Both the position numbers and the translations under genes were made by a program. 64,000 nucleotides of DNA from a virus. A model generated the notes under the pieces. That model did no database searches. It was not told the DNA's origin and saw only the letters and a program-made list of their open reading frames with translations. Positions 1-64,000 of this stretch are shown here, piece by piece; positions within the stretch are counted from its first letter, which is position 1, and the number at the start of each line of letters is the position of its first letter. The stretch covers positions 1 through 64,000 of the IMG/VR virus record IMGVR_UViG_3300034152_000814; one strand, written 5' to 3'.

Positions 1-43
1 AAAATTGTAGATGCAAACGAAAAATTAGTTAAGGGGGTGAAAG

Positions 44-586
44 ATGGAACAAATACCATTTCCGAATAAAAAGTATCAGATTGTCTATGCTGATCCGCCT
101 TGGGATAGCAATAGCCAGTTTGGTCGAGATAAAAAAAGAGGTAATGTGCAACACTATCCGTTAATGACAATAGGGGATATAAAAAATCTTCCTGTGGAAA
201 GTGTTGCAGATGAAAACTGCGTCTTGCTTCTGTGGACAGTGGACACACAACTGCAAGACGCTTTTGACACGATAAAGTCGTGGGGTTTTACCTTCAAAAC
301 TGTTGGTTTTACTTGGGTGAAAGAAACTAAGCACGGGAAAGACCATTTCGGCGTGGGTATGTGGACAAGAAAAAACCCTGAAATGTGTCTTCTTGCAACG
401 AAGGGGAAACCGAAAAGATTTTCAGCGGGAGTTAGGCAATTACAAAGGCATAAAGTTAGGGAACATAGTCGTAAGCCTGATGAAATACGAGACGAAATTG
501 TAAGGCTTTGCGGGGATTTACCCCGAATAGAATTATTTGCCCGACAAAAGACTGATGGTTGGGATGTTTGGGGCAATGAAGTATGA
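44..586 (+). CDS. MT-A70 family N6-adenine DNA methyltransferase
   Basis: 180 aa; DPPW motif (YADPPWDS); C-terminal PRIELFARQ shared with the paralogue at 48578; strongly AT-rich relative to the rest of the window; RBS aagggggtgaaag. Confidence 0.85.
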   Translation: MEQIPFPNKKYQIVYADPPWDSNSQFGRDKKRGNVQHYPLMTIGDIKNLPVESVADENCVLLLWTVDTQLQDAFDTIKSWGFTFKTVGFTWVKETKHGKDHFGVGMWTRKNPEMCLLATKGKPKRFSAGVRQLQRHKVREHSRKPDEIRDEIVRLCGDLPRIELFARQKTDGWDVWGNEV

Positions 587-731
587 AAATTTATAAAATC
601 ACAGAAGCAAGCGAGTATTTAGGAGTGTCTATCAACATCGAGCCCGAGCACGTCGAGGTCCTCCGCGCTTCGGTACGGAAGTTGCAGCGCATGCGCTCGC
701 ACCACGATTTCTGTCGGAGGCACGGGGTACG

Positions 732-902
732 ATGATCAAGCTCACGCAGCGAGTTCTCCACGACCCGGAGAACGGTCGATACGGCGAATGCTTCCGGACC
801 GCGCTCGGTTGCGTCCTCGGGAACCGGGGCGAGGTCGTCTGGGACCCCCACCCCGGCGAGCTCCACGTTGCCGAGCTAAGTCTTCACCAGAACGTAACTT
901 AA
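732..902 (+). CDS. hypothetical small protein (56 aa)
   Basis: ATG preceded by ggaggcacgggg RBS; begins exactly where GC content jumps. Confidence 0.3.
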   Translation: MIKLTQRVLHDPENGRYGECFRTALGCVLGNRGEVVWDPHPGELHVAELSLHQNVT

Positions 903-904
903 AA

Positions 905-960
905 GAAATCCCTTGCATTCCCCTCGGAGCATCGTATCCTGTAGTGAAAGGGGAATTCCG
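905..960 (+). promoter_or_regulatory. conserved promoter+5'UTR cassette, copy A (TTGCAT-16-TATCCT, leader gtagtgaaaggggaa)
   Basis: matches the repeated element found at 60283, 61997, 63001 and 63566; -35 at 913-918, -10 at 935-940, RBS aaagggga before ATG 961. Confidence 0.55.
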
Positions 961-1110
961 ATGAGAAACGCAATCGCGATCGTGCTGGTCGTCGCCGGCC
1001 TGCTCTGGCTCGGTTCCTTGCTCGGGTCCTGCGTCGAGCGCCTGTCCGAGCGCGCGAAGGACGCCGGCGGATTCGTCGGTTGCGCCTACAACCCGGAGAC
1101 CAACGAATGA
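961..1110 (+). CDS. small membrane protein (49 aa)
   Basis: hydrophobic stretch IAIVLVVAGLLWLGSLLG; directly downstream of cassette copy A. Confidence 0.45.
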   Translation: MRNAIAIVLVVAGLLWLGSLLGSCVERLSERAKDAGGFVGCAYNPETNE

Positions 1111-1235
1111 GACGATGGAGAGTGTTCTTCGGCGACGGGTCGTCCGTCGTCGTGGCCGCCGACGACGCCGACGAGGCTGTCAAGGTGGCGTTCGACCACT
1201 ACCGGCAGCGCGGCGTCCGAGCGGAGATGTGCTGA
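1107..1235 (+). CDS. hypothetical small protein (42 aa)
   Basis: ATGA overlap with upstream stop and TGATG overlap with the next gene; below the ORF-track size cut-off. Confidence 0.3.
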   Translation: MRRWRVFFGDGSSVVVAADDADEAVKVAFDHYRQRGVRAEMC

Positions 1236-1462
1236 TGAGTCGCAACCTATGCCGTCACAACTGCGCCTACTGCGAGTCGGACGTACGGCTCGACGAGGAG
1301 CCGCGCTTCGCGACCGCCGAGGATTGCGGCAGGTACTTCAGCGAGTACGCCACCCTGATCGTCGCGCGCGCGACGTGCCCGCTCTGCGAGGCGAAGGCGA
1401 GGGAGGCGGAGCGCTGGTACGAAGTAATCTGCGACGAATGCACAGGGAGGGTATGCAGATGA
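1235..1462 (+). CDS. Zn-ribbon protein (two CxxC pairs)
   Basis: CRHNCAYCE ... CPLCEAK ... CDECTGRVC. Confidence 0.45.
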   Translation: MSRNLCRHNCAYCESDVRLDEEPRFATAEDCGRYFSEYATLIVARATCPLCEAKAREAERWYEVICDECTGRVCR

Positions 1463-1806
1463 AGTGCGCTTGCTTACTCGCGCTGGTCCTGCTGACCGGC
1501 TGCTCGACGATCGACCTACCTGAAGAACCGCTGACCGACCGCCCTTCCGCGTCGGCGGCCCGCGCGGTGACGGAAGCGTGGGCCAAGAAGTACATGAAGG
1601 ACCCGACGTCGTTCCTGGTCCGGAACGTGACGGAGCCGAAGGTACGGCGCCGACCGGGCCCGCTCTTCGGGCTGGTCCGGGGGCGGATAGGCTGGAGCTG
1701 GACGGCGGAGCTCAACGGGAAGAACGGCTCCGGCGGGTACGCCGGCTGGACGACGTACCGGTTCTACCTGTTCGCGGACGGGAGCTGGTGGGGGACGGTA
1801 TGGTAG
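1453..1806 (+). CDS. lipoprotein
   Basis: signal peptide plus lipobox LLTGCS. Confidence 0.55.
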   Translation: MQMKCACLLALVLLTGCSTIDLPEEPLTDRPSASAARAVTEAWAKKYMKDPTSFLVRNVTEPKVRRRPGPLFGLVRGRIGWSWTAELNGKNGSGGYAGWTTYRFYLFADGSWWGTVW

Positions 1807-2060
1807 CGTACGGACTCATCCTCAGCGTCGCGGCTGCGGTCGCGTTCACCGCGGTGATGGTGGCGATCGCCAACACCGTCGGACGCGGTAGTATCGACGC
1901 TCCGCGCCGCGTCCCGCGTGGCGGTACGGAGGGGACTGTGAGCCCCAACGACGTACTGGAAATCGAGGTCCGGGAGGAGATCTCGGAGTTGATCGGGGAA
2001 ACGGAAGACGACGACGCGCGCGCGTTCCTGCGCCGCCTGCTGGAGCTGCTGGATGGTTGA
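1800..2060 (+). CDS. small membrane protein
   Basis: N-terminal TM helix ILSVAAAVAFTAVMVAIA; acidic C-terminus. Confidence 0.45.
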   Translation: MVAYGLILSVAAAVAFTAVMVAIANTVGRGSIDAPRRVPRGGTEGTVSPNDVLEIEVREEISELIGETEDDDARAFLRRLLELLDG

Positions 2061-2316
2061 CGCGAACGTGATAGGAACGGATCACGGGTTCCAGGCTTTC
2101 AAGCGGTTCGTGAACGACGACCGCCTCCGAACCTTGACGACCGAGGAGCAGTTCCAGGCCGGCGGGATTACCGCCGTAGCGTTCGTGGTCCACCTCGTGG
2201 AGCAGAGCGTCCACGAGTCGTGCTGGAAAGAGCACCTCGGCTCGTTGTTCGAGGCCATGCGCGTGGACGCGGAGAAGATCCTCCGCGACCGGCAACGGAG
2301 AAGGGAGACGGGATGA
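2053..2316 (+). CDS. hypothetical protein
   Basis: ORF in the co-directional operon; ATGG overlap. Confidence 0.4.
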   Translation: MVDANVIGTDHGFQAFKRFVNDDRLRTLTTEEQFQAGGITAVAFVVHLVEQSVHESCWKEHLGSLFEAMRVDAEKILRDRQRRRETG

Positions 2317-2876
2317 CGTTCGGACTCGCGATCGACATCGTGCTGCTGATCTGCCTGTTCCTCGTGACGTCCGCGTTGTGGAAGTTCATGGACCGGACGG
2401 ACAATAATTTTCGTCGCGTCAAGGACGGGCTCTCGAAGCAACTCAGCGTCCTCCGGCGTGAGCTCGACGAGACGGACCGACGACTGGACGTCGTCTCCGA
2501 CGAGGTGGAGCGATTCACCCTCCCGCCCGAGGGGGAGATCACCGTACCACCCGGAACCCTGCGCTCCAAGTTGCTGATCCTCGCGCCCGTGAGCCTGCTC
2601 GTCGGCTGCGGGACGATCTCCTGGACGAACGCGCCGGACCTCGACCTCGCGCTGACGCGCGTCGAGATCTGGCGCGACGACGTCCTGATCTACGGGATGA
2701 CGCTCAACGCCGGCGACGTGTCGATGGACCCCCAGAAGCGGGTCTGGGTATACATCCCGAAGGATTGGAAATTCGAGAAGGGCGTCGAGTACCGCCTCCG
2801 CGCCCGCCACGTGGACGCCGCCGGCAACGTGGGCGACTGGTCCGACTGGTACGAGTTCGAGGGAAACGATGAATGA
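2313..2876 (+). CDS. membrane-anchored protein with C-terminal beta-sandwich (FN3-like) domain
   Basis: RBS aagggagacgg; TM helix AIDIVLLICLFLVTSALW; C-terminal YRLRARHVDAAGNVGDWSDWYEFEG. Confidence 0.5.
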   Translation: MTFGLAIDIVLLICLFLVTSALWKFMDRTDNNFRRVKDGLSKQLSVLRRELDETDRRLDVVSDEVERFTLPPEGEITVPPGTLRSKLLILAPVSLLVGCGTISWTNAPDLDLALTRVEIWRDDVLIYGMTLNAGDVSMDPQKRVWVYIPKDWKFEKGVEYRLRARHVDAAGNVGDWSDWYEFEGNDE

Positions 2877-3075
2877 CAATGAGAAGGCCCGGTTCGAACG
2901 GTCGCTCGCGCGCGCCGTCAAGGATATCGGGCTCCACTACGTCCTCCGACTGACGCGCGTCGCGATCCACCAGCCCCGCCCCGGGTTGGTGCCACGACAA
3001 ATGAACATGCTCTTCGAGAGGGTCGACCCCCTCGTCCGGATCGCCGAGAACATAGCCGTGGAGGAAGACCTTTGA
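2869..3075 (+). CDS. hypothetical protein
   Basis: ATGA overlap coupling. Confidence 0.4.
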   Translation: MNDNEKARFERSLARAVKDIGLHYVLRLTRVAIHQPRPGLVPRQMNMLFERVDPLVRIAENIAVEEDL

Positions 3076-3344
3076 AGCAACGACGAGTACGTGAACCCGC
3101 CGTCCGACCCGACGCGGAGAAGCGGGAACGCATCAAGGAAGCCGTTCGACGCGTCGCCCGGAAGCGCCGGCTCGAGGTTCCGATCCGCTTCGCGGACCCC
3201 GGCCTGCCGGACACGACCTGGATCCTCGAGCTTGACCAGCTCGGGCTGAGGGCCCGGAAGAAGGGCTCCCGCAAGAATACCGCCGTGCGGGCGTCGTGGA
3301 AGTCGATCATCGGCGGGATGCTGATAGCTAACGGGGGAGGGTAA
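3072..3344 (+). CDS. hypothetical basic protein
   Basis: ATGA overlap coupling; Arg/Lys-rich. Confidence 0.4.
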   Translation: MKQRRVREPAVRPDAEKRERIKEAVRRVARKRRLEVPIRFADPGLPDTTWILELDQLGLRARKKGSRKNTAVRASWKSIIGGMLIANGGG

Positions 3345-3381
3345 TGCCTAAGTACCAATACGTCGGCACCGACGAGGGACG

Positions 3382-4635
3382 GTGGAAATGAAGCGTCCGA
3401 AGGTCATAAGCCTTTTTACGGGCGCCGGGGGCTTGGATCTCGGCCTTGAAGCTGCCGGATTTGAGTTGGCTGTCGGGGTAGAATTTGACCCCGAAGCAGT
3501 CGCTACCCTCCGCGCAAATCGGAACTGGCCGATTATTGACCGCGACATACACGAGGTTCCGACCAAGGAGCTGCTCGAGGTCGCGGGGCTTCGCGAGGGC
3601 GAAGCCGATCTCCTCGCTGGTGGGCCGCCCTGTCAGCCCTTCAGTAAATCGGGCTATTGGGCCAGTGGCGACGCCGGCAGACTCGAGGACCCGAGAGCGA
3701 CAACTCTTGAGGCGTTCCTTCGAGTGCTGAGGGACACCAAGCCGAAGGTCTTCTTACTTGAGAATGTCTCTGGGCTTGCATACCGAAACAAGAATGAAGG
3801 CCTGGAGCTTCTCCGAACTACGATTGACGAAATCAACGAGGCCGCCGGCACCGCATACTCGTTCCAATCTTCGGTAATCAACACCGTAGAGTATGGTGTA
3901 CCGCAGGAGAGGGAGCGGTTCTTGGTAATAGGCCACAGAGACGGCGCCTGTTTTGAGTTTCCTAAACCAACTCACACGAAGCCCAAGAAGCAGCGAGGAA
4001 CTCGCCGGAGTTCCTCGGAAGACAAAGATCTCGAGCCGTTTCACACGGCTTGGGACGCGATTGGCGACCTTCAGGAGGACGGCAGCGCCGAGTTGAGAAT
4101 GACTGGCAAGTGGGCAGACCTTTTGCCCTCAATTCCCGAGGGCGAGAACTATCTCTACCACACTGACCGGGGCGCAGGCCTTCCGCTTTTTGGTTGGCGG
4201 AGAAGATATTGGAGTTTTCTTCTCAAGCTATCCAAGCGTCTCCCGTCTTGGACCATAACTGCTCAGCCAGGCTCAGCCATAGGGCCCTTTCATTGGAAGA
4301 ACCGACGTATCTCCATGAAGGAGCTATGCAGGCTTCAGACGTTCCCCGACGACTACGAGATCCTTGGTGGCCGCACCTCCTATCAAAAGCAACTTGGCAA
4401 CGCTGTCCCGGCTGCTTTAGCAGAGAAGCTTGGGCTGGAGATTCGTAAAATGCTTGGTCACGACGTGCGCCGCAGAAAGCTCAAGCTCCTGCCGGCTCGT
4501 CGAACGCCTGTGCCTCCGGCAGAACGCTCTCGAAAGGTTCCACAGAAGTACATGGAGCTTGTCGGCGAACACGAGGCACACCCAGGAACAGGTAAAGGAT
4601 ATGGGGCATTAGCCAGAACTCAAAACCAAAGCTGA
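3382..4635 (+). CDS. dcm: DNA cytosine-5 methyltransferase
   Basis: C5-MTase motifs I FTGAGGLDLG, IV PPCQPFS, ENV, QLGNAVP; lower GC than neighbouring genes. Confidence 0.9.
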   Translation: MEMKRPKVISLFTGAGGLDLGLEAAGFELAVGVEFDPEAVATLRANRNWPIIDRDIHEVPTKELLEVAGLREGEADLLAGGPPCQPFSKSGYWASGDAGRLEDPRATTLEAFLRVLRDTKPKVFLLENVSGLAYRNKNEGLELLRTTIDEINEAAGTAYSFQSSVINTVEYGVPQERERFLVIGHRDGACFEFPKPTHTKPKKQRGTRRSSSEDKDLEPFHTAWDAIGDLQEDGSAELRMTGKWADLLPSIPEGENYLYHTDRGAGLPLFGWRRRYWSFLLKLSKRLPSWTITAQPGSAIGPFHWKNRRISMKELCRLQTFPDDYEILGGRTSYQKQLGNAVPAALAEKLGLEIRKMLGHDVRRRKLKLLPARRTPVPPAERSRKVPQKYMELVGEHEAHPGTGKGYGALARTQNQS

Positions 4636-4716
4636 GACGGGTTCATGGCGTCAAGGAAGCGCACCAAGTCGTTCCCCAAGAAGAAGGACCGGAAACGGGC
4701 GCGCAAGCGCGAGCTC

Positions 4717-4750
4717 GTGCTTGACGCTACGTCAATCCGTGGTATACTTC
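4717..4750 (+). promoter_or_regulatory. sigma70-like promoter TTGACG-16-TATACT
   Basis: near-consensus hexamers upstream of gene 4835; same CTTGACG -35 flavour as the cassette family. Confidence 0.4.
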
Positions 4751-4834
4751 TACTGGAAAGGGGTCCCGGTTGGTACCCACCCAACCCCCTTTCACACAAC
4801 ACCGACCGGGGCCCCGTATTGAAGGGAGACCGAG

Positions 4835-5398
4835 ATGGAAGTTGAAACTTTCGAGATCGAGGAGGCCGTCGGCGAGGCGCTCGGGACCACGCCGGAGATC
4901 GAGGCCGAGGCCCTGGAGCTCATCGAATCGCTGGGACTCGAGGGGCAGAGCAAGCTCGTCGTCAGGAACGAGGAGACCGGCGACGACGAAAGGATCCCCT
5001 ACCCCGAGATGACGAAGGCCGAGGTCGAGACATACCAGGCCCGCTTCCCGGTCTCGGATAAGGTGGAGAACTACTCGATGGGGATCATCCCCGTCCGCGT
5101 CCTCCAGGTCGTCGGGCACGCGCGCGGGATCTTCGAGGAGGTCTACGTCTGGCACGACCGGGTGCGCGACCCCGACCCGATCCTCGTCGGGAAGTCCGAC
5201 AAGGTGTACTACCTCCTCGCGAGGTGGGGCGACGCGCTCAAGAGCTTCGCGGAGGTCAAGGTGGAGGCCGCGACGAAGTTGCGGGAGGACTGGGAGCGGA
5301 AACTGAAGGCGAAGATCGGGGAGTGCCAGTCCTTCCTCGCCTCGCTGGACGCGAAGGTCGAGGAGAAACTGGCCGGCGAGTGGGTGTTCCTGCCATGA
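4835..5398 (+). CDS. hypothetical protein (187 aa)
   Basis: RBS gaagggagaccgag; acidic N-terminus. Confidence 0.55.
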   Translation: MEVETFEIEEAVGEALGTTPEIEAEALELIESLGLEGQSKLVVRNEETGDDERIPYPEMTKAEVETYQARFPVSDKVENYSMGIIPVRVLQVVGHARGIFEEVYVWHDRVRDPDPILVGKSDKVYYLLARWGDALKSFAEVKVEAATKLREDWERKLKAKIGECQSFLASLDAKVEEKLAGEWVFLP

Positions 5399-5450
5399 AG
5401 AAAGATGGACGAATCTACCCGCGCGTGGTGCTCGGCGCGGAGCCCGAGTC

Positions 5451-5603
5451 ATGCGGCACGTCCTGCTCGACATCGGTATGATCTCCGAAGACGTGCTGAT
5501 GCAGCAGGCTCCCGAGCACCGACACGAGTGGCTCCGCATGATGGTCAAGAGATTCATCCACCACCTGATCAACGAGAACCCCGGGCTGTTAGGAGAACCC
5601 TGA
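5451..5603 (+). CDS. hypothetical small protein (50 aa)
   Basis: ATGA coupling into gene 5605. Confidence 0.25.
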   Translation: MRHVLLDIGMISEDVLMQQAPEHRHEWLRMMVKRFIHHLINENPGLLGEP

Positions 5604-5604
5604 A

Positions 5605-6336
5605 ATGAGCTACAAGGAAAACCCCAAGACCAAGGGCAGCGGGATCGTCTGCTGCATCCCGCAGACCGGCGAGTGCCCGCGGCGCTGCACCGACTGCTTC
5701 TTCCAGTCCGGGCGCTCGTACCTCGAGCCGCTGGACGAGAACCTGCCGAACATGCCGCTCGGCGAGAACACGCACGGGCGCGTGGTCCGCGTGAACGACG
5801 GCAACGACTCCGCCGTCGACCGCGAGCTCGTGGTCCGGGCGACGGCCGGCTACCGGTGGCGGTTCTTCAACACCGCCTCGCCGCGAGACCTCGAGAAGTT
5901 CCCCGGTCCCGTCGTCCTGACGCTCAACCCCGGGAAGATGACGGACGAGGACTGGCACGTCGTCGAGGACCCCGTACCCCCGAACCTCATGTTCGTCCGG
6001 TACCGCGCCAACACGTGGAACAAGGAGCTCCGGGACGGCGCCGTGAGTCACTACACGAAGCGCGAGGTCCCCGTGGTACTCACGTGGATGGCGTACCACG
6101 ACGCCTCGTCGATCCCGGAGGGCGAGTCCAACGCATACGTGGAGCGCAAGCGAACCCTGAACCCCTACTGGGCGATCCGGACCGACTCCTGGCAATACGA
6201 GATGGAGGACTACGAGGAGAACCTGTTCGTCTCCTCCTGCGGCAAGGTCGAGGGGGAGCGGGGATCGACGAGGTGCCGCTTCTGCGGCGTGTGCCTGCGG
6301 GAATTCTTCGCGACGATGGAGAGGATGAGGACGTGA
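5605..6336 (+). CDS. Cys-motif protein, possible [4Fe-4S]/radical-SAM-like (CxxxCxxC)
   Basis: N-terminal CPRRCTDCFF (C-x3-C-x2-C); further C-terminal CRFCGVC. Confidence 0.55.
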   Translation: MSYKENPKTKGSGIVCCIPQTGECPRRCTDCFFQSGRSYLEPLDENLPNMPLGENTHGRVVRVNDGNDSAVDRELVVRATAGYRWRFFNTASPRDLEKFPGPVVLTLNPGKMTDEDWHVVEDPVPPNLMFVRYRANTWNKELRDGAVSHYTKREVPVVLTWMAYHDASSIPEGESNAYVERKRTLNPYWAIRTDSWQYEMEDYEENLFVSSCGKVEGERGSTRCRFCGVCLREFFATMERMRT

Positions 6337-6511
6337 GCTGCCGAAGAGAGAGGATCACCATCCGACCGGACAAGTTGCTGAAAGTACTCGCGGATCCTGG
6401 GGCTCGAGCAGAGGGTCGACGAGCTCGCGGATGAGATGCGCTGGGCGCGATCGACCACCTCTGGCGCGAGACCAAGGCGGAGCAGTTGATACCCGTGATG
6501 AGGGAGATGGG

Positions 6512-6715
6512 ATGAGCGACCTGTTACAACTCGACCCCGTGATGACCGGGCGCGCGTTCGCCCGCGTCCTCGGTACGTACTGCCGGGGGAGCTCCTGCAT
6601 CGCGTTCGAGACGCAGTGCCTCTGGATCGCCGAGCGCCTGAACGGGTCCGGCGCGAAGCTCGCGGGCTGGCTGCACCACCTGCGAGAGGAGAAGGAACCG
6701 AAGGTGGACCCGTGA
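6512..6715 (+). CDS. hypothetical small protein
   Basis: GTGA coupling to the next gene. Confidence 0.4.
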   Translation: MSDLLQLDPVMTGRAFARVLGTYCRGSSCIAFETQCLWIAERLNGSGAKLAGWLHHLREEKEPKVDP

Positions 6716-7260
6716 GCAATCTACTCGTAATCGACACCGAAACGACCGGTACGGACCCGGCGCGGAACTCGCTGCTGTCGGTGGCGCTGGTGCCGATGGA
6801 GGAGCCCGAGAAGGGGAGGGAGTGGTTCGTCGAGTTCGACCTGCGGAAGCTCGAGTGGAGCGCCGACGGCTGGCCACTGCGGAACTTCGACCGGTTCGAG
6901 GAACAGTGGGTGCGGCAGGCGAAGCCCTCGGAACAGGTCTGGGTGGAGATTCGAGGCTACCTCACCGAGCACTTTCCCGACGGCGCGACGCTGGTCGGGC
7001 ACTTCGTCGAGTTCGACCTGGCGTTCGCCAAGCAGCTCGGGCCGTTCCACCGGATCGGGCAGCGGAGGACGATCGACACGAAGGGCCTCGCCCGGGTCTG
7101 CCGGGAGCTCGGGCGTATCCCCGAGAACGTCCGGCTCGGGCTGTCCGGGTTGTGCAAGCACTTCGGCATCGAGATCCCCGAGAACGCCCGGCACACGGCG
7201 CTCGGCGACGCGATCGCGACGCGGGAGCTGTACCTGCGACTGGTGGAGACGCTGAGATGA
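6712..7260 (+). CDS. DnaQ-like 3'-5' exonuclease (DEDDh)
   Basis: Exo I motif VIDTETTG, Exo III HTALGDAIATRELY. Confidence 0.8.
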   Translation: MSNLLVIDTETTGTDPARNSLLSVALVPMEEPEKGREWFVEFDLRKLEWSADGWPLRNFDRFEEQWVRQAKPSEQVWVEIRGYLTEHFPDGATLVGHFVEFDLAFAKQLGPFHRIGQRRTIDTKGLARVCRELGRIPENVRLGLSGLCKHFGIEIPENARHTALGDAIATRELYLRLVETLR

Positions 7261-7386
7261 GACGCCGCACCATACGCAAGGAGGTCCTCGTCGCGTGCCT
7301 CGCGCGGGAACTGGAGGTATTCGAGAGATGCTCGACAAGCTGATAGACCTGGTCAAGCGAGACCTCGAGGAAGAGGGAGACGAGAG

Positions 7387-7566
7387 ATGATCTGGATAGC
7401 CCTCGTACTCGCGGCGATCGCCGTTTGGGTCGCGCTGCGGGGCCTCCGGCACGAGGTCCGGTGCCACGACCGAATCCTCTCGGGCAGGGTGCGCCGGCTG
7501 GAGCGGGCGCTCCGGCTGCACGCCGAGGGGCGACCGCTGCTCGCGGAGGAAGAATGCGACGACTGA
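7387..7566 (+). CDS. small membrane protein
   Basis: TM helix IWIALVLAAIAVWVAL. Confidence 0.35.
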   Translation: MIWIALVLAAIAVWVALRGLRHEVRCHDRILSGRVRRLERALRLHAEGRPLLAEEECDD

Positions 7567-7811
7567 ACGCCACGCAACTACGGGAGATGCGGGAAACCCA
7601 CGAGTTCCTCTGGATCAGCGAGCTCGCCGAGATGCTCGAAGCCTCCCCGCACGTGGTCCGGCGGCTCGCCCACGCCGGCAGGCTGCCCGCGGTGAAGCTG
7701 CCGAACGGCACGATCCGGATCCACTACCGACGGGGGGAGGACCCGAGGGGGTTCGGCGCGGACGTCGAGCTGTGGAGCCGTCCGAAGAAAAGAGTTGACA
7801 AGGGCGACTGA
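7554..7811 (+). CDS. excisionase/MerR-like HTH DNA-binding protein
   Basis: ISELAEMLEASPHVVRRLAHAGRLPAVKLPNGTIRI helix-turn-helix. Confidence 0.6.
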   Translation: MRRLNATQLREMRETHEFLWISELAEMLEASPHVVRRLAHAGRLPAVKLPNGTIRIHYRRGEDPRGFGADVELWSRPKKRVDKGD

Positions 7812-7869
7812 GAACGGTACCGTGGAATCGACATGATAACCCGAGCTCATAGAACGTCGATGCAGGGAG

Positions 7870-7901
7870 CCCGAGGGGGCGCACAACCCTCGGGCGTTTT
7901 C
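7870..7901 (+). terminator. rho-independent terminator
   Basis: CCCGAGGG-9nt-CCCTCGGG followed by CGTTTTC. Confidence 0.6.
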
Positions 7902-7993
7902 ATGTCGCAAGCTCAATTCCCAATTGAGCTTACTTCGTCACTGGGCGTTTTCATGTCGCAAGCTCAATTCCCAATTGAGCTTACTTCGTCACT
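7892..7993. repeat. two tandem 51-bp direct repeats, each with palindrome GCTCAATTcccAATTGAGC
   Basis: exact repeat read directly from the sequence; period 51. Confidence 0.9.
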
Positions 7994-8335
7994 TTACGCT
8001 TCGTAAAAGCGAAGAGCGGGATAGCCCCTTATCCCGCAAGGGTTTACTTCACTCACTTCACACACTTTACCGTTTCAAATCGCCAGGAAGTACGTGACGA
8101 TATGCTCACGCACTTCCTGGTAACTTTTTTATATAAAGTGTGTGAAGTGTGTGAAGTAAGTATATACAGTAGTTATAGTTATCTCTCTCTTTACTATAAA
8201 GTAAAGTAAAGTAACGAAGTAAATATAAGGGGTGTATGTAGTTAGCGCCCACTTCTATTTTAGCAGGAAGTTAGGTCTCTTACCGTCGGAAGCTCGAACT
8301 CGCACTTCCGGGCTCCGGTGCGGTAGAATCGAGGC

Positions 8336-8530
8336 ATGGCGCGGATATGGTCGGCTCACCGCTGCGACCGCTGCGGGCTGACGGGCCTGGCGGTCGGCGA
8401 CGCGGCGCTGCCCCCGGGCTGGGAGGCGGCTGCCGTGGGCGACGCGCGCCGCGACCTCTGCGCGAACTGCGCGGCGAAGGTCTCGCGGGCGTTGACCGAT
8501 CCGCCAAGTACTGGTACAATAACCATCTAA
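8336..8530 (+). CDS. small Cys-containing protein
   Basis: CDRCG ... CANC pairs. Confidence 0.4.
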   Translation: MARIWSAHRCDRCGLTGLAVGDAALPPGWEAAAVGDARRDLCANCAAKVSRALTDPPSTGTITI

Positions 8531-8558
8531 GGCGTGACGCCGACGCGAGGAGACCGAG

Positions 8559-9017
8559 ATGGCGGCTCGTAGCATACTGGCCAAGAAGAAGTTAGAGACC
8601 TTCCTGAAGTCCCTGGCATTCACCGGGGAGAAGATCAACTCGGCCGACGCGGCGGGGATCCCTTGGAGCACGCTGGAGAAGCGGATCGCGCGCGACCCGG
8701 GTCTGAGGGGCCGAGTCGACGAGGCGATGTCCCGCTTCCACGAGAGGATCGAGAGCACGGTGCGCGGCCGGGGGATCGAGGGTTGGGAGGAGCCGGTCTT
8801 CTGGCAGGGCGAGGTCGTGGGGCACGTTCGGAAGTACTCGGACCGGTGCCTCGAGATGCTGGCGAAGCGCCACATCGCGGAGTACCGGGACAAGATGCGG
8901 ATCGACGCCTCCGTCCAGGGGGGCGTCCTCGTCGTTGGTGGAATGATGGACGAGGACGAGTGGGTCGAGACGTACGGTGGTAAGCAAGCTGACGAAGACG
9001 AAGGGAGTCAGGAATGA
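8559..9017 (+). CDS. putative terminase small subunit / HTH protein
   Basis: 152 aa with acidic C-terminus; position upstream of terL. Confidence 0.45.
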   Translation: MAARSILAKKKLETFLKSLAFTGEKINSADAAGIPWSTLEKRIARDPGLRGRVDEAMSRFHERIESTVRGRGIEGWEEPVFWQGEVVGHVRKYSDRCLEMLAKRHIAEYRDKMRIDASVQGGVLVVGGMMDEDEWVETYGGKQADEDEGSQE

Positions 9018-9394
9018 ACGAGTTCACGCTGGATCCGAAGGAGGTAACGGGGCGCGCGCTTGACGGGCTCCAGGAGCGCGTCGAGGTCGAGCTCCGCGAA
9101 GAGCCGGAAGCCCTGGCGCCTGCCCGGGGGATGGTCGCGATCTGCTCACGGGACATTCCGGGGATCATCACGTCGGACGAGCCGCGGAAGGTGACGTACC
9201 CGGACGGGAACGAGGGCGTCGCCTACGTCGGTGTCAGGCTGACGGACGGTGGGCCCTGGAGCTCCAGGACGCCGCGCGTGCTGGGACGGGCGCTGGACCT
9301 GCTGCGCGCGCCGCTGACGTTCGCGCAGTGGGCCCGCGGCGCGCGGTTCCGGCACCTCGTCGTGCGGCCCGACGGCACCCTCGAGACCTCCTGA
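9014..9394 (+). CDS. hypothetical protein
   Basis: ATGA overlap coupling. Confidence 0.5.
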   Translation: MNEFTLDPKEVTGRALDGLQERVEVELREEPEALAPARGMVAICSRDIPGIITSDEPRKVTYPDGNEGVAYVGVRLTDGGPWSSRTPRVLGRALDLLRAPLTFAQWARGARFRHLVVRPDGTLETS

Positions 9395-9558
9395 TGCCGC
9401 CGGTATGGCACGTCGCCCGCGCGCGCTGCGTGATCTTGTGGGTGGCTGTCTTCCCGGAGGGGGCCCCGGTCGACGAGCCGGAGGACCTGAAGGAGTACGA
9501 GGAGCTCGACAGCGCTTTCTACTACCCGGAGGACGCGGATGACGATGGCTGTGGCTGA
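9394..9558 (+). CDS. small acidic protein
   Basis: TGATG overlap coupling. Confidence 0.35.
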   Translation: MPPVWHVARARCVILWVAVFPEGAPVDEPEDLKEYEELDSAFYYPEDADDDGCG

Positions 9559-10042
9559 GAGGCTGCACGTCCCGATCTGGAACGGGAGGTTCGTAGCTGA
9601 CGGGCGCGCGGCGTGGGCGGAGGACCCGCTCCGCGCCATGCTGTCGTGGCCGGCGCTGCCTCCGGGGCCCACGAGGACGCGGCTCGAGACCCTCATGTAT
9701 TGCCGTCCGGATCGCGCCGTGAACCTGCTCCCACCGGACGTCCGGATCGGGACGTGGGAACCGACGACGGCGCGCGCGAACGCTTTCCGACTGGCGAGGT
9801 GGGCCGCGAGCGAGTCGGACATGAATTTCTTCCTCCTCGGTAGGCGCGTGGCTACGGCGTTCGGGGTCGGTGACGCCCCGGTAGGCGCCGAATTCCGCGC
9901 GTGGGGTGTCCCGTGCCTCTTCCTGCCCCACCCCAGCGGCCGGAGCAGGTACCTCAACTCGATCGATAAACGCAGAGAAATACGTCGACGGGTACGTGAC
10001 TTCGCAGAAAGGAGAACGCTATGCGGGGCTGCTCTGGATTGA
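9539..10042 (+). CDS. hypothetical protein, possibly UDG-superfamily-like
   Basis: LFLPHPSGRSRYLN resembles UDG/MUG motif B; weak. Confidence 0.45.
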   Translation: MTMAVAERLHVPIWNGRFVADGRAAWAEDPLRAMLSWPALPPGPTRTRLETLMYCRPDRAVNLLPPDVRIGTWEPTTARANAFRLARWAASESDMNFFLLGRRVATAFGVGDAPVGAEFRAWGVPCLFLPHPSGRSRYLNSIDKRREIRRRVRDFAERRTLCGAALD

Positions 10043-10752
10043 CGTTGGTGCTGATCGCGATACTGGGGGTGCTGATCGCGGCGGCGGTAGTCTTCGCCGA
10101 CGAGGACCTGGGGACGGACGTGAACGAGCTGATGAAGCCGGTGGTGCGCGTGGAGAGGGGACCGTCGAGGTCAACGGGCATGATCATCCACCCCAACGCG
10201 AAGGGGAAGGCGTACGTACTGACCGTGAATCATGGGATCGACGACAGCTTGGATGAACCTGTAGTGGTGGTGTTCTTCGAGTACGAGGATGGTGGGCGGG
10301 AAGTAATTGCGAGGCGTTACGAAGCGGAGGTGGTGGCGACGGAAGCCGAGCTGGATCTCGCGCTGCTCCGGATCGACGTCGGGGACGAGAAGCTCCCGGC
10401 GGTGCGCCTGGCGTCGCCGGGACGGAAGTTGCGGCTGCTCGAGAAGGTGCGCGTAGTCGGTTGCCCCCTCGGGAAGGATCCCGTGGTGAGCGACGGTGAG
10501 GTGACGGACCTCGAGCATGAATTAGATGGGCAGAAGTTCGTCATGACGAGCGCGGGGTACTACCTCGGCAACTCCGGGGGGCCCGTCTTCGTGAAGGACG
10601 ACGGGAAGTGGTACGTCGTCGGGATGATGGCGCGCTCGGAGGGCTTCCGTTGTCAATTGATTACGTACATGGGCTACGCGATTCCGGTCTCGCGGATTCA
10701 CACGTGGCTCCTCGAGCTGACCAGGAAGATGGAAGAGAGTATCGATGGTTAA
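10021..10752 (+). CDS. secreted or membrane trypsin-like (S1/DegP-type) serine protease
   Basis: N-terminal TM/signal; TVNHGID (His), DLALLRID (Asp), GNSGGPVF (Ser). Confidence 0.75.
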   Translation: MRGCSGLTLVLIAILGVLIAAAVVFADEDLGTDVNELMKPVVRVERGPSRSTGMIIHPNAKGKAYVLTVNHGIDDSLDEPVVVVFFEYEDGGREVIARRYEAEVVATEAELDLALLRIDVGDEKLPAVRLASPGRKLRLLEKVRVVGCPLGKDPVVSDGEVTDLEHELDGQKFVMTSAGYYLGNSGGPVFVKDDGKWYVVGMMARSEGFRCQLITYMGYAIPVSRIHTWLLELTRKMEESIDG

Positions 10753-11053
10753 GTGGCTCCTCCTCGTTGTTTTGCTGTTCCTCTGCGGCTGCGTACGCTT
10801 CGCGCGGATCGATTGCTCGCGGTACTACGGGATCGCGACGACGGACGCGCGATCCGGCGTCCGCGCCGACCTCGGGCGGGGCTTCGGGACGGAGTGGTCA
10901 ACGGGGTACCGCATGGAGGTAGGTGAGGAGCCTGGATGGTTGGTTACGGGCGGCGTGACCTGGGGGTGGAAACCCTTCTCCCTGTGGCTCGGCGGCGAGG
11001 TCGTGGAGCCGGACGAGTTCAACTGGCACTTGGGGACGGAGATGGAATTCTGA
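10745..11053 (+). CDS. lipoprotein
   Basis: signal peptide plus lipobox LFLCGC; Trp/Gly-rich. Confidence 0.5.
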   Translation: MVKWLLLVVLLFLCGCVRFARIDCSRYYGIATTDARSGVRADLGRGFGTEWSTGYRMEVGEEPGWLVTGGVTWGWKPFSLWLGGEVVEPDEFNWHLGTEMEF

Positions 11054-11144
11054 TGGGATTGACGTTCCTGCACGAGGCGACGGACGACGCCCGCGGCGCG
11101 GCGCTGATCAAGCTGAGTGATCTGGACGAGGACGAGAGGGTGGA

Positions 11145-11456
11145 ATGAGTGGATCCCGAGCGAAGTGGCTCCGGAGCAAGCTGCGCCGGTTGGAGTTCAA
11201 CCTGACGCTGCGCGGTTGGCGGAAGCTGAAGCGGCGGTGGCGGGACACGCCGCGCCCGGAGCGCGAGTTCTTCGTCGTCTCCCGGGAGGCGACGTTCCTG
11301 CGCAACGAGGACGCGCAGAGGTTGGTAGGCAAGATGTCACCGAAGCAGCGGGACCAGCTCGAGGAGCTCGTGGTCGAGCAGCGCGCTACGGGCATGGATT
11401 CCCGCGGTTTCTGGAAGCGATTGATGGGCATCATCCGGGGGAGGCGGCGTGGCTGA
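11145..11456 (+). CDS. hypothetical basic protein
   Basis: Arg/Lys-rich. Confidence 0.45.
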   Translation: MSGSRAKWLRSKLRRLEFNLTLRGWRKLKRRWRDTPRPEREFFVVSREATFLRNEDAQRLVGKMSPKQRDQLEELVVEQRATGMDSRGFWKRLMGIIRGRRRG

Positions 11457-11601
11457 TTTCGCGAAATGCGGGGGGAAGGGCTGCGCCGTCAAGCGACGGT
11501 GCGCCCGCTACGTGGCACCCCCGGGGATGTGGCAGGGGTGGTTCGAGCCGGAGAGCCCGGGCCCGAATTGCCGGTATTTAATGCCGACGCGGGAGAGGTG
11601 A
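11449..11601 (+). CDS. Cys-rich mini-protein (50 aa)
   Basis: VADFAKCGGKGCAVKRRCARY...NCRY; GTG start; TGATG coupling. Confidence 0.35.
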   Translation: MADFAKCGGKGCAVKRRCARYVAPPGMWQGWFEPESPGPNCRYLMPTRER

Positions 11602-11834
11602 TGAAGGCGGTGCTCGTATTCGACCAGGAGGATCCGGACGACCGCGCGGAGCTCCGGAGGGCGGTGGCGGCGCCCCGGATGCTCTCGGCTCTGTGGGAAT
11701 TCAACGAACTTTTCCGGAAGATCCGGAAGTACGAGGACCACGGCCCGTGCGCCCAAGAGATGGTGGATCGGCTGGAGAGTGCTTTCCACGAACTCCTGGA
11801 CGGGTACGGCGTGAGGCTCGAGGACGAGTACTGA
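11601..11834 (+). CDS. hypothetical protein
   Basis: MKAVLVFDQEDPDD... Confidence 0.5.
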   Translation: MKAVLVFDQEDPDDRAELRRAVAAPRMLSALWEFNELFRKIRKYEDHGPCAQEMVDRLESAFHELLDGYGVRLEDEY

Positions 11835-11844
11835 AGGAGGCGGC

Positions 11845-13341
11845 GTGCGGCAGTTGGTGGAGTGGCGCAAGGTGGAGGGCGCCCTCAAGCCCTTCATGAA
11901 CGGCTACGAGGTGGCGTGGGCCCCCCAGCCCGGCTCCCAGGAGGCGTGGCTGGATTGCGGGATCTACGAGGGGCTCTACGAGGGGACCCGCGGGCCCGGG
12001 AAGACCGATTGCCTCCTCATGGATTTCGCGCAGCACGTCGGGAAATCAGTATGTCCGGGCGACCACAAGGGATACGGCGCCGAATGGCGCGGGATCCTCT
12101 TCCGGCAGACCTACCCCCAGCTCGCCGACCTCGTGGCGAAGACGAAGAAGTGGTTCCCGCGGGTCTTCCCCGCGGCGACGTTCAACGAATCGAAGATGAC
12201 GTGGGCCTGGCCGACGGGCGAGACGCTCAGGCTCTCCTACATGGCCCGGGAGGAGGATTACTGGAACTACCACGGGCACTCCTACCCCTGGATCGGGTGG
12301 GAGGAGCTCACGACCTGGCCGAGCGATCATTGCTACAAGATCATGATGTCGTGCTCCAGGTCGACGCAGCCCGGGATGCCCCGCAAGTACCGTGCCACGT
12401 CGAACCCCTACGGGCCGGGGCACAACTGGGTGAAGGCCCGGTGGCGCCTGCCGCTCGCCCCGGGACGGATCATCGGACCGGTGATCCGGGAGGGTGATCT
12501 GCCCCCGAGGGTAGCGATTCGGGGCCGTCTGACGGAGAATAGAATTCTGTTGGAAGCAGATCCGGAGTACATCGACCGGATCCGCGCCGCGGCGAGGAAT
12601 CCCTCGGAGCTGAAGGCGTGGCTGTACGGCTCCTGGGACATCGTGGCCGGCGGGATGTTCGACGACATCTGGCAACCGAGGTACCACGTCGTCGAGAACA
12701 TTCCCCTCGACGCGATACCCTCAACGTGGCGTTTGAACAGGAGTTACGACCACGGCCAATCGAAACCTTTCTCGGTTGGCTGGTGGGCGCAGTCGAACGG
12801 CGAGCCGATCGAGGTGAACGGCGCCGTCTTCGGGCATGTCCCGGGGGACCTGTTCCGGCTCACCGAGTGGTACGGCTGGAACGGCTCCCCGAATGAAGGT
12901 TTGCGCATGCTGTCGACCGAGATAGCCGACGAGATCCGGGAGCGGGAGAACCGGTGGGGACTCAACGGTCACGTCAAACCAGGTCCCGCGGACTCCTCGA
13001 TCTTCGACGACTTCGAGCCCGGTAAGAGCGTGGCGGGCGACATGGCGAGGCGGGGCGTACGGTGGCAGGCGGCGGACAAGCGGGCCGGGTCCCGCAAGCA
13101 GGGGTGGGAGCAGATCCGGAAGTACCTGAAGGGAGCGGTCCCAGGCGAGGAAGGCGTGCGAGAGTCGCCGGGCCTCTTCATCTGCCGGAACTGCGAGCAA
13201 TTCATCCGGACGTTCCCGGTTCTACCACGCGACGGGAAGGATCCCGACGACGTGGACACGGACGCGGAGGATCACATCGCGGACGAGGTGAGGTACCGGG
13301 TGCGCGAGAAGGTACGGACGGCGAGGAGCTACGATGCCTAA
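11845..13341 (+). CDS. terL: terminase large subunit
   Basis: Walker A GTRGPGKT; RATSNPYGPGHNW terminase signature; RBS gaaggagg. Confidence 0.9.
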   Translation: MRQLVEWRKVEGALKPFMNGYEVAWAPQPGSQEAWLDCGIYEGLYEGTRGPGKTDCLLMDFAQHVGKSVCPGDHKGYGAEWRGILFRQTYPQLADLVAKTKKWFPRVFPAATFNESKMTWAWPTGETLRLSYMAREEDYWNYHGHSYPWIGWEELTTWPSDHCYKIMMSCSRSTQPGMPRKYRATSNPYGPGHNWVKARWRLPLAPGRIIGPVIREGDLPPRVAIRGRLTENRILLEADPEYIDRIRAAARNPSELKAWLYGSWDIVAGGMFDDIWQPRYHVVENIPLDAIPSTWRLNRSYDHGQSKPFSVGWWAQSNGEPIEVNGAVFGHVPGDLFRLTEWYGWNGSPNEGLRMLSTEIADEIRERENRWGLNGHVKPGPADSSIFDDFEPGKSVAGDMARRGVRWQAADKRAGSRKQGWEQIRKYLKGAVPGEEGVRESPGLFICRNCEQFIRTFPVLPRDGKDPDDVDTDAEDHIADEVRYRVREKVRTARSYDA

Positions 13342-14830
13342 GAAAGACCCGAAGCTGGATCCGTCGACGGTCAGCGCGGCCTACGCCGCGTCGGAAGCGT
13401 ACTGGGCGCAGGTGTCCACCATCCTCGACGGGACGGAGGCGATGCGGACTGCCGGCGAGCGGTACTTGCCGCAGCACACGAACGAGAAGGAGCAGCGGTA
13501 CCTCGAGCGGCTCGAGTCCGCCGTCCTCTACAACGCTACGGAGCTCACGCTGGAGAGCTGGGTAGGGCGACCGTTCTCGGATCCGATCAACGTCGGCGAG
13601 GACGTTCCGGACGAGGTGCAGGCGTACCTCGAGGACGTCGACCTCCAGGGGAACGCCGCGGGCGTGTTCGCCCGTAACTGGTTCCGGGAGGGGTTGGCGA
13701 AGGGGCTCGCGCACGTCCTCGTGGATTTCCCGGCGATGGAGGACGAGGAGGTAAGCGTCCGCTCCAGGGCGGACGACCTGCGGGAGAACCGCCGGCCCTA
13801 CTGGTGCTTCGTGCAACCCGAGAACCTGATCTTCGCCTCCGCCGTCGTGGAGAACGGTCGGGAGGTCCTGACGCACGTCCGGATCAAGGAGACGGAGGTC
13901 TCGCGCGTCGGGTTCTGCGAGGAGATCGAGCACCGGATCCGTATCTGGGACAGGATCCTCCCGGGCGAAATGCCGGACCGCCCGGAGTTGGCTGGTCTCG
14001 AGCCGGGCGTCTACGTCTCCCTCTGGGCCCTGCGGCGGGCAGGGAAGAGCAGGAGGGCGGAATGGGAGCTGGTCGAGAACCCGCGGCTCGTGGGGATCCC
14101 CGAGATCCCGCTGGTGACGTTCTACGCGCACCGCGAGGAACTCATGAAGGGGAGGAGCCCTCTCGAGGGGTTGGTCGACCTGAACATCCGGCACTGGCAG
14201 AGCCTCTCGGACCAGATCAACATCCTCACGGCGGGACGGTTCCCGCTGCTCGCGTTGAGCGGTGGCAGCGAGGAGGATTCCATCATCACGATCGGGCCGT
14301 GGAAGGTGCTCTTCACGCCGGACCCGAAGGGGAAGTTCTACTACGTGGAGCACTCCGGGGCGGCGATCGGGGCCGGCCGGGACGACCTGCAGGACCTCGA
14401 GGAGAAGATGGCGGCCTACGGGGCGGATTTCCTGCGCAAGAAACCCGGTTCCCTGACGGCGACAGCCAGGGCCCTCGATTCCGCGGAGGCTACCTCCCCC
14501 CTCCAGGACGCCGTGATCATCTTCAACGACGCGCTCTCACGAGTCATGGAGTACATGGCGATGTGGGAGGGACGGGACGAACTCGGGACGATCTCGGTGA
14601 GCTCCGACTTCGGGCCCGAGGAGTTCGTGAGGGGCGACGTCGACGCGATCAAGGAGGCCCGGAAGCTGCGCGACCTGAGCCGGCGGCGGTTCCTCGAGGA
14701 GCTCAAGCGGCGCGGTGCGCTGGCGGACGAGTTCGACTTCGACGAGAACGATCGGGAGCTGGAGGACGAGACGGGCGAGATCGGCGGGGAGGCTATCTCG
14801 GGAGACATTGATCCGGAGGCAGAGGAATGA
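13334..14830 (+). CDS. portal protein
   Basis: 498 aa directly after terL; acidic C-terminal tail. Confidence 0.75.
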   Translation: MPKKDPKLDPSTVSAAYAASEAYWAQVSTILDGTEAMRTAGERYLPQHTNEKEQRYLERLESAVLYNATELTLESWVGRPFSDPINVGEDVPDEVQAYLEDVDLQGNAAGVFARNWFREGLAKGLAHVLVDFPAMEDEEVSVRSRADDLRENRRPYWCFVQPENLIFASAVVENGREVLTHVRIKETEVSRVGFCEEIEHRIRIWDRILPGEMPDRPELAGLEPGVYVSLWALRRAGKSRRAEWELVENPRLVGIPEIPLVTFYAHREELMKGRSPLEGLVDLNIRHWQSLSDQINILTAGRFPLLALSGGSEEDSIITIGPWKVLFTPDPKGKFYYVEHSGAAIGAGRDDLQDLEEKMAAYGADFLRKKPGSLTATARALDSAEATSPLQDAVIIFNDALSRVMEYMAMWEGRDELGTISVSSDFGPEEFVRGDVDAIKEARKLRDLSRRRFLEELKRRGALADEFDFDENDRELEDETGEIGGEAISGDIDPEAEE

Positions 14831-14881
14831 TTCAATTCATGATGGGACGTCTAAGGTGACGCATTACATGTGAGGTGAGCG

Positions 14882-15451
14882 ATGGAAGGCGCGTTCGGCT
14901 GGATCGGCGAGCTATTCGCCTGGTTCGTCTCGCTGCTCCCGCACCTGGACCTCTGCCGCGTGACGCACCGCGGGCTCAAGTTCAAGCGCGGCGGGAAGGT
15001 GAGGGTGATCGAACCGGGGCTCTACTGGTGGTGGCCGTGCGTGACCGAGGTCGTCACCATGCCGGTCGTCCGGCAATCGGTAGATATTCCAGCGCAAACA
15101 CTTACGACGAAAGACGGCTACTCCATACTAATTTCGATGACATTAGTGTACGAGATCACGGACGTCGAGAAGGCGCTGGCGCAGAGCTACGACGTCGACG
15201 ACACGATCACGGAGTTCGGTGGGACCGCCGCCGTGCAGGTCGTGACGTCGAGGAAGTTCGACGAAGTACGAGAGGCACTGTCGACCGTGGTACCGAAGGA
15301 GCTCAAGAGGCGGTGCCAGAAGGCGTTGTATCCGTTCGGCGTGAAGGTAATCATGGCTCGCCTCACCGACTTCGCCGAGTGCACCGTGATCCGGAATGTC
15401 GGCGACGGCGGCGTGCTGCCGGTCGTCAGCAGCAGCGGGGATGACGAATGA
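14882..15451 (+). CDS. SPFH/band-7 (stomatin/prohibitin-like) domain protein
   Basis: VDIPAQTLTTKDGYSILISMTLVYEITDVEKA matches the stomatin core; N-terminal hydrophobic segment. Confidence 0.65.
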   Translation: MEGAFGWIGELFAWFVSLLPHLDLCRVTHRGLKFKRGGKVRVIEPGLYWWWPCVTEVVTMPVVRQSVDIPAQTLTTKDGYSILISMTLVYEITDVEKALAQSYDVDDTITEFGGTAAVQVVTSRKFDEVREALSTVVPKELKRRCQKALYPFGVKVIMARLTDFAECTVIRNVGDGGVLPVVSSSGDDE

Positions 15452-15624
15452 TTCGGTTCTCGATCGATTTTTGGGACGGCTGGGAGCTCAACCTACAGCT
15501 CCGCTTCAACCCGTGGTACTGGCGCCGCTTCGCGCAGCGGGTGGGCAACGAGGTCGCGCGCGCCGTCGAGGTGTACCTCGGACCGTTCGGTCTCTGGTTC
15601 GGGCAGTGGTTGGATCCGTTCTGA
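15448..15624 (+). CDS. small Trp-rich protein
   Basis: ATGA coupling. Confidence 0.35.
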   Translation: MIRFSIDFWDGWELNLQLRFNPWYWRRFAQRVGNEVARAVEVYLGPFGLWFGQWLDPF

Positions 15625-15625
15625 C

Positions 15626-16822
15626 ATGGCGACCGCGAATCAAGAGTACTTCGACGCGGCCCTGCGCCACCACATCCACGTGAGGCGGTGGGCGACGGGC
15701 GAGGTGCGTCGGGCCCTGGAGCTCCTCGAGGACGTGGACCGGGACGTCGTCCGCCGGCTCCGACGGGGGCTCCCCAACGTCGGCTCGTGGCAGACGAAGC
15801 GGTTCAACGCCCTCCTCGAGAGGATCCGGGACATGCGAGGGGCGGCGATCGCGGAGCTTCACCGGAGGACGAGGGACGACCTCAAGGAGTTCGCCGGCAT
15901 CGAAGCCTCCCTGGAGTCGCGGATCCTCGGGGCGGCGATCCCCATCGAGATCGACCTCCTCGGCGTTCCCGCGGCGAAGCTGCGGAAGATCGTCACGGCC
16001 GAGCCGCTCCGGGGGCGCCACCTGCGGACCTGGTTCGCGGACCTGGCGCGGGAGGACCGTCGTCGGGTGGAGGACGCCCTGCGGATCGGGATGGTCGAGG
16101 GGGAGAGCGTGCCGGCCATGGTACGCCGGATCGCGGGGACGCGCGCCCAGAACTTCCGGGACGGCGTCCTGTCGATCACGCGCCGGAACGCGGAGACCGT
16201 CGTCCGGACCGCGGTGAACCATACCTCGAACCGAGCCCGGGAGGAGATGTGGACCGCGAACGAGGACGTAATCCTCGGCTACAGGTGGACTTCGACGCTC
16301 GACGGACGGACGTCGGCGATCTGCCGGGCCCGGGACGGGCACGTCGCGCCGGTGGAGGGGAAGCCCATTCCCGAGGATTTCATTCTCCTCCAGCCCCCGG
16401 GAGCGAGGCCGCCGGCGCACCCGAATTGCCGGTCGATCATGGTGGCGATCCTCGACCCGGACGGGGTCGTGGGCGAGCGGCCATTCGTCGTGGACACGAG
16501 GACCCGGGCGCGCCGTGAGGTGGACTTCCGTCGCATGGCCCGGGAGACGGGGCGCCCCATCCGGGAGATCCGCAGCGAGTGGGCGGCCGAGGCGGTGGGT
16601 CGCGTTCCAGCGAAAACTACGTATAATCAATGGTTGCGGCGACAGTCCGCGGCGTTCCAGGACGACGTCCTGGGACGGACGAAGGGACGGCTATTCAGGC
16701 GTGGCGAGCTGGAGATGGACGCGTTCGTTGACCGCTCCGGCCGTGAACTCACCCTCGCGGAGCTCGCCGATTCGAGACCGGAGGCGTTCCTGTTGGCCGG
16801 GCTGGACCCGGCGGAGTTCTGA
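15626..16822 (+). CDS. head morphogenesis protein (SPP1 gp7 / Mu F family)
   Basis: HPNCRS motif; position after portal. Confidence 0.8.
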   Translation: MATANQEYFDAALRHHIHVRRWATGEVRRALELLEDVDRDVVRRLRRGLPNVGSWQTKRFNALLERIRDMRGAAIAELHRRTRDDLKEFAGIEASLESRILGAAIPIEIDLLGVPAAKLRKIVTAEPLRGRHLRTWFADLAREDRRRVEDALRIGMVEGESVPAMVRRIAGTRAQNFRDGVLSITRRNAETVVRTAVNHTSNRAREEMWTANEDVILGYRWTSTLDGRTSAICRARDGHVAPVEGKPIPEDFILLQPPGARPPAHPNCRSIMVAILDPDGVVGERPFVVDTRTRARREVDFRRMARETGRPIREIRSEWAAEAVGRVPAKTTYNQWLRRQSAAFQDDVLGRTKGRLFRRGELEMDAFVDRSGRELTLAELADSRPEAFLLAGLDPAEF

Positions 16823-16823
16823 C

Positions 16824-17036
16824 ATGCCGGTTTGCATCGACAAGCGCGGGAAGTTGTTCCGCGTCGTGGAGTGCTCTTCGAAGAAGGTCGCGACGCGCGC
16901 GGACGGCGGACCGGTGGACGGTGGCGGGTACAGGAGCCGCGCGAAGGCCCGGGCCCAGGTGCAAGCCATCAATTTGCGGGAGCGACGCGCCGAAGGGAAA
17001 TCGGCGCCGCCTCCCCCGAAGAAGAAACGGAGGTGA
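16824..17036 (+). CDS. small basic protein
   Basis: C-terminal KKKRR. Confidence 0.45.
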   Translation: MPVCIDKRGKLFRVVECSSKKVATRADGGPVDGGGYRSRAKARAQVQAINLRERRAEGKSAPPPPKKKRR

Positions 17037-17105
17037 TCGTGAAGGCTCCCCGCCGGGCCCGCGCCGCTCGGAGCAAGGCCAGGCGTTCGGGAAAGAAGTG
17101 ATTGG

Positions 17106-17132
17106 CAACCCTCCCGGGAGGGTTGGTGTTTG
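17106..17132 (+). terminator. hairpin terminator
   Basis: palindrome CAACCCTCCCGGGAGGGTTG followed by GTGTTTGG. Confidence 0.4.
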
Positions 17133-17187
17133 GCAGTCCGGCGGGGTGATCCCCCGGCCGGCGGAGTGATTCCACCGGAGGTGCATC

Positions 17188-17982
17188 ATGAAGTTCAATT
17201 TCGCTCAGAACACGGAAGTCGACGCGCTGGACGTGGTGCCGGAGGAGTTCCGGCCGCTGTACGCCGAGAAGGAGGCTGGCGGCTACGCGCTCAAGACGGA
17301 GGACGAGACCGTCAAGGGCGCGGTGGCGGCGATCCTCGGGCTGAACAAGGCCCTCGTGGCGAGCAGGGCGGAGGCCAAGGAGGCCAAGTCCCGGACCGTA
17401 GACCTGAGCGCCCTGAGCGACTACGGCGAGAGCGTCGACGAGATCGCGGCCGGCGTCCAGACCAAGCTCGAGGAGCTGGAGACCCAGGTCGCTGGCGGCA
17501 AGAAGGCGAAGCTCGACCTCGACAAGGTGCGGGCGGACCTCGGCGCGGCCCACGCCAAGCAGATGGAAGCGGTGAACAAGAAGAACGAGGCGCTGACCTC
17601 TCAGCTCCATACCCTCTTGATCACCAACGATTTACGCGCCGCGATCGGCGATCGGGCGATCAACGCGGACCTCGTCCTGCCGTTCGCCGAGCGCCAGATG
17701 CGGGTCGTCGACGAGGACGGCACGCTGAAGGCGTACGTCGTCAACCCGGACGGCACGCAGCGCTTCTCGGGCGTGACGGCGCAGCCGATGACCGGCAAGG
17801 AGCTGATCGAGGAGATGGCGGTCTCCGAGGCGTACGCGCCCCTGTTCCGGAGCAACAAGCCGGATGGCGGCGGGACGCCCCCGGGGAGCCCCGGACGACG
17901 GTCCCAGAACCGCCCGACCGAGGAGCTCAGCGCGAACGAGAAGATCGCCCGCGGGCTCGCCGCGCGGGAGCGGACCAGATAA
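17188..17982 (+). CDS. capsid scaffolding protein
   Basis: Ala/Glu/Lys-rich coiled-coil; position immediately before the major capsid gene. Confidence 0.7.
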   Translation: MKFNFAQNTEVDALDVVPEEFRPLYAEKEAGGYALKTEDETVKGAVAAILGLNKALVASRAEAKEAKSRTVDLSALSDYGESVDEIAAGVQTKLEELETQVAGGKKAKLDLDKVRADLGAAHAKQMEAVNKKNEALTSQLHTLLITNDLRAAIGDRAINADLVLPFAERQMRVVDEDGTLKAYVVNPDGTQRFSGVTAQPMTGKELIEEMAVSEAYAPLFRSNKPDGGGTPPGSPGRRSQNRPTEELSANEKIARGLAARERTR

Positions 17983-18130
17983 ACCCTTGCGGTTCCGACC
18001 GTGAGGTGTGAAAATGTAGGATGTGCGCTGTCGCCGCGGGAGACCCGTGGGCGACTACCTCCTCCGGAGGGGGACCCGACGGAGAGGCGACGAAGTCGGT
18101 AACCCTTTGGCAGTGTAGGAGGTACGTAAG

Positions 18131-19087
18131 ATGGCCAGTGTGACTCTCACGGAATCGGCGAAGCTCGCTCAGGACGACCTGGTGGCCGGTGTCATCGAGA
18201 ACATCGTCACCGTGAACCGCATGTTCGAGCTCCTGCCGTTCGACGGCGTCGAGGGCAACGCTCTCAAGTACAATCGAGAGAACGTCCTCGGCGGGGCCGG
18301 TGTGGCCGGCGTCGGCGACACCATTTCCAGCGACGCCTACGACCCGATCCTCGCCGCGAACAACGCCAAGGATCCGGCGACCTTCACCTCGGTGACGGCC
18401 AGCCTGACCACGATCCTCGGTGACGCCGAGGTCAACGGTCTGATCCAGGCGACCCGCAGCGGTGACGGGAACGACCAGAAGGCGGTCCAGATCGCCAGCA
18501 AGGCCAAGAAGTGCGGGCGGATCTACCAGGACATGCTGATCAACGGCACGGGCGCCGCCGATCAGTTCGACGGGCTGATCAACCTCTGCCCGGTGGGGCA
18601 GATGGTGGATACCGGTGCGACCGGTTCGGCCCTGTCCTTCGCGATCCTGGACGAGCTGCTCGACCTGGTCGTCGACAAGGACGGACAGGTGGACTACATC
18701 GCCATGCACGCGCGGACGATCCGCTCCTTCAAGGAGCTCCTGCGCGGACTCGGCGGTGCCGGCATCGGGGACGTCGTGGAGCTGCCCTCGGGCGCCCGCG
18801 TGCTCTCGTACTCCGGGGTTCCCATCCTCCGGAACGACTGGATTCCGGTCAACCAGACGAAGGGTGGGACGCCGAACTGCACCACGATCTTCGCGGGCAC
18901 GTTCGACGACGGTTCCCGGAGTCACGGCATCGCTGGCCTGACGGCCGAGCGGAAGGCCGGGATCAAGGTCGTGGAGGTCGGCGAGCACCAGGATCGCGAC
19001 GAGTCGATCACCCGCCTGACGTGGTACTGCGGCCTCGCGCTCTTCAGCGAGCTCGGGATCGCGTGCGCGGACGGCATCACGGACTGA
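18131..19087 (+). CDS. major capsid protein (HK97 fold)
   Basis: 318 aa; strong RBS gtaggaggtacg; followed by a strong terminator. Confidence 0.85.
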   Translation: MASVTLTESAKLAQDDLVAGVIENIVTVNRMFELLPFDGVEGNALKYNRENVLGGAGVAGVGDTISSDAYDPILAANNAKDPATFTSVTASLTTILGDAEVNGLIQATRSGDGNDQKAVQIASKAKKCGRIYQDMLINGTGAADQFDGLINLCPVGQMVDTGATGSALSFAILDELLDLVVDKDGQVDYIAMHARTIRSFKELLRGLGGAGIGDVVELPSGARVLSYSGVPILRNDWIPVNQTKGGTPNCTTIFAGTFDDGSRSHGIAGLTAERKAGIKVVEVGEHQDRDESITRLTWYCGLALFSELGIACADGITD

Positions 19088-19097
19088 GTCAGGGGGC

Positions 19098-19134
19098 GAG
19101 GGCGGGGGTCGGGAGCGGCTCCCGCCCTTTTCCG
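19098..19134 (+). terminator. rho-independent terminator
   Basis: GGGCGGGGGTCGGGAGC-g-GCTCCCGCCC followed by TTTTCC. Confidence 0.65.
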
Positions 19135-19153
19135 TAACTGAGAAAGGAGCGAC

Positions 19154-19972
19154 ATGGCTCTCTACCTCGTTGAGAAGGAAGACGCCTCCGGTCGGAACGA
19201 CATCGAAGGCGTGAAGGCAATCGTCCTCGAGGCCGACGACGAGGCCACGGCGAAGGAGCTGGCGGCGGCGCGCGTCGAGGGTGACTCGGCTTGGAGCGCC
19301 GCGACGGTCACCGAGATCGCCGCCGGCGTCGCCGCGGACTTCGAGGGGTTCACGTACCGCCTCAAGATCGGGCCGGATCCGACTGGGAGCGAGTACAAGA
19401 ACATCATCGACCTCTCGGAGACGGTCGCGGCCGGCGTCGAGGGGGCTCAGGCGGCAGTGATCGTCGCCGGTGGAACGGGCTACGACGTTGGCGACATCCT
19501 GGAGGTCCAGGGTGGAACCTCGACGGCTCCGGCTCGTCTCGAGGTGACGTCCGAGACCGGGAACGTGATCGACGGCATCAAGGTCATCGACCCCGGACAG
19601 TACAGCGAGACGCCCGCCGATCCCGTCGCCGTGACGGGGGGCAACGGCAACGACGACGCCACGTTCAACATCACGTGGGAGGAGTCGACCCCCGTGGTGG
19701 CCGGTGGCGCCCTCGTCGAGGCCCTGAACGCGGAGCTGGCCATCGCCGGCGCCAAGTTCGAGCCGGCGACGCTCCTGCTCACCGCCGCGGCGGGCAGTGG
19801 TGTGGACGACCTCGGGGACCATACGCTGGTTCTGGAGGTCACGTCTCCGGACGCCGTGCGACCGTTGACCGTGCTCGTCGGTACGATCACCGACAAGGGC
19901 CTCGCGACTGACGACCTGTCGGTCGAGCTCGTAGTTCCCACGGCTGTCCCCGCGATCATGCGGGCACTGTGA
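19154..19972 (+). CDS. capsid decoration / Ig-like-domain protein
   Basis: RBS gagaaaggagcg; contains the GGTGYDVGD..NITWEE module that is also repeated in tail gene 32348. Confidence 0.6.
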   Translation: MALYLVEKEDASGRNDIEGVKAIVLEADDEATAKELAAARVEGDSAWSAATVTEIAAGVAADFEGFTYRLKIGPDPTGSEYKNIIDLSETVAAGVEGAQAAVIVAGGTGYDVGDILEVQGGTSTAPARLEVTSETGNVIDGIKVIDPGQYSETPADPVAVTGGNGNDDATFNITWEESTPVVAGGALVEALNAELAIAGAKFEPATLLLTAAAGSGVDDLGDHTLVLEVTSPDAVRPLTVLVGTITDKGLATDDLSVELVVPTAVPAIMRAL

Positions 19973-19975
19973 GAG

Positions 19976-20268
19976 ATGGCGCTCTACCTGCTCGAGCGCA
20001 GTGGTGGAGGGGCGGAGGCCCTCATCGACGGGGTTCGCTCGTTGGTCCTCGAGGCCACGGCGAAGGAGCTGGCCTCCGCCCTCTACCACGGTGACAGCTC
20101 GTGGAGCGACGCCTCGGTGACGGAGCTCGTCGCGGGAACGGCTGCCGACTACGCGGGGTGGCCAGTGGTGGGGAGTTCATTCCGTCGCCACACCAGCCCG
20201 AGCTCGACGTCTCGGTCACGGGCGGTGTGGAACCCACCGCGATCCCGGTCATCATTCGAGCCATCTGA
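19976..20268 (+). pseudogene. internally deleted, frameshifted tandem paralogue of gene 19154 (or a -1 frameshifted product)
   Basis: N-terminus MALYLLERSGG...AADYAG in frame 2; C-terminus GEFIPSPHQPELDVSVTGGVEPTAIPVIIRAI in frame 1 resembles the C-terminus of gene 19154; junction near 20158. Confidence 0.45.
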
Positions 20269-20283
20269 GAAGGGAGGCTGACC

Positions 20284-20610
20284 ATGTGGCGGATGCGACT
20301 CACCGGGGCCCTCGAGGGCCAGACCAAGAAGCTGAAGGGCGTGCAGTACGTCAACGGAGTGGCAACGCTTCAACACATGTCGCGCGAGGACTTCGAGAAG
20401 GTCCTCCTCTACCACCGGAAGTGCTACCAAGTGGAGGAAGTGAAGCATGGCGAGCGTGCGCCTGATCCTGGAGAGCGTGACGCCGATCGAGAGGCGGTAC
20501 CGAGCCGAGTTTCGAAGGGTCGGCGGTCTTCCAAGACGAAAACAAAGGTCGTCCCAAGAGATGACTCAGTTGTCGCCGGGGACGGTGGGGTTCCGACCCC
20601 GGGGGACTGA
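20284..20610 (+). CDS. hypothetical protein (overlaps alternative ORF 20447..20635)
   Basis: first ~55 aa protein-like, the remainder low-complexity. Confidence 0.3.
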   Translation: MWRMRLTGALEGQTKKLKGVQYVNGVATLQHMSREDFEKVLLYHRKCYQVEEVKHGERAPDPGERDADREAVPSRVSKGRRSSKTKTKVVPRDDSVVAGDGGVPTPGD

Positions 20611-20631
20611 CCGGGACGCTCCGAGGACGAG

Positions 20632-21138
20632 ATGAGACTGACGCCGGCTACCGATGGGCGATCGCACACGTCCCTCGAGACGGGTCCGGGCGATCACCAC
20701 GCGGAGCCGGCGTCAGTCACTATTGACAACACGTCCCAATCCCTCCCCCCGGGGACCACGTTCGATCTCGACGTCGCGCTCCCGCACGACGGTTTTCAGG
20801 TCGCACGAATCCAGATCACGGGGCCCAAGACGATGCCGGCGTACGCCGGCAATTGGCGCGAGTGCGCGGAGATCGTCGCTACCACGGATTCGGCTGAGGC
20901 CATGGGGCACAGCGTCCGGGAGGCGGGGACCAGGAAGGTGTACGCATCGACGTACTCGAAGCAGAACGCGGACGCGTACCTGAGTCACAAGATATTCGAC
21001 GACAATACCGGCAGCGGGAACCGGTACATCGCGGTGCAGGACGTCGCCATCGTGGGGGCGGTCCTGCGGATCACGTTCCGGAACTTCTTCGGCGGCTCGG
21101 CGACCCTCTGGGTGAAGGGGCAAGCCCTGCTGTGGTGA
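20632..21138 (+). CDS. structural-module protein, paralogue 1 of 3 (MRL...HH N-terminus)
   Basis: 168 aa; ATGA coupling. Confidence 0.55.
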   Translation: MRLTPATDGRSHTSLETGPGDHHAEPASVTIDNTSQSLPPGTTFDLDVALPHDGFQVARIQITGPKTMPAYAGNWRECAEIVATTDSAEAMGHSVREAGTRKVYASTYSKQNADAYLSHKIFDDNTGSGNRYIAVQDVAIVGAVLRITFRNFFGGSATLWVKGQALLW

Positions 21139-21142
21139 CGAC

Positions 21143-21628
21143 ATGCGACTCGGTGGACGACGGATCGTCGCGACGCACGACGCGCTCCTCGACGTCGGGG
21201 AGGAGGATCACCACCCGCGCGCCACGTCGTTCTCGATCCTGATCAATTCCCAAGCCATCCCGGCCGGTTCCGCGTGGGAGTACCGCGTGGACCTCGGCGA
21301 CGACCGGCACCGAACCCTCCGGGCGGTTCTCCGAGGGAACCAGAACGTCGACATCCAGGGACATACCGGCGTCTTCGTGCTCGGCTCGGATTCGTCCGGG
21401 CAGTGCAGCGGGATAGGGATCAAGCCGTACGGCTCGGGCTACGTGACGAGCTACATGGGTGGCTACTCCAGGATCCACGGGGACTCGTACCTGACGCCGC
21501 CGATGTTCGGTGGCGGGATCCGCCTGCGGGATGCGTACATCGACGGGACCGACGCGGTCCTGGAGTTCTTCAACCCGGCGGTGATTCAACGGTTCATGTC
21601 GTGCTACGGAGCGGTCGCGGTAAAATGA
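21143..21628 (+). CDS. structural-module protein, paralogue 2 of 3
   Basis: 161 aa; MRLGGRRIVATHDALLDVGEEDHH. Confidence 0.55.
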   Translation: MRLGGRRIVATHDALLDVGEEDHHPRATSFSILINSQAIPAGSAWEYRVDLGDDRHRTLRAVLRGNQNVDIQGHTGVFVLGSDSSGQCSGIGIKPYGSGYVTSYMGGYSRIHGDSYLTPPMFGGGIRLRDAYIDGTDAVLEFFNPAVIQRFMSCYGAVAVK

Positions 21629-22146
21629 GGTTGCAAGACTACCTACGACATCCGATCGCGCACGGTTCACTCGTGGGCGTGCTGCCGAACCAGCACCACG
21701 AACGCCCGGAGAACATCGAGGTCGCGAACACGACCCTCTCCGTCTTCCCGCTTCCCGGAGGACCCAGCGTTTGGGATATACCAGTGCCGTACGAGGCGCA
21801 GGTCGTGATCTTCTCGTTCCGCAGCAACCACACGTGTTCGGAAGGAGCCGGCAAGGCGGGCGTGACGGGCGTCGCGACGCGCAGCCAGTTCGATGCGTCA
21901 ACGGTTTCCACCGGTGGGCACGGCACCATTTCCACAAGTGCCTACAACGCGGTATACTCGAAGAGGGCCGCGGCGATGAACCTGTCGCACAAGGTCTTCT
22001 CGTCGGTTGGTTCGTACATAAGTTTAACGGAAATATATCTTTACGAAACGGCCCCTCTGACCCGCGTCCTCCGGACGGAGTGGACGAACTACGGGGCGGC
22101 GTTGTATACGCTGAATTGCTGGGGCGAGGTAGCGGTGCTGAAGTGA
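21625..22146 (+). CDS. structural-module protein, paralogue 3 of 3
   Basis: 173 aa; MRLQDYLRHPIAHGSLVGVLPNQHH. Confidence 0.55.
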   Translation: MRLQDYLRHPIAHGSLVGVLPNQHHERPENIEVANTTLSVFPLPGGPSVWDIPVPYEAQVVIFSFRSNHTCSEGAGKAGVTGVATRSQFDASTVSTGGHGTISTSAYNAVYSKRAAAMNLSHKVFSSVGSYISLTEIYLYETAPLTRVLRTEWTNYGAALYTLNCWGEVAVLK

Positions 22147-23390
22147 GCGACAAGCTACGGGTACTCGCGATTTGCCAGGAGGATCCGGAGTGGATCCTCG
22201 GGGGCATGGGGCGCCACGTCCGGGAGCTCTACCGCGCCATGGCGGAGCGCGGCGACGTCGAGATTGACCTCCTCGTCGGCGGGCCCGGGGAGGAGCCCAC
22301 GGAGTACCTCGGCTGTACGAAGCACGTCGCGGACAAGCTCGTCTGTTGGAAGCCACGCGTGCCGAACATGTCGAGTCTCCTGATCGCGGATCTCCAGCTC
22401 ACGAAGACGCTCGCCAAGCTGCTCGCCCAGGGGCAGACGTGGGACGTGATCCACGTCCACGAGTGGAACGCGCTCCAGGTGGCCAGGGTGGCGCGCGACG
22501 CCCTGGGGGTACCGGTGGTCGGTACCATGCACCTATGCATCACGGAGCTGATGCGGCAGGACGCGACGCCGGACGGACGGTACGGCGAGGCGGACATCTA
22601 CCTGATGCAGCAGGAGGGCCACCTCGTTGTGGATTCCGACGAGCTGATCCTCTGCTCCCAGTCGTACGTGGACCTGGTCCGCAACCTCTTCATGACGGAC
22701 CGCCCTATCAATTTGATCCACAACGGGATCCGTCCGTCGGAGTGGCGACGGGACGAGGCGGCGGGACGGCGGGCCCGGGAGGAGTTCGACCTACCGGACA
22801 GGCCGATCGCGCTCTTCGTCGGGCGGATCGCTGATATGAAAGGGATCCGGGAGCTCCTCGACGCCGTGCGCCGGTGGGACTCGGGCTACTGCGTCGTGGT
22901 GGCCGGCGAGATCAACGCGAACACGGACGACGAGAAGGAGCGGTGGGTAGTTACGCGCAAGTTACGTGATACCGTCAAGAAATATCCTGACCGCATGCGG
23001 TGGGTCGGTTTCCAGCACGACGACAAGCTCCGAGGACTGTACTCCGCGGCGGAGGTCGGGCTCGTCCCGTCGCTCCACGAGCCGTTCGGGATCGTGGCGC
23101 TGGAGCACATGGCGATGGGGGTTCCCCTCGTCACGACGGAGGTCGACGGGCTCGGGGAGATCGTCGTGGACGGGGAGGGGAACGAGTTCTCCCTGATCGT
23201 CGAGCCCGGCAAGAGCGGGCAGATTCACCGGGCGTTGAAGTTCCTGCGGAACCACCCGGAGGCGCGAGAGGAGCTGGCGGAGCTGGGGCGGCTCCGCGTC
23301 CTCGATTTCGATTGGCACGCCGCGGCGGCTGCCACGGTGGAGGTATACAGGAAGGTGGTGCGCGATGTCGCTGCAACTCGTCAATCCTAA
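22143..23390 (+). CDS. GT4-family (GT-B fold) glycosyltransferase
   Basis: EPFGIVALEHMAMGVPLVTTEVDGLGEIV (E-x7-E motif); GTGA coupling. Confidence 0.85.
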   Translation: MSDKLRVLAICQEDPEWILGGMGRHVRELYRAMAERGDVEIDLLVGGPGEEPTEYLGCTKHVADKLVCWKPRVPNMSSLLIADLQLTKTLAKLLAQGQTWDVIHVHEWNALQVARVARDALGVPVVGTMHLCITELMRQDATPDGRYGEADIYLMQQEGHLVVDSDELILCSQSYVDLVRNLFMTDRPINLIHNGIRPSEWRRDEAAGRRAREEFDLPDRPIALFVGRIADMKGIRELLDAVRRWDSGYCVVVAGEINANTDDEKERWVVTRKLRDTVKKYPDRMRWVGFQHDDKLRGLYSAAEVGLVPSLHEPFGIVALEHMAMGVPLVTTEVDGLGEIVVDGEGNEFSLIVEPGKSGQIHRALKFLRNHPEAREELAELGRLRVLDFDWHAAAAATVEVYRKVVRDVAATRQS

Positions 23391-23856
23391 GCAGGCGGTG
23401 CAACTGGACCGCGTCCGGATCGCTTGCATCAAGATCGAGTACAACCCCTACAAGGGCCAGACGTGGGTGGAATTCTGGTTGACGATCGGGCGGCTGGCCG
23501 TGCCGGGCAATGAGGCGTCATTCCAGCAGCACATCGATCCGGACACGGGCGAGGAGGTCTTTGCGTACCTCAAGATCGAGAACGGGATGAACCCGTTCCG
23601 CGGCGGAACGATGCTCGGTAAGTGTGGGACGTGCGGGAAGTGGTTCGCGCTCGTATCCGGATCGTGCGACGCGGACGGTTGCGACGGCACGATTGGACCG
23701 TACGACGGCTTCACTCGTTTGATGACGGCGACTGCTTCGGCCGGGACGATCTTCGACGCGATCGCGAACATCGCGTACTCGTTCCTCTGCACCGAGCAGG
23801 TGCCGGACCCGGACACGTGGGAGATCAAGAGGCTCCTGGAGGCGAACCTTGGATGA
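23365..23856 (+). CDS. hypothetical protein with Cys cluster
   Basis: GKCGTCGKW ... GSCDADGCDG. Confidence 0.5.
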   Translation: MSLQLVNPKQAVQLDRVRIACIKIEYNPYKGQTWVEFWLTIGRLAVPGNEASFQQHIDPDTGEEVFAYLKIENGMNPFRGGTMLGKCGTCGKWFALVSGSCDADGCDGTIGPYDGFTRLMTATASAGTIFDAIANIAYSFLCTEQVPDPDTWEIKRLLEANLG

Positions 23857-24682
23857 CACGAGGATACAGACTGGCGCGACGGAGCGCGTCGAGGTACTGG
23901 TCCTCGACGCCGCCCTCGACCCGCTCACGGGCAAGACGGACATCCTGCTCTCGATTCGCCGCGTGAGCGACGGGCAGTGGTTCGACTTCGCGGACCTCAC
24001 TTTCAAGGCCGCGGGCTGGACGACTCGCCAGCAGCAGATGACGGAGACGGACGTCACGAACGACCCGGGGGTCTACCATTACGACTTTGTTACGTCGACG
24101 ATCGCGAACCCGACGGCGGACGACACGTACGAGATGCGCGCTGACCAGTCGCCCGGGACGGACGCGGCGAACTTGCCGCAGACCGGGGAGCTGAAGGTTG
24201 GGCAGTTCGTCGATGACATCGACCAGGCAATCTCCACGATGGAGGTGAATATCCGGGGCGGGGCGGGCGACACGTTGGAGACGCTCTCGAATCAGCTCGA
24301 TCTCGTGGCGCTCGAGGCGAACGTCGAGGGGCACGTGACGGACGGGCTGACCGCGCAGGGCTACACGTCCGTCCGGGCCCTCCTGCTCGACAACCTGGAC
24401 GCGGCCGTGAGCGCCATTCTTACCGCGATCGCGGCGCTGAACGACGTAAGTATAGCGGACGTCGAGACGGCGATGGGTAATCAAGGCTATACTACCGCCA
24501 GGGCGGCATATTTGGACGACCTGGTGACGATCCTCGCGGCGGTGGAGAAGGTCAGGAAGGTGACCTCGAACCGGGTAGTCGTGAACGCGGCGGACACGCT
24601 CGTCACGATCTACGAGGACGACGGCTCGACGCCGGCCTTCACCTTCACGATCAGCGGCGATCGCCGGGAAAGGACGCCCTGA
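23849..24682 (+). CDS. virion-associated protein (head fibre-like)
   Basis: 277 aa; Thr/Asp-rich. Confidence 0.5.
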   Translation: MDDTRIQTGATERVEVLVLDAALDPLTGKTDILLSIRRVSDGQWFDFADLTFKAAGWTTRQQQMTETDVTNDPGVYHYDFVTSTIANPTADDTYEMRADQSPGTDAANLPQTGELKVGQFVDDIDQAISTMEVNIRGGAGDTLETLSNQLDLVALEANVEGHVTDGLTAQGYTSVRALLLDNLDAAVSAILTAIAALNDVSIADVETAMGNQGYTTARAAYLDDLVTILAAVEKVRKVTSNRVVVNAADTLVTIYEDDGSTPAFTFTISGDRRERTP

Positions 24683-24864
24683 TGGCCGATCCGATCAGCG
24701 TCTTTCCGGAATTCGTTCGGAACCAGGTCTACCCGCCGACACCGACGGCGCCCGTCGTGGGACCCATCACCGCGACGGTCTCGGATCCCGGGCTGACCGT
24801 CACGGTGACGGAGGAGACGATCGTCGTTACAATAGAACCGGAGGAGCTGGACGCGGGAGTGTAA
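24682..24864 (+). CDS. small hypothetical protein
   Basis: ATGG overlap coupling. Confidence 0.4.
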   Translation: MADPISVFPEFVRNQVYPPTPTAPVVGPITATVSDPGLTVTVTEETIVVTIEPEELDAGV

Positions 24865-24865
24865 C

Positions 24866-25213
24866 ATGGCGTGCCCTTCTGAGATCAACATCTGCCGCGT
24901 GCGCGGCGACACGTACCCCTTCACGGTTACCGTGAAGGATGGCGACGGAAACCCAATCAACATAACTGCTTACGGATTCCTCCTGACCGTGGACCCGGCG
25001 CCGGACCCGCCGGACGCTTCGGAGAACTTGCTCCAGCTCGCCGGCGTGATCCTGGACGGTCCGAACGGGATCGTCCAATTCCAGCCGAGCGCGCTGGACG
25101 CGGACCAGGAGCCGGACACGTACTACTACGACCTCCAGATGGAGGACGGCTCCGGTGACTTCCGGACGATCCTGAAGGGGACGTTCACGATCTCGCAGGA
25201 CATCACGAAGTGA
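24866..25213 (+). CDS. Ig-like / beta-sandwich structural protein
   Basis: GDTYPFTVTVKDGDGNPINIT ... GTFTI. Confidence 0.5.
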   Translation: MACPSEINICRVRGDTYPFTVTVKDGDGNPINITAYGFLLTVDPAPDPPDASENLLQLAGVILDGPNGIVQFQPSALDADQEPDTYYYDLQMEDGSGDFRTILKGTFTISQDITK

Positions 25214-25220
25214 GGGTGAC

Positions 25221-25736
25221 ATGGCATTCTCGGTACAGGACGACGGCGGCACGATCGACGGCGCCAACGCGTACATAACTGTCGATGAGTTCAAGACGTA
25301 CCACCGAGACCGCGGGAACTCGTGGAGCGGTGGTAGCGGTGCGATCCAGGACGCCATCGTGGTCGCTACGGACTACCTCGACACGCGCTTCCAGTTCGTC
25401 GGGGACCGGAAGAGCGTGAGCCAGCGGACGCAGTGGCCCCGCGTCGACGCGATAGATCGTGACGGCAACGCCCGCTCCGGCGTACCGGTCGAGGTCGAGG
25501 AAGCCTGCGCCGAGTACGCCTTGATCGCGCTGAGCTCCACGCTCAACCCGACGCCGACGCGGGACGACACGGGCCAGCCGGTGGAGATGAGTCGGAAGAA
25601 GGTCGGGCCCCTGGAGAAGGAGATCCGGTACGGCGGGGGCGGGGCCGTCTTCCAGCTCCCGAAGTACCCGATCGCGGATCAGAAGCTCCGCGCCGCGGGC
25701 CTCGTGGTCAGCGGGCGCGACATCGTGAGGGGCTGA
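25221..25736 (+). CDS. head-tail connector (gp6-like adaptor)
   Basis: ANAYITVDEFKTYHRDRG N-terminal signature. Confidence 0.55.
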   Translation: MAFSVQDDGGTIDGANAYITVDEFKTYHRDRGNSWSGGSGAIQDAIVVATDYLDTRFQFVGDRKSVSQRTQWPRVDAIDRDGNARSGVPVEVEEACAEYALIALSSTLNPTPTRDDTGQPVEMSRKKVGPLEKEIRYGGGGAVFQLPKYPIADQKLRAAGLVVSGRDIVRG

Positions 25737-25737
25737 G

Positions 25738-26112
25738 GTGGGCTACTACGACGACGAGATCGCGACCGCCCTCGAGCTCATCGCGGAGTTCGGGGAGACG
25801 TCGACGCTCCGGCGGACGGAGCCCGGGGACCCTCCGGACACGGATCAACCCTGGCGAACCGGGGCTCCCACGCCGGCGGACCACTCGGTCTCCGCGGTAT
25901 GGCTCGACTGGGAGGTCGACCGGATCGACGGCGAGCTGATCAAGGCGGGGGACCAACGGGTCTTCGTCGCTGCCTCCGGGATGACGGTGACGCCGTCCCC
26001 CACGGTGGATCGGATCCTCCGGGCGAGCGGCGAGGAATGGACCATCGTCACGGTGCGAACACTCAACCCCAACGGGGAAACCATCTTGCATGAATTGCAG
26101 GTGAGGAAGTGA
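25738..26112 (+). CDS. head-tail joining protein
   Basis: synteny; GTG start. Confidence 0.45.
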   Translation: MGYYDDEIATALELIAEFGETSTLRRTEPGDPPDTDQPWRTGAPTPADHSVSAVWLDWEVDRIDGELIKAGDQRVFVAASGMTVTPSPTVDRILRASGEEWTIVTVRTLNPNGETILHELQVRK

Positions 26113-26113
26113 T

Positions 26114-26569
26114 ATGGCGGCGGACTTGACGACGGCGAAGAACGAGATGTTCAGCGCCTTCAAGGTGGCGTGGGACGCGAATACGCCCGGCGTGACGCCC
26201 GACGGCAGCGTTCCCTACGTGTACTGGGACGGCGTTCCGGACGACACGCCGCCGCCGCCGGACGCACCGTACGCTCGGATCCGGATCCGGCACGGACCTT
26301 CGGAGCAGGCCAGCCTCGCGGGCGCCGTGGGGTCGCGGAGGTTCGAGCGTTTCGGTACAATTACGGTACAGGTGTTCACGCCCTTGTCGGCGACCGACCC
26401 TCCCACGCTCGGGGAGAACCTGGCGGCGATCGCCAGGGCGGCCTACGAGGGGCAGAGCACCGCGAGCCAGGTATGGTTCAGGAACGTGCGGGCGAACGAG
26501 ATCGGCGAGGACGGGCCCTGGTACCAGTGGAACGTCGTGGCCGAATTTCGGTACGACGAGCTGGTCTGA
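26114..26569 (+). CDS. tail terminator / neck protein
   Basis: [28 protein letters not shown]. Confidence 0.5.
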
Positions 26570-26582
26570 AGGAGGTACGACA

Positions 26583-28121
26583 GTGGCGCAGCTACAGAAG
26601 ATCGATTCCAATGTGACCGGGCTCCGCTACGCTGAGGAGCTGAGCCTGGGCGTGCTCCCGGGGTCCCCCGTCTGGACGCCCCTGGAGCCGAACTCCTACG
26701 CCGATTTCGGCGGGGAGATCTCCACCATCGCGAGGAACCCCATCAACCCCTCGCGACAACGGAAGAAGGGAACCACGACGGACCTCGACGCGTCCGGCGG
26801 GTTCAACACGGACATCACGCAGGAGAACCTCCAGGACATCCTCCAGGGGTTCTTCTTCGCGGATCTCCGCGTGAAGGCCGAGGTCGGCGGATCCAGCGAG
26901 ATCACGAACGTCGACGGGACGACCGAGGAGTACGAGGCCGCGGCCGGCCTGGACGTCTTCGAGGTCGGCGACCTGGTCCACGCCAGCGGCTTCACGAACG
27001 CCGCGAACAACGGGCTCAAGCGCGTGACGACGGTCTCCGCGACGGACCTCGCGGTGGCCGAGGACCTGGTCGACGAGACGCCGCCGGCAGCCGCGAAGCT
27101 CGTGGCCGTGGGATTCCAGTTCGACGCGGGCGACGCGGACATCGACACCTCGGGCTCCCTGCCGGCGCTCACGACCACCACGAAGGACCTCACGGAGCTC
27201 GGGGCTACCCCCGGCGAGTGGGTGTTCCTCGGTGGGGACACGGCCGCGGTGCAGTTCGCGAACTCGGAGAACAACGGCTTCGCGCGCGTCCGGAGCGTCA
27301 CCGCGGACACGATGACGTTCGACAAGACGGCGTCGACGATGGTCCCGGAAACCACGACGACCGAGACGATCCAGATCTTCGTCGGTCGGGTGCTCAAGAA
27401 CGAGACCGGGACGCTGATCACGCGCCGGACGTACCAGCTCGAGCGGACGCTCGGTGCGCCGGACGACGCGGCTCCCGCGGACATCCAGGCGGAGTACCTG
27501 GTCGGCGCCGTGCCGAACGAGCTGACCATGAACATCGCCACGGCCGACAAGCTCCACGCCGACCTCTCCTTCGTGGGGATCGACGTCGAGCAGATCGACG
27601 CCGCGACGGCCCTGAAGACCGGCTCGAGGCCAGCCATCGCCGAGGCGGATCCGTTCAACACGTCGAGCGACTTCAGCCGGATCAAGATGGCGGAGGTGAG
27701 CGACACGGACGCCGCGCCGACGCCGCTCCTCGCGTTCCTCCAGGAGCTCACGATCACGCTCTCGAACAACGCGAGCCCGAACAAGGCGGTCGGGACCCTC
27801 GGGGCGTTCGAGGTGACCGCCGGCACGTTCCAGATCGGCGGATCGATGACGGCGTACTTCTCGGACATCGCCGCGGTGCAGGCCGTCCGGAACAACGCCG
27901 ACGTGACGATCGACGCTCACCTGGTGAAGCAGAACGCGGGGATCTCCATCGACATCCCGCTGCTGTCCCTGGGCGACGGGCGACCGAGCGTGGAGCAGGA
28001 CGAACCCATCACGCTGCCTCTGTCCATGGACGCGGCGACCGGGGCGAAGATCGATACGAACCTCGATCACACGCTCCTGATGGTGTTCTTCGACTACCTA
28101 CCGGATCTCGCAGACGTCTGA
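26583..28121 (+). CDS. major tail protein
   Basis: 512 aa; sits between terminator and chaperone; Thr/Ala-rich. Confidence 0.6.
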
Positions 28122-28189
28122 TTCATGGGGCCCGGTGCGGTCGTACGCGCCGGGCCACCTCTTCTCTACTCTCGAAGGAAGGATGTATC

Positions 28190-28609
28190 ATGTCCCTCTC
28201 GAAACAGTTCAAGACCGATCGGTCCGCCGAGACCGACGGCGTCGTCCTCGACTACGGCGACGGCGTGTGGATCCGCATCGCTCGCGCCGGCGGCGCGAAC
28301 AAGAAGTACCTCCGCGCCCTCGAGCGGCTCGGGCGGAAGTACCGGCGGCAGATCCAGCTCGAGACCCTACCCGAGGAGGTCGCGCGGAAGCTCTTCCGGG
28401 AGACGTACGCGGAGACCGTCGTCCTCGGGTGGGGCGGGATCACGCAGGAAGACATCGGCAGCGAGGGTGACGAGCCCGTGGAGTTCACGAAGGCGAACTG
28501 CGTCGCGCTCTTCGAGAACCTCCCGGACCTCTTCCTCGACGTCCAGTCCCAGGCCCAGAACATGGCCCTCTTCCGGGCCGAGCTCGACGAGGACGACGCA
28601 AAAAACTGA
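28190..28609 (+). CDS. tail assembly chaperone (G-like)
   Basis: 139 aa just upstream of the tape measure gene; ends in slippery A_AAA_AAC. Confidence 0.7.
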   Translation: MSLSKQFKTDRSAETDGVVLDYGDGVWIRIARAGGANKKYLRALERLGRKYRRQIQLETLPEEVARKLFRETYAETVVLGWGGITQEDIGSEGDEPVEFTKANCVALFENLPDLFLDVQSQAQNMALFRAELDEDDAKN

Positions 28610-29022
28610 CCGAGGTCCTGCTCTACTCGCTGGAGCAGGGCAAGGACGAGGGCTGGATCGCGGAGCAGTGCCGGCGGGAGCGGCGGAAGCTACCGAAGAA
28701 GATCGCGGAAGCACCGGAGCTCCGTCTCGGCCTCGAGCTCTTCTGGGAGGCATACCACGACCTAAGTACGTGCCGCCCCTCGAGTTTCGGGGGAGTCCCG
28801 CCGATCCCGTGGACCGCGATCCACGCCTACGTCCACGCGCACAACTTCGACCCGTACCAAGCCTCGCGGTTGGAGTACTTCGTCCGTAAAATGGATGGAG
28901 AGTTCGCGCGATGGCACGAGAGGAAGTGCGGTGCCGATAAGACCAAGACCCGGGGAATTCGAGCGAAGGATGTCCCTCCTGGCTGGACGGCTCGGACGGG
29001 ACGTCGGTCGCGTCGTTCGTAA
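28600..29022 (+). other. programmed -1 ribosomal frameshift site (A_AAA_AAC at 28600-28606) plus GT-like extension
   Basis: X_XXY_YYZ heptamer at the last codons of gene 28190; the -1 frame then stays open for 138 codons (LTEVLLYSLEQGKDEGW...) to TAA at 29020. Confidence 0.6.
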
Positions 29023-29392
29023 GGCAGCGCTGGCGGCGGACCAGGCGGCGGTGACCGGTACGCCCGTGGACACCGGCAGGGCCCGGGCGAACTGGTTCGC
29101 GTCCGTGGGATCGCCCAGCTCCGAGACCCGGGAACCGATCGAGCAGGGGGAACCGGGCAGCGACGCCCGCGGGGCGGTGAACGCCCAGGCGGCGCTGGAC
29201 CAGTCCCAGCAGCCGATCTCCCGATTCGTGGTCGGCAAGGGGACCCTCGGCTCGATCTTCCTCACGAACAACACCGAGTACATCGGCGAGCTCGAGGCGG
29301 GCAAGAGCATGCAGGCGCCGGAGGGGATGGCGCAACAGGCGGTAGAGGCGGCGGCGCAAGTCGTGAGGCGAGCACGAGTTATAAAGAGGTGA
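28970..29392 (+). CDS. HK97 gp10-like tail component
   Basis: TGTPVDTGRARANWF matches the VDTGRLRNS signature. Confidence 0.5.
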   Translation: MSLLAGRLGRDVGRVVRKAALAADQAAVTGTPVDTGRARANWFASVGSPSSETREPIEQGEPGSDARGAVNAQAALDQSQQPISRFVVGKGTLGSIFLTNNTEYIGELEAGKSMQAPEGMAQQAVEAAAQVVRRARVIKR

Positions 29393-29396
29393 CGGG

Positions 29397-32348
29397 GTGG
29401 CGCGCGAACGACTGATCATCGAGGTCACGGAGAGCGGGACGCGCGTCGTCCAGCGCCGGCTCGGCGGGATCGGGCGGGCGGCCACGGGCGCTACGTCCCA
29501 GGTCAACCTCCTGCGGCGGGCCCTGACGTTCGTTGGTGGAGCCCTCGTCCTGCGGGAGAGCGTCCGGACGCTGGCGAACTTCTCGCAGGCCATGAGCACC
29601 GTCAAGGCCGTCTCCGGGGCGACGGCGGACGAGTTCGCGGAGCTCCGCGACGTGGCGCGCGACCTCGGAGCCACGACCCGCTTCTCCGCGACCCAGGCGG
29701 CGGAGGGGATGGTCCTCCTGGCGCGCGCCGGCTTTGAGGTGGCGGAGACCATGGAGGCGACCGGGGACGTCCTCCTGCTCGCCCAGGCCGGCGGGCTCGA
29801 CCTCGCCTCGGCCGCAGACGTGGCGGCGAGCACCCTCCGGGGCTTCAGGCTCGAGACGGACCAAGCGTCGCGCGTGGCGGACGTCCTGGCCGCCGCCGCG
29901 AACAGCGCGAACACCAACGTAGCCGAGCTCGGGGAAGCCCTGAAGCTCGTGGCGCCGATCTCCGCGGGTTTGGGGGTCTCCCTCGAGGAGACGACCGCGG
30001 CGATCAACACGCTGTCCGACGCCGGTCTGAAGGGCACCCTCGCGGGGACGGGCCTCCGGCGCGTGCTGGCGGAACTGGAGAGCCCCAGCCAGCGGACCCA
30101 GAAGATCTTCCGGCAGCTCGGGATCGAGGCGGAGGACGTCCGGATCTCCCAGGTCGGGTTGACCCAGGCGCTCAAGACCCTCGCCGAGGCCGGCGTCGAT
30201 ACCGGCCTCGCCCTGGAGATCTTCCAGCAGCGCGGCGGTCCCGCCTTCGAGGTCCTGGCGAACGCCATCCCGAAGGTCGAGGGCATGACTGAGAGGCTCC
30301 GTGAGTCGGAGGGCACGGCACGCCGAGTTGCGGAGATCATGGACGACAACCTGAACGGCGCCCTCCTCCGGGTGCGGTCGGCGATCGAGGCGGTCCTCCT
30401 GTCCATAGGCGACGCCGATACGGCGATGGGGAAGGTCCTCGTGAAGGCGGTGAACTCCCTCGCGACCGGGATCCGGTTCCTCGCGCAGCACACGGGGGTC
30501 CTCGCTGGGGTCCTGGCTGGGATCGCGGTAACCCAGCTCCCGCTGGTGATCTCCGGCGTGCGGAAGCTCTTCGTCCTGATCGCGACGCACCCGTTCGGCG
30601 CGCTGGCGCTCGCCCTCGGGGTGGTGATCGGGTACCTCGTCGAGTTCCAGGACGAGATCCAGATCTCCCAGGACGGCGTCGCCACGCTGAGGGACCTCTT
30701 CGCCGAGGTCGGCGCGGTCCTGAAGGAGACCTTCGCCGGCGCCCTCCAGATCTTCCGAGAGGTCTTCGGTGGACTCAAGGCGGAAGCCCAGGGTGCGGTC
30801 GGCGACGTGAACCTCTCGCTCCGGAGCGTCGCGGACACGGTGGCGCTCGTCTACGACTCCTTCGTGGGTTTCTTCACGGGGGTATTCACGACGATTCGGA
30901 CGGTCTTCTCGAAGCTCCCCGCGGCGATCGGGGATTACTTCGTCCAGGCGGTGAACCTGGCGATCTTCGCGATCGAGGACCTGGTGGATACCACGATCGA
31001 AGGGATCAATGAGGTGATCAAGCTGGGGACCGACGCGATCAACGCGGTCCGGATAGCCCTCGGCAAGGAGGCGATCTCGATCGACGCCTACACGATCGAT
31101 CCAGTGGATCTCGGACGCGTGAAGAACTCGTGGGCGAACGCCGGCACGGAGCTCGGCGATTCGATCCGGGAGGGCTGGAAGATCTCCTTCGAGAAGGCTA
31201 CCGGCGGGCGGGATTTCGTCGAGCGCGTGTTCCGCGGTGCCGAGGCCCGGGCGGAATCCCGCAGACTCGGTGAGGAGATGGCCGCGGAGGTCGTCGCTGG
31301 CATGGGAATTGCAATGGGGTACCTCCCGGGGCTCGGGGAGTTCCAACGGGAGACGGCTCCGGCAGCGACGGCACCGGGCGCTCCGGGCAGGGACCGAGAA
31401 GTGGAGTCCGCAGAGCGGCTCTCCCGGGCGATCGACCAGGTCAACGCCGCGCTCGAGGAGGAACGGCGGATCCTCTCGGTCACCGGGCAGGACCGGCGGA
31501 TCGTGACGGACCTGATCGCGATCGAGAACCAGCTCCGGAAGGACGGGATCGACCTCAAGGCGGAGGACACGCAGCTCCAGCTCGCGTCCGTCGAGGCGCA
31601 GCTCGCGGACCTGGACGTCCTCCGGGCGAAGGCGGACCTGCTCGAGCAGATCAAGGGGCCCGAGGAGGAGCGGCGGTTACAGCTCGAGGCGCTGAACCAG
31701 CTCCTCGCCGATGGCACGATCAACCAGGACCAGTACAACCAGATGGTCGCGCAGCTCGGCCTGAATTCCGAGCAGACGGCTACGCAGCTCCAGCAGTTCG
31801 TGGACAAGCTGAAGGGCGCGAAGCAGCAGTCGGAGCAGCTCGGCGCGGCGATCGGCGACGCGCTCGTCAAGGCGATCGACAGCGCGTCGGACGCGCTCGC
31901 CGACTTCGCCCTGTCGGGCTTCCAGAACACGAAGGACCTCAAGAAGGCGTTCTCCGACCTGTTCGCGTCGCTCGCGAAGGACATCCTGAAGGCGATCATC
32001 AAGATGCTCCTCTTCAGGGCGATCTTCGGGGCGATCGGCGGGGCGGCGGGCGGTGGTGGAGGTGCTGCCGCAGGTGGCGGGGTTCCCGGTTTGCAGGCCG
32101 GCGGTCCCGTCCACCGCGGCGCCCCCGTGATCGTCGGCGAGCAGGGGCGGGAACTCTTCGTTCCACCGTCGCAAGGAAATATCGTCCCGGCGAGCCAGGC
32201 CGCGGCGCCCCCGGAGGTGAACGTCTCCGTCGTCAACGTGACGGATCCGGAGGAGGTCACCGCGGCGATGGGCTCCGCCGAGGGCGAGCAGGTGATCCTC
32301 AACGTGATTCAGAAGAATCGGCACGCGATCGGGAGGTCGTTGGTCTGA
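29397..32348 (+). CDS. tape measure protein
   Basis: 983 aa, Ala/Gly/Leu-rich, C-terminal GG-rich region, canonical position. Confidence 0.9.
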   Translation: MARERLIIEVTESGTRVVQRRLGGIGRAATGATSQVNLLRRALTFVGGALVLRESVRTLANFSQAMSTVKAVSGATADEFAELRDVARDLGATTRFSATQAAEGMVLLARAGFEVAETMEATGDVLLLAQAGGLDLASAADVAASTLRGFRLETDQASRVADVLAAAANSANTNVAELGEALKLVAPISAGLGVSLEETTAAINTLSDAGLKGTLAGTGLRRVLAELESPSQRTQKIFRQLGIEAEDVRISQVGLTQALKTLAEAGVDTGLALEIFQQRGGPAFEVLANAIPKVEGMTERLRESEGTARRVAEIMDDNLNGALLRVRSAIEAVLLSIGDADTAMGKVLVKAVNSLATGIRFLAQHTGVLAGVLAGIAVTQLPLVISGVRKLFVLIATHPFGALALALGVVIGYLVEFQDEIQISQDGVATLRDLFAEVGAVLKETFAGALQIFREVFGGLKAEAQGAVGDVNLSLRSVADTVALVYDSFVGFFTGVFTTIRTVFSKLPAAIGDYFVQAVNLAIFAIEDLVDTTIEGINEVIKLGTDAINAVRIALGKEAISIDAYTIDPVDLGRVKNSWANAGTELGDSIREGWKISFEKATGGRDFVERVFRGAEARAESRRLGEEMAAEVVAGMGIAMGYLPGLGEFQRETAPAATAPGAPGRDREVESAERLSRAIDQVNAALEEERRILSVTGQDRRIVTDLIAIENQLRKDGIDLKAEDTQLQLASVEAQLADLDVLRAKADLLEQIKGPEEERRLQLEALNQLLADGTINQDQYNQMVAQLGLNSEQTATQLQQFVDKLKGAKQQSEQLGAAIGDALVKAIDSASDALADFALSGFQNTKDLKKAFSDLFASLAKDILKAIIKMLLFRAIFGAIGGAAGGGGGAAAGGGVPGLQAGGPVHRGAPVIVGEQGRELFVPPSQGNIVPASQAAAPPEVNVSVVNVTDPEEVTAAMGSAEGEQVILNVIQKNRHAIGRSLV

Positions 32349-33883
32349 TGGCTTACCAAACAGGAACCGTAACGGACTACGTCGACCTCCTGAACGAGCT
32401 GGTCGATTTCCTCACGTCGCAGGGCGTCGCCACCGTCGCGGTCAACGCCGGCGGGGGCAGCTACGTCGTAGGGGACGTCCTGACGGCGTCGGGTGGGACG
32501 TCGACGCACGCCGCGACGTTCGAGGTGACGAGCGTCGGTGGTGGGGGCGACGTGACCGGGATCATCGTCCTGGAGCACGGGGCGTACACGTCGACGCCCG
32601 GGAACCCGGTCTCGACGACCGGTGGAACCGGCACGGGCTGCACGCTCGACCTCACCTGGCAGGACACGGGCTGGTCGATCCTGCGCGAGACGCAGGAGGC
32701 CGTCTCCGCCACGCCGGCGGCCGGCGGGACCGGCTACCAGGTCGGGGACCAGCTCTCGCTCGTGGGTGGCGTGGAGGTCGCCGAGACGGCCGTCTTCAAC
32801 GTGGACTCCGTGGGTGGCGGCGGGGACGTGACCGGCGTGAGCCTCGTCACGGACGGGTCGTACGGCGAAACGCCGGCGAACGCCGTCTCGACGACGGGCG
32901 GCAACGGCTCCAACTGCACGCTGAACGTCACCTGGCAGGACCTCGACGACGAGGACAAGCAGGTCATCCTCGAGGGTGAGGGGTCCGGCGCCGACCAGAT
33001 CTTCGTCGGGATCAGGTCCTTCAGCTCCGCCCCCATCTACAACTGGGAGCTCGCCGGCATGACCGGATTCGATTCCGGTCTGATCTTCGGCAACCAGCCC
33101 GGGATCTCACCTGGACGGTGGGACGCTGGACCGGTCGCGGACCAGTGCGGCGCCTACGTACCATTGAACAACTCGACGATGACGTACTGGTTCTTCGCGG
33201 ACGGTCGTCGGTTCATCGTGATCGCGAAGATCGGCGCGGTCTACGCGAACCTTCACGTTGGTTTCATCGACCCGTTCTCGATCTCCGCGGACTACCCGTA
33301 CCCGCTGCTGATCCTGGGCTGCTCCAGCGATCCCATGAAACCGTACAACGACACGAGCATCGGGTACTCCGGCATGACGGAACCGATCAGCGCTGACGGT
33401 TACGAGGTCGGGGGGCCCGGTTGGCTCCGGGAGCCCGGTGGTACGTGGACCATGGTGCGGTGCAGCAAGCAGACCACCCCGACTGGACGGCTGGATCCCG
33501 ATCCGGAGGACGTCGTGATTTACCCCACGGGGCAGATAGATCGCGCGAACCTCGACGAGGAGGACCTGTTCTACTACACGGAATGGACGCCGGACGATCT
33601 GGTGCCGTACGCGGGCATTCCAGGATCGCCGGACGTGGAGTACTGGCAAACTCCGGAGACGCCCGATTTCATCACGCCGATATATCCCGCCACGCTCTAC
33701 AAGAGCGGGACGCAGATGCAGGTCTTCGGCGAGATGGCTGACGTGTTCTGGATGAGCACGTTCACGGAGACGACGAACATCGTCACCGAGGATACGGTCA
33801 CGATAAACGGCGACGTTTACCTCGTCTTCCAGAACTGCAACCGCAACGACGCGTGGGCGCACTTCTGCATCAAGAGGAGCTAA
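32348..33883 (+). CDS. distal tail protein with two internal ~85-aa repeats
   Basis: repeats GGTGYQVGD...NVTWQD; N-terminus and C-terminal half paralogous to gene 33885. Confidence 0.6.
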   Translation: MAYQTGTVTDYVDLLNELVDFLTSQGVATVAVNAGGGSYVVGDVLTASGGTSTHAATFEVTSVGGGGDVTGIIVLEHGAYTSTPGNPVSTTGGTGTGCTLDLTWQDTGWSILRETQEAVSATPAAGGTGYQVGDQLSLVGGVEVAETAVFNVDSVGGGGDVTGVSLVTDGSYGETPANAVSTTGGNGSNCTLNVTWQDLDDEDKQVILEGEGSGADQIFVGIRSFSSAPIYNWELAGMTGFDSGLIFGNQPGISPGRWDAGPVADQCGAYVPLNNSTMTYWFFADGRRFIVIAKIGAVYANLHVGFIDPFSISADYPYPLLILGCSSDPMKPYNDTSIGYSGMTEPISADGYEVGGPGWLREPGGTWTMVRCSKQTTPTGRLDPDPEDVVIYPTGQIDRANLDEEDLFYYTEWTPDDLVPYAGIPGSPDVEYWQTPETPDFITPIYPATLYKSGTQMQVFGEMADVFWMSTFTETTNIVTEDTVTINGDVYLVFQNCNRNDAWAHFCIKRS

Positions 33884-33884
33884 C

Positions 33885-34856
33885 ATGGCGTATAGCAGTG
33901 GGGTAGCGGTGGACCAGGACGCCCTGATGACGGCCCTGGAGGCTTTCGCACTGGCGGAGGGGTGGACAATCGACGACGGTGCGGCCGGCAATAACCTGTC
34001 CATCAGCAAGGGCACGATCTACGTACAGTTCCGGTGGGACGACACGAACCACATCGCGATCTTCCAGTCCACCGGTTACCTCGGTAGCGGGCCGGGGTAC
34101 GAACCGGGGGACAGTGGGAACGGTGACCGTGATGGCCCGATCACGAGCGGTCGACGCCTCTCCGACATCGGTGCAGGTCCTTTCACGCGGTACCACTTCT
34201 TCTCGCCGACCAGCGGGGAGGACTACATCCACGTCGTGCTGGAGTTCTCGCCCGGGATATATCGTCACATGACCTTCGGCGAGCTCGTCAAGGTCGGAAC
34301 GTGGACCGGTGGGGAGTACTGCTTCGGGCAGATCTGGGACCTGGATCCAGTCACCATCAGCGACGACCCGACGGTGAACTCGCACGTCATGCCGTTCGAG
34401 GGACGGTTCTCCCTGAATAGCGGGGACCCGGGAACGATCCACGTCGAAGATCTCCCGGGACAGGACCCGTCCGGCGTGTGGGGCGTCGTATGGTCGGGCA
34501 CGTCGGCCGGCAACGACCGCGGCGGGAACCCCCGCGAGAACATAGTCAGCGGTGTGCGAGCCGGGTTCCTCGGGTACTCGTTCTCACCCATGCCAGCTAA
34601 CCCGGCGAATGGCTTCGTCCCATTGATCCCGATCCAGGTATACCACCGACAAGACGCGTACTCCCCGGAGCGGTGGCGCCTGCTGGGCTACGCGCCGGAC
34701 ATGCGCGTCATCAACTTGAAGCACCTCGCGGTGGGTGACGAGTTCACCGTCGGTACTGATACGTGGATGGTCTTCCCGTGGTGCCGGAAGCGGCACGCGA
34801 AGGACGACACGCAGGAGAGCTGGAACGCGGGCTTCGCGTACAAGAAGAATACATAA
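33885..34856 (+). CDS. tail protein, paralogue of gene 32348 without the repeat insertion
   Basis: MAYSSGVAVDQDALMTALEAFALAEGW vs MAYQTGTVTDYVDLLNELVDFLTSQG. Confidence 0.6.
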   Translation: MAYSSGVAVDQDALMTALEAFALAEGWTIDDGAAGNNLSISKGTIYVQFRWDDTNHIAIFQSTGYLGSGPGYEPGDSGNGDRDGPITSGRRLSDIGAGPFTRYHFFSPTSGEDYIHVVLEFSPGIYRHMTFGELVKVGTWTGGEYCFGQIWDLDPVTISDDPTVNSHVMPFEGRFSLNSGDPGTIHVEDLPGQDPSGVWGVVWSGTSAGNDRGGNPRENIVSGVRAGFLGYSFSPMPANPANGFVPLIPIQVYHRQDAYSPERWRLLGYAPDMRVINLKHLAVGDEFTVGTDTWMVFPWCRKRHAKDDTQESWNAGFAYKKNT

Positions 34857-34857
34857 G

Positions 34858-36591
34858 ATGACTGATCACGCGGGATACAGCGACGGACGGCTATGTCTGT
34901 CCGACCAGGTGGGATACGGCGCGGACCGCCTCTTCCCCAATGGACTATCCACGTCCCTCGGGATCCCCCCGCAGTGGCAGGCGCCGGCCCTGAAGGATGG
35001 CGCGTCCCTGACCGTCCTCCAGCTCCCCGACCTCGCGGGCGTCCACGCCGAGGGCGTGATCGTCCCGACTCCCACGGAGTTCTACGGCGTGGTCGCCATG
35101 GGGCTCGGGGACGACTTCTTCGAGCGCCTGATCCTCGTCCCGCACCGGATCGACGCTGGCCTGGTCCTCTCACTGAAGGAGTACGACGTCGAGATCTACA
35201 ACTCCTTCAGGGACGCGGATCGAACCTTCCAGACGTACGTGAACAACGTCGACGCCGGGATCCTGATCCCGGACCTGCCGACGCTGCCGACCACGGTGTA
35301 CCGGCAAACCGGTGTGCAGATGACCGTACAGGTCACGACGGACGGCCCGGCGGCGGTGGACGGCACGCTCGATTTCGCGTTCGACACGCGGACGGTCTAC
35401 CTCCCGCTGACTGGGCAGCGATCGGTGATCTTCCCGTTCGAACCCGAGGCGCCGATGATCGAGCGCCTGGAGTTCCTGACGGACGTCCTCAAGCACCGGG
35501 ACGACACGGAGCAGCGAGTCGCGCTGCGGCACGTGCCGAGGTCGATCTTCCAGCTCCGCGTCGGGGAGTACGGACGTCCCCGGCAGTTCCTCACGGCGCT
35601 GGAGTTCTCGTCGCAGGGACGCGTCTTCGGGCTTCCCATGTGGCACGAACCGGCGATCCTGACGCAGCCGGCGGCGATCAGTGACTACACGGTGCAGGTC
35701 GACTCGACGAACTACGCGAGCTTCGAGGAGGACGCGCTGGCGCTGGTCTTCGTCACGCCGACGTACTACGAGCTCCTCCAGGTGGATTCATTCACGGCGG
35801 ACACGATCACCTTCGTCACGCCGTTCACGAAGGTCTTCGGACTGGGGACGAGGATCCTCCCGGTCCGGCAGGCCACGATGAATCAGATCATCCGGGGCGA
35901 GAAGGAACCGATCGCTCACCAGTGGGCAGACATCCGGTTCACCGTGCTCGACGCCGACGAGGACATCGCGGACGTGTCCGCGTTCAGCTCGTACAACGGC
36001 AAGGTCCTCCTCGACGAGCCGAACATGATCGACGGCTCCCTCCGGGAGACCATGGAGCGACGCCTGACGATCGTCGATAATAACGTCGGTAACTTCCAGG
36101 TAACCTTCGAGGCGGACGTCAGCCGGCGGACGCACGTCAAGCAGTTCAGATCCGACAACCGGCAGCGGCTCTGGGAGGTGCGTCAGCTCCTCTACGCGCT
36201 GCGGGGGCGTGCTGTATCCTTCTATCTCCCAACATTTTACGACGAGTTCACGGTGACGCAGCCCATCGTCTCCTCGTCGACGCTGCTCACGTTCGAGAAC
36301 TACGGCTACACGAAGTACGTCCAGGGCCGGCCGCCGGCGGACGTGATCCGCGTCCTGCTGACCGATGGGACGACGATCGTTCGACGGGTGGTCAACGTGA
36401 CGGAGATCGATGAGGACGAGGAGCAGGTGGAGGTCGACGCCGCCTGGGGCGTCGACGCGCTGGCCGAGGAGGTCGAGCGAACCGACGTCGTCGAGAAGGT
36501 ACGCATGGACGACGACAACGTGGAGATCAGACACCACAACGCGATAGGCGGCGCGATCGTGCGCATGCCGGTGAGGGCGGTTCTGGAGTGA
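34858..36591 (+). CDS. tail protein (GTA g12/DUF2460-like region)
   Basis: 577 aa; synteny with the BR0599-like and J-like genes. Confidence 0.55.
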   Translation: MTDHAGYSDGRLCLSDQVGYGADRLFPNGLSTSLGIPPQWQAPALKDGASLTVLQLPDLAGVHAEGVIVPTPTEFYGVVAMGLGDDFFERLILVPHRIDAGLVLSLKEYDVEIYNSFRDADRTFQTYVNNVDAGILIPDLPTLPTTVYRQTGVQMTVQVTTDGPAAVDGTLDFAFDTRTVYLPLTGQRSVIFPFEPEAPMIERLEFLTDVLKHRDDTEQRVALRHVPRSIFQLRVGEYGRPRQFLTALEFSSQGRVFGLPMWHEPAILTQPAAISDYTVQVDSTNYASFEEDALALVFVTPTYYELLQVDSFTADTITFVTPFTKVFGLGTRILPVRQATMNQIIRGEKEPIAHQWADIRFTVLDADEDIADVSAFSSYNGKVLLDEPNMIDGSLRETMERRLTIVDNNVGNFQVTFEADVSRRTHVKQFRSDNRQRLWEVRQLLYALRGRAVSFYLPTFYDEFTVTQPIVSSSTLLTFENYGYTKYVQGRPPADVIRVLLTDGTTIVRRVVNVTEIDEDEEQVEVDAAWGVDALAEEVERTDVVEKVRMDDDNVEIRHHNAIGGAIVRMPVRAVLE

Positions 36592-37406
36592 GCTACGACG
36601 CATACGAGAGCAGCGTGGAGGGCGGCGCACCGATCGAGATATACACGATCGCGTTCGGCGCTACCGCCTACCGCTACACGAGCTACAAGATCGACGTGAA
36701 CATCCTCTCGGAGGACTTCGAGGCGATCCCGATCTCGCGCGGTACGATCTCCCAATCCGTGGAGCAGAGGTCGGAGGGTCGGCTCGAGGTCGTCGTCCCC
36801 GGGGACAACCCGTTCGTCCAGCAATTCATCACGGCCGTCCCCGGGATCCGGGCGACATTAACCCTCCAGCGCTACCACCGGGACGACCCCGCCGAGGAGG
36901 TCGTCCTGATCTACAAGGGTACCGTCCAGACGGTCCGCTTCGAGAAGAACGGCCGGCGAGCGGTCCTGATCGTGGTCGGGCTCACCGCGGCGAAGGGACG
37001 CTCCGTCCCTCGCTTCACTTACCAGGGACTCTGCAACCACATGCTCTACGACGGGCGCTGCAAGGTGAACTCCTCCCTGTACCAACACACGCTCTACGTC
37101 GTCTCGGTGAACGGGCGCGTCCTCACGGTATCGGGCGCCGGCGCGATCGGTGCTGACTACTTCGAGAACGGCTTCGTGGAGTACAACGGCGACTACCGCA
37201 TGGTCACCGCGCAGGGAGGCGTCGGGAACAACGACCTCACGCTCCTGATCCCGTTCTCCACGTCCCCGGTCGGGCAGTGGCTCGAGTTCTACGCGGGCTG
37301 CAAGCACACGCCGACGGTCTGCGATACGAAGTTCGCTAACATCGTCAACTACGGGGGATTCCCGAGCGTTCCCACGAAGAACCCGTTCGAGTCGGGGCTG
37401 GAGTAA
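36588..37406 (+). CDS. tail hub protein, phage BR0599 / GTA g13-like
   Basis: conserved Cys motifs LCNHMLYDGRC and GCKHTPTVCD. Confidence 0.6.
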   Translation: MSYDAYESSVEGGAPIEIYTIAFGATAYRYTSYKIDVNILSEDFEAIPISRGTISQSVEQRSEGRLEVVVPGDNPFVQQFITAVPGIRATLTLQRYHRDDPAEEVVLIYKGTVQTVRFEKNGRRAVLIVVGLTAAKGRSVPRFTYQGLCNHMLYDGRCKVNSSLYQHTLYVVSVNGRVLTVSGAGAIGADYFENGFVEYNGDYRMVTAQGGVGNNDLTLLIPFSTSPVGQWLEFYAGCKHTPTVCDTKFANIVNYGGFPSVPTKNPFESGLE

Positions 37407-37408
37407 TC

Positions 37409-40234
37409 ATGGCGTTCTTCACGATGCTGATCGTCGGGTTGATCCTGAGCGCCGCGAGCCTCGCGCTCTCCGAGATCCTCAAGCCGAAGCCCAACCTCGA
37501 GAACGCCCGACCGGCGGGACTGGGGGACTTCCGGTTCCCGACCGCCGTGGAGGGTCGCCCAGTCCCGATCATCTGGGGGACGGTCAAGCTCGCCGGTCCC
37601 AACGTCGTGTGGTACGGCGACCTGAAGCAGTACCCGATCCGGGAGAAGGTGAAGACGGGACTCTTCAGCTCGAAGCGGATCACGGTCGGGTACCACTACT
37701 ACGTCGGGATCCAGTTCGCGCTCTGCCGCGGCGAGATCGACGAGTTCACCAAGATATACGTCGGCGACAAGCCGCACGCGATCACCTCGGACCGACAGTA
37801 CATCTACAACCCGACGTGGTTCGGCGACAACGGTGGGATGGTTGGCTGGCTCCAGTTCTACCCAGGCACCGAGACGCAGACGGTCGATACCTACCTGACC
37901 GGGAAGCAGAGCCCCCTCCCCGCGTACCGCGGAACATCCTACGCGGTATGGGAAGGCGGCTGGATCGGGGACTCCCCCAACATCCAGGCGTGGTCGTTCG
38001 AGCTCGGGCGCTTCCCGAAGATCTCCGGCAGCGCGTACAAGGTCAACGGAGACAAGGACGCGAACCCGGCGTGCGTCCTCTACGAGATCCTCACGGACGA
38101 TGACTGGGGATTCGGGTTCTCCGCCGCCGACCTCGACGTGACGTCGTTCACGGCCGCGGCGTCCACGCTCGTCACGGAGGGGAACGGCTTCTCATTCATC
38201 CTCGACGGTACGCGCGAGGCGACCGACCTGATGGAGGAAGTCCAGCGGCAGATCGATGGCGTGGTCTACCTCGACCAGACGACCGGGAAATTCACGCTGA
38301 AGCTCGCCCGGGACGATTACGACATCGACCTGGTGCCCGAGGTGGACTCCACGAACCAGATCGAGGTCCGCGAGTTCTCCCACGGGACGTGGGAGGAGAC
38401 GACCAACCAGGTGCGCGTCGGGTTCGTGGACCGTGCCCGGAACTACTTCGAGACGTTCGCCATGGCGACGGACCTGGCGAACCAGCGAATCCAGGGCGGG
38501 CAGCTCGTCAGCGTCCAGCAGCAGTACCCAGGCGTGAAGGACAAGACGCTCGCCGCGTCGATCGCTGCCCGGGAACTCCGGGCGTTGAGTGTCCCGTTGG
38601 CGAAGGCGGAGGTCGTCACGGACCGGAGCATGTGGCAGCTCAAGCCCGGGGACGTCGTCGCGTGGACCGACGAGAACCTCGGCATCGACAAGGTCGCCAT
38701 GCGGGTGAACCGCGTGAACTTCGGGGAGCTCACCAGCGGTCGGATCATCGTCTCGCTGACCCAGGACATCTTCGAGTACACCAGCCCCTTCGACGGGGAA
38801 CCTCCCGACCCGGAGTGGGAACCTCCCGAGGAGGACGTGTCCGCGATCCCGGACACCGAGTCGAAGGTCTTCGAGGCGCCGTACGCATTGATCAGGCGGG
38901 ACGAGGCGTACCCGGACGTCCTCGACCGGATATGGGCCGGCGGGCGCCACCAGGGGACCGGCGAGTACTACATCAAGATCTACCAGCGGAACGCCCCGGG
39001 CGTGCCCAGCGGGAGCTACGTGAATTCCGGGGAGGTCTACGGGTTCCTCCTGATCGGGGAGCTCCGGACGGCGCTGGACGGTTCGGGGACGCAGACCACC
39101 ATCGAGGTCGACCCGAGCCCGGACGCGATCGAGGACCTGGAGGACGCGTTCTCCACGAACGTCTCCGACGGTGACCTCGGGCAGTACCTCGTCAACCTGA
39201 TCATGATCGGTGACGAGTTCTTCCTCGTCAAGGACGTGACCAACCAGACGACGTACCTCGACTTCGACGACGCGTACCGCGCCGTGCTGGACACGGTGCC
39301 CGAGGCGCACTCGGCCGGCGCGGACGTCTGGCTCCTGTTCGTGGCGGGCGGGCTCACGGACGACACGATCCCCCAGACGAACAACGTGGACGTCCAGCTC
39401 CGGTCGGTAAACAGGACGGACGAGGTGACGGAGGCCGAGGCGGACACGATCCAGATCACCATGGCCAACCGCGCGCGGCGCCCCTACCCGCCGGCGCACA
39501 TGGGATTGAACGGCGCCCCCTGGGACGACGACGTGGACGTCGACGACCCGTGGGGGTCCGGGATCGACAACGTGGGGATCGTACTCACGATCCGCAGGCG
39601 CGACTACCGCAACCTCGACGAGGTGGAGAGCCTCGGTGCGGATGCCGCGTCGTTCGTCGCGGACTTCCTCTCCGCGACGAACCACGAGAACCAGGCGACG
39701 CTTACCGACGACCCGGACGGGACGCCCACGCTGATCGAGACGAAGACGTGGTCGACCACGAACGCGTGGGGGTTCAGCCGGACGAAGATCCTCCGGGTTC
39801 TGAACGGCGTCCTGCCGACGCGCATGCGGATGGAGGTCGAGGCTCGGCACGACTACGCGGAGGTCTCGTACGAGGCGCGCGACGTGCTGACCTGGGACTT
39901 CGACGTGTCCTTCTCCGACCTCGTCGACGACTTCAACCTTGGCGTCCTGGCGTACAACGTGACGAGCAACTCCTGGACCGCCCCCGTCGCAGGGACATAC
40001 AACGTGACGCTCGGGGTGGCACTGTCTGGCAACGTGGAGTACCGTCTAAACGGTGGGATGTGGACCGTCGCCGTTACCGCGGGGAACACGGTGGGGGCCT
40101 TGACAGGCGTCGCGGTGAATGATACTATCGAGATTCGTCACCTGGACAACAGTGGGTCCGGGACGACGGAAACGATGTGTCTGGTCAACGCGCCGACGGT
40201 GACGACGGACGCCTATGCGGTTCTGGTGATCTGA
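37409..40234 (+). CDS. host specificity protein (lambda J / GTA g15-like)
   Basis: 941 aa; N-terminal hydrophobic segment plus RPVPIIWGT motif. Confidence 0.75.
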   Translation: MAFFTMLIVGLILSAASLALSEILKPKPNLENARPAGLGDFRFPTAVEGRPVPIIWGTVKLAGPNVVWYGDLKQYPIREKVKTGLFSSKRITVGYHYYVGIQFALCRGEIDEFTKIYVGDKPHAITSDRQYIYNPTWFGDNGGMVGWLQFYPGTETQTVDTYLTGKQSPLPAYRGTSYAVWEGGWIGDSPNIQAWSFELGRFPKISGSAYKVNGDKDANPACVLYEILTDDDWGFGFSAADLDVTSFTAAASTLVTEGNGFSFILDGTREATDLMEEVQRQIDGVVYLDQTTGKFTLKLARDDYDIDLVPEVDSTNQIEVREFSHGTWEETTNQVRVGFVDRARNYFETFAMATDLANQRIQGGQLVSVQQQYPGVKDKTLAASIAARELRALSVPLAKAEVVTDRSMWQLKPGDVVAWTDENLGIDKVAMRVNRVNFGELTSGRIIVSLTQDIFEYTSPFDGEPPDPEWEPPEEDVSAIPDTESKVFEAPYALIRRDEAYPDVLDRIWAGGRHQGTGEYYIKIYQRNAPGVPSGSYVNSGEVYGFLLIGELRTALDGSGTQTTIEVDPSPDAIEDLEDAFSTNVSDGDLGQYLVNLIMIGDEFFLVKDVTNQTTYLDFDDAYRAVLDTVPEAHSAGADVWLLFVAGGLTDDTIPQTNNVDVQLRSVNRTDEVTEAEADTIQITMANRARRPYPPAHMGLNGAPWDDDVDVDDPWGSGIDNVGIVLTIRRRDYRNLDEVESLGADAASFVADFLSATNHENQATLTDDPDGTPTLIETKTWSTTNAWGFSRTKILRVLNGVLPTRMRMEVEARHDYAEVSYEARDVLTWDFDVSFSDLVDDFNLGVLAYNVTSNSWTAPVAGTYNVTLGVALSGNVEYRLNGGMWTVAVTAGNTVGALTGVAVNDTIEIRHLDNSGSGTTETMCLVNAPTVTTDAYAVLVI

Positions 40235-40506
40235 TGCCGAACTTCTCGCGAGCCGAGCTTCAAGCGATCGTGGCGGAGGCCGCGGAGACGGCGTCCGAGC
40301 GTACCGTCGAGAAAACACTCCGCGGTCTCGGCGTCGACGTCGATAACCCGTTGGAGATGCAGCAGGACTTCCAGAGCCTACGGGAGTTCCGCAAGCTGAT
40401 GGGTCTCGCCCGTCGCAAGGTGTTTCTCACGCTCCTCGGCCTCGTGGTCGTCGGGCTGGTCGCCGCGGCCGGCGCGTACGTCAAGTTCTACGTCCTCGGC
40501 CGGTAA
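40234..40506 (+). CDS. small membrane protein (holin candidate)
   Basis: C-terminal TM VFLTLLGLVVVGLVAAAGAY; TGATG coupling. Confidence 0.4.
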   Translation: MPNFSRAELQAIVAEAAETASERTVEKTLRGLGVDVDNPLEMQQDFQSLREFRKLMGLARRKVFLTLLGLVVVGLVAAAGAYVKFYVLGR

Positions 40507-40518
40507 GAGAAGGGATTC

Positions 40519-41883
40519 TTGATGGCTAAGCGCACACGTGGGAAGAATATACCTACCGACAAGGTCGACGAGATCGTCCGTCTCCGGAAGCGCGGTCTCA
40601 GCACGCGCGAGATCGGGAAGGAGGTTGGAACGGACGCCGGTACGGTATCTCGCGTCGTGGAGAAGTACATGCCTAACGGCGGCGCGAAGGGAGGTCCCCC
40701 ACCTGACGATATGGAGGTTGGGAAGATCTACGATCGCCTCGACGTGGACGGTTCCGTCGAGATCCTCACTGCCGACCACGTGATGAGCGAGGAGGAGATG
40801 ATCCGCCTCTGCAAGCTCGATCCCAAGAAGTGGATCCCCCAGTTCTACCGCGGCAACGTCTGGCAGAACTTCTACCGGAACAAGGAGAGGACCGGGCACC
40901 GCAAGGTCGCCCTCTGCCAGAGCCGGATCGTGTGCAAGCGCGTGATCACGGAGCAGCTCGAGGAAGCGATCCACGCGTTCATAAAGGAATTCGGACCGAA
41001 GCCCCTCCCGAAACCGAAAATCGGGCGCCGTAAGCGAAAAACGAAGAAGGGGCAGATGGTCTCCTGGGGCATGTGGGACGCCCACGTCGGGTCGTACGCC
41101 TGGAACAGGGAATGCCCGGACAGCTGGGACGTCGACACGGCGTGCAACCGCGTGTGCCATTCCGTTGACGAGATGGTGGAGGAGCTCCAGGACTACCCGG
41201 TGCAGAAGATCCTCATGCCGATCGGAAATGACTTCATGCACTTCGACAGCGTCAGGCTCACCACGGCCTTCGGTGACCATTTCCTGGACACCGACACGCG
41301 CTACGCCCGGGTGTACCAGGCGGCGCTGATCTGCCTGTCGTACCAGGTGGAGAGGGCGCTGGAGATCTGCGACGACGTCGAGCTCCTGTACGTCCCGGGG
41401 AACCACGACACGACGTCGAGCTTCACCTTGACGGTGGCGCTCGCCCAGCGGTACCGGAACGACCCTCGGATCTCGGCGGACCTCGCCATGAACCCGAGGA
41501 AGTACCGGCTCTGGGGCGGCGTGCTCCTCGGGTTCGACCACGGGCGGGACGCGACGCCCGACAGGCTCGCCCAGGCCCTCGCGGAGGAGGCGATCGAGTA
41601 CTGGTCGAGGTCGACCTACCGTGAGATCCAGGTGGGCGACAAGCATCGGAAGTGGGAGAAGAGATACGAGGCGACGATCCCGACGAACGGCGTCACGATC
41701 TACCGCCACCCGGCGCTCTGCAATACCGACGCGTGGCACCACCGCCACGCGTTCGTCGGCGAGCCGATGAAGAGCGTGGAGGCCCGTCGCTACGACCACG
41801 TCGGGCTACGGGGGACGCACGTCACATGGGCCCGGGACGACGACCACGCGCGCGTGAAGGGTGCGCTGAAGCGTATCACGTAG
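40519..41883 (+). CDS. HTH domain + calcineurin-like metallophosphoesterase
   Basis: N-terminal RLRKRGLSTREIGKEVGTDAGTVSRV; LLYVPGNHD phosphoesterase motif. Confidence 0.6.
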   Translation: MMAKRTRGKNIPTDKVDEIVRLRKRGLSTREIGKEVGTDAGTVSRVVEKYMPNGGAKGGPPPDDMEVGKIYDRLDVDGSVEILTADHVMSEEEMIRLCKLDPKKWIPQFYRGNVWQNFYRNKERTGHRKVALCQSRIVCKRVITEQLEEAIHAFIKEFGPKPLPKPKIGRRKRKTKKGQMVSWGMWDAHVGSYAWNRECPDSWDVDTACNRVCHSVDEMVEELQDYPVQKILMPIGNDFMHFDSVRLTTAFGDHFLDTDTRYARVYQAALICLSYQVERALEICDDVELLYVPGNHDTTSSFTLTVALAQRYRNDPRISADLAMNPRKYRLWGGVLLGFDHGRDATPDRLAQALAEEAIEYWSRSTYREIQVGDKHRKWEKRYEATIPTNGVTIYRHPALCNTDAWHHRHAFVGEPMKSVEARRYDHVGLRGTHVTWARDDDHARVKGALKRIT

Positions 41884-41910
41884 TAAGTTCCTGAACTGAA
41901 GGGAGATGGA

Positions 41911-42231
41911 ATGGCAGGTCAAGCACCGATTCTCAAGCTCCGCTCCGGCGCGCTCCAGGTCGCCGCGTGGAAGAACACCGGCGAGAAGGGCGACTGGTTC
42001 TCGGTCAAGCTCGAGAAGAGCTACAAGGACGCCCAGGGCAACTGGCAGCGGACCCAGAGCCTCACGAACCGGGACCTCCTCGCCGCGGCACGACTCCTCG
42101 AGACCGCCTGGGACTACCTGAGCGCCCACATCACGATCGAGGGGAAGGACCAGCACCCCGTGGGCTTCACGCCCCGGACGGGCGGACAAGTTCGCGCACC
42201 GCAACCGCAGGGTGACGACTGCCCGTTCTGA
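41911..42231 (+). CDS. hypothetical protein
   Basis: RBS gaagggagatgg. Confidence 0.5.
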   Translation: MAGQAPILKLRSGALQVAAWKNTGEKGDWFSVKLEKSYKDAQGNWQRTQSLTNRDLLAAARLLETAWDYLSAHITIEGKDQHPVGFTPRTGGQVRAPQPQGDDCPF

Positions 42232-42322
42232 GTGGTATGATGGGAGGTACATTCCATCCTCCCTTCACCGGGTCCGGGGCGGAGGTGCGCTCCGGACCCA
42301 CCTTTGATTACCGGAGAAAATC

Positions 42323-42550
42323 ATGGTAGTAGGATGCAGGGAGCTCTCCGAAGCCTTCGACGACTACCCCGGGTGCTGCGACTCGTGTCACGAGGACGAG
42401 GCCGAGTTCGGGTACGACATGTGCGAAGCCACGATCGGGACCGTCCTCGTGCGGGCGTGCTGCCGCGTCGTGAACTGGATCCACGGCACGGAGAGGGCCT
42501 GGGAGCAGGAGATCCTTGATTATGTCAACGCCAACCGAGAAGATCTGTAG
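42323..42550 (+). CDS. Cys-rich small protein
   Basis: GCCDSCHED ... CCRVV. Confidence 0.45.
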   Translation: MVVGCRELSEAFDDYPGCCDSCHEDEAEFGYDMCEATIGTVLVRACCRVVNWIHGTERAWEQEILDYVNANREDL

Positions 42551-43046
42551 GTCCACCGATTACTTCACGCCGCCGCGTATCCTGGATCCGGTGAGGGAGT
42601 ACTTCGGGGGTCGCATCGATCTCGACCCCGCCACGACGTGGGAGAATCCGACCGGCGCGAGGCGCATCCATACGCCCGCCAATTCCGGGCTCGACGCCCA
42701 GTGGATCCCCTACCGCGTCTTCGTCAATCCCCCGTACGGCAGGGTCCTCCGGCGATGGGTGGGGAAGATCTACGAGGAGTCCCGGAAGGGCTGCGAGATC
42801 GTCGCCCTCCTGCCCGGGCAGCGGTTCGAACAGAAGTATTGGCAGGTCGAGGTCTTCAACCCTACCTTGATCGGGTTCTGTATGGTACGGAAGCGCGTCT
42901 CGTTCCTGCGACCCGACGGGACGGTAGCCAAGGGGAACCCGTACGGTAGCTTCGTCTATCTGTATAATGGGGATTTCACGCGGTTCGAGAAGGCGTTCTC
43001 CGAGGTCGGACTCTGCATCCGGATCGACTACGACGATGAGATTTAA
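42522..43046 (+). CDS. phage Dam-type N6-adenine DNA methyltransferase (T1 Dam-like)
   Basis: DYFTPPRILDPVREYFGGRIDLDPA and VFVNPPYG. Confidence 0.8.
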   Translation: MSTPTEKICRSTDYFTPPRILDPVREYFGGRIDLDPATTWENPTGARRIHTPANSGLDAQWIPYRVFVNPPYGRVLRRWVGKIYEESRKGCEIVALLPGQRFEQKYWQVEVFNPTLIGFCMVRKRVSFLRPDGTVAKGNPYGSFVYLYNGDFTRFEKAFSEVGLCIRIDYDDEI

Positions 43047-44508
43047 GACCGAACCCTTCGCACACCAGCGCGAGGAGTGGGATCTCAGCCGGGACTTCGA
43101 GACGCGCGCGTTGTTCTGGGAGATGGGCACCGGGAAGTCCAAGACCACGATCGACACCGCCGCGCACCTCTACGAGACCGGCAAGATCGACGCCTTCCTC
43201 GTCGTGGCTCCCAACGGCGTCCACACGAACTGGGTGAACGACGAGCTACCGGCGCACATGCCCAACGAGGTCCCGTTGCGGGCCTTCGCGTACTCCTCGA
43301 AGCGAGCGAAGACGAAGAAGCACCAGCGCGCGATAGACGCCGTGCTCCACCACGACGGGCTCGCCTTCCTCGGCATGTCCTATAGCGGGATTATGACGAA
43401 GGCGGGTCGGGCGTTCGCCAGGAAGTTCCTCGAGCGGCGGAAGGTCTTCTACGTTCTCGACGAGAGCCAGCGAATCAAGACGCCCGGCGCCAAGCGGACG
43501 AAGGCGCTGATCGCCTCGGGCAAGCTGGCGACCCACAAGCGGATCCTCACAGGGACGCCGATCACCAAGAACCCATTCGACGTCTACACGCAGCTCCGGT
43601 TCCTGGACGCCGATTTCTGGAAGGCGCACGGCTTCGCGTCGTTCCAGGCGTTCAAGACTCATTTCGGGATCTGGCAGGAGCGGATCAACGGCGCCACGGG
43701 GCAGCGGTTCCCGGACCTCGTCGCCTTCCGGGACCTGCCGCGGCTCAAGGAGATCGTGGGAACCATCGCGTCGAGGATCACGAAGGACGAGGTCCTCGAC
43801 CTGCCGCCGAAGCTCTACTCGAAGCGGTACTTCGACCTGAGCTCGGAGCAGGCGCGCCTCTACCGGGAACTCCGCGACGAGTACATCACGTTCCTCGGTT
43901 CCGGTGAGATGGTGACCGCTCCCATGGCGATCACCCGCCTCCTACGGCTCCAGCAGGTGCTATGCGGCTACCTGCCCGGGGACGACTCCGATCGCCTGAC
44001 GCTCCTCGACGAGAATCCTCGCCTCGATCTGCTCCGCGAGATCGTGAACGACCTGGACAAGGCGGCCATCATCTGGGCCCGGTTCCGGCAGGACGTGGAC
44101 CAGATATGCGGACTGCTCGGGGATCGGTGCGTCCGGTACGACGGCAAGGTCGGCGAGGACGACCGGGAACTCGCGAAGCGGCGCTTCCAGGGAGGCGACG
44201 TCCAGTTCTTCGTCGGTAATCCCGCGGCGGCGGCTACCGGACTCACGCTGCACGCGGCGAGCACCGCGATCTACTACTCGAACTCGTTCGACCTGGAGCA
44301 CCGCCTCCAGTCGGAGGACCGGAACCACCGGATCGGGCAGGACGGCGAGATCATCACGGTGGACGAGGACGGGAACCCCGTTGTGGGCGTGAGCTACATC
44401 GACGTCCTCGCCCACGGGACCGTCGGGCCCTACATCGTGCGGGCCCTCCGGAACAAGAGGAACGTCGCCGCGGAGATCACGGGGGACGAGCTTGCATCCT
44501 GGCTCTGA
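43036..44508 (+). CDS. SNF2-family helicase
   Basis: Walker A MGTGKSKT, DESQRIKT, helicase-C RNHRIGQ. Confidence 0.85.
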   Translation: MRFKTEPFAHQREEWDLSRDFETRALFWEMGTGKSKTTIDTAAHLYETGKIDAFLVVAPNGVHTNWVNDELPAHMPNEVPLRAFAYSSKRAKTKKHQRAIDAVLHHDGLAFLGMSYSGIMTKAGRAFARKFLERRKVFYVLDESQRIKTPGAKRTKALIASGKLATHKRILTGTPITKNPFDVYTQLRFLDADFWKAHGFASFQAFKTHFGIWQERINGATGQRFPDLVAFRDLPRLKEIVGTIASRITKDEVLDLPPKLYSKRYFDLSSEQARLYRELRDEYITFLGSGEMVTAPMAITRLLRLQQVLCGYLPGDDSDRLTLLDENPRLDLLREIVNDLDKAAIIWARFRQDVDQICGLLGDRCVRYDGKVGEDDRELAKRRFQGGDVQFFVGNPAAAATGLTLHAASTAIYYSNSFDLEHRLQSEDRNHRIGQDGEIITVDEDGNPVVGVSYIDVLAHGTVGPYIVRALRNKRNVAAEITGDELASWL

Positions 44509-44530
44509 CGTGGTACAATGGTGGCGTGGA

Positions 44531-45109
44531 ATGACGGTTGAGGTCGCAACTCCGGAGGCTGGAATGGATTACGGTGAAGATAGCAGGACCCCCACCAACG
44601 AGGAAACCGGCAACCTTTTCGCCCTCGTCAAGGAGCTCGTCACGATGGACGTGGAGATCGCGGACCTCGAGGAGCAGCTCAAGGAAGCGAAGCGCGTCCG
44701 CAAGGAGCTCGCCGAGGAGCGGATCCCAGCGGTGATGGAGGACGTCGGGATGGAGGTCGGTGAGGGGATCTCGCTGAAGGACGGGCGCTGGCTCCTGTTG
44801 GAGGAGGCCGTTCACACGAGCATCACGAAGGCGAACCAGGCGGCGGCGTTCAAGTGGCTCGACGAGAACGGGCACGGCGGCATGATCAAGCGCGCCGTCG
44901 TGGTCTCCTTCAACCGGGACCAGGAGGAGGAGGCCCGGGAGCTTCAGAATTCGATCCGGAACTCGTACCCCGGCGTGAAGGAGGAGGGACGGATCGAATC
45001 GTCGACCCTCAAGGCGTGGGGCCGGCAGATGCACGACGAAGAGGTCGAGCTTCCGCCGAGCATATCGGTCCATGCCCAGAAGGTCGCGAAGATCAAGAAG
45101 AACCGATAA
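44531..45109 (+). CDS. coiled-coil hypothetical protein
   Basis: 192 aa; Glu/Lys-rich. Confidence 0.5.
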   Translation: MTVEVATPEAGMDYGEDSRTPTNEETGNLFALVKELVTMDVEIADLEEQLKEAKRVRKELAEERIPAVMEDVGMEVGEGISLKDGRWLLLEEAVHTSITKANQAAAFKWLDENGHGGMIKRAVVVSFNRDQEEEARELQNSIRNSYPGVKEEGRIESSTLKAWGRQMHDEEVELPPSISVHAQKVAKIKKNR

Positions 45110-45158
45110 CGAGAACGAGCGTACCGAGTATTCAACTTCAACGAGAAAGGAACCAATC

Positions 45159-45971
45159 ATGGCGAAGAAGAAGAACCAGGAAGTCGCAACCACGGAGCCG
45201 AAGGACGTCGTGAAGTTCGACTACGGCGAGGATGCCGGGCTGGGGTACGAGGGACAGACGGCTCAGGACCTCACGATCCCGTTCCTCGTCCTGCTCCAGT
45301 CGCAGTCGAAGCAGGTCGTCGGCGATCCCGGGGAGAAGGTCGAGGGCGCCGAGGCCGGCAAGTTCCTCAAGGCGGACACGGACGACGTCATCGACGGCCG
45401 GATCGACGTCGTGATCTCGCTCTTCGAGCACTGCTTCGTGGAGTGGATCCCCAGGAACCAGGGAGGCGGACTCGTCGGGCGACACGGGCTCCACGACCCG
45501 ATCATCACGGAGGCGAAGGCCAACGCGGAGCGGTTCGGGGAGTACAAGCACCCGAAGACCGGGAACGACCTCGTCGAGACGTACTACGCGTTCGGCGTGC
45601 TCGCCGCGACGGCCGAGCCGATCGTCCTTGCCTTCACGTCCATGAAGATCAAGCCGTTCCGCACGTGGAACACGGCGATCAACAAGGTGACGTACAAGGA
45701 TCAGCAGGGGAACAAGAGGAAGCCCCCTCGGTTCGCCTTCCTGTCCACCCTGTCCGCGGTGCCCGACAAGGCGCAGGGCTACAATTTCTTCAACGTGAAG
45801 CTGGAGCCCACGAAGAACGCGATCGACAGTATGCTCGATCCAAGCGATCCGCGCTACCAGGCTGCGAAGGCGGTCTACGACGCGTACACCGCCGGCAACG
45901 TCAAGATCGACGAGGAGCAGCAGGCTTCCCGATCCTCCGCGGGTGACGACGACGGCGACGGAGTATTCTGA
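45159..45971 (+). CDS. hypothetical protein with SSB-like acidic C-terminal tail
   Basis: ends GDDDGDGVF; RBS gagaaaggaa. Confidence 0.5.
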   Translation: MAKKKNQEVATTEPKDVVKFDYGEDAGLGYEGQTAQDLTIPFLVLLQSQSKQVVGDPGEKVEGAEAGKFLKADTDDVIDGRIDVVISLFEHCFVEWIPRNQGGGLVGRHGLHDPIITEAKANAERFGEYKHPKTGNDLVETYYAFGVLAATAEPIVLAFTSMKIKPFRTWNTAINKVTYKDQQGNKRKPPRFAFLSTLSAVPDKAQGYNFFNVKLEPTKNAIDSMLDPSDPRYQAAKAVYDAYTAGNVKIDEEQQASRSSAGDDDGDGVF

Positions 45972-46014
45972 CACCCAATTCCCAAGCGAGGCGGCCTGAC
46001 CCACCGCCTATACG

Positions 46015-46038
46015 CCCGGGGGGTGCGCACCCCCCGGG
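46015..46038. repeat. perfect 24-bp palindrome CCCGGGGGGTGC|GCACCCCCCGGG
   Basis: read directly; sits at the boundary of the AT-richer island. Confidence 0.9.
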
Positions 46039-46057
46039 CCCCTTCCTTGAAAGGATA

Positions 46058-46873
46058 GTGATGCGCTCATTCTTCCGGTACCCTGGAGGTAAAGCGAAGC
46101 TGTACGCGCCGATTGCCGCCGCACTTCGGCGCGTGGCTCCTGTCGCCACACGATACGTTGAGCCGTTCTTCGGTGGTGGGAGCATCGGTATTCGCTTCCT
46201 GACAGAAGCGCCGGGAATTGTGTCGGCGGAGCTCAACGATCGGAACGACGCGCTTATCGCACTCTGGCGAAGCGTTCAGAAGTTCCCGAACGCCCTGAAC
46301 CGATGCATAACAGATTTCGTACCGACCCCGGACGCTTTCTATGAAATACGGGAAATTCTTCTCGATGTTGAGCGGCGTCAGTCCATTCCGTTGGTTCGTC
46401 GAGGTTTCTTCGAGCTGGTAATCCACCAAATATCATATTCCGGCCTCGGTGTGAAGTCCGGTAGCCCGCTTGGGGGGCGGGCGCAGGCGTCCAAGTACAA
46501 GATCGATTGCCGGTGGTCCCCGGACTACCTATGCCGACGGATACACGAGCTCCATCAGCTATTCAACTCGCTGCGCGTGGTGTTCACGTCTCAACATTTT
46601 AGCGCGTGCCTCCCGACCAGTCCGGATTCGGTTACGTACTTGGATCCCCCCTACTACCATCGCGGTAATGATCTGTATCAATTCGGTTTCACCCAAATGG
46701 ACCACGAGGAACTCGCCGCCCTCCTTCGACGTGGACCTAACTGGGTCCTATCGTACGATGACTGTGAAGAGATCCGTGATCTCTATTCATGGGCGAAAAT
46801 CGAGGAACTCGAGACGAACTACTCCATCACGACGGCACGTCGCCGTAGAGAAATCTTAATCACATGGCGATAA
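46058..46873 (+). CDS. D12-class (Dam-like) N6-adenine DNA methyltransferase
   Basis: YPGGK, EPFFGGGS, DPPYY motifs; AT-richer than the flanks. Confidence 0.85.
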   Translation: MMRSFFRYPGGKAKLYAPIAAALRRVAPVATRYVEPFFGGGSIGIRFLTEAPGIVSAELNDRNDALIALWRSVQKFPNALNRCITDFVPTPDAFYEIREILLDVERRQSIPLVRRGFFELVIHQISYSGLGVKSGSPLGGRAQASKYKIDCRWSPDYLCRRIHELHQLFNSLRVVFTSQHFSACLPTSPDSVTYLDPPYYHRGNDLYQFGFTQMDHEELAALLRRGPNWVLSYDDCEEIRDLYSWAKIEELETNYSITTARRRREILITWR

Positions 46874-47391
46874 GAGTCACAATATGTCCGGAAGACTACG
46901 CACGATGCGCAGAGTACGCGGAGACGTGCATGTGCGCTAAGAAACGTGGAACTACGTTCAACGAGGGATGCATCAACAACTCACAAGATCCGTACCGGGC
47001 GCAGCGGATTGGGAAGCTCGGGGAAACTGCTTTCGGGCGTCACTTCGGTTACCCCGTTGATTATAAGTATAGGCGATTCGGCGATCGGCAGGATTTTATC
47101 GTTGGAAAGAAACGCGTCGACGTGAAGACATCATCGTATTCTCGCGCGTCTGTCGTTTTCCTGCGCGTCCGTCACTCGAGCGGATCCCCCATCCTGATTC
47201 GGCACGACGTGTATGTCCTCGCACGGCTCGTACACGAGGACCGAGAAGCTCAACAAGCGGTGGTGGATCTTTGCGGTTATTGTACCCGGGAGGACGTCGA
47301 GCGCCTCCCAGAGGTTCCAGCACGGCGTGGACATCACGTCAATATCGAGATACCCTTCAAGGGGCTCCGAAAATTCAGGGAAGAACGATGA
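46864..47391 (+). CDS. candidate PD-(D/E)XK nuclease
   Basis: GETAF ... QDFIVG ... VDVKT spacing fits E / D / (D/E)xK; overlaps the MTase stop. Confidence 0.45.
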   Translation: MAIRVTICPEDYARCAEYAETCMCAKKRGTTFNEGCINNSQDPYRAQRIGKLGETAFGRHFGYPVDYKYRRFGDRQDFIVGKKRVDVKTSSYSRASVVFLRVRHSSGSPILIRHDVYVLARLVHEDREAQQAVVDLCGYCTREDVERLPEVPARRGHHVNIEIPFKGLRKFREER

Positions 47392-48581
47392 ACTGGTCCC
47401 CCCAGCAACGACGAGCCCTCGACGCCGCCGGCGCGTGGCTCCGGAACGGCGACAGGCAGGTCTTCCGCCTGTTCGGGTACGCCGGCACCGGGAAGACCAC
47501 GCTCGCGAAGCGCCTCGCGGAGGGGGTGGGCAAGGTCCTCTTCGCGGCGTACACCGGCAAAGCGGCGCTCGTCATGCGCCGGGCGGGCTGTCCCTGCGCG
47601 TCGACCCTCCACTCCCTGATCTACCGACCGAAGGAGAAGAGCCGGGCGCGGCTGATTGAGTTGGTAGCGATCCAGCGGGAGCTCGAGGCGAGCGACAGCC
47701 CGGACGACGCGGAGCCCTTGCGCCGGATCACCGGGGAGATCGAGGCCGAGCGGAAGCGCGTACGGGAGCCCGGCTGGGATCTGAACCCGGACAGCGCGCT
47801 CCGGGACGCCGACCTCCTCGTGATCGACGAATGCTCGATGGTCGGTGAGCGGATGGCCCGAGACCTGCTGAGCTTCGGGACGCCGATCCTCGTGCTCGGG
47901 GACCCCGCCCAGCTCCCACCGGTGAGGGGGACGGGATTCTTCACGGACGCCAAGCCCGACGCGATGCTGACCGAGATTCACCGTCAAGCCGCGGACAACC
48001 CGATCATCGAGCTCGCGACGTGTGCCCGCGAGGGGCACGAACTGCGTCCAGGATCTCACGGTGATAGCCTCGTGATCCCGCGGGCGGAGTTCGACAAGAG
48101 TACGATCGAGCGGGACACCCAGATCCTCGTCGGTCGGAACAGGACCCGACGGAAGGGTAACGAATTCCGGCGAAAATCGCTTGGTTTCGGGCACGAGCTG
48201 CCCGAGGCGGGGGATCGACTCGTCTGCCTGCGAAACAACCACGACCTCGGGCTCCTCAACGGCGCGATCTGGTACGTGGAGGATGCGATCGACGAGAACT
48301 GCGACACGGTGGACCTTCGCGTCTCGAACGAGGACGACGGCGACGAGCTCGTCGTGCCGGTCCACGTGGCTCCCTTCCGCGGGGAGGAGCCCCCGCCGTG
48401 GAGCTGGCGGGACGCGGAGCTCTTCGATTACGGCTACGCGATCACCGTCCATAAATCGCAGGGATCCCAGTGGCCGGAGGTCTGCCTCGTCGACGAGAGC
48501 GCGTGCTTCCGGAAGGACAGGTGGAGGCACCTCTACACGGGCATCACGCGGGCAGCGGAGAAGGTGACGGTAGTGATATGA
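47388..48581 (+). CDS. Dda/RecD-like SF1 helicase
   Basis: GYAGTGKTT, LLVIDECSM, AITVHKSQGSQW. Confidence 0.85.
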   Translation: MNWSPQQRRALDAAGAWLRNGDRQVFRLFGYAGTGKTTLAKRLAEGVGKVLFAAYTGKAALVMRRAGCPCASTLHSLIYRPKEKSRARLIELVAIQRELEASDSPDDAEPLRRITGEIEAERKRVREPGWDLNPDSALRDADLLVIDECSMVGERMARDLLSFGTPILVLGDPAQLPPVRGTGFFTDAKPDAMLTEIHRQAADNPIIELATCAREGHELRPGSHGDSLVIPRAEFDKSTIERDTQILVGRNRTRRKGNEFRRKSLGFGHELPEAGDRLVCLRNNHDLGLLNGAIWYVEDAIDENCDTVDLRVSNEDDGDELVVPVHVAPFRGEEPPPWSWRDAELFDYGYAITVHKSQGSQWPEVCLVDESACFRKDRWRHLYTGITRAAEKVTVVI

Positions 48582-49153
48582 AATTCAAATTGATTTACGC
48601 TGATCCCCCCTGGCAATACCGTAATTCTCAAAAATCCAAGAAATTCAGTGGAACCGCCGCGTCGGCTTACGAGACACATTCCGATTCCGATATTAGTGCA
48701 TGGGATGTCGGCTCCATTGCCGATGCGAATTCGTTGTTGTTCCTATGGGCGACGTTCCCGAAGATGCCGGAGGCCCTCTCCGTCATGGCGGCGTGGGGCT
48801 TCAAATTCGTGACCGCCCCTTTCGTCTGGAACAAGACGTACGCGAGCGGGAAACCGTTCTGCGGTGTAGGTTTCTGGACCCGAAACGCCGCGGAGGTCGT
48901 GCTCCTCGGGCGACGTGGAAAAGGTCTGCCGCGAATCGCACGCGGCATCCGACAGGTCGTGACGGCGCCAGTGGAGAGACCCCACAGCACTAAGCCAGCG
49001 ATCGTACGAAGCCGGATTATAGAGCTCGTCGGCGATGTACGACCACGGATCGAATTATTCGCGCGACAGGAGACGGAGGACTGGTATGCGACGGGACTTG
49101 AGCTCGATGGACGCCTCCTCACGGACGCGATCCAATACTACACCGCTCTATGA
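48578..49153 (+). CDS. MT-A70 family N6-adenine DNA methyltransferase (paralogue of gene 44..586)
   Basis: YADPPWQY; PRIELFARQ; ATGA coupling. Confidence 0.85.
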   Translation: MKFKLIYADPPWQYRNSQKSKKFSGTAASAYETHSDSDISAWDVGSIADANSLLFLWATFPKMPEALSVMAAWGFKFVTAPFVWNKTYASGKPFCGVGFWTRNAAEVVLLGRRGKGLPRIARGIRQVVTAPVERPHSTKPAIVRSRIIELVGDVRPRIELFARQETEDWYATGLELDGRLLTDAIQYYTAL

Positions 49154-49200
49154 TTTCGGGGGGCAGTATGTCTTCGGTGAGCGTGGGGAAGAACTGTTAG

Positions 49201-49580
49201 TGAACCGCTTCGGCTGGACACGAATTGGCCGCCGCGGTTCGGATCTCGTGACCCGTACTGGGATCCGTGTCGAGCTCAGGACGGATTCCCGTGCGAGTAC
49301 GGAAACTGGAAATTTTTTCATTGAACGATATTCGGACATCGCGCGTCGTACGCCTGGGGGACCCTGGAAAGCGAAACGGGACGAATCTACTGGTTTCCTG
49401 TACCTTTTCTGGCCGGACCGGATCCTGTATGAATTCAGAACGGACCTCGTTATCGAGCGGATGGAGAAGCTCATCCCGTTTCTCCAACGACGACGAGTTC
49501 GTAACGCACGATATTTTACCGGCGGTTACCTGGTTCCAATTCCGAAACCTGAGGATTTAGCAGTAGTAACAGAATTATGA
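49201..49580 (+). CDS. hypothetical protein (GTG start uncertain)
   Basis: frame open from 49150 but no ATG; AT-richer. Confidence 0.3.
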
Positions 49581-50248
49581 ACGACACCCTCACGACGCAG
49601 ACGGTAGGAACGATTCACCCGAGCGAAATCGAGTTCCTCCGCGACGTGCAGCTCGTCGCGCTGTACTTCGAGCTGACGGGCGCGTCGATGATCACGCCCA
49701 CGAGGAGGGAGATGATCGCCGCCGTCCGGGACGTCGTGGAGTGCCGATTGAATCCGCCGCCGGCGACGTGCAACAGGAGGAAGAGGTTCGACCTCGCATG
49801 CACCGGTAGGATCAGGAGCCACCGTCCCGGAACGGCTCGGGAACGGGTGATCCAGCTCCTCCGGCGCGGGGCCACGTTCGGCGAGATCCAGCACCTATTC
49901 AAGTGGGACTACGGCACCTGCCACAACGCGATATGGTCCCTACATTCCATCCTCGGGTACGGCATCATGGAGGACGACGACGGACGTATCTGGCTCGTGG
50001 AGGAGCCACGCGACAGCCTGGAGGTCTGGATCACGGGCTGCGTCGAGGACGACGGTGAACGGCTGACGTGCATGGGCGCGTCGTACCGGTCGAGAATAAC
50101 CTTGAGACTCATCCGGATGGTCCTGGAGGACATGGAGTTCGATACGGACGTCCGGAACTTCCGGTGCTGGGAGGAGAACGGACGCTTCGTGGCGTCCTGG
50201 GAATGTGGTAAAATCGCTTCTGAGAAAGGAGACCCCCATGAAGCGTGA
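49577..50248 (+). CDS. hypothetical protein
   Basis: 223 aa. Confidence 0.5.
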   Translation: MNDTLTTQTVGTIHPSEIEFLRDVQLVALYFELTGASMITPTRREMIAAVRDVVECRLNPPPATCNRRKRFDLACTGRIRSHRPGTARERVIQLLRRGATFGEIQHLFKWDYGTCHNAIWSLHSILGYGIMEDDDGRIWLVEEPRDSLEVWITGCVEDDGERLTCMGASYRSRITLRLIRMVLEDMEFDTDVRNFRCWEENGRFVASWECGKIASEKGDPHEA

Positions 50249-50504
50249 CACCATCCCCGGTATCGTGATCGTCTGCCTGGCCCTCGCGATCGCGGGCTGC
50301 GCGGCGATGGACTCTTTCTTCACCCCTGATCCGGAGACGAACGTCTCTCCGGCGCAGGAGGTCGGTCAATCGATCGTCGACGCGGGGGACGGCGCCATCG
50401 CCGGGCCCTACGGCGAGATCGGTCTGGCCGCGCTCATGCTGATCCAGAACGGGTACCTGCTCGTCCGTCGGATCCAGAATCGGAAGAAGGACGACGCGGC
50501 CTGA
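50238..50504 (+). CDS. lipoprotein
   Basis: lipobox LAIAGC. Confidence 0.5.
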   Translation: MKRDTIPGIVIVCLALAIAGCAAMDSFFTPDPETNVSPAQEVGQSIVDAGDGAIAGPYGEIGLAALMLIQNGYLLVRRIQNRKKDDAA

Positions 50505-50728
50505 TGCGATCGCCGGACCGACGCGTGACGGTCGAGGTCTCCCTTCCCGGGGAGTTCCTCGACCGCCTCGCGTTCGTCGGTCGACTCATCGACGAGGCGG
50601 ACGTGGGGGAGGTGATCTGCCGCGCGATCAGGTTCTACGACCGCGCGACGTGCGCCGCCGTCGTGGACGGCGCGCGCATCGAGATAGTCCACCGGAACCA
50701 GTACCGCGAGGAGCTCGATCCGAAATGA
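50504..50728 (+). CDS. ribbon-helix-helix-like small protein
   Basis: RVTVEVSLPGEFLDRL beta-strand followed by helices. Confidence 0.4.
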   Translation: MRSPDRRVTVEVSLPGEFLDRLAFVGRLIDEADVGEVICRAIRFYDRATCAAVVDGARIEIVHRNQYREELDPK

Positions 50729-51126
50729 TTACCATGATACCGGAAGCGATCCACACGAGCCCGTACGAGCAGTTCTTCCGGACGCTCTGGAAGCTCGCCG
50801 GTCGCACGGATCACGAGCAGTTCCGCGACGAGTTCCACGCAATGTGCAACGTGTTCACCGGTGCAGAGGGGTACGAGATCATCCGTTCGACGCTCTCCGA
50901 GTGGCACGGCGACCTCCTCATGTTCTGCGCGGAGGGGGACCGCGCGGTTGGGTTCAAGGACCGCTTCTTCCGACGCGTCGCGATCCCGATCCTCCGCTCA
51001 TGGAGGGCGTACAAGCTCGACGATTGGCGAGGCGCGCTGAAGGAGATCGAGGCGTGCAGTGCCGACGATTGGCGAGACGCGATCCGCTGCTGGGTCGAGG
51101 AGAGGCGAGCGTGGCGAAAGGAATGA
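50725..51126 (+). CDS. hypothetical protein
   Basis: ATGA coupling with gene 50504. Confidence 0.5.
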   Translation: MITMIPEAIHTSPYEQFFRTLWKLAGRTDHEQFRDEFHAMCNVFTGAEGYEIIRSTLSEWHGDLLMFCAEGDRAVGFKDRFFRRVAIPILRSWRAYKLDDWRGALKEIEACSADDWRDAIRCWVEERRAWRKE

Positions 51127-51527
51127 AGTTTGACGAGTTCAAGCCGCGGATGGAGCTCCTTCCCTGGGAGGCGCTCGAGTTCGTGGCGTGGGTTCTCACG
51201 TACGGCGCCGAGAAGTACGACGATGACAACTGGCGCGACCTCCCCAACGCCGAGAAGCGGCTCATGGGAGCCGCGCTCAGGCACATCGCGAAGGACCAGG
51301 CGGGGAAGCGCCTCAACACGGACGAACGGGACCTCCCTCACCTCGCGCAGGCGGCATGCAACATCTTGATGTTGCTATGGTTCCGTCGAGACGATTACCC
51401 GAGGGGGTATAATTTCAAGGGGGTCCGGGAGGAGTTCGAGGAGCAACGCAGGAAGGCGCAGGATGGAATGGATACAGGAACCGATGTTCGACCCCCCGTC
51501 GGATTGGACGGCGACGCCGGTTCGTGA
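51123..51527 (+). CDS. dATP/dGTP pyrophosphohydrolase N-terminal-domain-like protein
   Basis: ELLPWEALEFVAWVLTYGAEKYDDDNWRD. Confidence 0.45.
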   Translation: MKFDEFKPRMELLPWEALEFVAWVLTYGAEKYDDDNWRDLPNAEKRLMGAALRHIAKDQAGKRLNTDERDLPHLAQAACNILMLLWFRRDDYPRGYNFKGVREEFEEQRRKAQDGMDTGTDVRPPVGLDGDAGS

Positions 51528-53340
51528 CCTCCCGTCCTGGGGGGACGCGAAGCGCGTCGCGATCGACTGCGAGACGAGGGATCCGCAACTGAGGACGCTC
51601 GGGCCCGGCGTGCGCAGGGACGGGCGGATCGTCGGGATCTCGTTCGCGATCGAGGACGGACCGGCGCACTACCTCCCGATCCGACACGCCTCCGGCGGCA
51701 ACCTACCGGAGGAGCACGTCCTATCGTACTTGCGCGACCAGGCGGCCGTCTTCCGTGGGGACGTCGTCGGTGCGAACCTGCCGTACGACTTAGATTTCCT
51801 CGCGGAGGAGGGGATCTGGTTCGGCGCGTGCCGCTCCTTCCGGGACGTCCAGGTCGCGGAACCCCTCCTCGACGAGCTCCAGCTCTCATACTCCCTGGAC
51901 AACATCGCCGCGCGGCACGGGATCCCCGGTAAGGCGGAGGAGGGGCTCGTCGAGGCCGCGCGCGCGTGGGGGCTGGACCCGAAGGCGGAGCTCTGGAAGC
52001 TGCCGGCGCGGCACGTGGCGCCCTACGCGATCCAGGACGTGCGGCTCCCCCTGGCGCTCCTGCGGCGCCAGGAGCGTCGCATAGACGAGGAGAGCCTCTG
52101 GGACGTCTACAACCTCGAGAGCCGCGTCCTCCCGATCCTCGTGAAGATGCGGCGCCGCGGCGTCCGCGTCGACCTGGACCAACTCGACCGGATCGAGGAA
52201 TGGACCGAGGAGCAGGAGGCGGAGGCGCTCGACGTGGTGTATACCAAAACTGGTATACGGATCGAGCTCGGCGACGTCTGGCGACCTGAGCCCATCGCCC
52301 GGGCGCTCGAGGCCATCGGGGTCCGAGTTCCGAAGACCAAGACCGGCAAGCCCTCCACGAAGGCGGACGTCGTCAACGCGATCGACCACGACGCCGCGCG
52401 CGCGATCTCCCGGGCTCGCCGCATGAATAAAGTTAGAACGACGTTCGTGCAATCGATCCGGGACCACGCGATCGGCGACCGCATCCATTGCACGTTCAAC
52501 CAGCTACGTGCGCAGAAGGAGGCGGGACAGATCCTCGGCGCGGCGTACGGTCGGCTCAGCTCCATCGACCCGAACATGCAGCAGCAGCCCGCGCGCGACA
52601 AGGAGCTCGGGCCCATGTGGCGGTCGATCTACCTGCCCGAGGAGGGGGCGTCCTGGGGGGCGCTGGACTACTCGCAGCAGGAACCCCGGATGACGGTCCA
52701 CTACGCCGTCCGAACGGGCTGCACGCGGGCGGAGGAGGCGGCGTACGCTTACCGGACGGACCCGTCGACCGACAACCACCAGATGATGGCCGACCTCGCG
52801 GGGATCGAGCGGAAGGCCGCGAAGACGATCTTCCTCGGGCTCTGCTACGGCATGGGTGGCGGGAAACTCTGCCGATCCCTCGGGCTCCCCACGAGGGAAA
52901 CAACCATCCGGGGGCGCCGCGTCGAGGTGGCGGGCCCGGAGGGGGAGGCGCTCTTAGCGAAGTTCGACCTCCAGGTCCCGTTCGTCCGGGAGCTCGCCCG
53001 GAAGGCGAGCCTGCGCGCCGCGCGGAGGGGCTACATCACCACCCTCTCGGGCCGTCGGTGCCGCTTCCCGCGAACCCCCACCGGGCAGTACGACTGGACC
53101 CACAAGGCGTTGAACCGCCTGATACAGGGGAGCTCCGCCGACCAGACGAAGACGGCGATGGTCGCTATGGACGCCGCCGGCTGGGAGCTCCAGCTCCAGA
53201 TCCACGACGAGATGGACCTCTCCGTCGAGAGCCGGGAACAGGCGGAGGAGGCGGCGGAGATCATGCGGACGTGCATCGAGCTCGAGGTACCGTCGAAGGT
53301 CGACGTGGAGATCGGTCCGAGCTGGGGGGAGGCGAAGTGA
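51463..53340 (+). CDS. family A DNA polymerase with 3'-5' exonuclease domain
   Basis: VAIDCETRD exo I; DYSQQEPRM motif A; KTIFLGLCYGMG motif B; QIHDEMDL motif C. Confidence 0.9.
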   Translation: MEWIQEPMFDPPSDWTATPVRDLPSWGDAKRVAIDCETRDPQLRTLGPGVRRDGRIVGISFAIEDGPAHYLPIRHASGGNLPEEHVLSYLRDQAAVFRGDVVGANLPYDLDFLAEEGIWFGACRSFRDVQVAEPLLDELQLSYSLDNIAARHGIPGKAEEGLVEAARAWGLDPKAELWKLPARHVAPYAIQDVRLPLALLRRQERRIDEESLWDVYNLESRVLPILVKMRRRGVRVDLDQLDRIEEWTEEQEAEALDVVYTKTGIRIELGDVWRPEPIARALEAIGVRVPKTKTGKPSTKADVVNAIDHDAARAISRARRMNKVRTTFVQSIRDHAIGDRIHCTFNQLRAQKEAGQILGAAYGRLSSIDPNMQQQPARDKELGPMWRSIYLPEEGASWGALDYSQQEPRMTVHYAVRTGCTRAEEAAYAYRTDPSTDNHQMMADLAGIERKAAKTIFLGLCYGMGGGKLCRSLGLPTRETTIRGRRVEVAGPEGEALLAKFDLQVPFVRELARKASLRAARRGYITTLSGRRCRFPRTPTGQYDWTHKALNRLIQGSSADQTKTAMVAMDAAGWELQLQIHDEMDLSVESREQAEEAAEIMRTCIELEVPSKVDVEIGPSWGEAK

Positions 53341-53531
53341 AGCCCTTCAGCGAGACGATCGGCGAGTTCGAATTCCATTACCACGAGGATCACCGCGGCT
53401 GGTACGTCCTTCGATATCAACACGGAAAGATGAGCGGGGGAGGGGAGCGGCGTTTCCCGAAGATGATCGACGCGAGGAACTGGGTGCACAACCATTACCG
53501 TAGGTACGGGAAGAAGAGGAAGGATCCGTGA
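53337..53531 (+). CDS. small hypothetical protein
   Basis: GTGA coupling. Confidence 0.35.
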   Translation: MKPFSETIGEFEFHYHEDHRGWYVLRYQHGKMSGGGERRFPKMIDARNWVHNHYRRYGKKRKDP

Positions 53532-53974
53532 GACGCATATACCTGGTTGGTCCGATCACCGGTTGCACCCTCGACGAATGCGCCGATTGGAGGAAGAAGG
53601 TTCGCCGGGACCTCTCTCCGCACGAATTCGAAGTTCTTTCCCCGCTGCGCGCGGACGCGTTCCTGGCGAACGTGAGCACCCCGGAGATTCCGGACGCCCC
53701 GGGCATGTCCGGGCGGAACGCATTCAACCGCGACGTGTTCGACGTTCGGTCGTGCGACATCCTCTTCGCGAACCTGCTCTACGCGAAGCGCGTGTCGATC
53801 GGTTCCGTCATGGAGGTAATGCACGGCTGGGGGATCGGGAAGTACGTCGTGGTGATCATGGAGAAAGGCGGCATCCATGACCACCTGTTCGTTCGGGAAG
53901 CCGCGTCTATCGTCTTCCGGGACGTGCCGTCAGCCACGAGATACGTGATCGAGGCATTCGGAAATGAGCGGTAA
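53528..53974 (+). CDS. nucleoside 2-deoxyribosyltransferase-like protein
   Basis: RRIYLVGPITG N-terminal signature. Confidence 0.55.
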   Translation: MRRIYLVGPITGCTLDECADWRKKVRRDLSPHEFEVLSPLRADAFLANVSTPEIPDAPGMSGRNAFNRDVFDVRSCDILFANLLYAKRVSIGSVMEVMHGWGIGKYVVVIMEKGGIHDHLFVREAASIVFRDVPSATRYVIEAFGNER

Positions 53975-54188
53975 GGGATCGAAGCGCAGGCCGTCGCGCG
54001 TGAGCGATGAGGAATTCACCTGTAACTGGAACATCGCGTTCGGGACTCGTTGCACGGACTGCATCTGGTACGTCGCTCAAGGCGGGTGGCCTGCCGAGAG
54101 GATGTGTGAGAACGCGCTGTACGCTGGTTCCATCGAAGATCCTAATGAGCCGCATTGCGACGGACTCGGTCACGGACGATTGCTATGA
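53964..54188 (+). CDS. small Cys-containing protein
   Basis: CNWNIAFGTRCTDC. Confidence 0.4.
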   Translation: MSGKGSKRRPSRVSDEEFTCNWNIAFGTRCTDCIWYVAQGGWPAERMCENALYAGSIEDPNEPHCDGLGHGRLL

Positions 54189-54589
54189 GTCTCGAGAGCG
54201 ACATGCGTCAACGGGTGATCAAGGCGTTGCGGTCCCTGGACGCCGTCAGCATCGAGAACTGCGTCGGGAACGGAACACCGGACGTGAACTACATCGGGGG
54301 CTGGCTCGAGCTGAAGAGCCGCGACGAGTGGCCGAAGCGCGCCTCGACGCCGGTCCGCATCGAGCATTTCACACCCGATCAGCGCGTCTGGCTCCGACGC
54401 CGTCGTCACCGCGGGGGTGACGTGCGCATGCTCCTGAAGGTCGCGAACGACTGGCTCCTGATCGACGGCGTCGATGCCGCGAAGCACGTGGGAGAGGCGA
54501 CGAAGGAAGAGCTCTTCTCCATAGCGGAGAAGGTGTGGGAGAACGGCCTGAACGAAGCCGAGCTACTGGAATGCTTGAGGAAACCCTGA
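54185..54589 (+). CDS. VRR-NUC domain nuclease
   Basis: GNGTPDVNYIGGWLELKS fits the VRR-NUC PD-(D/E)XK core. Confidence 0.55.
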   Translation: MSLESDMRQRVIKALRSLDAVSIENCVGNGTPDVNYIGGWLELKSRDEWPKRASTPVRIEHFTPDQRVWLRRRRHRGGDVRMLLKVANDWLLIDGVDAAKHVGEATKEELFSIAEKVWENGLNEAELLECLRKP

Positions 54590-54888
54590 GCCGCGGCGAG
54601 AAGATTTTTCTTGCCCGTCACCGCGCCGAGCGCTCCATCGCGACGGAGGCGGAACGGCGCGGCGTGTCCGAGAAGACGTACCGTGCCTGGGAGCTCGACG
54701 ACCTCGAAGGGCCCAACGTGTCGCTCGGCGGTCTCGAGCCGCACGAACACTACCTGATCCTGCGTTTCCGAACGAGGATCCCTCTCGCCCGATTCGCCCG
54801 CATGCTCGGGATCAATTACAAAACGCTCCGCGACATGGAACGGGGTAGACGCCCCCTCCACCGCCTGATAGAATACTGGGGAGGATGA
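54571..54888 (+). CDS. HTH DNA-binding protein
   Basis: IATEAERRGVSEKTYRAWE. Confidence 0.45.
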   Translation: MLEETLSRGEKIFLARHRAERSIATEAERRGVSEKTYRAWELDDLEGPNVSLGGLEPHEHYLILRFRTRIPLARFARMLGINYKTLRDMERGRRPLHRLIEYWGG

Positions 54889-54889
54889 A

Positions 54890-57265
54890 ATGAGGCCCAA
54901 CTACCAGGCGGCGATCGAATTCCTCCGCCTCTGGGCGCCGGACGGTCCGTGGATCCTGACGGCGATCCAGGTGGACAGGAAGGGGATCGAGACCAAGACG
55001 TTCAAGCCGGGCGACGAAGCGGAGCTTCTCGCTTGGCTCGAGGATCAAGGCGCGACGCGGAACCTCTACTTCCACGTCAACCCCGCGACGCGCGACCTGA
55101 CGAAGAAGGCCGAGCGAACCGACGTCAAGGCGCTCGCCTGGCTGCACGTAGACATCGACCCACGGGCGGGGGAGGACCTCGCGGAGGAGCAAGCTCGCGC
55201 GCTCGAGACGTTGCGGCGGCGACTCCCTCCCGACGTCCCCCCGCCCACGGTCATCGTATTCAGCGGTGGCGGCTACCAGGGCTTCTGGAAGCTGCGCGAG
55301 CCCGTCCCCATCGACGGGGACCTCGAGAAGGCCGAGGACGCCGCCCGCTACAACCTCCAGCTCGAGCTGCTATTCGGTGCCGACGAGTGCCACAACGTCG
55401 ACCGGATCATGCGCCTCCCGGGCACCCTGAACCGCCCGAACAAGCGCAAGCGCGACAAGGGCCAGAGGATCGCCCTCGCGGAGGTCGTCGAGTTCGAACC
55501 GGAGCGGGTCTACGACGTCGGACAATTCGTCAAGGCCCTGAAGGTCCAGGAGCCCGACGAGGGCTTCGCCGCGGACCGACTCCAGGCGCCGGGCAACGTC
55601 GCGCGCCTCGACAGCGTCGAGGACCTGCCCGAGAACGTCCCGGACTGGTGCCGGGTCCTGATCGTGCAGGGGCACGACCCCGAGGACCCGGAGAAGTGGG
55701 GCGGCGACCGCTCCCGGGCGCTCTTCGCGGTCGTCTGCGAGCTCGACCGCTGCGGCGTGCCGGCGGACGTGATCTACAGCGTGATCACCGACCCCGGCTT
55801 CCTGATCTCGGAGAGCGTCCTCGACAAGGGGACGCAGGTCGAGCGGTACGCCCTGCGACAGATCGAGCGGGCCCGGGAGGAGAACGTCAACCCGACGCTC
55901 CGGATTCTCAACGAGCGCCACGCCGTCATCGCGAACTGGGGTGGCGACTGCTGCGTGATCGAGGAGCAGCACGACCCCGTGATGAAGCGGTCCCGCCTGA
56001 CGTCGCAATCGTTCGCGAATTTCAAGAAGCGGTACGACAACCAGCGAGTCCAGGTCGGCGTCGACGCGAACGACAACCCGCGCACCGCGCCCATGGGGTC
56101 GTGGTGGCTCAGCCAGGGGATGCGCCGGCAGTACGACACCGTCGTTTTCGCGCCCGGTCGGGACGTGGAAGGATCGTACAACCTCTGGCGCGGCTTCGCG
56201 TACGACGCCAGGCCGGGCGACTGCTCGCTCTTCCTCGCGCACGTCCGGAACGTCGTCTGCGGCGGGAACGAGGACCACTACCGCTACCTGATGCGGTACC
56301 TCGCCCGCGCCGTCCAGTGCCCGGGCGAGCCGGGCTACGCCTCGATCGTCCTCCGGGGGAAGGAGGGCGTCGGGAAGGGCTTCTTCGTGACGCGCTTCGG
56401 GCGGCTCTTCGGGCGGCACTTCGTCCAGGTGACGAGCGCGAAGCACCTCGTCGGGAACTTCAACTTCCACCTCTGGGACTGCGTCGTCCTCTTCGCGGAC
56501 GAGGCTTTCCGGGCGCGCGACAAGCAGGCCGAGGCGATCCTGAAGACGATCGTCACGGAGGAGACGCTCCAGATCGAGAAGAAGGGCAAGGACACGATCA
56601 CCGCGCCGAACTTCCTCCACGTCTTCATGGCGTCGAACGAGGAGTGGGTGATCCCAGCCGGCTACGACGACCGGCGCTTCTTCGTGCTGGACGTCTCCGA
56701 CGCGCACCAGAAAGATTACAATTACTTCGGCGCGATCGACGCGCAGCTCGAGGACGGCGGCTACGCGGCGCTCCTCCACCACCTCCTGACGTACGACGTC
56801 GGGGAATTCAACGTGCGCGACATCCCGGAGACCGAAGCCCTGAAGACGCAGAAGGAGCTATCCTTGGGGAGCGCCGAGGACTGGTGGATGTCGAAGCTCC
56901 TCGACGGTCGCCTGGACGATTCCCACGAGGAATGGGGACCGCGGATCCTGCGTGAGAACCTCCTCTATGATTTCACGCAGCATGTCGCGAAGTTCGGGGG
57001 ACGCGGGAAGACGAGCGAAATCTCCATCCGTCGTTTCCTCTCGCGAGTCATGCCTGGTCACTACCCGAGACGCAAGCAGGGATCGCAGCCCGCCTACGTG
57101 AAGCAGCTCGACGGGTCCGAGAAGACCGCCACGCGGCCGTATTACTACTACGTTCCTCCCCTCCAGGCGTGCCGCGACTACTGGGACGAGCACTTCGGCG
57201 GTCCGTACGACTGGCCGGAGGTCGAGGTGGTCGACGACGTGGAGCCCGGCGAGGACGCCTTCTGA
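54890..57265 (+). CDS. bifunctional primase-polymerase (prim-pol) / P4-D5-like helicase
   Basis: WLHVDIDP and VIVFSGGGYQGFW prim-pol motifs; Walker A GKEGVGKG; RRFFVLDVSDAH P4-primase C-terminal signature. Confidence 0.85.
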   Translation: MRPNYQAAIEFLRLWAPDGPWILTAIQVDRKGIETKTFKPGDEAELLAWLEDQGATRNLYFHVNPATRDLTKKAERTDVKALAWLHVDIDPRAGEDLAEEQARALETLRRRLPPDVPPPTVIVFSGGGYQGFWKLREPVPIDGDLEKAEDAARYNLQLELLFGADECHNVDRIMRLPGTLNRPNKRKRDKGQRIALAEVVEFEPERVYDVGQFVKALKVQEPDEGFAADRLQAPGNVARLDSVEDLPENVPDWCRVLIVQGHDPEDPEKWGGDRSRALFAVVCELDRCGVPADVIYSVITDPGFLISESVLDKGTQVERYALRQIERAREENVNPTLRILNERHAVIANWGGDCCVIEEQHDPVMKRSRLTSQSFANFKKRYDNQRVQVGVDANDNPRTAPMGSWWLSQGMRRQYDTVVFAPGRDVEGSYNLWRGFAYDARPGDCSLFLAHVRNVVCGGNEDHYRYLMRYLARAVQCPGEPGYASIVLRGKEGVGKGFFVTRFGRLFGRHFVQVTSAKHLVGNFNFHLWDCVVLFADEAFRARDKQAEAILKTIVTEETLQIEKKGKDTITAPNFLHVFMASNEEWVIPAGYDDRRFFVLDVSDAHQKDYNYFGAIDAQLEDGGYAALLHHLLTYDVGEFNVRDIPETEALKTQKELSLGSAEDWWMSKLLDGRLDDSHEEWGPRILRENLLYDFTQHVAKFGGRGKTSEISIRRFLSRVMPGHYPRRKQGSQPAYVKQLDGSEKTATRPYYYYVPPLQACRDYWDEHFGGPYDWPEVEVVDDVEPGEDAF

Positions 57266-57294
57266 CGTGATCCATTACTAAAGGACACCGGGAC

Positions 57295-57549
57295 ATGGCC
57301 CGAAGAGAGATCACATTGTTGAACGGTCCGACAGTGAAAGCTGAAGTGACGAAGCAAGGTCTTCTCGCGATTCACAAAGCGACGCACAAGGGATACGTAA
57401 TAACGCACCTGCCGACGGGTCGAGTCGTGCTATGGACACCGCGGCAAACCGATGCTAAGATGGTGCGGAAGGAGCTCGAGTTGATGGACTGGTCCGACCT
57501 CGAGGCGATTCGAGCTCGGGTTATTCAACTCAGAAAGGAGTACTGCTGA
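57295..57549 (+). CDS. hypothetical protein
   Basis: 84 aa. Confidence 0.45.
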   Translation: MARREITLLNGPTVKAEVTKQGLLAIHKATHKGYVITHLPTGRVVLWTPRQTDAKMVRKELELMDWSDLEAIRARVIQLRKEYC

Positions 57550-58844
57550 TGGGTGATCGCTACATGATCAATCACTCGGTCGACGAGGGACAGGAGTCGG
57601 ACTGGATCACGTTCCAGACCATGCCCGGTCTCGACGAGCTGCCGTGGGCCGCGTCCGTCGCGCGCCGCAACAGCGGGGACAGGGCGAAGGTCGGTATCCG
57701 ATTCGAGGACGCGGACGGCGTCGTGATGCAGGAGGTCAACTACTACGGTCGCGGCGAGTTCTCGAGCGCGGTTCCGAACCTGACCAGCTTCCGCGCACCA
57801 TTCAAGGTGAAAACGAAAGCGCTCATCGGGGACCAGCTCACGACCACGCGCGCGGACGACCAGCTCGTGATCGCTGATCCGCCTGGAGTGATCCAGCCGC
57901 GCAGGTGGGTACACGTCGCGACGTGCACCCTTTCCAGCATCAAGAGCTGCTTCGCGACGACGGTCGGTGGTGCCCGCATCCTGATCGCGGGACACAGCAA
58001 GGACGTCCATTCGTTCAACGGGACCACCGTCGGGCTCGCGACCTCGCTTCCCGCTGCCGATCCGCGCGTGCGCGTCGGGACGTTCCTCAACCGCGGTGGG
58101 CTCGTCTACATGGTCGGCTGCTGCGGTGTGGGTGACCCTGACGCGCGGCTCTACTCGTGGAACGGACTCGCGCCCGAGGTCACCCCGGAAGGGAATCCGA
58201 TCATCGTGGATTCCCCGCAGTGCCGCATGATGGCCACCTTCAACAACGAGCAGCTCCTCGGGCCCGTCCTGAGCGCGGAGGGGCTGAAGCCGATCCTGCG
58301 GTACGACGGTGGTGGGACGTTCACGCAGCGCCTCCAGGCGTTCTGCGGCGGGACGGGGTCGTGGTTCTACGCGCCGGTGATCCACAACGGCGAGCTCTAC
58401 TGGTACGAACCGCACGCCGACCGGCTCCACCGGTGGGACGGGAGCGCGGCCGAGACGTCGTACGAGGATCCCGCGTGGGGAGAGATCAACGCCTTCTCCA
58501 TGGCGTCCTTCAACGGCAACCTCGACATCTTCGGTCCCAAGTGGAAGCGGTGGAACCCCGTCTCCAAGCAGTTCGACAAGGTTGTCCTCGCGTCGGGCTA
58601 CGACTTCGCCAGCCAGGCCGACCAGCAGCACGACTGCTACAGCCCCGTCTACTGGGGGAAGCTGTATACCGCGGACCAGCGCGGTCGGGTGTACCGCTAC
58701 CGGACGAACGGCCAGATCTCCTTCATGGGGCACCTCAAGGAAGCCCCGGTCGGGCTCGCGATGCTCGGCCCGTACCTCTACGCCGTGACGGAGAGCGGGA
58801 AGATCTTCCGCCAGCCGTTCAAGTTCCAGGACATCTTCGCCTGA
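57549..58844 (+). CDS. beta-propeller-like protein, paralogue 1
   Basis: 431 aa; paralogous to gene 58960. Confidence 0.55.
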   Translation: MGDRYMINHSVDEGQESDWITFQTMPGLDELPWAASVARRNSGDRAKVGIRFEDADGVVMQEVNYYGRGEFSSAVPNLTSFRAPFKVKTKALIGDQLTTTRADDQLVIADPPGVIQPRRWVHVATCTLSSIKSCFATTVGGARILIAGHSKDVHSFNGTTVGLATSLPAADPRVRVGTFLNRGGLVYMVGCCGVGDPDARLYSWNGLAPEVTPEGNPIIVDSPQCRMMATFNNEQLLGPVLSAEGLKPILRYDGGGTFTQRLQAFCGGTGSWFYAPVIHNGELYWYEPHADRLHRWDGSAAETSYEDPAWGEINAFSMASFNGNLDIFGPKWKRWNPVSKQFDKVVLASGYDFASQADQQHDCYSPVYWGKLYTADQRGRVYRYRTNGQISFMGHLKEAPVGLAMLGPYLYAVTESGKIFRQPFKFQDIFA

Positions 58845-58849
58845 TCAAC

Positions 58850-58880
58850 CAGGGGCCCGTCCTCCGGGGCGGGCCCCTCT
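58850..58880 (+). terminator. GC-rich hairpin terminator
   Basis: GGGGCCCG..CGGGCCCC followed by TCTCTACTT; a TTGACG-17-TAACAT promoter follows at 58886. Confidence 0.45.
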
Positions 58881-58959
58881 CTACTTGACGACGTGCCGCG
58901 CAACGCGTAACATCGTTGGTAGTATCTCAACACGTCGTCAAGCAAGAGGAGGTCCAACC

Positions 58960-60237
58960 ATGGCGAACACTTACGTCGTCAACCACCAGCTCACGGCCGG
59001 CGAGGACACGGACCGAGTCGAATTTCGAACCGCCGGTGGGCTCGGGACGCTGAACCTCGAGTTCCACGTCTCGCAGCTCGACGAAGACGCCATCGACGTA
59101 ACGATGCGCGTGATCAGCGGTAAGGGGACCGTGATCACGAGCCAGAACCGGACGACGCCCGGGACGGACGCCGTCCCGATCGCGGACGTCGAGAGCTACG
59201 TCCTGCCCCTGTCGATCGAGGTCTCCTGCGCGGCCGGCGCTGCCCACACCTACGTCCGGGCGCCGGACACCGAGGTTCCGATTGGACCGGCTGGAATCTC
59301 GCAGCCACCGCCGTGGGAGGAGGTCGCGGAGTTCACGCTCGCGGACATCCGCGGGATCGTCGCCGCAGGACGGTGGCTCGTCGCCCACGGGCGGCAGAAG
59401 GACATCCACGGCTACAAGGGCTTCGACGCCCCCGTATTGATCGCCCAGATCCCCGCGGCGGACGACCATAGTCGTGTGGGGAATCCCCTCGTCGTCGACG
59501 GCGTCCCGTACTTCATCGCCTGGGGAGGCACCAACGCCCCGACGCTCTACTCCTGGGACCAGGTCGTCGGCTCGGACCTCGACCTCGAGGGCATCCCGAG
59601 CGCCACGGCCTCGCAGCTCCACGTCCACGAGGTCTTCGGCGGGAAGCACCTGCTCGGGCCCGTCGAGCCCGGACCGGAGGCCCCGAAGAACGTCTGGGAG
59701 TACCAGGGGAGCGGCGTTTTCGCCTCGGAGTTCCAGTCGATCTGTAGCACCGCGGGCTCCTGGTGGTGGGGCGGGGCGGAGCTCGACGGGAAGCTCTACT
59801 TCCACGAGGCGAACTCCGACTGGCTGAACTGGTGGGACGGTTCGGTGGCCTCCCAGATCCGGGACGCGAACGGCACGACCGCCGAGAACAACATGAGGGG
59901 CTTCGACGGCGCGGTCCACGCCTTCTCCCGGGACGCCTGGCGCGTCTGGGACGGTGCGTCGCGGTTCATCGTCTACCTGAACACCGGCTCCGGATTCTTC
60001 TGGGACGGCGACCTCGCGAACGGCTCGCAGTCGATCGAGTACCTCGGCCGGTTGCTCGCCGCGGACCAGAGCGGGGACATCTACTCGCTCCGGGACGGCG
60101 TCCTCTCGCTGGAGGGCGACATCGGCGAGGCGCCCGTCGGGCTGGCCGCGGTCGGGCACCACGCCTACTGCGTCGCCCGCAGCGGCAAGATCTACCGTCG
60201 GCGCCTGCGGCTGACCGAGATCCTCCCGGCACTGTAA
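58960..60237 (+). CDS. beta-propeller-like protein, paralogue 2
   Basis: RBS agaggagg; shared N-terminal NH..T.GED and C-terminal EAPVGLA..Y.V..SGKI. Confidence 0.55.
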   Translation: MANTYVVNHQLTAGEDTDRVEFRTAGGLGTLNLEFHVSQLDEDAIDVTMRVISGKGTVITSQNRTTPGTDAVPIADVESYVLPLSIEVSCAAGAAHTYVRAPDTEVPIGPAGISQPPPWEEVAEFTLADIRGIVAAGRWLVAHGRQKDIHGYKGFDAPVLIAQIPAADDHSRVGNPLVVDGVPYFIAWGGTNAPTLYSWDQVVGSDLDLEGIPSATASQLHVHEVFGGKHLLGPVEPGPEAPKNVWEYQGSGVFASEFQSICSTAGSWWWGGAELDGKLYFHEANSDWLNWWDGSVASQIRDANGTTAENNMRGFDGAVHAFSRDAWRVWDGASRFIVYLNTGSGFFWDGDLANGSQSIEYLGRLLAADQSGDIYSLRDGVLSLEGDIGEAPVGLAAVGHHAYCVARSGKIYRRRLRLTEILPAL

Positions 60238-60246
60238 GATCACTCC

Positions 60247-60280
60247 GGGCCCCGTCTTCCAGCGGGGCCCTTCGTTTTTC
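60247..60280 (+). terminator. rho-independent terminator
   Basis: GGGCCCCG-8nt-CGGGGCCC followed by TTCGTTTTTC. Confidence 0.7.
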
Positions 60281-60388
60281 TAAGATTTTCCTTGACGATT
60301 CCCGGGGATGTTGTATGCTGTAGGTGAAAGGGGAAAACGAAATGCTCAGCAACGCGACCTACTACACCGGGAACAACGGCAAGGTGGA
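60281..60388 (+). repeat. 108-bp exact duplicate (other copy at 61997..62104) covering promoter, 5'UTR and first 15 codons
   Basis: identical strings taagattttccttgacgattcccggggatgttgtatgctgtaggtgaaaggggaaaacgaaatgctcagcaacgcgacctactacaccgggaacaacggcaaggtgga. Confidence 0.9.
60286..60341 (+). promoter_or_regulatory. promoter+5'UTR cassette, copy B (TTGACG-16-TATGCT)
   Basis: -35 at 60292-97, -10 at 60314-19, leader gtaggtgaaaggggaaaacgaa. Confidence 0.6.
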
Positions 60389-60590
60389 GCGGATCGTGAT
60401 CGGTCGGAGCGCGAGCCTCGACACGGCCCTCGAGGAAGCGCAGCGGATCATCCGGGAGGACGGCTTCCAGAATAGCGTCCGGGACTGGATCGAGGACGAG
60501 GACGGGAAGGCGGCAGCCTTCTCGAAGGAAGAGAGCGGGCGCGGCATCTACGCCTGCGCGACCCGATCGATCACGATCGTCCGGAAGTGA
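60342..60590 (+). CDS. small early protein (82 aa)
   Basis: MLSNATYYTGNNGKV N-terminus shared with gene 62058. Confidence 0.55.
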   Translation: MLSNATYYTGNNGKVERIVIGRSASLDTALEEAQRIIREDGFQNSVRDWIEDEDGKAAAFSKEESGRGIYACATRSITIVRK

Positions 60591-60657
60591 ATACTCGCGG
60601 GCAGGGGCCCCGGGCGGTCCGGGGTCCCTATAACTAACCCTCGAAAGGAGATACGCT

Positions 60658-61494
60658 ATGAAAGGTCTGCTTCTACACTGCGGCGCGTCCGCCACGACTC
60701 GGGAAGCGATCGTCGCCACGCCGACGCCCCCGCCCACGGACACGCACTTCCCGATCCCGCACGGCGAGCTCCTGCGGAGCGTCGAGGAGTACCTATCCGA
60801 GAGCGGGTACGAGGTCGTCGAGCAGGCGCACGGCCTCGGGAACTACGGCGCCCGGTACTTCGGGCTCCTGCGCGTCCGTCGCCCCCAGCGAGCCTGGGAT
60901 ACCCTCGACACGCCGGTCGGGACGATCCCGTTCGGGGTCGACACGCCGGACCTCGCGCGCGGCGAGGTGGTCGGGCTGCGGAACGCCCACGACAAGCGGT
61001 ACAGCGCGTCCGTCGCCCTGGGCGACTACGTGTTCGTCTGCGACAACCTGTCCTTCGCCGGCGAGGTCGTGATCGGCCGGAAGCACACGAGGTTCATCCG
61101 GCGCGACCTCGACGGGATCATCCGGCGCGCGGTCGGCGAGCTCGGCGAGTTCCGCCAGCGCCAGGAGACCCGCCGGGACGCCTACCGGCAGACGGAGCTC
61201 TCGACTCGGGACGCCTACGCCCTCACCGTCGACGCCCTGAAGGCCGGCGCGATCGGTCAGCAGCGATTCCGCCGGGTGATCCGCGAGTGGGACGAGCCCT
61301 CCCACGAGGAGTTCGCCCAGGAGCGGAACGTCTGGCGGCTCTACAACGCCGTCACGGAGGCATTCAAGCCCCGCGTGCTCGCCGACGGGTCCTTCGCCAG
61401 GGGAGCGGGTCTGAACGCCCTGGCGGACAACGTGAAGGCGTCCAGGGCCCTCCACGGCGTCCTGGACGGGCACTGCGGGATCGCACTCAACTGA
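60658..61494 (+). CDS. hypothetical protein, possibly DUF932-like phage/plasmid protein
   Basis: 278 aa; RBS gaaaggagatacgct. Confidence 0.55.
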   Translation: MKGLLLHCGASATTREAIVATPTPPPTDTHFPIPHGELLRSVEEYLSESGYEVVEQAHGLGNYGARYFGLLRVRRPQRAWDTLDTPVGTIPFGVDTPDLARGEVVGLRNAHDKRYSASVALGDYVFVCDNLSFAGEVVIGRKHTRFIRRDLDGIIRRAVGELGEFRQRQETRRDAYRQTELSTRDAYALTVDALKAGAIGQQRFRRVIREWDEPSHEEFAQERNVWRLYNAVTEAFKPRVLADGSFARGAGLNALADNVKASRALHGVLDGHCGIALN

Positions 61495-61515
61495 GAAAAT
61501 GTTCCTCTCAAGCAC

Positions 61516-61556
61516 CGCGCCCCGGGGGCTCTTCCCTGGGGCGCATTTATTTTCAA
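61516..61556 (+). terminator. rho-independent terminator
   Basis: GCGCCCCGGGG..CCCTGGGGCGC followed by ATTTATTTTC. Confidence 0.5.
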
Positions 61557-61557
61557 G

Positions 61558-61627
61558 ATTTTCCTTGACGGTCCCGCGATCCCATCGTATCCTTCTGTGG
61601 CTTCGAGAGACAAGGAAAGGGGGAGCC
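61558..61627 (+). promoter_or_regulatory. promoter+5'UTR cassette, copy C (TTGACG-17-TATCCT, variant leader)
   Basis: -35 at 61565-70, -10 at 61588-93, leader tctgtggcttcgagagacaaggaaaggggg. Confidence 0.55.
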
Positions 61628-61999
61628 ATGAGTATCAAGTACGTCACGGTCGTCGGGAAGTTCGACACGTTCGCGGAAGCGGTCAAGAGCGTCCAGGGGA
61701 TCAACCTGGATGCGGTCGAGGGTCCAGTGGTTTCCACGGTCGAGGAGGACCCTCAGAAGGCGGCGAACTGGGAGCTCGTCGTCTCCTGTCTATCCCCCAC
61801 CAAAGGGACTGTCCGCCAAGCGGCGATCGCCGGGGACGAGGGCGCAGCCACGATCTTCGAGGTCGCCTACCTGCTCTGCGACGGTTTCGGGCAGATTGAC
61901 GGGCGGTGGGCCCGGGAGCAGTGCTGGGACTGGTCGCACGTCCGGGACTCATCGGACGAAGCCCTGGCGCGCTGCGCGGACTACCTTCGCAGCGTCTAA
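61628..61999 (+). CDS. small early protein (123 aa)
   Basis: ATG right after the variant leader. Confidence 0.55.
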   Translation: MSIKYVTVVGKFDTFAEAVKSVQGINLDAVEGPVVSTVEEDPQKAANWELVVSCLSPTKGTVRQAAIAGDEGAATIFEVAYLLCDGFGQIDGRWAREQCWDWSHVRDSSDEALARCADYLRSV

Positions 62000-62000
62000 G

Positions 62001-62057
62001 ATTTTCCTTGACGATTCCCGGGGATGTTGTATGCTGTAGGTGAAAGGGGAAAACGAA
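62001..62057 (+). promoter_or_regulatory. promoter+5'UTR cassette, copy D (identical to copy B)
   Basis: -35 at 62008-13, -10 at 62030-35. Confidence 0.6.
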
Positions 62058-62411
62058 ATGCTCAGCAACGCGACCTACTACACCGGGAACAACGGCAAGG
62101 TGGACGGCTTCCGGAACAGCGTCCGGGACTGGATCGAGGACAGAGAAAACCCAAAAGGAGAAACAGAGATGACACTACTGCAGCAAGCAATCGACCGGAG
62201 CCGGACCCACACCGAGCGAGTCAGCGTGGAGTTCGACGGCGATAAATCAGACCTGATGGTGGCATTGGCCGGTCTGTACGATGGTGAGATTGATGACGCG
62301 ACAGAGAATGACGGCACGGTCGACGTGTGGGGGTGGACCGAGGAAATGGCCGAGGGGGAAATGGATTGGCGACTCTGCGTGACGCTGACCCGGCGCGTTC
62401 GCGAGCTGTGA
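62058..62411 (+). CDS. small early protein (117 aa), mosaic
   Basis: first 15 aa identical to gene 60342, then joins at the shared GF(Q/R)NSVRDWIED segment. Confidence 0.55.
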   Translation: MLSNATYYTGNNGKVDGFRNSVRDWIEDRENPKGETEMTLLQQAIDRSRTHTERVSVEFDGDKSDLMVALAGLYDGEIDDATENDGTVDVWGWTEEMAEGEMDWRLCVTLTRRVREL

Positions 62412-62740
62412 TTCGCTGCCCGAAATGCGGGCACGAGTGGAAGGACGAGGGGCGCGCCAAGGGTGGGCGCGCCTCTCGGCGCACGATCACGCCAGCACAG
62501 CAGGCACGGATGCAGGCCGCCAGGAAACGGCGCAAGGCCATAGAAAACTTATTTCCAGGATTTTCCTTGACGGTTCCGCGATCCCATCGTATCCTTCTCT
62601 GGCTTCGAGAGACACGGAAGGGAGGGAGCCATGAGCAAGTGCGAATGCGGACGCCGGAAGAGTCAGTACGCGGGACGCTGCCGGAAGTGCACGCGGGAGC
62701 GGGACGAGGCCCGCGCAAACGAGAACCGGGCGATCGTTGA
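62408..62740 (+). CDS. Zn-ribbon protein; ORF reads through cassette copy E
   Basis: CPKCGHEW; GTGA coupling; no in-frame stop before 62740, so the real C-terminus is uncertain. Confidence 0.3.
   Translation: MIRCPKCGHEWKDEGRAKGGRASRRTITPAQQARMQAARKRRKAIENLFPGFSLTVPRSHRILLWLRETRKGGSHEQVRMRTPEESVRGTLPEVHAGAGRGPRKREPGDR
62558..62630 (+). promoter_or_regulatory. promoter+5'UTR cassette, copy E (TTGACG-17-TATCCT, variant leader)
   Basis: -35 at 62567-72, -10 at 62590-95. Confidence 0.55.
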
Positions 62741-62885
62741 GACCGGTCACTGCCCGGACTGCGGGGCCCCGCTGCGCCGGAACCTGGCCCTGGCCGGCTG
62801 GTGGCAGTGCTCGCAGTACGGCGCCGAGGGGTTCCGCGCCGACGACTCGAAGCCCTCCTGTAACTTCCAATGCTCCACGGAGTAA
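62631..62885 (+). CDS. Zn-ribbon protein (84 aa)
   Basis: CECGRR..CRKC ... CPDCG ... CNFQC. Confidence 0.5.
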   Translation: MSKCECGRRKSQYAGRCRKCTRERDEARANENRAIVETGHCPDCGAPLRRNLALAGWWQCSQYGAEGFRADDSKPSCNFQCSTE

Positions 62886-63001
62886 CGAATGAACATATTC
62901 GCCACGGACCCAGACCCGGTCGCTTCGGCCCGCGCGCTGGACGCGGTGCACGCCGCCAGCCTGGATAAGCGGCGAGGACACAGCAACTTAGAAAACCACC
63001 A

Positions 63002-63059
63002 AGAATCTCCTTGAAAATCCTCTGGAGCATCGTATCATGTAGGTGAAAGGGGAAACGGA
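63002..63059 (+). promoter_or_regulatory. promoter+5'UTR cassette, copy F (TTGAAA-16-TATCAT)
   Basis: -35 at 63011-16, -10 at 63033-38, leader gtaggtgaaaggggaaacggaa. Confidence 0.55.
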
Positions 63060-63362
63060 ATGAGCAAGACGATCGAGGCGGGAAGCGGGCGGGTCGAGGC
63101 GAGCGCGGCGGTGGGTTGCATCCTGGAGCCGGACGGGCGCATGGGCGAGAATCTCCTCCCCTGCGAGGACTACTCGGACGCGAGCTTCCGCTTCCCCGTC
63201 CTGGGACTCGAGATCGCCTGCAACGTCCACGTCACCGGCCGGAAGCTCCAGTACGACGGCGGCAACACGAAGGTCCGCGTGCGAATCGAGTGGGTCGGCG
63301 ACGGCGAGCCCTCCACGTTCTGCGGCGGGTGGCTCTGGCGGCCGGTCCTGAAGTTCGCGTGA
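63060..63362 (+). CDS. small early protein (100 aa)
   Basis: ATG directly after the leader. Confidence 0.5.
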   Translation: MSKTIEAGSGRVEASAAVGCILEPDGRMGENLLPCEDYSDASFRFPVLGLEIACNVHVTGRKLQYDGGNTKVRVRIEWVGDGEPSTFCGGWLWRPVLKFA

Positions 63363-63373
63363 GAGGGGATCCC

Positions 63374-63556
63374 ATGAAGTACGATTGCACCTACTACTGG
63401 GTCGGCGGGACGGAGCGCGGCGAGTGGCGCCGCGCAGATCCGGGACTCCGCGCCGAAATCCGTCGCCAGGGCTACGTCGCCCATGACGGACGCACCGACG
63501 TCGGGCCCCCGGAGGGGGCGCCCTCTGCGGAAGAGCTCCGGAACATCCTTGCCTGA
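63374..63556 (+). CDS. small protein (60 aa)
   Basis: RBS gagagggg. Confidence 0.4.
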   Translation: MKYDCTYYWVGGTERGEWRRADPGLRAEIRRQGYVAHDGRTDVGPPEGAPSAEELRNILA

Positions 63557-63565
63557 CGTATTCCC

Positions 63566-63624
63566 AAGATTTTCCTTGAAAATCCCCAGGAGCATCGTAT
63601 CATGTAAGTGAAAGGGGAAACGAA
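63566..63624 (+). promoter_or_regulatory. promoter+5'UTR cassette, copy G (TTGAAA-16-TATCAT)
   Basis: -35 at 63576-81, -10 at 63598-603, leader gtaagtgaaaggggaaacgaa. Confidence 0.55.
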
Positions 63625-63909
63625 ATGAGAAAATGTCGGGTCTGCAAGACGAACGAGATCAGCGAGCACTACGACATCTGCCTCGACTGCTTCGAGAAGC
63701 TCCCGCGCGTCCGCGTGTCGAGCCCCGTGGGACCCTGCCTGACCAACCGCCGCCTCGTCCGCGTGAACCGGACGACCTGCACCGTCGCCTTCCGGAACGG
63801 TGAGTACGCCTCGACCGAACGGGAGACGAAGGGACTCGTGCACGGCGAGCCCTGCTCCTGCTGCACGGACCACGAGCACACGCAGTATCCCATGGGATAC
63901 ACGAACTGA
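63625..63909 (+). CDS. Zn-ribbon protein (94 aa)
   Basis: CRVCK ... CLDC ... CSCC. Confidence 0.5.
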   Translation: MRKCRVCKTNEISEHYDICLDCFEKLPRVRVSSPVGPCLTNRRLVRVNRTTCTVAFRNGEYASTERETKGLVHGEPCSCCTDHEHTQYPMGYTN

Positions 63910-64000
63910 ACGCCCTTTCCTCCGGGGAGGGGGCAGCCGGCACCCCTCCCCGCCCCCTGGCTCGCCGGCGCGAAGGGAGACGGAAGATGGAAATTCAGCT

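Follow-up and report, generated by a model that had tools for sequence, protein, structure and literature searches.

To our knowledge, glycosylation of the virion by phage-encoded enzymes has been shown experimentally for a few actinobacteriophages only. In bacteria, the GT4 enzymes GtfA/GtfB are dedicated adhesin glycosyltransferases for the serine-rich repeat adhesins, and the long tail fibre gp34-37 of phage T4 is a multi-gene fibre module with HxH metal sites. For the mycobacteriophages Che8, Corndog and Myrna, the glycans are reported to reside on the C-termini of the subunits of major capsid and tail tube (Freeman et al., 2023, Cell Host Microbe 31:1216, as summarised in PMC11256854 and PMC12619734).

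The window analysed here is a stretch of 64,000 nucleotides (positions 1 to 64,000 of the IMG/VR virus record IMGVR_UViG_3300034152_000814) from a phage related to Xanthomonas and Stenotrophomonas siphoviruses. It encodes a GT4 glycosyltransferase (GT), the fourth of six genes in the order A-B-C-GT-E-F, and we see an even chance that these six genes form a mobile accessory-fibre cassette to which the GT is dedicated. The features of the locus are as follows.

20632..21138, plus strand: cassette gene A, 168 aa, a mini-fibre (H..DHH shaft repeat at the N-terminus, beta-sandwich knob at the C-terminus)
21143..21628, plus strand: cassette gene B, 161 aa, paralogue of A
21625..22146, plus strand: cassette gene C, 173 aa, paralogue of A and B (reading of the sequence, orthologue alignment, tblastn)
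22143..23390, plus strand: GT4 (GT-B) glycosyltransferase, 415 aa, GTG start (Pfam, NCBIfam, PDB sequences)
23079-23105, plus strand: EX7E motif of the GT (HEPFGIVALE: H312, then E313-PFGIVAL-E321; from the translation)
23365..23856, plus strand: cassette gene E, 163 aa, with four invariant cysteines (C87, C90, C101, C106; alignment of five orthologues)
23849..24682, plus strand: cassette gene F, 277 aa, TTG start, fibre protein

Translation of 22143-23390 on the plus strand is stop-free and yields 415 residues. The GTG start codon at 22143 shares the tetranucleotide GTGA with the upstream TGA stop, and residues 1-21 (RVLAICxEDPExILGG) are conserved in the homologues that align from residue 1-5; because these first 21 residues are conserved, GTG at 22143 is the correct start and the database gene call (P0001, 394 aa) is too short. 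The 3' end of the gene overlaps by 26 nt with the next open reading frame, starting at 23365, so that the translational coupling to both neighbours proposed in the earlier note is supported by an overlap at either end. The assignment to the GT-B/GT4 enzymes with an EX7E motif, made in the same note, holds as well, as Pfam recognises both halves of the protein, the C-terminal half as Glycos_transf_1 (PF00534; 6e-26, 91.4 bits against a gathering cut-off of 26.4; residues 216-383) and the N-terminal half (residues 20-199) as Glyco_trans_4_4 (PF13579; 1.6e-20, 74.4 bits) and also as Glyco_transf_4 (PF13439; 4e-19, 69.6 bits), and as E313, E321, R228 and K233 are invariant in 61 aligned homologues. 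By analogy with characterised GT4 enzymes, R228 and K233 would be the two basic residues, Arg and Lys, to which the diphosphate of the donor binds. Judged by its sequence, the GT is a soluble GT4 enzyme with intact catalytic motifs, and it is not GT2/Gtr-like according to Pfam.

The best NCBIfam match of the GT is glgA_Coryne/GlgM (TIGR02149), at 137 bits under the cut-off of 302, and the closest PDB sequences are GlgM (6tvp, 2e-22) followed by MshA and archaeal GlgA. These nearest solved relatives use sugar-phosphate or glucan acceptors and not proteins, which counts against the fibre-cassette explanation. Among GTDB genomes the identity to the GT falls from 58% directly to 25%, with nothing between, and a tblastn search of 50,697 GenBank phage records retrieves six generic GT4 matches only, all with at most 33% identity and none from an actinobacteriophage.

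Every one of the 39 fetched loci whose GT shares 42% identity or more with that of the window has the order A-B-C-GT-E-F, genes being absent only at contig ends, and in none of 29 loci with a more distant GT (at most 38% identity, nearly all at most 30%) is any cassette gene found. The 39 loci represent 17 unrelated flanking phage backgrounds with 43-69% GC, including siphovirus-like, myovirus-like and Mu-like portal types, across which the GT is 42-68% identical. In one locus with 47% GC (L002), five cassette proteins are 52-74% identical to those of the window and E is 34% identical; 18 other virion proteins of the window tested against this locus gave no match. Bosa-type relatives of the window phage, with a major head protein 63% identical, possess two small genes only at the cassette position, and Xanthomonas phage Bosa and similar relatives are without the cassette. 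Wetland or sediment IMG samples are the source of cassette-bearing phages, and for the window the candidate hosts are Xanthomonadales-like. The cassette is horizontally mobile and moves between unrelated phages as one unit. It occurs in none of the GenBank phage records and no cultured phage carries it; the assignment of a prophage or host via GTDB genomes was abandoned, as it gave two MAG contigs only (83 and 100 kb), and these resemble complete phage contigs that ended up in the bins by accident.

None of the cassette proteins possesses a membrane segment. Some loci carry a nucleotide-sugar epimerase or reductase within the cassette or beside it. A known anti-phage defence system is rejected, as PADLOC gives no credible match for the six cassette proteins: five, including the GT, are without match and C shows an insignificant SIR2 match (E 0.005, 14 bits). 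The GT4-conflict model PF20706 scores 51 bits with the GT, below the generic GT4 models.

A, B and C are three paralogues of approximately 165 aa, each consisting of one fibre-shaft repeat and a C-terminal beta-sandwich knob, and H12, H22, H23 and Y104 are invariant in the family of 123 members. B is found by tblastn at an unchanged position in every locus not interrupted by a contig end. The true start of C is the ATG at 21625, which forms an ATGA overlap with the stop of B, and the orthologue alignment begins with MRL; two alternative gene models, a 290-aa open reading frame from 21274 and a 539-aa open reading frame from the TTG at 21771, were rejected, since both overlap out of frame with B and C and the orthologues begin with MRL. 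Profile searches place the A/B/C beta-sandwich at the extreme C-terminus of longer fibre-like proteins (residues 722-845 of 853, 333-459 of 461, 344-466 of 468, and others), which carry classic tail-fibre motifs, and the N-terminal DHH motif recurs as a 9-fold shaft repeat in one protein of 1036 aa. Structure matches are weak, yet enriched for tail fibres and lectins, with the model of A resembling the lectin/fibre-knob beta-sandwiches of discoidin, Helix pomatia agglutinin and galectin; the A/B/C profile has no meaningful match among PDB sequences. An N-glycosylation sequon in the knobs (N-T-S/T following the HH motif) was considered and rejected, as it is not conserved in the paralogue B. 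The knobs are conserved as strongly as the GT across phages that differ widely in GC content, which is unusual for receptor-binding tips and is counted against the fibre-cassette explanation.

Gene E is located directly 3' of the GT in every case (tblastn over the fetched loci), and its four-cysteine site is likely a zinc-binding module. The protein has no match in Pfam, PHROG, PADLOC, NCBIfam or PDB sequences, the latter searched also with the E profile, and is wholly uncharacterised, another observation counted against the fibre-cassette explanation. A relationship of E to A/B/C as a diverged paralogue was dropped after a profile-profile comparison that was not significant. In F, residues 1-117 form a conserved Ig/macroglobulin-like domain, residues 121-240 form a helical coiled-coil region containing GYTxxRAxxLDxL repeats, and the C-terminus is a small beta domain. 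The protein has 277 aa here and up to 1309 aa in other loci, where the N-terminal domain is conserved and the distal remainder is variable in length and repeat content, as typical of fibres. A PHROG scan with ten F orthologues, including the longest, gave insignificant short-segment matches only, and a long F had no meaningful match among PDB sequences. The N-terminal domain of F was also compared, profile against profile, with the adjacent phrog_1084 protein (24866-25213) and the proposed relationship was discarded as not significant.

In the window, the major head protein, encoded at 18131-19087, and a decoration-like gene (together 18131-19972) lie on the 5' side of the cassette and the head-tail adaptor Ad1 (25221-25736) lies on its 3' side, within a late, tightly packed virion gene block. 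This head-to-neck junction is occupied in the present siphovirus and in one unrelated myovirus; in another group the cassette is located 3' of baseplate wedge genes, and in yet another between portal and protease. In a census of 142 flanking proteins the biggest function-annotated families are mostly baseplate, adaptor, portal and other structural proteins, each top family comprising 2-4 proteins, with two top families unannotated and endolysin-domain families also present. One background (L007) has DNA methylases, a nuclease, thymidylate synthase and DNA polymerase as recognisable neighbours and not virion genes, which is counted against the fibre-cassette explanation. The GT was never seen in a lysogeny module in the loci examined.

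The placement between capsid-accessory and connector genes, which the earlier note had taken as its point of departure, is correct for the wider surroundings, with head and decoration-like genes on the 5' side and Ad1 on the 3' side, but the immediate neighbours are the five uncharacterised cassette genes. Likewise, its suggestion that virion proteins are glycosylated is retained in so far as an intact GT4 enzyme resides among virion genes, but the capsid, decoration or tail protein as target is disfavoured, as the genes co-inherited with the GT are A, B, C, E and F. Its scepticism towards host lipopolysaccharide as the target appears justified: the cassette encodes no membrane proteins, the enzyme is not of the GT2/Gtr type and a lysogeny module was never its location, so that this reading fits poorly.

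Coating of a fibre by the GT is most likely, ahead of modification of the capsid or the host surface, and the likeliest acceptor would be a fibre component encoded by the cassette, rather than the capsid or the tail tube, because the GT is inherited with five specific partners and not with any capsid, decoration or tail-tube family. The six cassette genes are transcribed together with the late virion genes and coupled to them in translation, and the GT would, in the cytoplasm and during assembly, move sugar from a nucleotide-sugar donor onto at least one cassette protein, with the knob proteins (A, B, C) or the fibre (F) as candidate acceptors. The outcome would be a glycosylated accessory fibre or adhesin on the virion surface; we infer both that a cassette protein is the acceptor and that the product is located on the virion.

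Glycosylation of major virion proteins (capsid, decoration, tail tube) to create a glycan shield like that of the mycobacteriophages Che8, Corndog and Myrna would be compatible with the position of the cassette 3' of the major head/decoration-like genes and 5' of the connector genes, with the extra surface of the tail-tube-like protein encoded at 26583-28121, which has 512 aa compared with 313 aa in Bosa, and with the C-terminal glycans on capsid and tail-tube subunits documented for mycobacteriophages (PMC12619734; PMC11256854). Such a target is nevertheless unlikely, as the partners of the GT over 17 backgrounds are A, B, C, E and F and no fixed capsid or tail-tube family, as the GT has no specific similarity to any GT in the 50,697 GenBank phage records, and as the GTs of the Che8-type phage Maravista are located near the 3' end of the genome outside of the structural operon (PMC11256854). 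A further candidate substrate is a host envelope glycan (LPS core, O-antigen, exopolysaccharide or glycolipid) modified late in infection, for example to mask the receptor of the co-inherited fibre so that progeny is not lost on debris or superinfection is prevented. Most characterised GT4 enzymes on the NCBIfam list make LPS, exopolysaccharides or glycolipids, phage GTs that change the host serotype are known (PMC12619734), and a receptor-modifying enzyme tied to a receptor-binding protein would account for the co-transfer. We consider this role improbable, though, since the cassette is without membrane segments and without membrane or flippase partners, the enzyme is not GT2/Gtr-like, a non-exhaustive check of the annotated window proteins gave no integrase or repressor, the GT is expressed within the virion operon, and one envelope acceptor common to the hosts of phages with 43-69% GC, among which the GT is 42-68% identical, is hard to envisage.

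It is rather doubtful that the GT makes a glycan which is bound by the lectin-like knobs A, B and C, providing the cassette with its own docking chemistry by which the fibre attaches in any virion background. Outside of the cassette, its conserved half (comprising A, B, C, GT and E plus the N-terminal domain of F) has no conserved virion partner, the conservation of the knobs equals that of the GT, and the resemblance of the A model to discoidin, Helix pomatia agglutinin and galectin would suit glycan binding; the argument is, on the other hand, purely inferential and still requires an acceptor conserved between backgrounds. Elaborated to a plug-in fibre of glycan and lectin, a scheme we would give little credence, the GT would attach a defined glycan to a protein of the cassette or of the virion, to be bound by A/B/C, possibly as an A:B:C heterotrimer held via the invariant His-His motifs, so that one accessory fibre could dock on unrelated sipho- and myovirus particles and spread horizontally between phages of very different hosts. 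Glycosylation of phage DNA (a hypermodified base) or of a small metabolite, with the position among virion genes being incidental, is very unlikely. DNA glucosylation is common for phage GTs (PMC12619734), small acceptors are used by the nearest solved relatives and the cassette of L007 is close to DNA methylases and thymidylate synthase, but tblastn with a thymidylate synthase query detects no thymidylate synthase or hydroxymethylase homologue in the window, its Dcm and Dam methylases act on ordinary bases, and the invariant linkage to fibre-type proteins would be left without explanation.

With respect to significance, glycosylation of a cassette-encoded fibre would extend virion glycosylation to a cassette that had not been described before and is widespread among uncultured phages with relatives infecting Gram-negative hosts, and would define accessory fibres, rather than capsids generally, as the specific substrate class. 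As five of the six proteins are without Pfam, PHROG or PDB relatives, the cassette defines new protein families. Glycosylation of the fibres, if real, would be relevant to host recognition, to shielding of the adhesin against proteases or antibodies and to engineering of the phage surface. The cassette, with six genes on approximately 4 kb, is compact enough to be directly synthesised and tested.

In comparison with the mycobacteriophage systems, the phage-encoded GTs are likewise proposed to act on virion proteins while still in the cytoplasm and are accessory, not core, but their acceptors are capsid and tail-tube C-termini, whereas the GT here is tied to a fibre cassette. Also, the GT genes of Maravista reside near the 3' end of the genome (PMC11256854) and here inside the virion block, the hosts there are actinobacterial and the phage here is related to Xanthomonas and Stenotrophomonas siphoviruses, and tblastn over the 50,697 phage records gives no homology of the GT to Che8/Corndog/Myrna-type enzymes. 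Seroconversion by gtrABC involves a GT2 bactoprenol glucosyltransferase, the flippase GtrA and the membrane protein GtrC, linked to lysogeny, in contrast to a GT4 enzyme in a cassette that is devoid of membrane segments and surrounded by late virion genes. A phage DNA glycosyltransferase is not indicated either, as the window has no thymidylate synthase match by tblastn and encodes Dcm and Dam methylases. The GlgM/MshA/archaeal GlgA clade (GT4-GT5) provides the best full-length matches and shares the GT-B fold, the EX7E motif and solubility, but the score of 137 against a cut-off of 302 bits, a context other than glycogen or mycothiol metabolism and the identity gap from 58% to 25% set the phage GT clade apart. 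With phage fibre knobs and multi-gene fibre modules the cassette has in common the beta-sandwich and His shaft repeat of A/B/C and the conserved N-terminus and variable distal part of F; in contrast to modules such as T4 gp34-37, the three knobs are separate paralogous genes of approximately 165 aa, an enzyme and a Cys4 protein are added, and the fibre candidates match no PHROG or Pfam fibre family. Compared with GtfA/GtfB, neither a DUF1975 insertion nor a GtfB-like partner is detected by Pfam, the candidate substrates belong to unrelated proteins and the setting is a phage instead of a bacterial accessory Sec locus. Common to both is the genetic linkage between a soluble GT4 enzyme of the cytoplasm and a fibrillar surface protein rich in repeats, which is modified before export or assembly in the bacterial system, and the cassette most plausibly works like GtfA/GtfB adhesin glycosylation, by analogy rather than by membership.

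The GT gene (22143-23390, + strand) is an unbroken open reading frame of 415 codons assigned to glycosyltransferases by PHROGs, with Pfam matches to Glycos_transf_1 in the C-terminal half of the product (6e-26) and to the GT4-type Rossmann families Glyco_trans_4_4 (1.6e-20) and Glyco_transf_4 (4e-19) in the N-terminal half. Across 61 aligned homologues, E313 and E321 of the EX7E motif (H312-E313-PFGIVAL-E321), R228 and K233 never vary, which points to an enzyme capable of catalysis. The closest solved relatives by sequence are GlgM (6tvp, 2e-22), MshA and archaeal GlgA, and of the NCBIfam models glgA_Coryne comes out on top with 137 bits, its cut-off being 302; judged by sequence, GT is a GT4 enzyme outside every named functional subfamily. 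The claim of the earlier note that this is a GT4 enzyme with an EX7E motif is thus borne out in both halves of the protein and in the motif glutamates, and its start at 22143 is right, since homologues can be aligned from residue 1-5 onwards, with the first beta-strand and the glycine loop retained. The public gene call P0001 (394 aa, truncated) is accordingly too short; it starts 21 codons late and leaves out 22143-22205, which encodes the part of the GT-B fold made up of the conserved first beta-strand and the Gly-Gly loop. Translational coupling to the neighbouring genes, also proposed previously, is seen on both sides, as the GTG start overlaps the upstream stop codon as GTGA and the 3' end shares 26 nt with the next ORF.

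GT belongs to a six-gene cassette, together with five uncharacterised genes:

20632-21138, cassette gene A
21143-21628, cassette gene B
21625-22146, cassette gene C
22143-23390, + strand, GT
23365-23856, cassette gene E
23849-24682, cassette gene F

In tblastn searches of the window proteins against GT-bearing IMG/VR loci, the five ORFs around GT always accompany it. A wider scan with contig look-ups recovered the order A-B-C-GT-E-F in 39 of 39 loci with a GT at least 42% identical, genes being absent only where the contig ends, while none of the five partners occurs in any of 29 loci with a GT at most 38% identical (nearly all at most 30%). The 39 loci fall into 17 groups without shared flanking genes and span 43 to 69% GC. 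In one of them, L002 (47% GC), five cassette proteins are 52-74% identical to those of the window (~65% GC) and E is 34% identical; the 18 further virion proteins of the window that were searched for gave no match there. Strict linkage, unrelated flanks and the spread in GC content therefore identify the cassette as a horizontally mobile unit, of which GT is a dedicated part. Among 185,579 GTDB species genomes, a close GT is restricted to two MAG contigs with the appearance of entire phage contigs, the next best match being 25% identical. In 50,697 GenBank phage records tblastn gave only generic GT4 matches for GT and nothing for C, E or F. In L033, L034 and one of L019 and L037, C and GT are separated by a conserved small ORF of 62-68 aa; the fourth locus of this set has an ORF of about that size there.

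A full set of head-to-tail genes is encoded on the + strand of the window:

11845-13341, + strand, TerL
13334-14830, + strand, portal
15626-16822, + strand, head morphogenesis
17188-17982, + strand, scaffold
18131-19087, + strand, major head protein
19154-19972, + strand, decoration-like protein
25221-25736, + strand, head-tail adaptor Ad1
25738-26112, + strand, Hc1
26114-26569, + strand, tail terminator
26583-28121, + strand, tail-tube-like protein
29397-32348, + strand, tape measure

In GenBank, this phage is closest to siphoviruses of Xanthomonas and Stenotrophomonas in the Bradleyvirinae. Its major head protein shares 63% identity with that of the cassette-free Xanthomonas phage Bosa, in which only two small genes separate it from Ad1; in the window this interval spans ~6 kb with eleven ORFs, which apart from GT, the decoration-like protein and a phrog_1084 protein match nothing in PHROGs or Pfam. 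The latter (115 aa, Ig-like by sequence pattern) and a 60-aa ORF follow the cassette at 24682-25213; the two are kept with the cassette in L003 and L004 alone, the closest relatives, and may connect it to the window virion in a lineage-specific manner.

Several further features of the window were noted. The 101-aa ORF next to the gene of the decoration-like protein (272 aa), at 19976-20281, begins with a copy of the first 66 residues of that protein, 53% identical; the Ser/Arg/Pro-rich remainder of the ORF resembles a degenerate remnant, and the doubled match is also present in the related locus L003. The tail-tube-like protein (phrog_290) has 512 aa against 313 aa in Bosa, the ~200 extra residues possibly forming a display domain. 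A 189-aa ORF (14882-15451) matching phrog_200, annotated as lipoprotein (1e-9), lies between the portal and head-morphogenesis genes, an unusual site for a lipoprotein gene. A C5-cytosine DNA methylase (Dcm) and a Dam-type N6-adenine methylase are encoded at 3382-4635 and 46058-46873, alongside an SNF2 helicase, a Pam3 gp34-like protein, PolA and a DUF5906 primase; none of the window proteins scanned was recognised as an integrase.

The cassette lies between head genes and head-tail adaptor both in the window siphovirus and in an unrelated myovirus group with tail sheath (L012 type), 3' of the baseplate wedge gene, the usual tail-fibre site, in the L020 group, and between a Mu-type portal and a protease in L008. 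When 142 proteins encoded up to four genes away from the cassette (26 loci) were assigned to PHROGs, the largest function-annotated families were mostly structural, baseplate, head-tail adaptor and portal proteins, each top family counting only 2-4 proteins; two top families are unannotated, endolysin-domain families are also present, and single or double matches include terminase, neck, tail and head proteins. L007 is the exception: the neighbours that can be recognised there encode DNA methylases, a nuclease, thymidylate synthase and DNA polymerase. Nucleotide-sugar epimerases account for 2 of the 142 proteins. The gene of one of these two, a GalE/RmlD-like NAD-dependent epimerase or reductase, lies between A and B in L010 (8090-9001), and another such gene (316 aa) lies directly upstream of the cassette in L014, a hint at different donor sugars in different lineages.

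A, B and C are ancient paralogues (23-28% mutual identity) forming one orthologous group each, with H12, H22, H23 and Y104 invariant across 123 sequences of the family. The AlphaFold2 model of A (pLDDT 92) shows a ten-strand beta-sandwich after a 25-residue arm, and its Foldseek matches among viral models, though weak, are enriched for tail-fibre, collagen-repeat and YadA-like proteins. In a profile search of 1.84 billion representatives, remote relatives carry the sandwich always at the extreme C-terminus of longer proteins (e.g. residues 722-845 of 853 and 333-459 of 461) with classic tail-fibre motifs, and the fibre-like metagenomic protein P0449 (1036 aa) contains the N-terminal H..DHH segment, the arm motif ...SHDNI.GV.ASDHHVRP... 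of A, B and C, as a nine-fold repeat. By these two findings, A, B and C are mini-fibres in which a single shaft repeat is joined to a knob. By analogy with other phage fibres, the invariant His-His pair could bind a metal. On average, A, B and C are 52-57% identical to their counterparts in the window and GT is 55% identical; knobs conserved as much as the enzyme are odd for receptor-binding tips. F, modelled (pLDDT 91) with an Ig/macroglobulin-like N-domain, a helical repeat region and a small C-terminal beta domain, keeps its first ~125 residues among orthologues of 277 to 1309 aa and then diverges into repetitive regions, which is the usual fibre architecture; GT identity correlates best with the F N-domain (rho 0.64). 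E has four invariant cysteines and no relatives detected outside the cassette.

The earlier note had proposed that GT glycosylates virion proteins (capsid, decoration or tail). For a glycan shield on capsid or tail tube, the glycosylated virions of the mycobacteriophages Che8, Corndog and Myrna provide precedent (PMC11256854; PMC12619734). We consider such a shield unlikely, since no family of capsid or tail-tube proteins is linked to GT and the GTs of GenBank phages are not related to it. Modification of the host envelope, masking the receptor, seems equally improbable in a cassette without membrane partners, none of the six proteins having a membrane segment, that is conserved across phages of very different GC content. 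A self-docking scheme combining a GT-made glycan with lectin knobs would account for the functioning of the cassette's conserved half in unrelated virions, but is speculative and rather less probable, and glycosylation of DNA is very improbable for a phage whose window holds no hydroxymethylase homologue.

Our best explanation, which we hold with evenly balanced confidence, is that GT matures a portable accessory fibre, adding sugar in the cytoplasm to at least one cassette protein; the modified proteins would be parts of that fibre. Strict co-inheritance with fibre-type proteins, late-operon context, the solubility of all components and the occasional sugar-nucleotide enzyme argue for this reading; the fold matches are weak. 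Neither the GT4 fold nor the idea that phage virions are glycosylated is new, but the cassette of six genes, with its knob set of three paralogues and its distribution, seems not to have been described so far: the proteins other than GT belong to no Pfam, PHROG or PDB family, the cassette is in no cultured phage, and full-text literature searches found no paper on it. Bacteria possess pairs of a dedicated glycosyltransferase and a fibrillar adhesin, and the cassette would work likewise, by analogy rather than by membership.

Follow-up and report, generated by a model that had tools for sequence, protein, structure and literature searches.

The window, which is the whole 64,000-nucleotide stretch analysed here (positions 1 to 64,000 of IMG/VR virus record IMGVR_UViG_3300034152_000814), carries in its region 46015-49580 five closely packed genes preceded by a palindrome. 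The features are:

46014..46039, + strand: perfect palindrome with 13-bp arms, a GC-rich hairpin 3' of a gp34-like gene
46046..46060, + strand: ribosome-binding region TTGAAAGGATAGTG, from alignment with Bordetella phage FP1 and Pseudomonas phage PaMx11
46061..46873, + strand: D12-class (alpha-class) DNA amino-methyltransferase, M of cassette 1; Pfam PF02086; GC3 0.63
46864..47391, + strand: ORF2, a minimal PD-(D/E)XK endonuclease-fold protein of 175 aa, candidate R of cassette 1; GC3 0.59
47388..48581, + strand: Dda-like SF1B helicase, native backbone; PHROG 325; GC3 0.88
48578..49153, + strand: MT-A70-family DNA methyltransferase, first gene of cassette 2; Pfam PF05063; GC3 0.66
49107..49580, + strand: ORF5, a second small protein with a probable PD-(D/E)XK fold, ~157 aa, start codon uncertain; GC3 0.53

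Four of these genes, encoding the D12 methyltransferase, ORF2, the Dda-like helicase and the MT-A70 protein, had been listed in an earlier note on this DNA and are all present, but the gene at 49107-49580 had been overlooked. As that note had read it, the D12 gene overlaps the start of the 175-aa frame, by 10 nt (ATGGCGATAA), ORF2 contains the motifs GETAF, QDFIV and VDVKT, and the helicase gene is coupled to ORF2 upstream and to the MT-A70 gene downstream, through an ATGA overlap at each of its ends. The stop codon of ORF5 forms another ATGA overlap with the next gene.

The region had been described as one four-gene AT-richer island that includes the helicase. The drop in GC3 is however discontinuous: from 0.84-0.92 in backbone genes it falls to 0.53-0.66 in two pairs of genes, one on either side of the helicase gene. 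Since the low-GC signal is interrupted at Dda, the region consists of two low-GC3 cassettes flanking a native helicase and is not a single island. The helicase itself matches PHROG 325 (E 4.3e-100) and the Pfam families AAA_30 (82 bits) and UvrD_C_2 (60 bits), and thus combines the ATPase core, the UvrD-like C-terminal domain and the profile match of a SF1B Dda/RecD-like enzyme. Its synteny is the same in FP1, PaMx11 and IMG/VR relatives. The phage carries five DNA methyltransferases in all, and four of them lie inside low-GC islets.

The palindrome (GCCCGGGGGGTGCGCACCCCCCGGGC) is perfect, as stated previously, but it measures 26 bp and not 24 bp; no perfect hairpin in the window is longer. 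The intergenic RNA at this position folds with -40.2 kcal/mol (z = -2.9), and the hairpin is followed by the tail CCCTTCCTTG, without a U-tract. FP1 and PaMx11, which are both cassette-free, have an equivalent GC-rich hairpin between their gp34-like gene and Dda. Because these relatives keep the hairpin at the same position, it is a terminator- or attenuator-like element of the backbone that lies outside the acquired DNA, and its proposed role as a recombination boundary is not supported. The junction can be placed further downstream. The region upstream of the D12 gene resembles the Dda ribosome-binding region of the relatives, with GAAAGGATAGT-GATG here aligning to GAAACGGAGAAT-GATATG in FP1 and to GAAATGGAGAAT...ATG in PaMx11. 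The D12 gene being thus preceded by a Dda-like ribosome-binding region, the left end of cassette 1 falls on or close to the point where the ancestral Dda gene started. The gap between the gp34-like gene and Dda spans only 56-80 nt in FP1, PaMx11 and a third relative, L114, and behaves in the relatives as a variable cargo slot. The sampled relatives yielded no filled/empty pair of sites in which a target sequence could be recognised.

The first gene of cassette 1 matches Pfam PF02086 (E 1.2e-19, 71.5 bits against a cut-off of 22) and carries the motifs FGGG and DPPY, both invariant in the alignment of its orthologues. It had been labelled Dam and placed in a GATC, MutH or DpnII framework, which our data do not support. 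The protein scores below both NCBIfam Dam cut-offs (75.8 against 114.85 bits for TIGR00571; 27.6 against 441 for NF008152), and among solved structures it is closest to M.CbeI (PDB 7M6B), an N4-cytosine methyltransferase, which the subfamily profile matches over the full length with E 1.5e-33; the single sequence alone matches it weakly (57 bits, E 1.4e-14). The same profile aligns E. coli Dam over the N-terminal ~100 residues only, and the subfamily has a putative recognition region of its own, HQISYSGLG...SKYKIDCRW. In PADLOC the best score is obtained with PD-Lambda-5_B (E 1.3e-52, full length), and this model and type II methyltransferase models outscore those of orphan methyltransferases. 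Judged on these profile scores, the label Dam is too specific. What the protein has in common with E. coli and T4 Dam, which are orphan adenine methyltransferases of GATC, is the fold and motifs of the Pfam D12 superfamily. With M.CbeI, a member of a CbeI/HaeIII-like restriction-modification (R-M) system, its subfamily shares FxGxG and DPPY; M.CbeI is however an alpha-class N4-cytosine enzyme, and neither its base nor its target sequence is transferable to the protein studied here. Counting palindromic words in the DNA did not point to a target sequence: GATC shows no avoidance (O/E 1.19), and GGCC is slightly depleted (0.69). The case illustrates how a Dam annotation can mask an R-M methyltransferase whose base and site the label does not give.

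Fold analysis of ORF2 agrees with the earlier suggestion of a PD-(D/E)XK nuclease. The alpha-beta-beta-beta-alpha-beta core of the superfamily is present and the residues guessed to be catalytic sit on its canonical elements: E54 in the helix, D77 at the start of a strand, and D86-x-K88 (D86-V-K88) in the next strand. E54, D77 and K88 are conserved in every sampled family member that spans these positions, and position 86 is occupied by D, E or N. At the sequence level, ORF2 belongs to no family of Pfam, NCBIfam or PADLOC (no PADLOC model at E <= 1), and in PHROG it has a weak match to phrog_13389, a family without annotated function. A word-index protein search with ORF2 alone returned only itself, searching 50,697 GenBank phages by tblastn with ORF2 and ORF5 returned no match, and the ORF2 family profile found nothing meaningful among all PDB sequences. 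The family comprises at least 367 clusters at 50% identity. The small PD-(D/E)XK enzymes with which ORF2 was compared, namely PvuII, the BisI family members NhoI and Eco15I, and I-Ssp6803I, have no detectable sequence similarity to this family.

The best fold matches are NhoI and Eco15I, which are both modification-dependent: they depend on 5mC, and Q stands at their acidic position (PMC11347163). One member of the ORF2 family also shows a weak Pfam DpnI match (E 0.007). These two observations would fit a methylation-directed nuclease, DpnI- or MutH-like, acting on marked or hemi-marked DNA such as replication intermediates or methylated host DNA. We consider such a function highly improbable. 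No sequence or close structural similarity of ORF2 to the MutH / Sau3AI family was found. DpnI adds a winged-helix methyl-reader domain to its PD-(D/E)XK catalytic domain (PMC11347163), and this architecture, with a C-terminal winged-helix 6mA reader, is not that of ORF2; with 175 aa and one continuous set of core elements, ORF2 is too short to contain such a reader. Moreover, a phage that marks its own genome while encoding a nuclease for the same mark would destroy itself.

The association of the two genes of cassette 1 was then followed in other viruses. Starting from the nuclease, the gene directly upstream, in many cases with an overlap, encodes a methyltransferase strongly similar to that of the window (phmmer E 1e-48 to 1e-87) in about 23 of 52 loci; these represent roughly 15 distinct viral or metagenomic lineages with GC contents of 28-56%. 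Starting from the methyltransferase, a member of the ORF2 family is adjacent in 11 of 43 viral loci, and in 13 others of the 43 the partner is a divergent protein of ~200-230 aa that shares the GE...PD...xVKT layout (hhalign E 2e-4). Many of the loci with this D12 subfamily lie on very large viral contigs of 230-540 kb. Methyltransferase-linked nucleases are scattered over the whole family tree, and the pairwise identities of the two proteins are correlated (Pearson 0.69), the nuclease diverging faster (29-38% identity) than its methyltransferase (37-58% among orthologues in paired loci). In one locus, L102, nuclease (residues 16-165) and methyltransferase (residues 172-430) form a single polypeptide. 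Such fusions are typical of methylation-blocked, not methylation-dependent, enzymes (type IIC/IIG), which further argues against a methylation-directed ORF2. The earlier proposal that ORF2 and the upstream methyltransferase form a functional pair thus finds strong support in the natural fusion and in an adjacency that is kept in many unrelated viral contigs.

This pairing also bears on the possibility that the small PD-(D/E)XK proteins are structure-specific nucleases of replication or recombination, such as Hjc- or RecU-like resolvases or flap/fork enzymes, that assist phage helicases and only happen to lie near methyltransferases. Their genes do stand in the replication module, directly beside the Dda helicase; elsewhere, members adjoin a DEAD-box helicase, and distant members occur near NinG, ERF, SSB and YqaJ. 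However, both genes have a foreign composition, the closest relatives lack them and still replicate, and in the fold comparison sequence-specific restriction and homing enzymes outscore resolvases for ORF2. Incidental adjacency would, in addition, leave unexplained why pairing and fusion involve one and the same methyltransferase subfamily. We regard this role as quite unlikely.

A homing-type function deserves more weight, even if we judge it unlikely too. ORF2, and perhaps ORF5, would then be a free-standing PD-(D/E)XK homing-type endonuclease like I-Ssp6803I, spreading by cutting cassette-free alleles at co-infection; the methyltransferase would serve for self-protection or be cargo, and the pair would be primarily a selfish element with no role as an anti-host weapon. 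Members of the ORF2 family are patchily distributed in unrelated phage backbones, typically beside conserved replication or nucleotide-metabolism genes (Dda here; DEAD helicase, ThyX, RNR with inteins and DnaE elsewhere). In locus L083 the methyltransferase-nuclease pair even lies within a split dnaE, where the nuclease and the C-terminal half of DnaE form an in-frame fusion. The low GC3 of the genes in a high-GC genome, the variable cargo slot between gp34 and Dda and the existence of nuclease lineages without a methyltransferase point in the same direction. I-Ssp6803I differs in being an intron-type homing enzyme. Against homing, such an endonuclease has no need of a methyltransferase, since its target is lost on insertion. 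Homing would therefore not explain why an orthologous methyltransferase was retained in ~15 lineages and once fused, and a filled/empty pair that could reveal its target did not emerge from the sampled relatives.

The methyltransferase of cassette 2 matches Pfam PF05063 (E 1.7e-22, 80.6 bits against a cut-off of 23.9) and PHROG 359 (E 8e-61), and contains DPPW. Homologues in cultured phages are solitary, as judged by tblastn and annotated neighbourhoods, and no small PD-(D/E)XK-type partner lies 3' of the MT-A70 gene in three sampled GenBank phage/virus neighbourhoods. One of these three has an annotated HNH endonuclease upstream. Conversely, the ORF5 homologues of loci L007, L008 and L061 have no methyltransferase nearby. 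ORF5 belongs to no Pfam, NCBIfam or PADLOC family, and in its motif D46...E56-L-R58 an arginine replaces the lysine of its homologues (ELK). Sequence comparisons led us to reject paralogy of ORF2 and ORF5: the ORF2 family profile misses ORF5, BLASTP gives E 0.077 and hhalign a probability of 8.5%, so that the two proteins have only fold and motif register in common. The MT-A70 gene and ORF5 are a second, independent low-GC acquisition, and a link between them is unsupported outside this phage.

Returning to cassette 1, the pair is a member of an uncharacterised, almost virus-only methylase-nuclease module. The methyltransferase has a SAM-binding motif I and a catalytic motif IV, as type II R-M enzymes do, and its adjacency to the nuclease is conserved across unrelated genomes. 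We therefore favour, with moderate confidence, the reading that genes 46061-46873 and 46864-47391 are a horizontally acquired M-then-R module, in effect a compact virus-borne type II R-M system. The D12-class enzyme would mark the phage's own DNA at target sites, and the translationally coupled PD-(D/E)XK protein, presumably sharing its specificity and blocked by its methylation, would cut unmarked DNA, be it the host chromosome, module-free co-infecting phages or both. Such cutting would make the pair a selfish, mobile unit. The pair landed exactly between the conserved post-gp34 hairpin with its ribosome-binding site and the native Dda start codon, and is read within one overlapping gene chain.

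Several observations speak against an R-M system. About 10 lineages of the ORF2 family have no such methyltransferase within 4-6 kb, and a restriction enzyme alone should be self-toxic; none of the contigs with unpaired nucleases was recovered in the methyltransferase-seeded scan, a scan limited by its search patterns. Some members, methyltransferase-linked proteins among them, have N at the acidic position of the (D/E)xK motif. Unlike classical R-M systems, the family hardly occurs in cellular genomes. Finally, with four of the phage's five methyltransferases in low-GC islets, the collecting of anti-restriction genes suffices to explain the D12 methyltransferase alone.

A wider and more speculative idea, which we hold to be unlikely, combines R-M and homing in one virus-restricted, self-mobile element. 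The nuclease would cut unmethylated genomes of rival or related viruses, after which the pair would insert as a copy within conserved replication genes or at their edges, such as the Dda start or the split dnaE of L083. It would on the way have spawned fusions, such as that of L102 or those of L053/L098, where a family member is fused with a glycosyltransferase-like domain, as well as methyltransferase-less lineages with new roles. If true, this hybrid would represent a class of selfish element not described before and common to phages and giant viruses.

If the pair is an active R-M system, the ORF2 family would constitute a large novel group of type II-like restriction enzymes, almost exclusively viral, which escapes Pfam, NCBIfam and PADLOC and has a weak match to one unannotated PHROG family. 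It would be a source of small enzymes (~175 aa), possibly with new specificities. The phage's load of five DNA methyltransferases and two putative small nucleases, for the most part recent imports, is also unusual and suggests that restriction pressure and competition between phages are strong.

Among known systems, PD-lambda-5 is a compacted RM+Abi system of prophages (PMC9519451; Vassallo et al. 2022). It resembles cassette 1 as a phage-borne compact two-gene module, and its component B is matched by the D12 methyltransferase; component A is however unmatched, the partner gene being of another family, so that cassette 1 lacks the A + B combination that defines PD-lambda-5. Chloroviruses and marseilleviruses have adjacent M/R pairs directed against host or competitor DNA, in which the restriction enzyme has no recognisable domain (PMC7253447). 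M.CviAI/R.CviAI of chloroviruses and mel_016/mel_015 of melbournevirus likewise join a methyltransferase to a small endonuclease without a domain found by standard searches; they too are distributed patchily, by clade, and are proposed to degrade host DNA or exclude other viruses (PMC7253447). The likeness of R.CviAI and mel_015 to ORF2 is one of description, and no chlorovirus or marseillevirus protein is among the best 50 of 56 BFVD fold matches at E <= 0.001. The target here need not be GATC, and the phage infects a bacterium of high genomic GC. An active pair would be a bacterial-virus counterpart of the chlorovirus and marseillevirus R-M systems.

The window holds most of the genome of a high-GC (64.7%) tailed phage, placed by blastn near the Mesyanzhinovviridae (Bordetella phage FP1; Pseudomonas phages PaMx11, Ab20 and ZC01). 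The earlier note had named four genes of one AT-richer island, and all four are present where it had placed them. They are included here with the neighbouring and related genes.

Genes and elements of the window
44-586: MT-A70 methyltransferase (Pfam 1e-29), very low GC (0.42), GC3 0.36
3382-4635: C5-cytosine methyltransferase (PF00145, 3e-57), in a low-GC islet
42516-43046: PF05869 'Dam'-family gene, native GC3 (0.83), just ahead of the SNF2 helicase gene
42967-44508: SNF2-type helicase
44492-45109: Pam3 gp33-like protein (Pfam PF23984)
45072-45971: Pam3 gp34-like protein (Pfam PF23977)
46014-46039: perfect palindrome
46061-46873: D12 methyltransferase
46864-47391: ORF2, 175-aa candidate nuclease
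47388-48581: Dda-like helicase (PHROG 325, E 4e-100)
48578-49153: MT-A70 methyltransferase
49107-49580: ORF5, which the note had not named
51463-53340: DNA polymerase I-sized ORF, so called only for its position and size

The D12 methyltransferase starts at ATG 46061, preceded by an AAAGGA Shine-Dalgarno sequence, and ORF2 starts 10 nt ahead of its stop codon. ATGA overlaps are found at the ORF2/Dda, Dda/MT-A70 and ORF5/ORF6 junctions. GC3 is low in the D12 methyltransferase (0.63), ORF2 (0.59), MT-A70 (0.66) and ORF5 (0.53), whereas that of Dda (0.88) lies within the range of the backbone genes (0.84-0.92). Because the low-GC3 signal is split around Dda, the proposed single island does not hold; the helicase is native and is bracketed by two separate imports, the D12 methyltransferase with ORF2 (cassette 1) and MT-A70 with ORF5 (cassette 2). 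Three further low-GC islets lie at 1-1100, 3301-4900 and 7601-8700. The last contains two identical 23-nt hairpins, AAGCTCAATTCCCAATTGAGCTT, at 7909-7931 and 7960-7982, and an HTH_17/MerR-like ORF is located at 7425-7811.

In FP1 and PaMx11, which lack the cassettes, the gene order is helicase, small ORF, gp33-like, gp34-like, a 73-80 nt gap, Dda-like helicase and nrdAB. In other syntenic IMG/VR relatives the gp34-Dda gap is 56 nt, 375 nt or about 930 nt with unrelated small ORFs, and cassette 1 was not found there in any relative sampled. This gap is a variable cargo slot. After Dda, MT-A70 and ORF5 occupy the position held by nrdAB in FP1 and PaMx11. They are followed by ORF6, which matches PaMx11 gp45, the gene that follows nrdAB in that phage. 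No ribonucleotide reductase genes were found at this position (48578-50248, compared with the collected loci L001/L002).

The palindrome ahead of cassette 1 is perfect, as reported, and is longer than the 24 bp described, spanning 26 bp; it is the longest perfect hairpin within the window. The intergenic RNA folds with -40.2 kcal/mol, and none of 200 shuffles was as good. An equivalent GC-rich hairpin occupies the same intergenic position in FP1 and PaMx11, which argues against the suggested recombination boundary. The stretch from hairpin to start codon, GAAAGGATAGTGATG, aligns with the ribosome-binding region ahead of Dda in both phages. The hairpin is thus a backbone element; cassette 1 entered at the ancestral start of Dda or close to it, and now uses the Dda ribosome-binding site. 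The hairpin lies only 21 nt from the ATG, with no promoter-like site predicted in between. As it also lacks a U-tract, a role as an attenuator or in stabilising the RNA is more likely than one as a complete terminator.

The 175-aa protein matches no curated family in Pfam, NCBIfam or PADLOC, and only weakly one unannotated PHROGs family; none of its relatives is encoded among GenBank phages. An exhaustive HMMER search retrieved 367 representative clusters at E <= 1e-3, 236 of them at E <= 1e-10, with lengths of about 160-230 aa. Ten residues are invariant in a 40-member alignment (Y12, D42, R48, G50, E54, G73, D77, K88, G138 and N160). Some 50 additional loci retain E54, D77 and K88 in every sequence that covers these positions; residue 86 is variable (D, E or N). 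The AlphaFold2 model, built with 29 homologues, has a mean pLDDT of 88.7 and a pTM of 0.86; it places E54 on helix 45-61, D77 directly ahead of strand 78-80 and D86-x-K88 on strand 83-90. Structure scores were obtained against NhoI (7.7), I-Ssp6803I (7.4), DpnI (7.1), the Eco15I N-terminal domain (6.8), Hjc (5.9), PvuII (5.9), ThaI (5.8), MspI (5.6), NaeI (5.5) and MutH (4.3), and they establish no nuclease sub-type. Foldseek against BFVD gave 56 viral proteins at E <= 1e-3; among the matches listed most are uncharacterised, from uncultured phages and pandoraviruses, and a few are labelled restriction endonuclease. The model, the structure matches and the conserved E54/D77/K88 together confirm the PD-(D/E)XK fold proposed in the earlier note. 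A DpnI- or MutH-like, methylation-dependent nuclease, as also envisaged earlier, is unlikely, since a reader domain could not be accommodated in the protein, MutH is matched only weakly, and the phage's own DNA would come under attack.

Seeding with the nuclease family covered 19 IMG/VR loci, 33 metagenome loci and 4 looked-up contigs. At about 23 of 52 nuclease-seeded loci, representing roughly 15 distinct lineages with a GC content of 28% to 56%, a methyltransferase closely related to that of the window lies immediately upstream (phmmer E 1e-48 to 1e-87; 37-58% identity). The two genes typically overlap shortly or are 0-2 nt apart, and one locus (L055) has a 10-nt overlap of identical geometry. 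A search of 185,579 species genomes returned a single match, a MAG contig with the same arrangement; the ORF2 family is essentially viral. Conversely, seeding with the methyltransferase subfamily gave 43 viral loci, and 11 of them have an adjacent member of the nuclease family, mostly immediately downstream and in three cases immediately upstream. The two domains are also found fused: in a 65-kb viral contig (L102, 1988-3286) a single 432-aa ORF carries the nuclease (residues 16-165) and the D12 methyltransferase (residues 172-430).

A further 13 of the 43 loci encode, immediately beside the methyltransferase, a protein of about 200-230 aa with a GE...PD...xVKT layout, downstream in 12 (L066, L068, L069, L071, L075, L080, L084/85, L090-92 and L107) and upstream in one (L100). 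Aligned by hhalign with the ORF2-family profile (E 2e-4, probability 45%), it is probably a divergent sister of that family. This uncharacterised 'family B' (GKxGE...PD...HVKT) occupies the nuclease position beside the same methyltransferase subfamily and shows only marginal kinship to the ORF2 family.

A neighbour-joining tree of the ORF2 family has methyltransferase-linked members in all its parts and unlinked members in a few clades, which suggests an ancestral linkage with several later losses. The nuclease diverges faster (29-38% identity to the window's, against 37-58% for the methyltransferase), and the pairwise identities of the two proteins correlate (Pearson 0.69, Spearman 0.32). Restriction-modification (R-M) pairs typically show such features in genomes: conserved adjacency, tight coupling, fusion and rapid evolution of the nuclease partner. 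They largely bear out the earlier idea that the two genes form a pair. Against this count some ten nuclease lineages with no methyltransferase nearby. A resolvase-like role would agree with where the gene lies and with the matches to Hjc and RecU further down the ranking. It would not agree with the gene's foreign composition, with its absence from the relatives or with its link to the methyltransferase.

Other modification genes are found around the family. In L058 (2377-4483) an N6_N4_Mtase gene directly precedes the D12 methyltransferase, placing the pair within a methyltransferase cluster; an ORF of L065 (3377-5483) matches that gene in size and position only. In L048 (3574-4701) a C5 methyltransferase lies near the pair. 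In one lineage, L053 / L098 (3947-5461 / 3274-4788), the nuclease and a glycosyltransferase-like domain (Glyco_trans_1_2, 1.6e-10) form one protein. Two lineages that lack the methyltransferase (L005, 3920-5017; L014, 5262-5996, where the GT2 match is below the Pfam cut-off) have the nuclease gene immediately after genes for glycosyltransferases or glycosyltransferase-like proteins. Such neighbours may hint that other DNA-modifying enzymes can stand in for the methyltransferase.

The label Dam is not borne out for the D12 methyltransferase, whose scores do not reach the two NCBIfam Dam thresholds (75.8 against 114.85 and 27.6 against 441); alignment of E. coli Dam with the subfamily profile is limited to the N-terminal third. 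The closest solved structure to this profile is M.CbeI (7M6B, E 1.5e-33), an alpha-class N4-cytosine methyltransferase that shares the DPPY motif. The subfamily's strongly conserved block HQISYSGLG...GGPLGG..Q.SKYKIDCRW may be the recognition region. The best PADLOC match is PD-Lambda-5_B (E 1.3e-52), followed by type II methyltransferase models, with orphan-methyltransferase models well behind. PD-lambda-5 has been described as a compacted prophage RM+Abi system (PMC9519451); no PADLOC model, its partner gene included, matches ORF2. The window is rich in GATC, with no avoidance of this word (679 sites, O/E 1.19). CTAG is absent from the 64 kb (about 50 expected), GGCC stands at 0.69, and several 6-bp palindromes are strongly depleted (observed vs expected: CAGCTG 1 vs 14.5, AACGTT 0 vs 6, AAGCTT 1 vs 6, AGGCCT 2 vs 10, CTGCAG 2 vs 9.6, GATATC 2 vs 7). 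The absence of CTAG and the palindrome depletion are consistent with restriction avoidance.

A homing endonuclease has real support: the likeness to I-Ssp6803I, the patchy distribution beside conserved replication genes, the variable cargo slot between gp34 and Dda, and a split dnaE in locus L083 (1-5781). There the pair and a 240-aa ORF, resembling by eye a DEDD-type exonuclease, lie between an N-terminal DnaE-like part and a finger/HHH C-terminal part, to which the nuclease domain is joined in frame. This gene-in-pieces layout resembles those made by homing endonucleases. Homing leaves unexplained why the methyltransferase is retained, and even fused. Since R-M pairs can be selfish mobile units, the two readings are not exclusive.

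Cassette 2 differs in its linkage. MT-A70 is a common phage methyltransferase, and the homologues sampled from GenBank phage and virus records are solitary, with no small PD-(D/E)XK-type partner. ORF5, directly after it, is probably a second small PD-(D/E)XK-fold gene; its two or three detectable homologues belong to one other phage lineage and have no methyltransferase nearby. The coupling to MT-A70 thus found no support at the sampled homologue loci outside this genome. The catalytic motif of ORF5 reads E-L-R against E-L-K in its only homologues, and the protein may be attenuated or inactive. Considered as an ORF2 homologue, ORF5 showed no detectable homology beyond the core motifs; the phage would therefore carry two minimal PD-(D/E)XK proteins, of which this one may be attenuated.

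The best-supported reading of cassette 1 is an imported module of a methyltransferase followed by its restriction nuclease. The methyltransferase would mark phage DNA, and the co-translated predicted endonuclease, which we infer to be catalytically active, to share its specificity and to be sensitive to methylation, would cut unmarked DNA. What the analysis shows directly is the fold, the conservation of the motifs, the foreign origin, the site of insertion, the coupling of the genes, their conserved pairing and their fusion. The phage would be spared because its incoming DNA is already methylated and its replicating DNA hemimethylated; the presumed targets would be the host chromosome or a cassette-free co-infecting phage. 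The main weaknesses of this reading are the roughly ten lineages with no methyltransferase nearby and the fact that the phage collects methyltransferases anyway: the window encodes five, three of them besides the D12 and cassette 2 enzymes. The R-M pairs of chloroviruses and marseilleviruses are precedents for both uses, against host and competitor DNA (PMC7253447). Virus-borne type II R-M systems and PD-(D/E)XK restriction enzymes have been described before. The novelty lies in a sizeable nuclease family, unannotated and almost confined to viruses, that has its own dedicated methyltransferase subfamily, and in the occurrence of this family in one of two imports, each of a methyltransferase plus a nuclease, on either side of a phage helicase.

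Follow-up and report, generated by a model that had tools for sequence, protein, structure and literature searches.

How did a viral genome come to carry the same promoter, leader and gene start twice, 1716 nt apart, and is the gene behind the second copy a derivative of the gene behind the first? We addressed these questions in a 64,000-nt stretch of virus record IMGVR_UViG_3300034152_000814 (IMG/VR, positions 1 to 64,000; hereafter the window). A repeat search of the window returned an exact 110-nt direct repeat (60279–60388 and 61995–62104), which encloses the two identical segments named in the original prediction (60281–60388 and 61997–62104) and extends them by 2 nt. The window has no other long perfect repeat except a 51-nt tandem repeat at 7892–7993, so that a chance match is excluded.

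Each copy proved to be what had been described, a complete promoter-leader cassette followed by the first 15 codons of a gene (Table 1). The sigma-70-like promoter, here called P_A, consists of TTGACG, a 16-nt spacer and TATGCT (60292–60319 and 62008–62035) and is followed by a leader with a ribosome-binding site (GTAGGTGAAAGGGGAAAACGAA); the coding part runs from the ATG (60342 and 62058) through 15 codons plus 2 nt and encodes MLSNATYYTGNNGKV. Copy 1 is directly preceded by a terminator hairpin of nine pairs, eight of them G-C, with a T-rich tail (60247–60270; −23.7 kcal/mol), whereas a terminator and hairpin search found no terminator upstream of copy 2. We rejected the idea that the duplicated leader forms a structured regulatory RNA (fold z-scores −0.1 to −0.4, no Rfam match).

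Table 1. Coordinates of the duplicated segment, the genes around it and the related cassettes in the window.
Feature	Position	Strand	Description
A-type cassette	903–963	+	Other window end; syntenic with the cassette at about 13590 in L007
Intrinsic terminator	60247–60278	+	End of upstream operon; hairpin and T-run directly before repeat copy 1
Repeat copy 1	60279–60388	+	110 nt; P_A −35 60292–60297, −10 60314–60319; leader, RBS, ATG 60342 and 15 codons of gene A
Gene A	60342–60590	+	82 aa; source of the duplicated 5′ end; codons 40–52 (60459–60497) recur in copy 2
Gene B	60658–61494	+	278 aa, DUF932 family (PF06067, E 2.5e-7); between the repeat copies
Hairpin and B-type cassette P_B	61517–61623	+	Terminator hairpin 61517–61544; −35 at 61565, −10 ending 61593
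Gene C	61628–61999	+	123 aa, DWSHVRDSS family; final sense codon GTC 61994–61996, stop TAA 61997–61999
Repeat copy 2	61995–62104	+	110 nt; P_A −35 62008–62013, −10 62030–62035; leader, ATG 62058 and 15 codons
Chimeric A′-X ORF	62058–62411	+	117 aa from ATG 62058; JGI call (P0002) 123 aa from GTG 62040
A′ stub	62058–62141	+	Gene A codons 1–15 then 40–52 (DGFRNSVRDWIED); deletion at 62104/62105, substitutions at 62113 and 62117
Gene X leader	62142–62168	+	Native leader with Shine-Dalgarno AAAGGAG; GC 0.41; in-frame reading RENPKGETE
Gene X	62169–62411	+	80 aa, independently conserved small phage gene; GC3 0.73
Second B-type cassette P_B′	62549–62625	+	−35 at 62567, −10 ending 62595; upstream of gene 62631–62885
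A-type cassette	62999–63067	+	Upstream of gene 63060–63362
A-type cassette	63564–63632	+	Upstream of gene 63625–63909

Beyond the exact repeat, the resemblance between the two genes continues. The sequence 3′ of the 62104/62105 joint (CGGCTTCCGG from 62105 on) matches gene A again over 37 nt with two mismatches (62105–62141 against 60461–60497), which bears out the observation that both genes carry GF(Q/R)NSVRDWIED; the mismatch at 60469 (A/G) replaces Gln with Arg and that at 60473 (T/C) is synonymous. Codons 16–39 of gene A (72 nt) are missing from copy 2, which leaves the frame intact, and a GGA microhomology marks the joint. At 62141/62142 the resulting stub passes into a different gene, which we call X and which contributes its own leader, ribosome-binding site and ATG (62169). 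Both of these joints lie inside coding sequence and show microhomology of at most 3 nt. The left edge of the repeat, at 61995, is the only joint at a cassette edge, the conserved cassette block starting at 61998. Two of the three joints are illegitimate and one falls at a cassette edge.

The perfect identity of the 110-nt pair, against 67–91% in the other cassette pairs, argues for what appears to be a recent event or homogenisation, and may reflect recency or else gene conversion bounded by the deletion. The difference between the 110-nt segment (no mismatch) and the 37-nt segment (two mismatches) is marginal (Fisher p = 0.06).

That the gene at 62058 derives from the gene at 60342 holds for its 5′ end, which comes from gene A with an internal deletion and makes the ORF chimeric, but not for the gene as a whole: only 28 of its 117 codons are from gene A, and the remaining 80 residues belong to gene X, with its own RBS and start codon. 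Homologues of X form 11 clusters from other metagenomic contigs (54–85% identical; 76–92 aa or C-terminally longer), and the first residue of all 11 is the counterpart of Met38 (ATG 62169), with no A′-type N-terminal extension in any of them. Except for X, the contigs that carry these homologues have nothing in common with the window, and their GC content is 51–59%. In one of them (L004), nucleotide homology spans 62147–62390, beginning 5 nt past the 62141/62142 joint, so that the X leader is homologous as well; in L004 and in another (L005), a TTGACA-type promoter of its own precedes X. The GC3 of X is 0.73, against 0.85–0.94 in most neighboring genes. An AF2 model of X reached a pLDDT of 86, and Foldseek searches with it gave no match at E < 0.001 in PDB or BFVD. 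X is an independent gene, unrelated to gene A, and for annotation ORF 62058 is better entered as a stub plus gene X than as a novel protein family.

For gene A itself, no real homologue was found. A word-index protein search matched only the gene A protein itself (P0001, JGI); a full HMMER scan returned only multi-stretch matches to giant cadherin-like or RTX repeat proteins, which we judged spurious; and exact-protein look-ups of gene A, gene B and P0001 found none on record.

The window as a whole is a tailed-phage genome, in which we found a terminase, portal, major head protein, tape measure protein, DNA polymerase and Dda-like helicase. The region of small genes at 60.2–64 kb, continuing at 0.9 kb, is probably an early region. 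Two further gene stubs stand at joints in this region, namely the first 22 aa of phrog_624 at 62889 and a low-GC HTH-like stub fused in frame at ∼637, and illegitimate joining is therefore common there.

The same region, and only it (60.2–64 kb plus 0.9 kb), holds seven related cassettes, all on the + strand and all just upstream of an ATG. Their promoters combine TTGACG, TTGAAA or TTGCAT with a spacer of 16–17 nt and TATGCT, TATCCT or TATCAT; the search turned up nine promoter-like sites where 1.0 would be expected. The −35 element is preceded by an AT-rich conserved block (AAGATTTTCC), at which local GC drops to 0.44–0.50 in a genome of 65% GC, and at the 3′ end of every one of the seven cassettes stand a Shine-Dalgarno sequence and start codon (GAAAGGGG or GGAAAGGGGG, then ATG). 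The conserved start of the cassette is AAGATTTTCCTTGA, and the left edge of the exact repeat is 3 nt away from it. Strong hairpins precede only two of the seven (60247–60270, z = −3.9; 61517–61544, z = −4.1), and P_B is 91% identical to 62549–62625 (repeat family D3). Among the genes behind the cassettes, DUF932 in gene B is the only Pfam match above the curated cut-off, and PHROG matches are weak (E > 0.01).

The cassettes are conserved in the closest relative that we found (L007), whose replication genes are 60–73% identical at the amino acid level. L007 keeps the primase, an 84-aa gene and then B and C with B-type cassettes (gene B is 55–59% identical in amino acids to L007 8556–9149), and it has an A-type cassette syntenic with the one at 903. 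Between the two genomes the cassettes are common and most of the intervening genes differ: gene A, A′-X and two paralogues at 57549–60237 are absent from L007, and X is absent from the 20-kb L007 stretch compared and occurs elsewhere in unrelated contexts. A comparison of homologous phages for presence or absence of either repeat copy, part of the original prediction, was thus carried through with this one distant relative, in which both copies are absent. Blastn of 58.8–64 kb against 50,697 phage records gave no match, the cassette pattern had 0 matches in IMG/VR, and an exact 22-mer from the repeat had 0 matches in JGI metagenome contigs. Primase-based searches led only to a 49%-identical relative without cassettes and without shared downstream genes, and a relative found through DUF932 (L001, 37% identity) has nothing else in common with the window.

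At the 3′ end of gene C, the repeat meets resident sequence. Homology of L007 to gene C ends at 61994, one base before copy 2, which supplies the stop codon of gene C and the last base of its final sense codon; downstream of gene C, L007 has a hairpin and no cassette. After the family motif, gene C has a tail of 14 aa, the shortest in the family (15–96 aa in the 37 homologue sequences examined); it is shorter by one residue than that of the shortest homologue and by five than that of L007, a slight difference that hints that the joint may have shortened gene C. A TC(G/T)AAGA microhomology between the 3′ end of gene C in L007 and the left edge of the cassette was set aside, with a 9-nt gap left unexplained.

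The account that we consider probable is that a module of P_A and gene A was duplicated, that the second copy was later eroded by deletions and that it now drives X. The P_A cassette with gene A is present twice. The copy at 60279 is intact and would drive genes A and B; the copy at 61995 abuts the end of gene C, and all that is left of it is the promoter, its leader and 28 codons of gene A as a stub. The in-frame 72-nt deletion at the GGA microhomology would have shaped the stub, and a second illegitimate joint, at 62141/62142, would have fused it in frame to the native leader, RBS and ATG of X, which in other phages comes first behind a promoter of its own. The net effect would be promoter capture, X being transcribed from the resident P_A; read-through from P_B and gene C would also transcribe X, because there is no terminator between them. 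X would be translatable in two ways: the strong gene A RBS would give the 117-aa A′-X fusion, and the RBS that X has kept would give the native protein of 80 aa. We infer that the promoters are active and that the two proteins are produced. Most likely, the P_A-A(-B-C) unit would have been duplicated by unequal or illegitimate recombination and the deletions would have followed; alternatively, a single exchange, homology-anchored on one side only, may have produced the arrangement. The collections searched (phage records, IMG/VR, JGI metagenome contigs and proteins) hold no close relative with gene A or A′-X from which the ancestral state and the order of events could be reconstructed.

The original prediction took the repeat as direct evidence of cassette-mediated recombination. 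In its most specific form, that of the promoter-early stem-loop (PeSL) cassettes, this would be a homologous exchange between two resident cassettes, one of them formerly in front of X, in which P_A replaced the promoter of X and carried the coding stub along passively. Such an exchange agrees with a repeat edge only 3 nt from the conserved cassette start, with X standing behind its own promoter in other phages, with the PeSL precedent (PMC2839356), and with cassettes that are more similar within the genome (90–100%) than to those of L007 (76–88%), as expected for recombination or conversion. It should, however, end inside the cassette, whereas the tract takes in 47 nt of gene A, omits the next 72, resumes for 37 and stops at a non-homologous joint, so that at least two of the three joints are illegitimate; nor does it fit the hairpin without a cassette that follows gene C in L007, or a gene C whose stop codon and last base of the final sense codon derive from the repeat. 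With the cassette boundary confined to the left edge, the repeat is no direct evidence for this process, which we consider unlikely, though deserving some weight. Another reading, in which a circle of P_A, A, B, the terminator, P_B and C entered a resident P_A-A′-X by Campbell-type homologous recombination, the 110-nt repeats marking the limits of homology, would account for gene C abutting P_A without an intergenic spacer and for a repeat that ends exactly at the A/A′ deletion joint, and circles of this kind are documented for PeSLs. But B and C lie at the same syntenic position in L007, after the primase and the 84-aa gene, and are therefore ancestral residents, not a recent insert; we regard an insertion as highly improbable.

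Two further explanations take the locus as an error or as an adaptation. Strain variants might have been mis-joined at a shared repeat, as the JGI contig that encodes both P0001 and P0002 was assembled from a metagenome, and its GC content changes abruptly at ∼637, close to one contig end, possibly at another chimeric join. Copy 2 nevertheless has a 72-nt deletion, two substitutions and unique sequence on both flanks, the reading frames are intact at both joints, and a strain bubble would not produce the joint between gene C and P_A. At 110 nt, moreover, the repeat would fit within a typical 150-nt read and falls below the largest k-mers of common assemblers. An assembly artefact is extremely doubtful. 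Alternatively, the 28-residue A′ peptide might be a functional N-terminal module (for interaction, targeting or translational enhancement) whose fusion to X is a selected product. Both deletions keep the frame, the 9-codon linker contains no stop and the strong gene A RBS is unchanged, all of which would agree with such selection; yet frame preservation in both would occur by chance about once in nine, the stub has a non-synonymous change among its two substitutions, and 24 of the 82 gene A codons are lost in the deletion, apparently (by eye) the central strand-helix core. X, moreover, retains an intact Shine-Dalgarno sequence and ATG, and none of the 11 homologue clusters has an N-terminal extension. 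We hold a shared, selected tag to be quite unlikely.

There is also a slim chance that the repeats act as a working recombination substrate. PeSL-like mini-circle excision of the 1,716-nt unit that they bracket (most of gene A, gene B, the terminator, P_B and gene C) would leave the terminator followed by P_A-A′-X; the population might then toggle, or be polymorphic, for the DUF932 (B)-C module, and the in-frame stub might be kept so that translation from the gene A RBS stays coupled to X.

Taken up again, the duplication and erosion of the P_A-gene A module has close parallels among known processes, and the locus is an ordinary kind of phage genome mosaicism that leaves current understanding unchanged. 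Tandem segmental duplication followed by deletion is known from phage genomes under packaging constraint. The repeat spacing of 1716 nt, the novel joint between gene C and P_A and a second copy eroded at microhomologies resemble it, but the full duplicated intermediate is not seen here and the scenario is drawn from a remnant. Morons and the gene-boundary mosaic joints of tailed phages, described by Hendrix, Juhala and colleagues, offer another likeness: X behaves as a module of one gene that recurs in unrelated phage contexts, where it has its own promoter, and its GC3 is below that of its new neighbors; the junctions lie at or near gene boundaries with little or no homology. Unlike a moron, X has here lost its own promoter and borrowed the resident P_A, carries a translated remnant of gene A and has no terminator of its own detected downstream (62411–62549). 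The locus thereby provides a base-resolved example of accessory-region rebuilding, with a cassette copied, the foreign module X placed behind it and a translated gene remnant at the joint.

The nearest match for the cassettes themselves is the PeSL cassettes of T4-type phages (Arbiol et al. 2010, PMC2839356; 2014 follow-up, PMC4122927). As in those, each repeated unit of ∼70–100 nt is built from AT-rich sequence, a strong sigma-70-like promoter, a Shine-Dalgarno sequence and the start codon, and a terminator stem-loop goes with some of the units. They are concentrated in a hypervariable region whose small genes lack known homologues, are tied to gene insertions, deletions and replacements between related phages, and as direct repeats flank a gene block that they could excise as a circle. 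They differ in that a hairpin accompanies only two of seven and that the duplicated tract reaches into coding sequence and ends at illegitimate joints; PeSL mini-circles are documented, whereas the cassettes here are known from sequence alone and their promoters are predicted. The host genome, of ∼64.5 kb and 65% GC with unrelated genes, is not a T4-like myovirus. PeSL-like repeated promoter cassettes thus occur in a high-GC phage lineage unrelated to T4, where they are conserved in two members, the window and L007.

The stretch 60279–60388 recurs exactly at 61995–62104 as a direct repeat of 110 nt with a spacing of 1716 nt, as seen in the sequence and in a repeat search of the window, which bears out the 108-nt duplication of the original prediction, whose coordinates fall within it. 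A chance origin is excluded, since only one other long repeat in the window is perfect, a two-copy tandem duplication of 51 nt at 7892–7993 that is apparently intergenic. Both copies of the 110-nt repeat carry a sigma-70-like promoter, P_A (TTGACG, 16 nt, TATGCT), the leader GTAGGTGAAAGGGGAAAACGAA, and an ATG (60342 and 62058) opening 15 codons plus 2 nt, with the encoded peptide MLSNATYYTGNNGKV. Predicted RNA folding of the duplicated leader is unremarkable (z = −0.1 to −0.4), and Rfam gave no matches across its region. The source annotation treats this identical sequence inconsistently, calling gene A from ATG 60342 (82 aa, JGI call P0001) and the downstream fusion from GTG 62040 (123 aa, P0002; equivalent GTG in the first copy at 60324). 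GTG 62040 is unlikely to lie within the transcript, being just 5 nt past the −10 hexamer.

Beyond the repeat, 62105–62141 aligns to gene A 60461–60497 over 37 nt with two mismatches, one changing Gln to Arg and the other synonymous; together with the repeat, this match defines copy 2 as gene A codons 1–15 joined to codons 40–52. Similarity to gene A ends after GAGGAC (62141). Gene A has one genuine match among 5.8 billion proteins, namely itself, encoded on a 64,545-nt JGI contig. The sole additional matches in a full HMMER scan, to giant repeat proteins, were judged spurious, and gene A appears to be without a real homologue in these searches.

Past 62141 the sequence reads AGAGAAAACCCAAAAGGAGAAACAGAG-ATG (GC 0.41), a Shine–Dalgarno sequence followed by ATG 62169. 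With the 117-aa ORF 62058 as query, 11 homologue clusters (54–85% identical) covered its C-terminal part only: every aligned homologue begins at the equivalent of Met38, which is ATG 62169, none carries the N-terminal extension, and three are longer, at the C-terminus only. Because all homologues start at Met38 and similarity to gene A ends at 62141, ORF 62058 resolves into a 28-codon gene A stub (A′) and an independent gene, X, the two being joined in frame via X's own leader. The ORF is therefore chimeric, as predicted; its proposed derivation from gene 60342 by deletion holds for the 28-codon 5′ stub, but not for the remainder.

In the contigs bearing X homologues (L002–L006 and L010–L013), gene X is the only sequence shared with the window. 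Nucleotide homology to L004 spans 62147–62390, with its onset 5 nt past the joint, and in L004 and L005 the homologue sits behind its own TTGACA-type promoter, to which L005 adds a terminator hairpin. Gene X (80 aa) has a GC3 of 0.73 versus 0.85–0.94 for most neighbours, and its confident AF2 model (pLDDT 86, alpha-beta-alpha-beta-beta-beta) has no significant match in PDB or BFVD. Neighbours of the homologue on the 15.8-kb contig L005 (11067–13924) gave weak or faint precomputed matches to the type IV CRISPR-associated families Csf1 and Csf3, and upstream of these the contig also encodes a CsrA homologue and an N6/N4 methyltransferase.

The native start of X is retained (AAGGAG, 8 nt, ATG). 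The gene would now be expressed from the resident P_A and by read-through from gene C and its promoter P_B, and could yield two translation products, the 117-aa fusion initiated at the gene A ribosome-binding site and the native 80-aa protein. Strong terminator hairpins stand ahead of the cassettes at 60282 and 61555, and none precedes repeat copy 2.

Promoter cassettes, joints and a terminal gene of the window
Feature	Position	Strand	Basis or remark
A-type leader cassettes	903, 60282, 61998, 63001, 63566	+	five of the seven cassettes
B-type leader cassettes	61555, 62557	+	91% mutual identity
Joint J1	61994/61995	+	gene C to cassette left edge, 3 nt ahead of conserved AAGATTTTCCTTGA block
Joint J2	62104/62105	+	in-frame 72-nt deletion relative to gene A, GGA microhomology
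Joint J3	62141/62142	+	gene A codon 52 to X leader, ≤3 nt homology
DNA methyltransferase	44–586	+	phrog_359, E 1.6e-81

The window is a tailed-phage genome coding wholly on the + strand, with genes for terminase, portal, major head protein, tape measure protein, DNA polymerase and a Dda-like helicase. Its seven related promoter cassettes, including the duplicated one, all lie directly upstream of an ATG and are restricted to the small-gene region. Cassette pairs are 90–100% identical inside this genome versus 76–88% against the relative L007, which hints at concerted evolution.

No close relative was found in INPHARED, IMG/VR or JGI contigs. The best relative, L007, was reached through gene C (DWSHVRDSS family) and is a 20-kb stretch of a 67.9-kb Logan contig (66% GC), whose DNA polymerase and primase are 60–73% identical in protein and whose gene order is that of the window. 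It runs primase, 86-aa gene, B-type cassette, 51-aa gene, B (DUF932), 185-aa gene, B-type cassette, C, hairpin and next gene, and has an A-type cassette syntenic to that at 903. Absent from this stretch are gene A, the A′–X unit and two paralogous genes of ∼430–450 aa (57549–60237); the comparison of homologous phages for either copy, as originally proposed, finds neither in this distant relative. By comparison with L007, the cassette families are conserved, putatively regulatory elements of the phage group and genes B and C are ancestral residents, with each P_A copy at the edge of lineage-specific DNA. The paralogues are adjacent (431 and about 426–450 aa), have no Pfam or PHROG match and, with the terminator, P_A and gene A, stand where L007 has a B-type cassette and the 51-aa gene.

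Gene C homology between L007 and the window stops at 61994, one base ahead of repeat copy 2, and the gene C stop TAA (61997–61999) falls within that copy. The tail past the DWSHVRDSS motif is the shortest among 37 homologue sequences (14 aa versus 15–96; 19 in L007), which together with the homology end places the left joint at the very 3′ terminus of gene C, which would have lost a few codons at most.

Further gene stubs at nearby joints indicate that such joints are common in the region. The 41-aa ORF 62889–63014 matches phrog_624 (“DNA binding protein”, E 1.6e-4) over just the first 22 of the profile's 309 positions and is a 5′ gene stub ending just ahead of cassette 63001; its N-terminus also occurs in cyanophage and Rhizobium phage genes. 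ORF 62408–62740, which overlaps the X stop codon (GTGA), has a single CxxC knuckle (IRCPKCGHEW) that aligns to zinc-ribbon profiles in their C-terminal half, and runs without a stop through the B-type cassette P_B′ into the next gene in a different frame; it is probably half of a zinc-ribbon gene. The first ∼636 nt of the window have a GC of about 0.4–0.48 versus 0.65 elsewhere, and near 637 ORF 583–735 switches abruptly, and in frame, from a low-GC HTH-like start, MKIYKITEASEYLGVSIN, to high-GC DNA. This segment (window 1–740) is either a chimeric contig end or a foreign module brought in by an illegitimate joint. Diverged internal direct repeats of 110 and 133 nt, each 73% identical, lie in the structural-gene region (19240–20159 and 32533–32941) and point to structural genes that are paralogous or contain repeats.

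The simplest history runs in two steps. The P_A–A unit would have been duplicated through unequal or illegitimate recombination, probably as the entire 1716-nt unit of P_A, A, B, terminator, P_B and C, and deletions would then have removed the whole interval separating gene A codon 52 from the X leader. Alternatively, one exchange anchored by homology on a single side would yield the same product. Mismatches number zero in the 110 nt versus two in the 37 nt past the deletion, a marginal contrast (Fisher p = 0.06) that would fit gene conversion bounded by the deletion.

For the predicted cassette-mediated recombination, only J1 matches a cassette edge, yet L007 has no cassette there, and J2 and J3 are illegitimate joints. 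Purely homologous exchange between cassettes accounts for J1 and leaves these two unexplained, making it unlikely. Selection for an N-terminal tag common to gene A and the X fusion is more doubtful still, its sole point in favour being the preserved frame, which is expected by chance about once in nine. Misassembly of the repeat region is highly improbable, as copy 2 has unique flanks and departs from copy 1 in a deletion and two substitutions; Campbell-type insertion of a B–C mini-circle is just as implausible, being at odds with L007, where B and C keep the same position.

Overall, the A′–X locus represents an ordinary, if neat, mosaic joint of a phage, set in a promoter-cassette region. Base composition and homologue contexts liken gene X to a moron-type single-gene module, one that has lost its own promoter. 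The closest described system to the cassettes is the promoter-early stem-loop (PeSL) elements of T4-type phages. In these, a sigma-70-like early promoter recurs together with AT-rich DNA on its upstream side, a stem-loop, a Shine–Dalgarno sequence and a start codon; the elements gather in hyperplastic regions ahead of orphan genes, and they mediate the shuffling of modules and the formation of mini-circles (PMC2839356; follow-up study, PMC4122927). The window cassettes share the promoter, AT-rich stretch, Shine–Dalgarno sequence and distribution, but a stem-loop is present at only two of the seven and the phage is not T4-type. Judged from its sequence alone, the locus would thus act like a PeSL region while standing outside the PeSL family in the strict sense.
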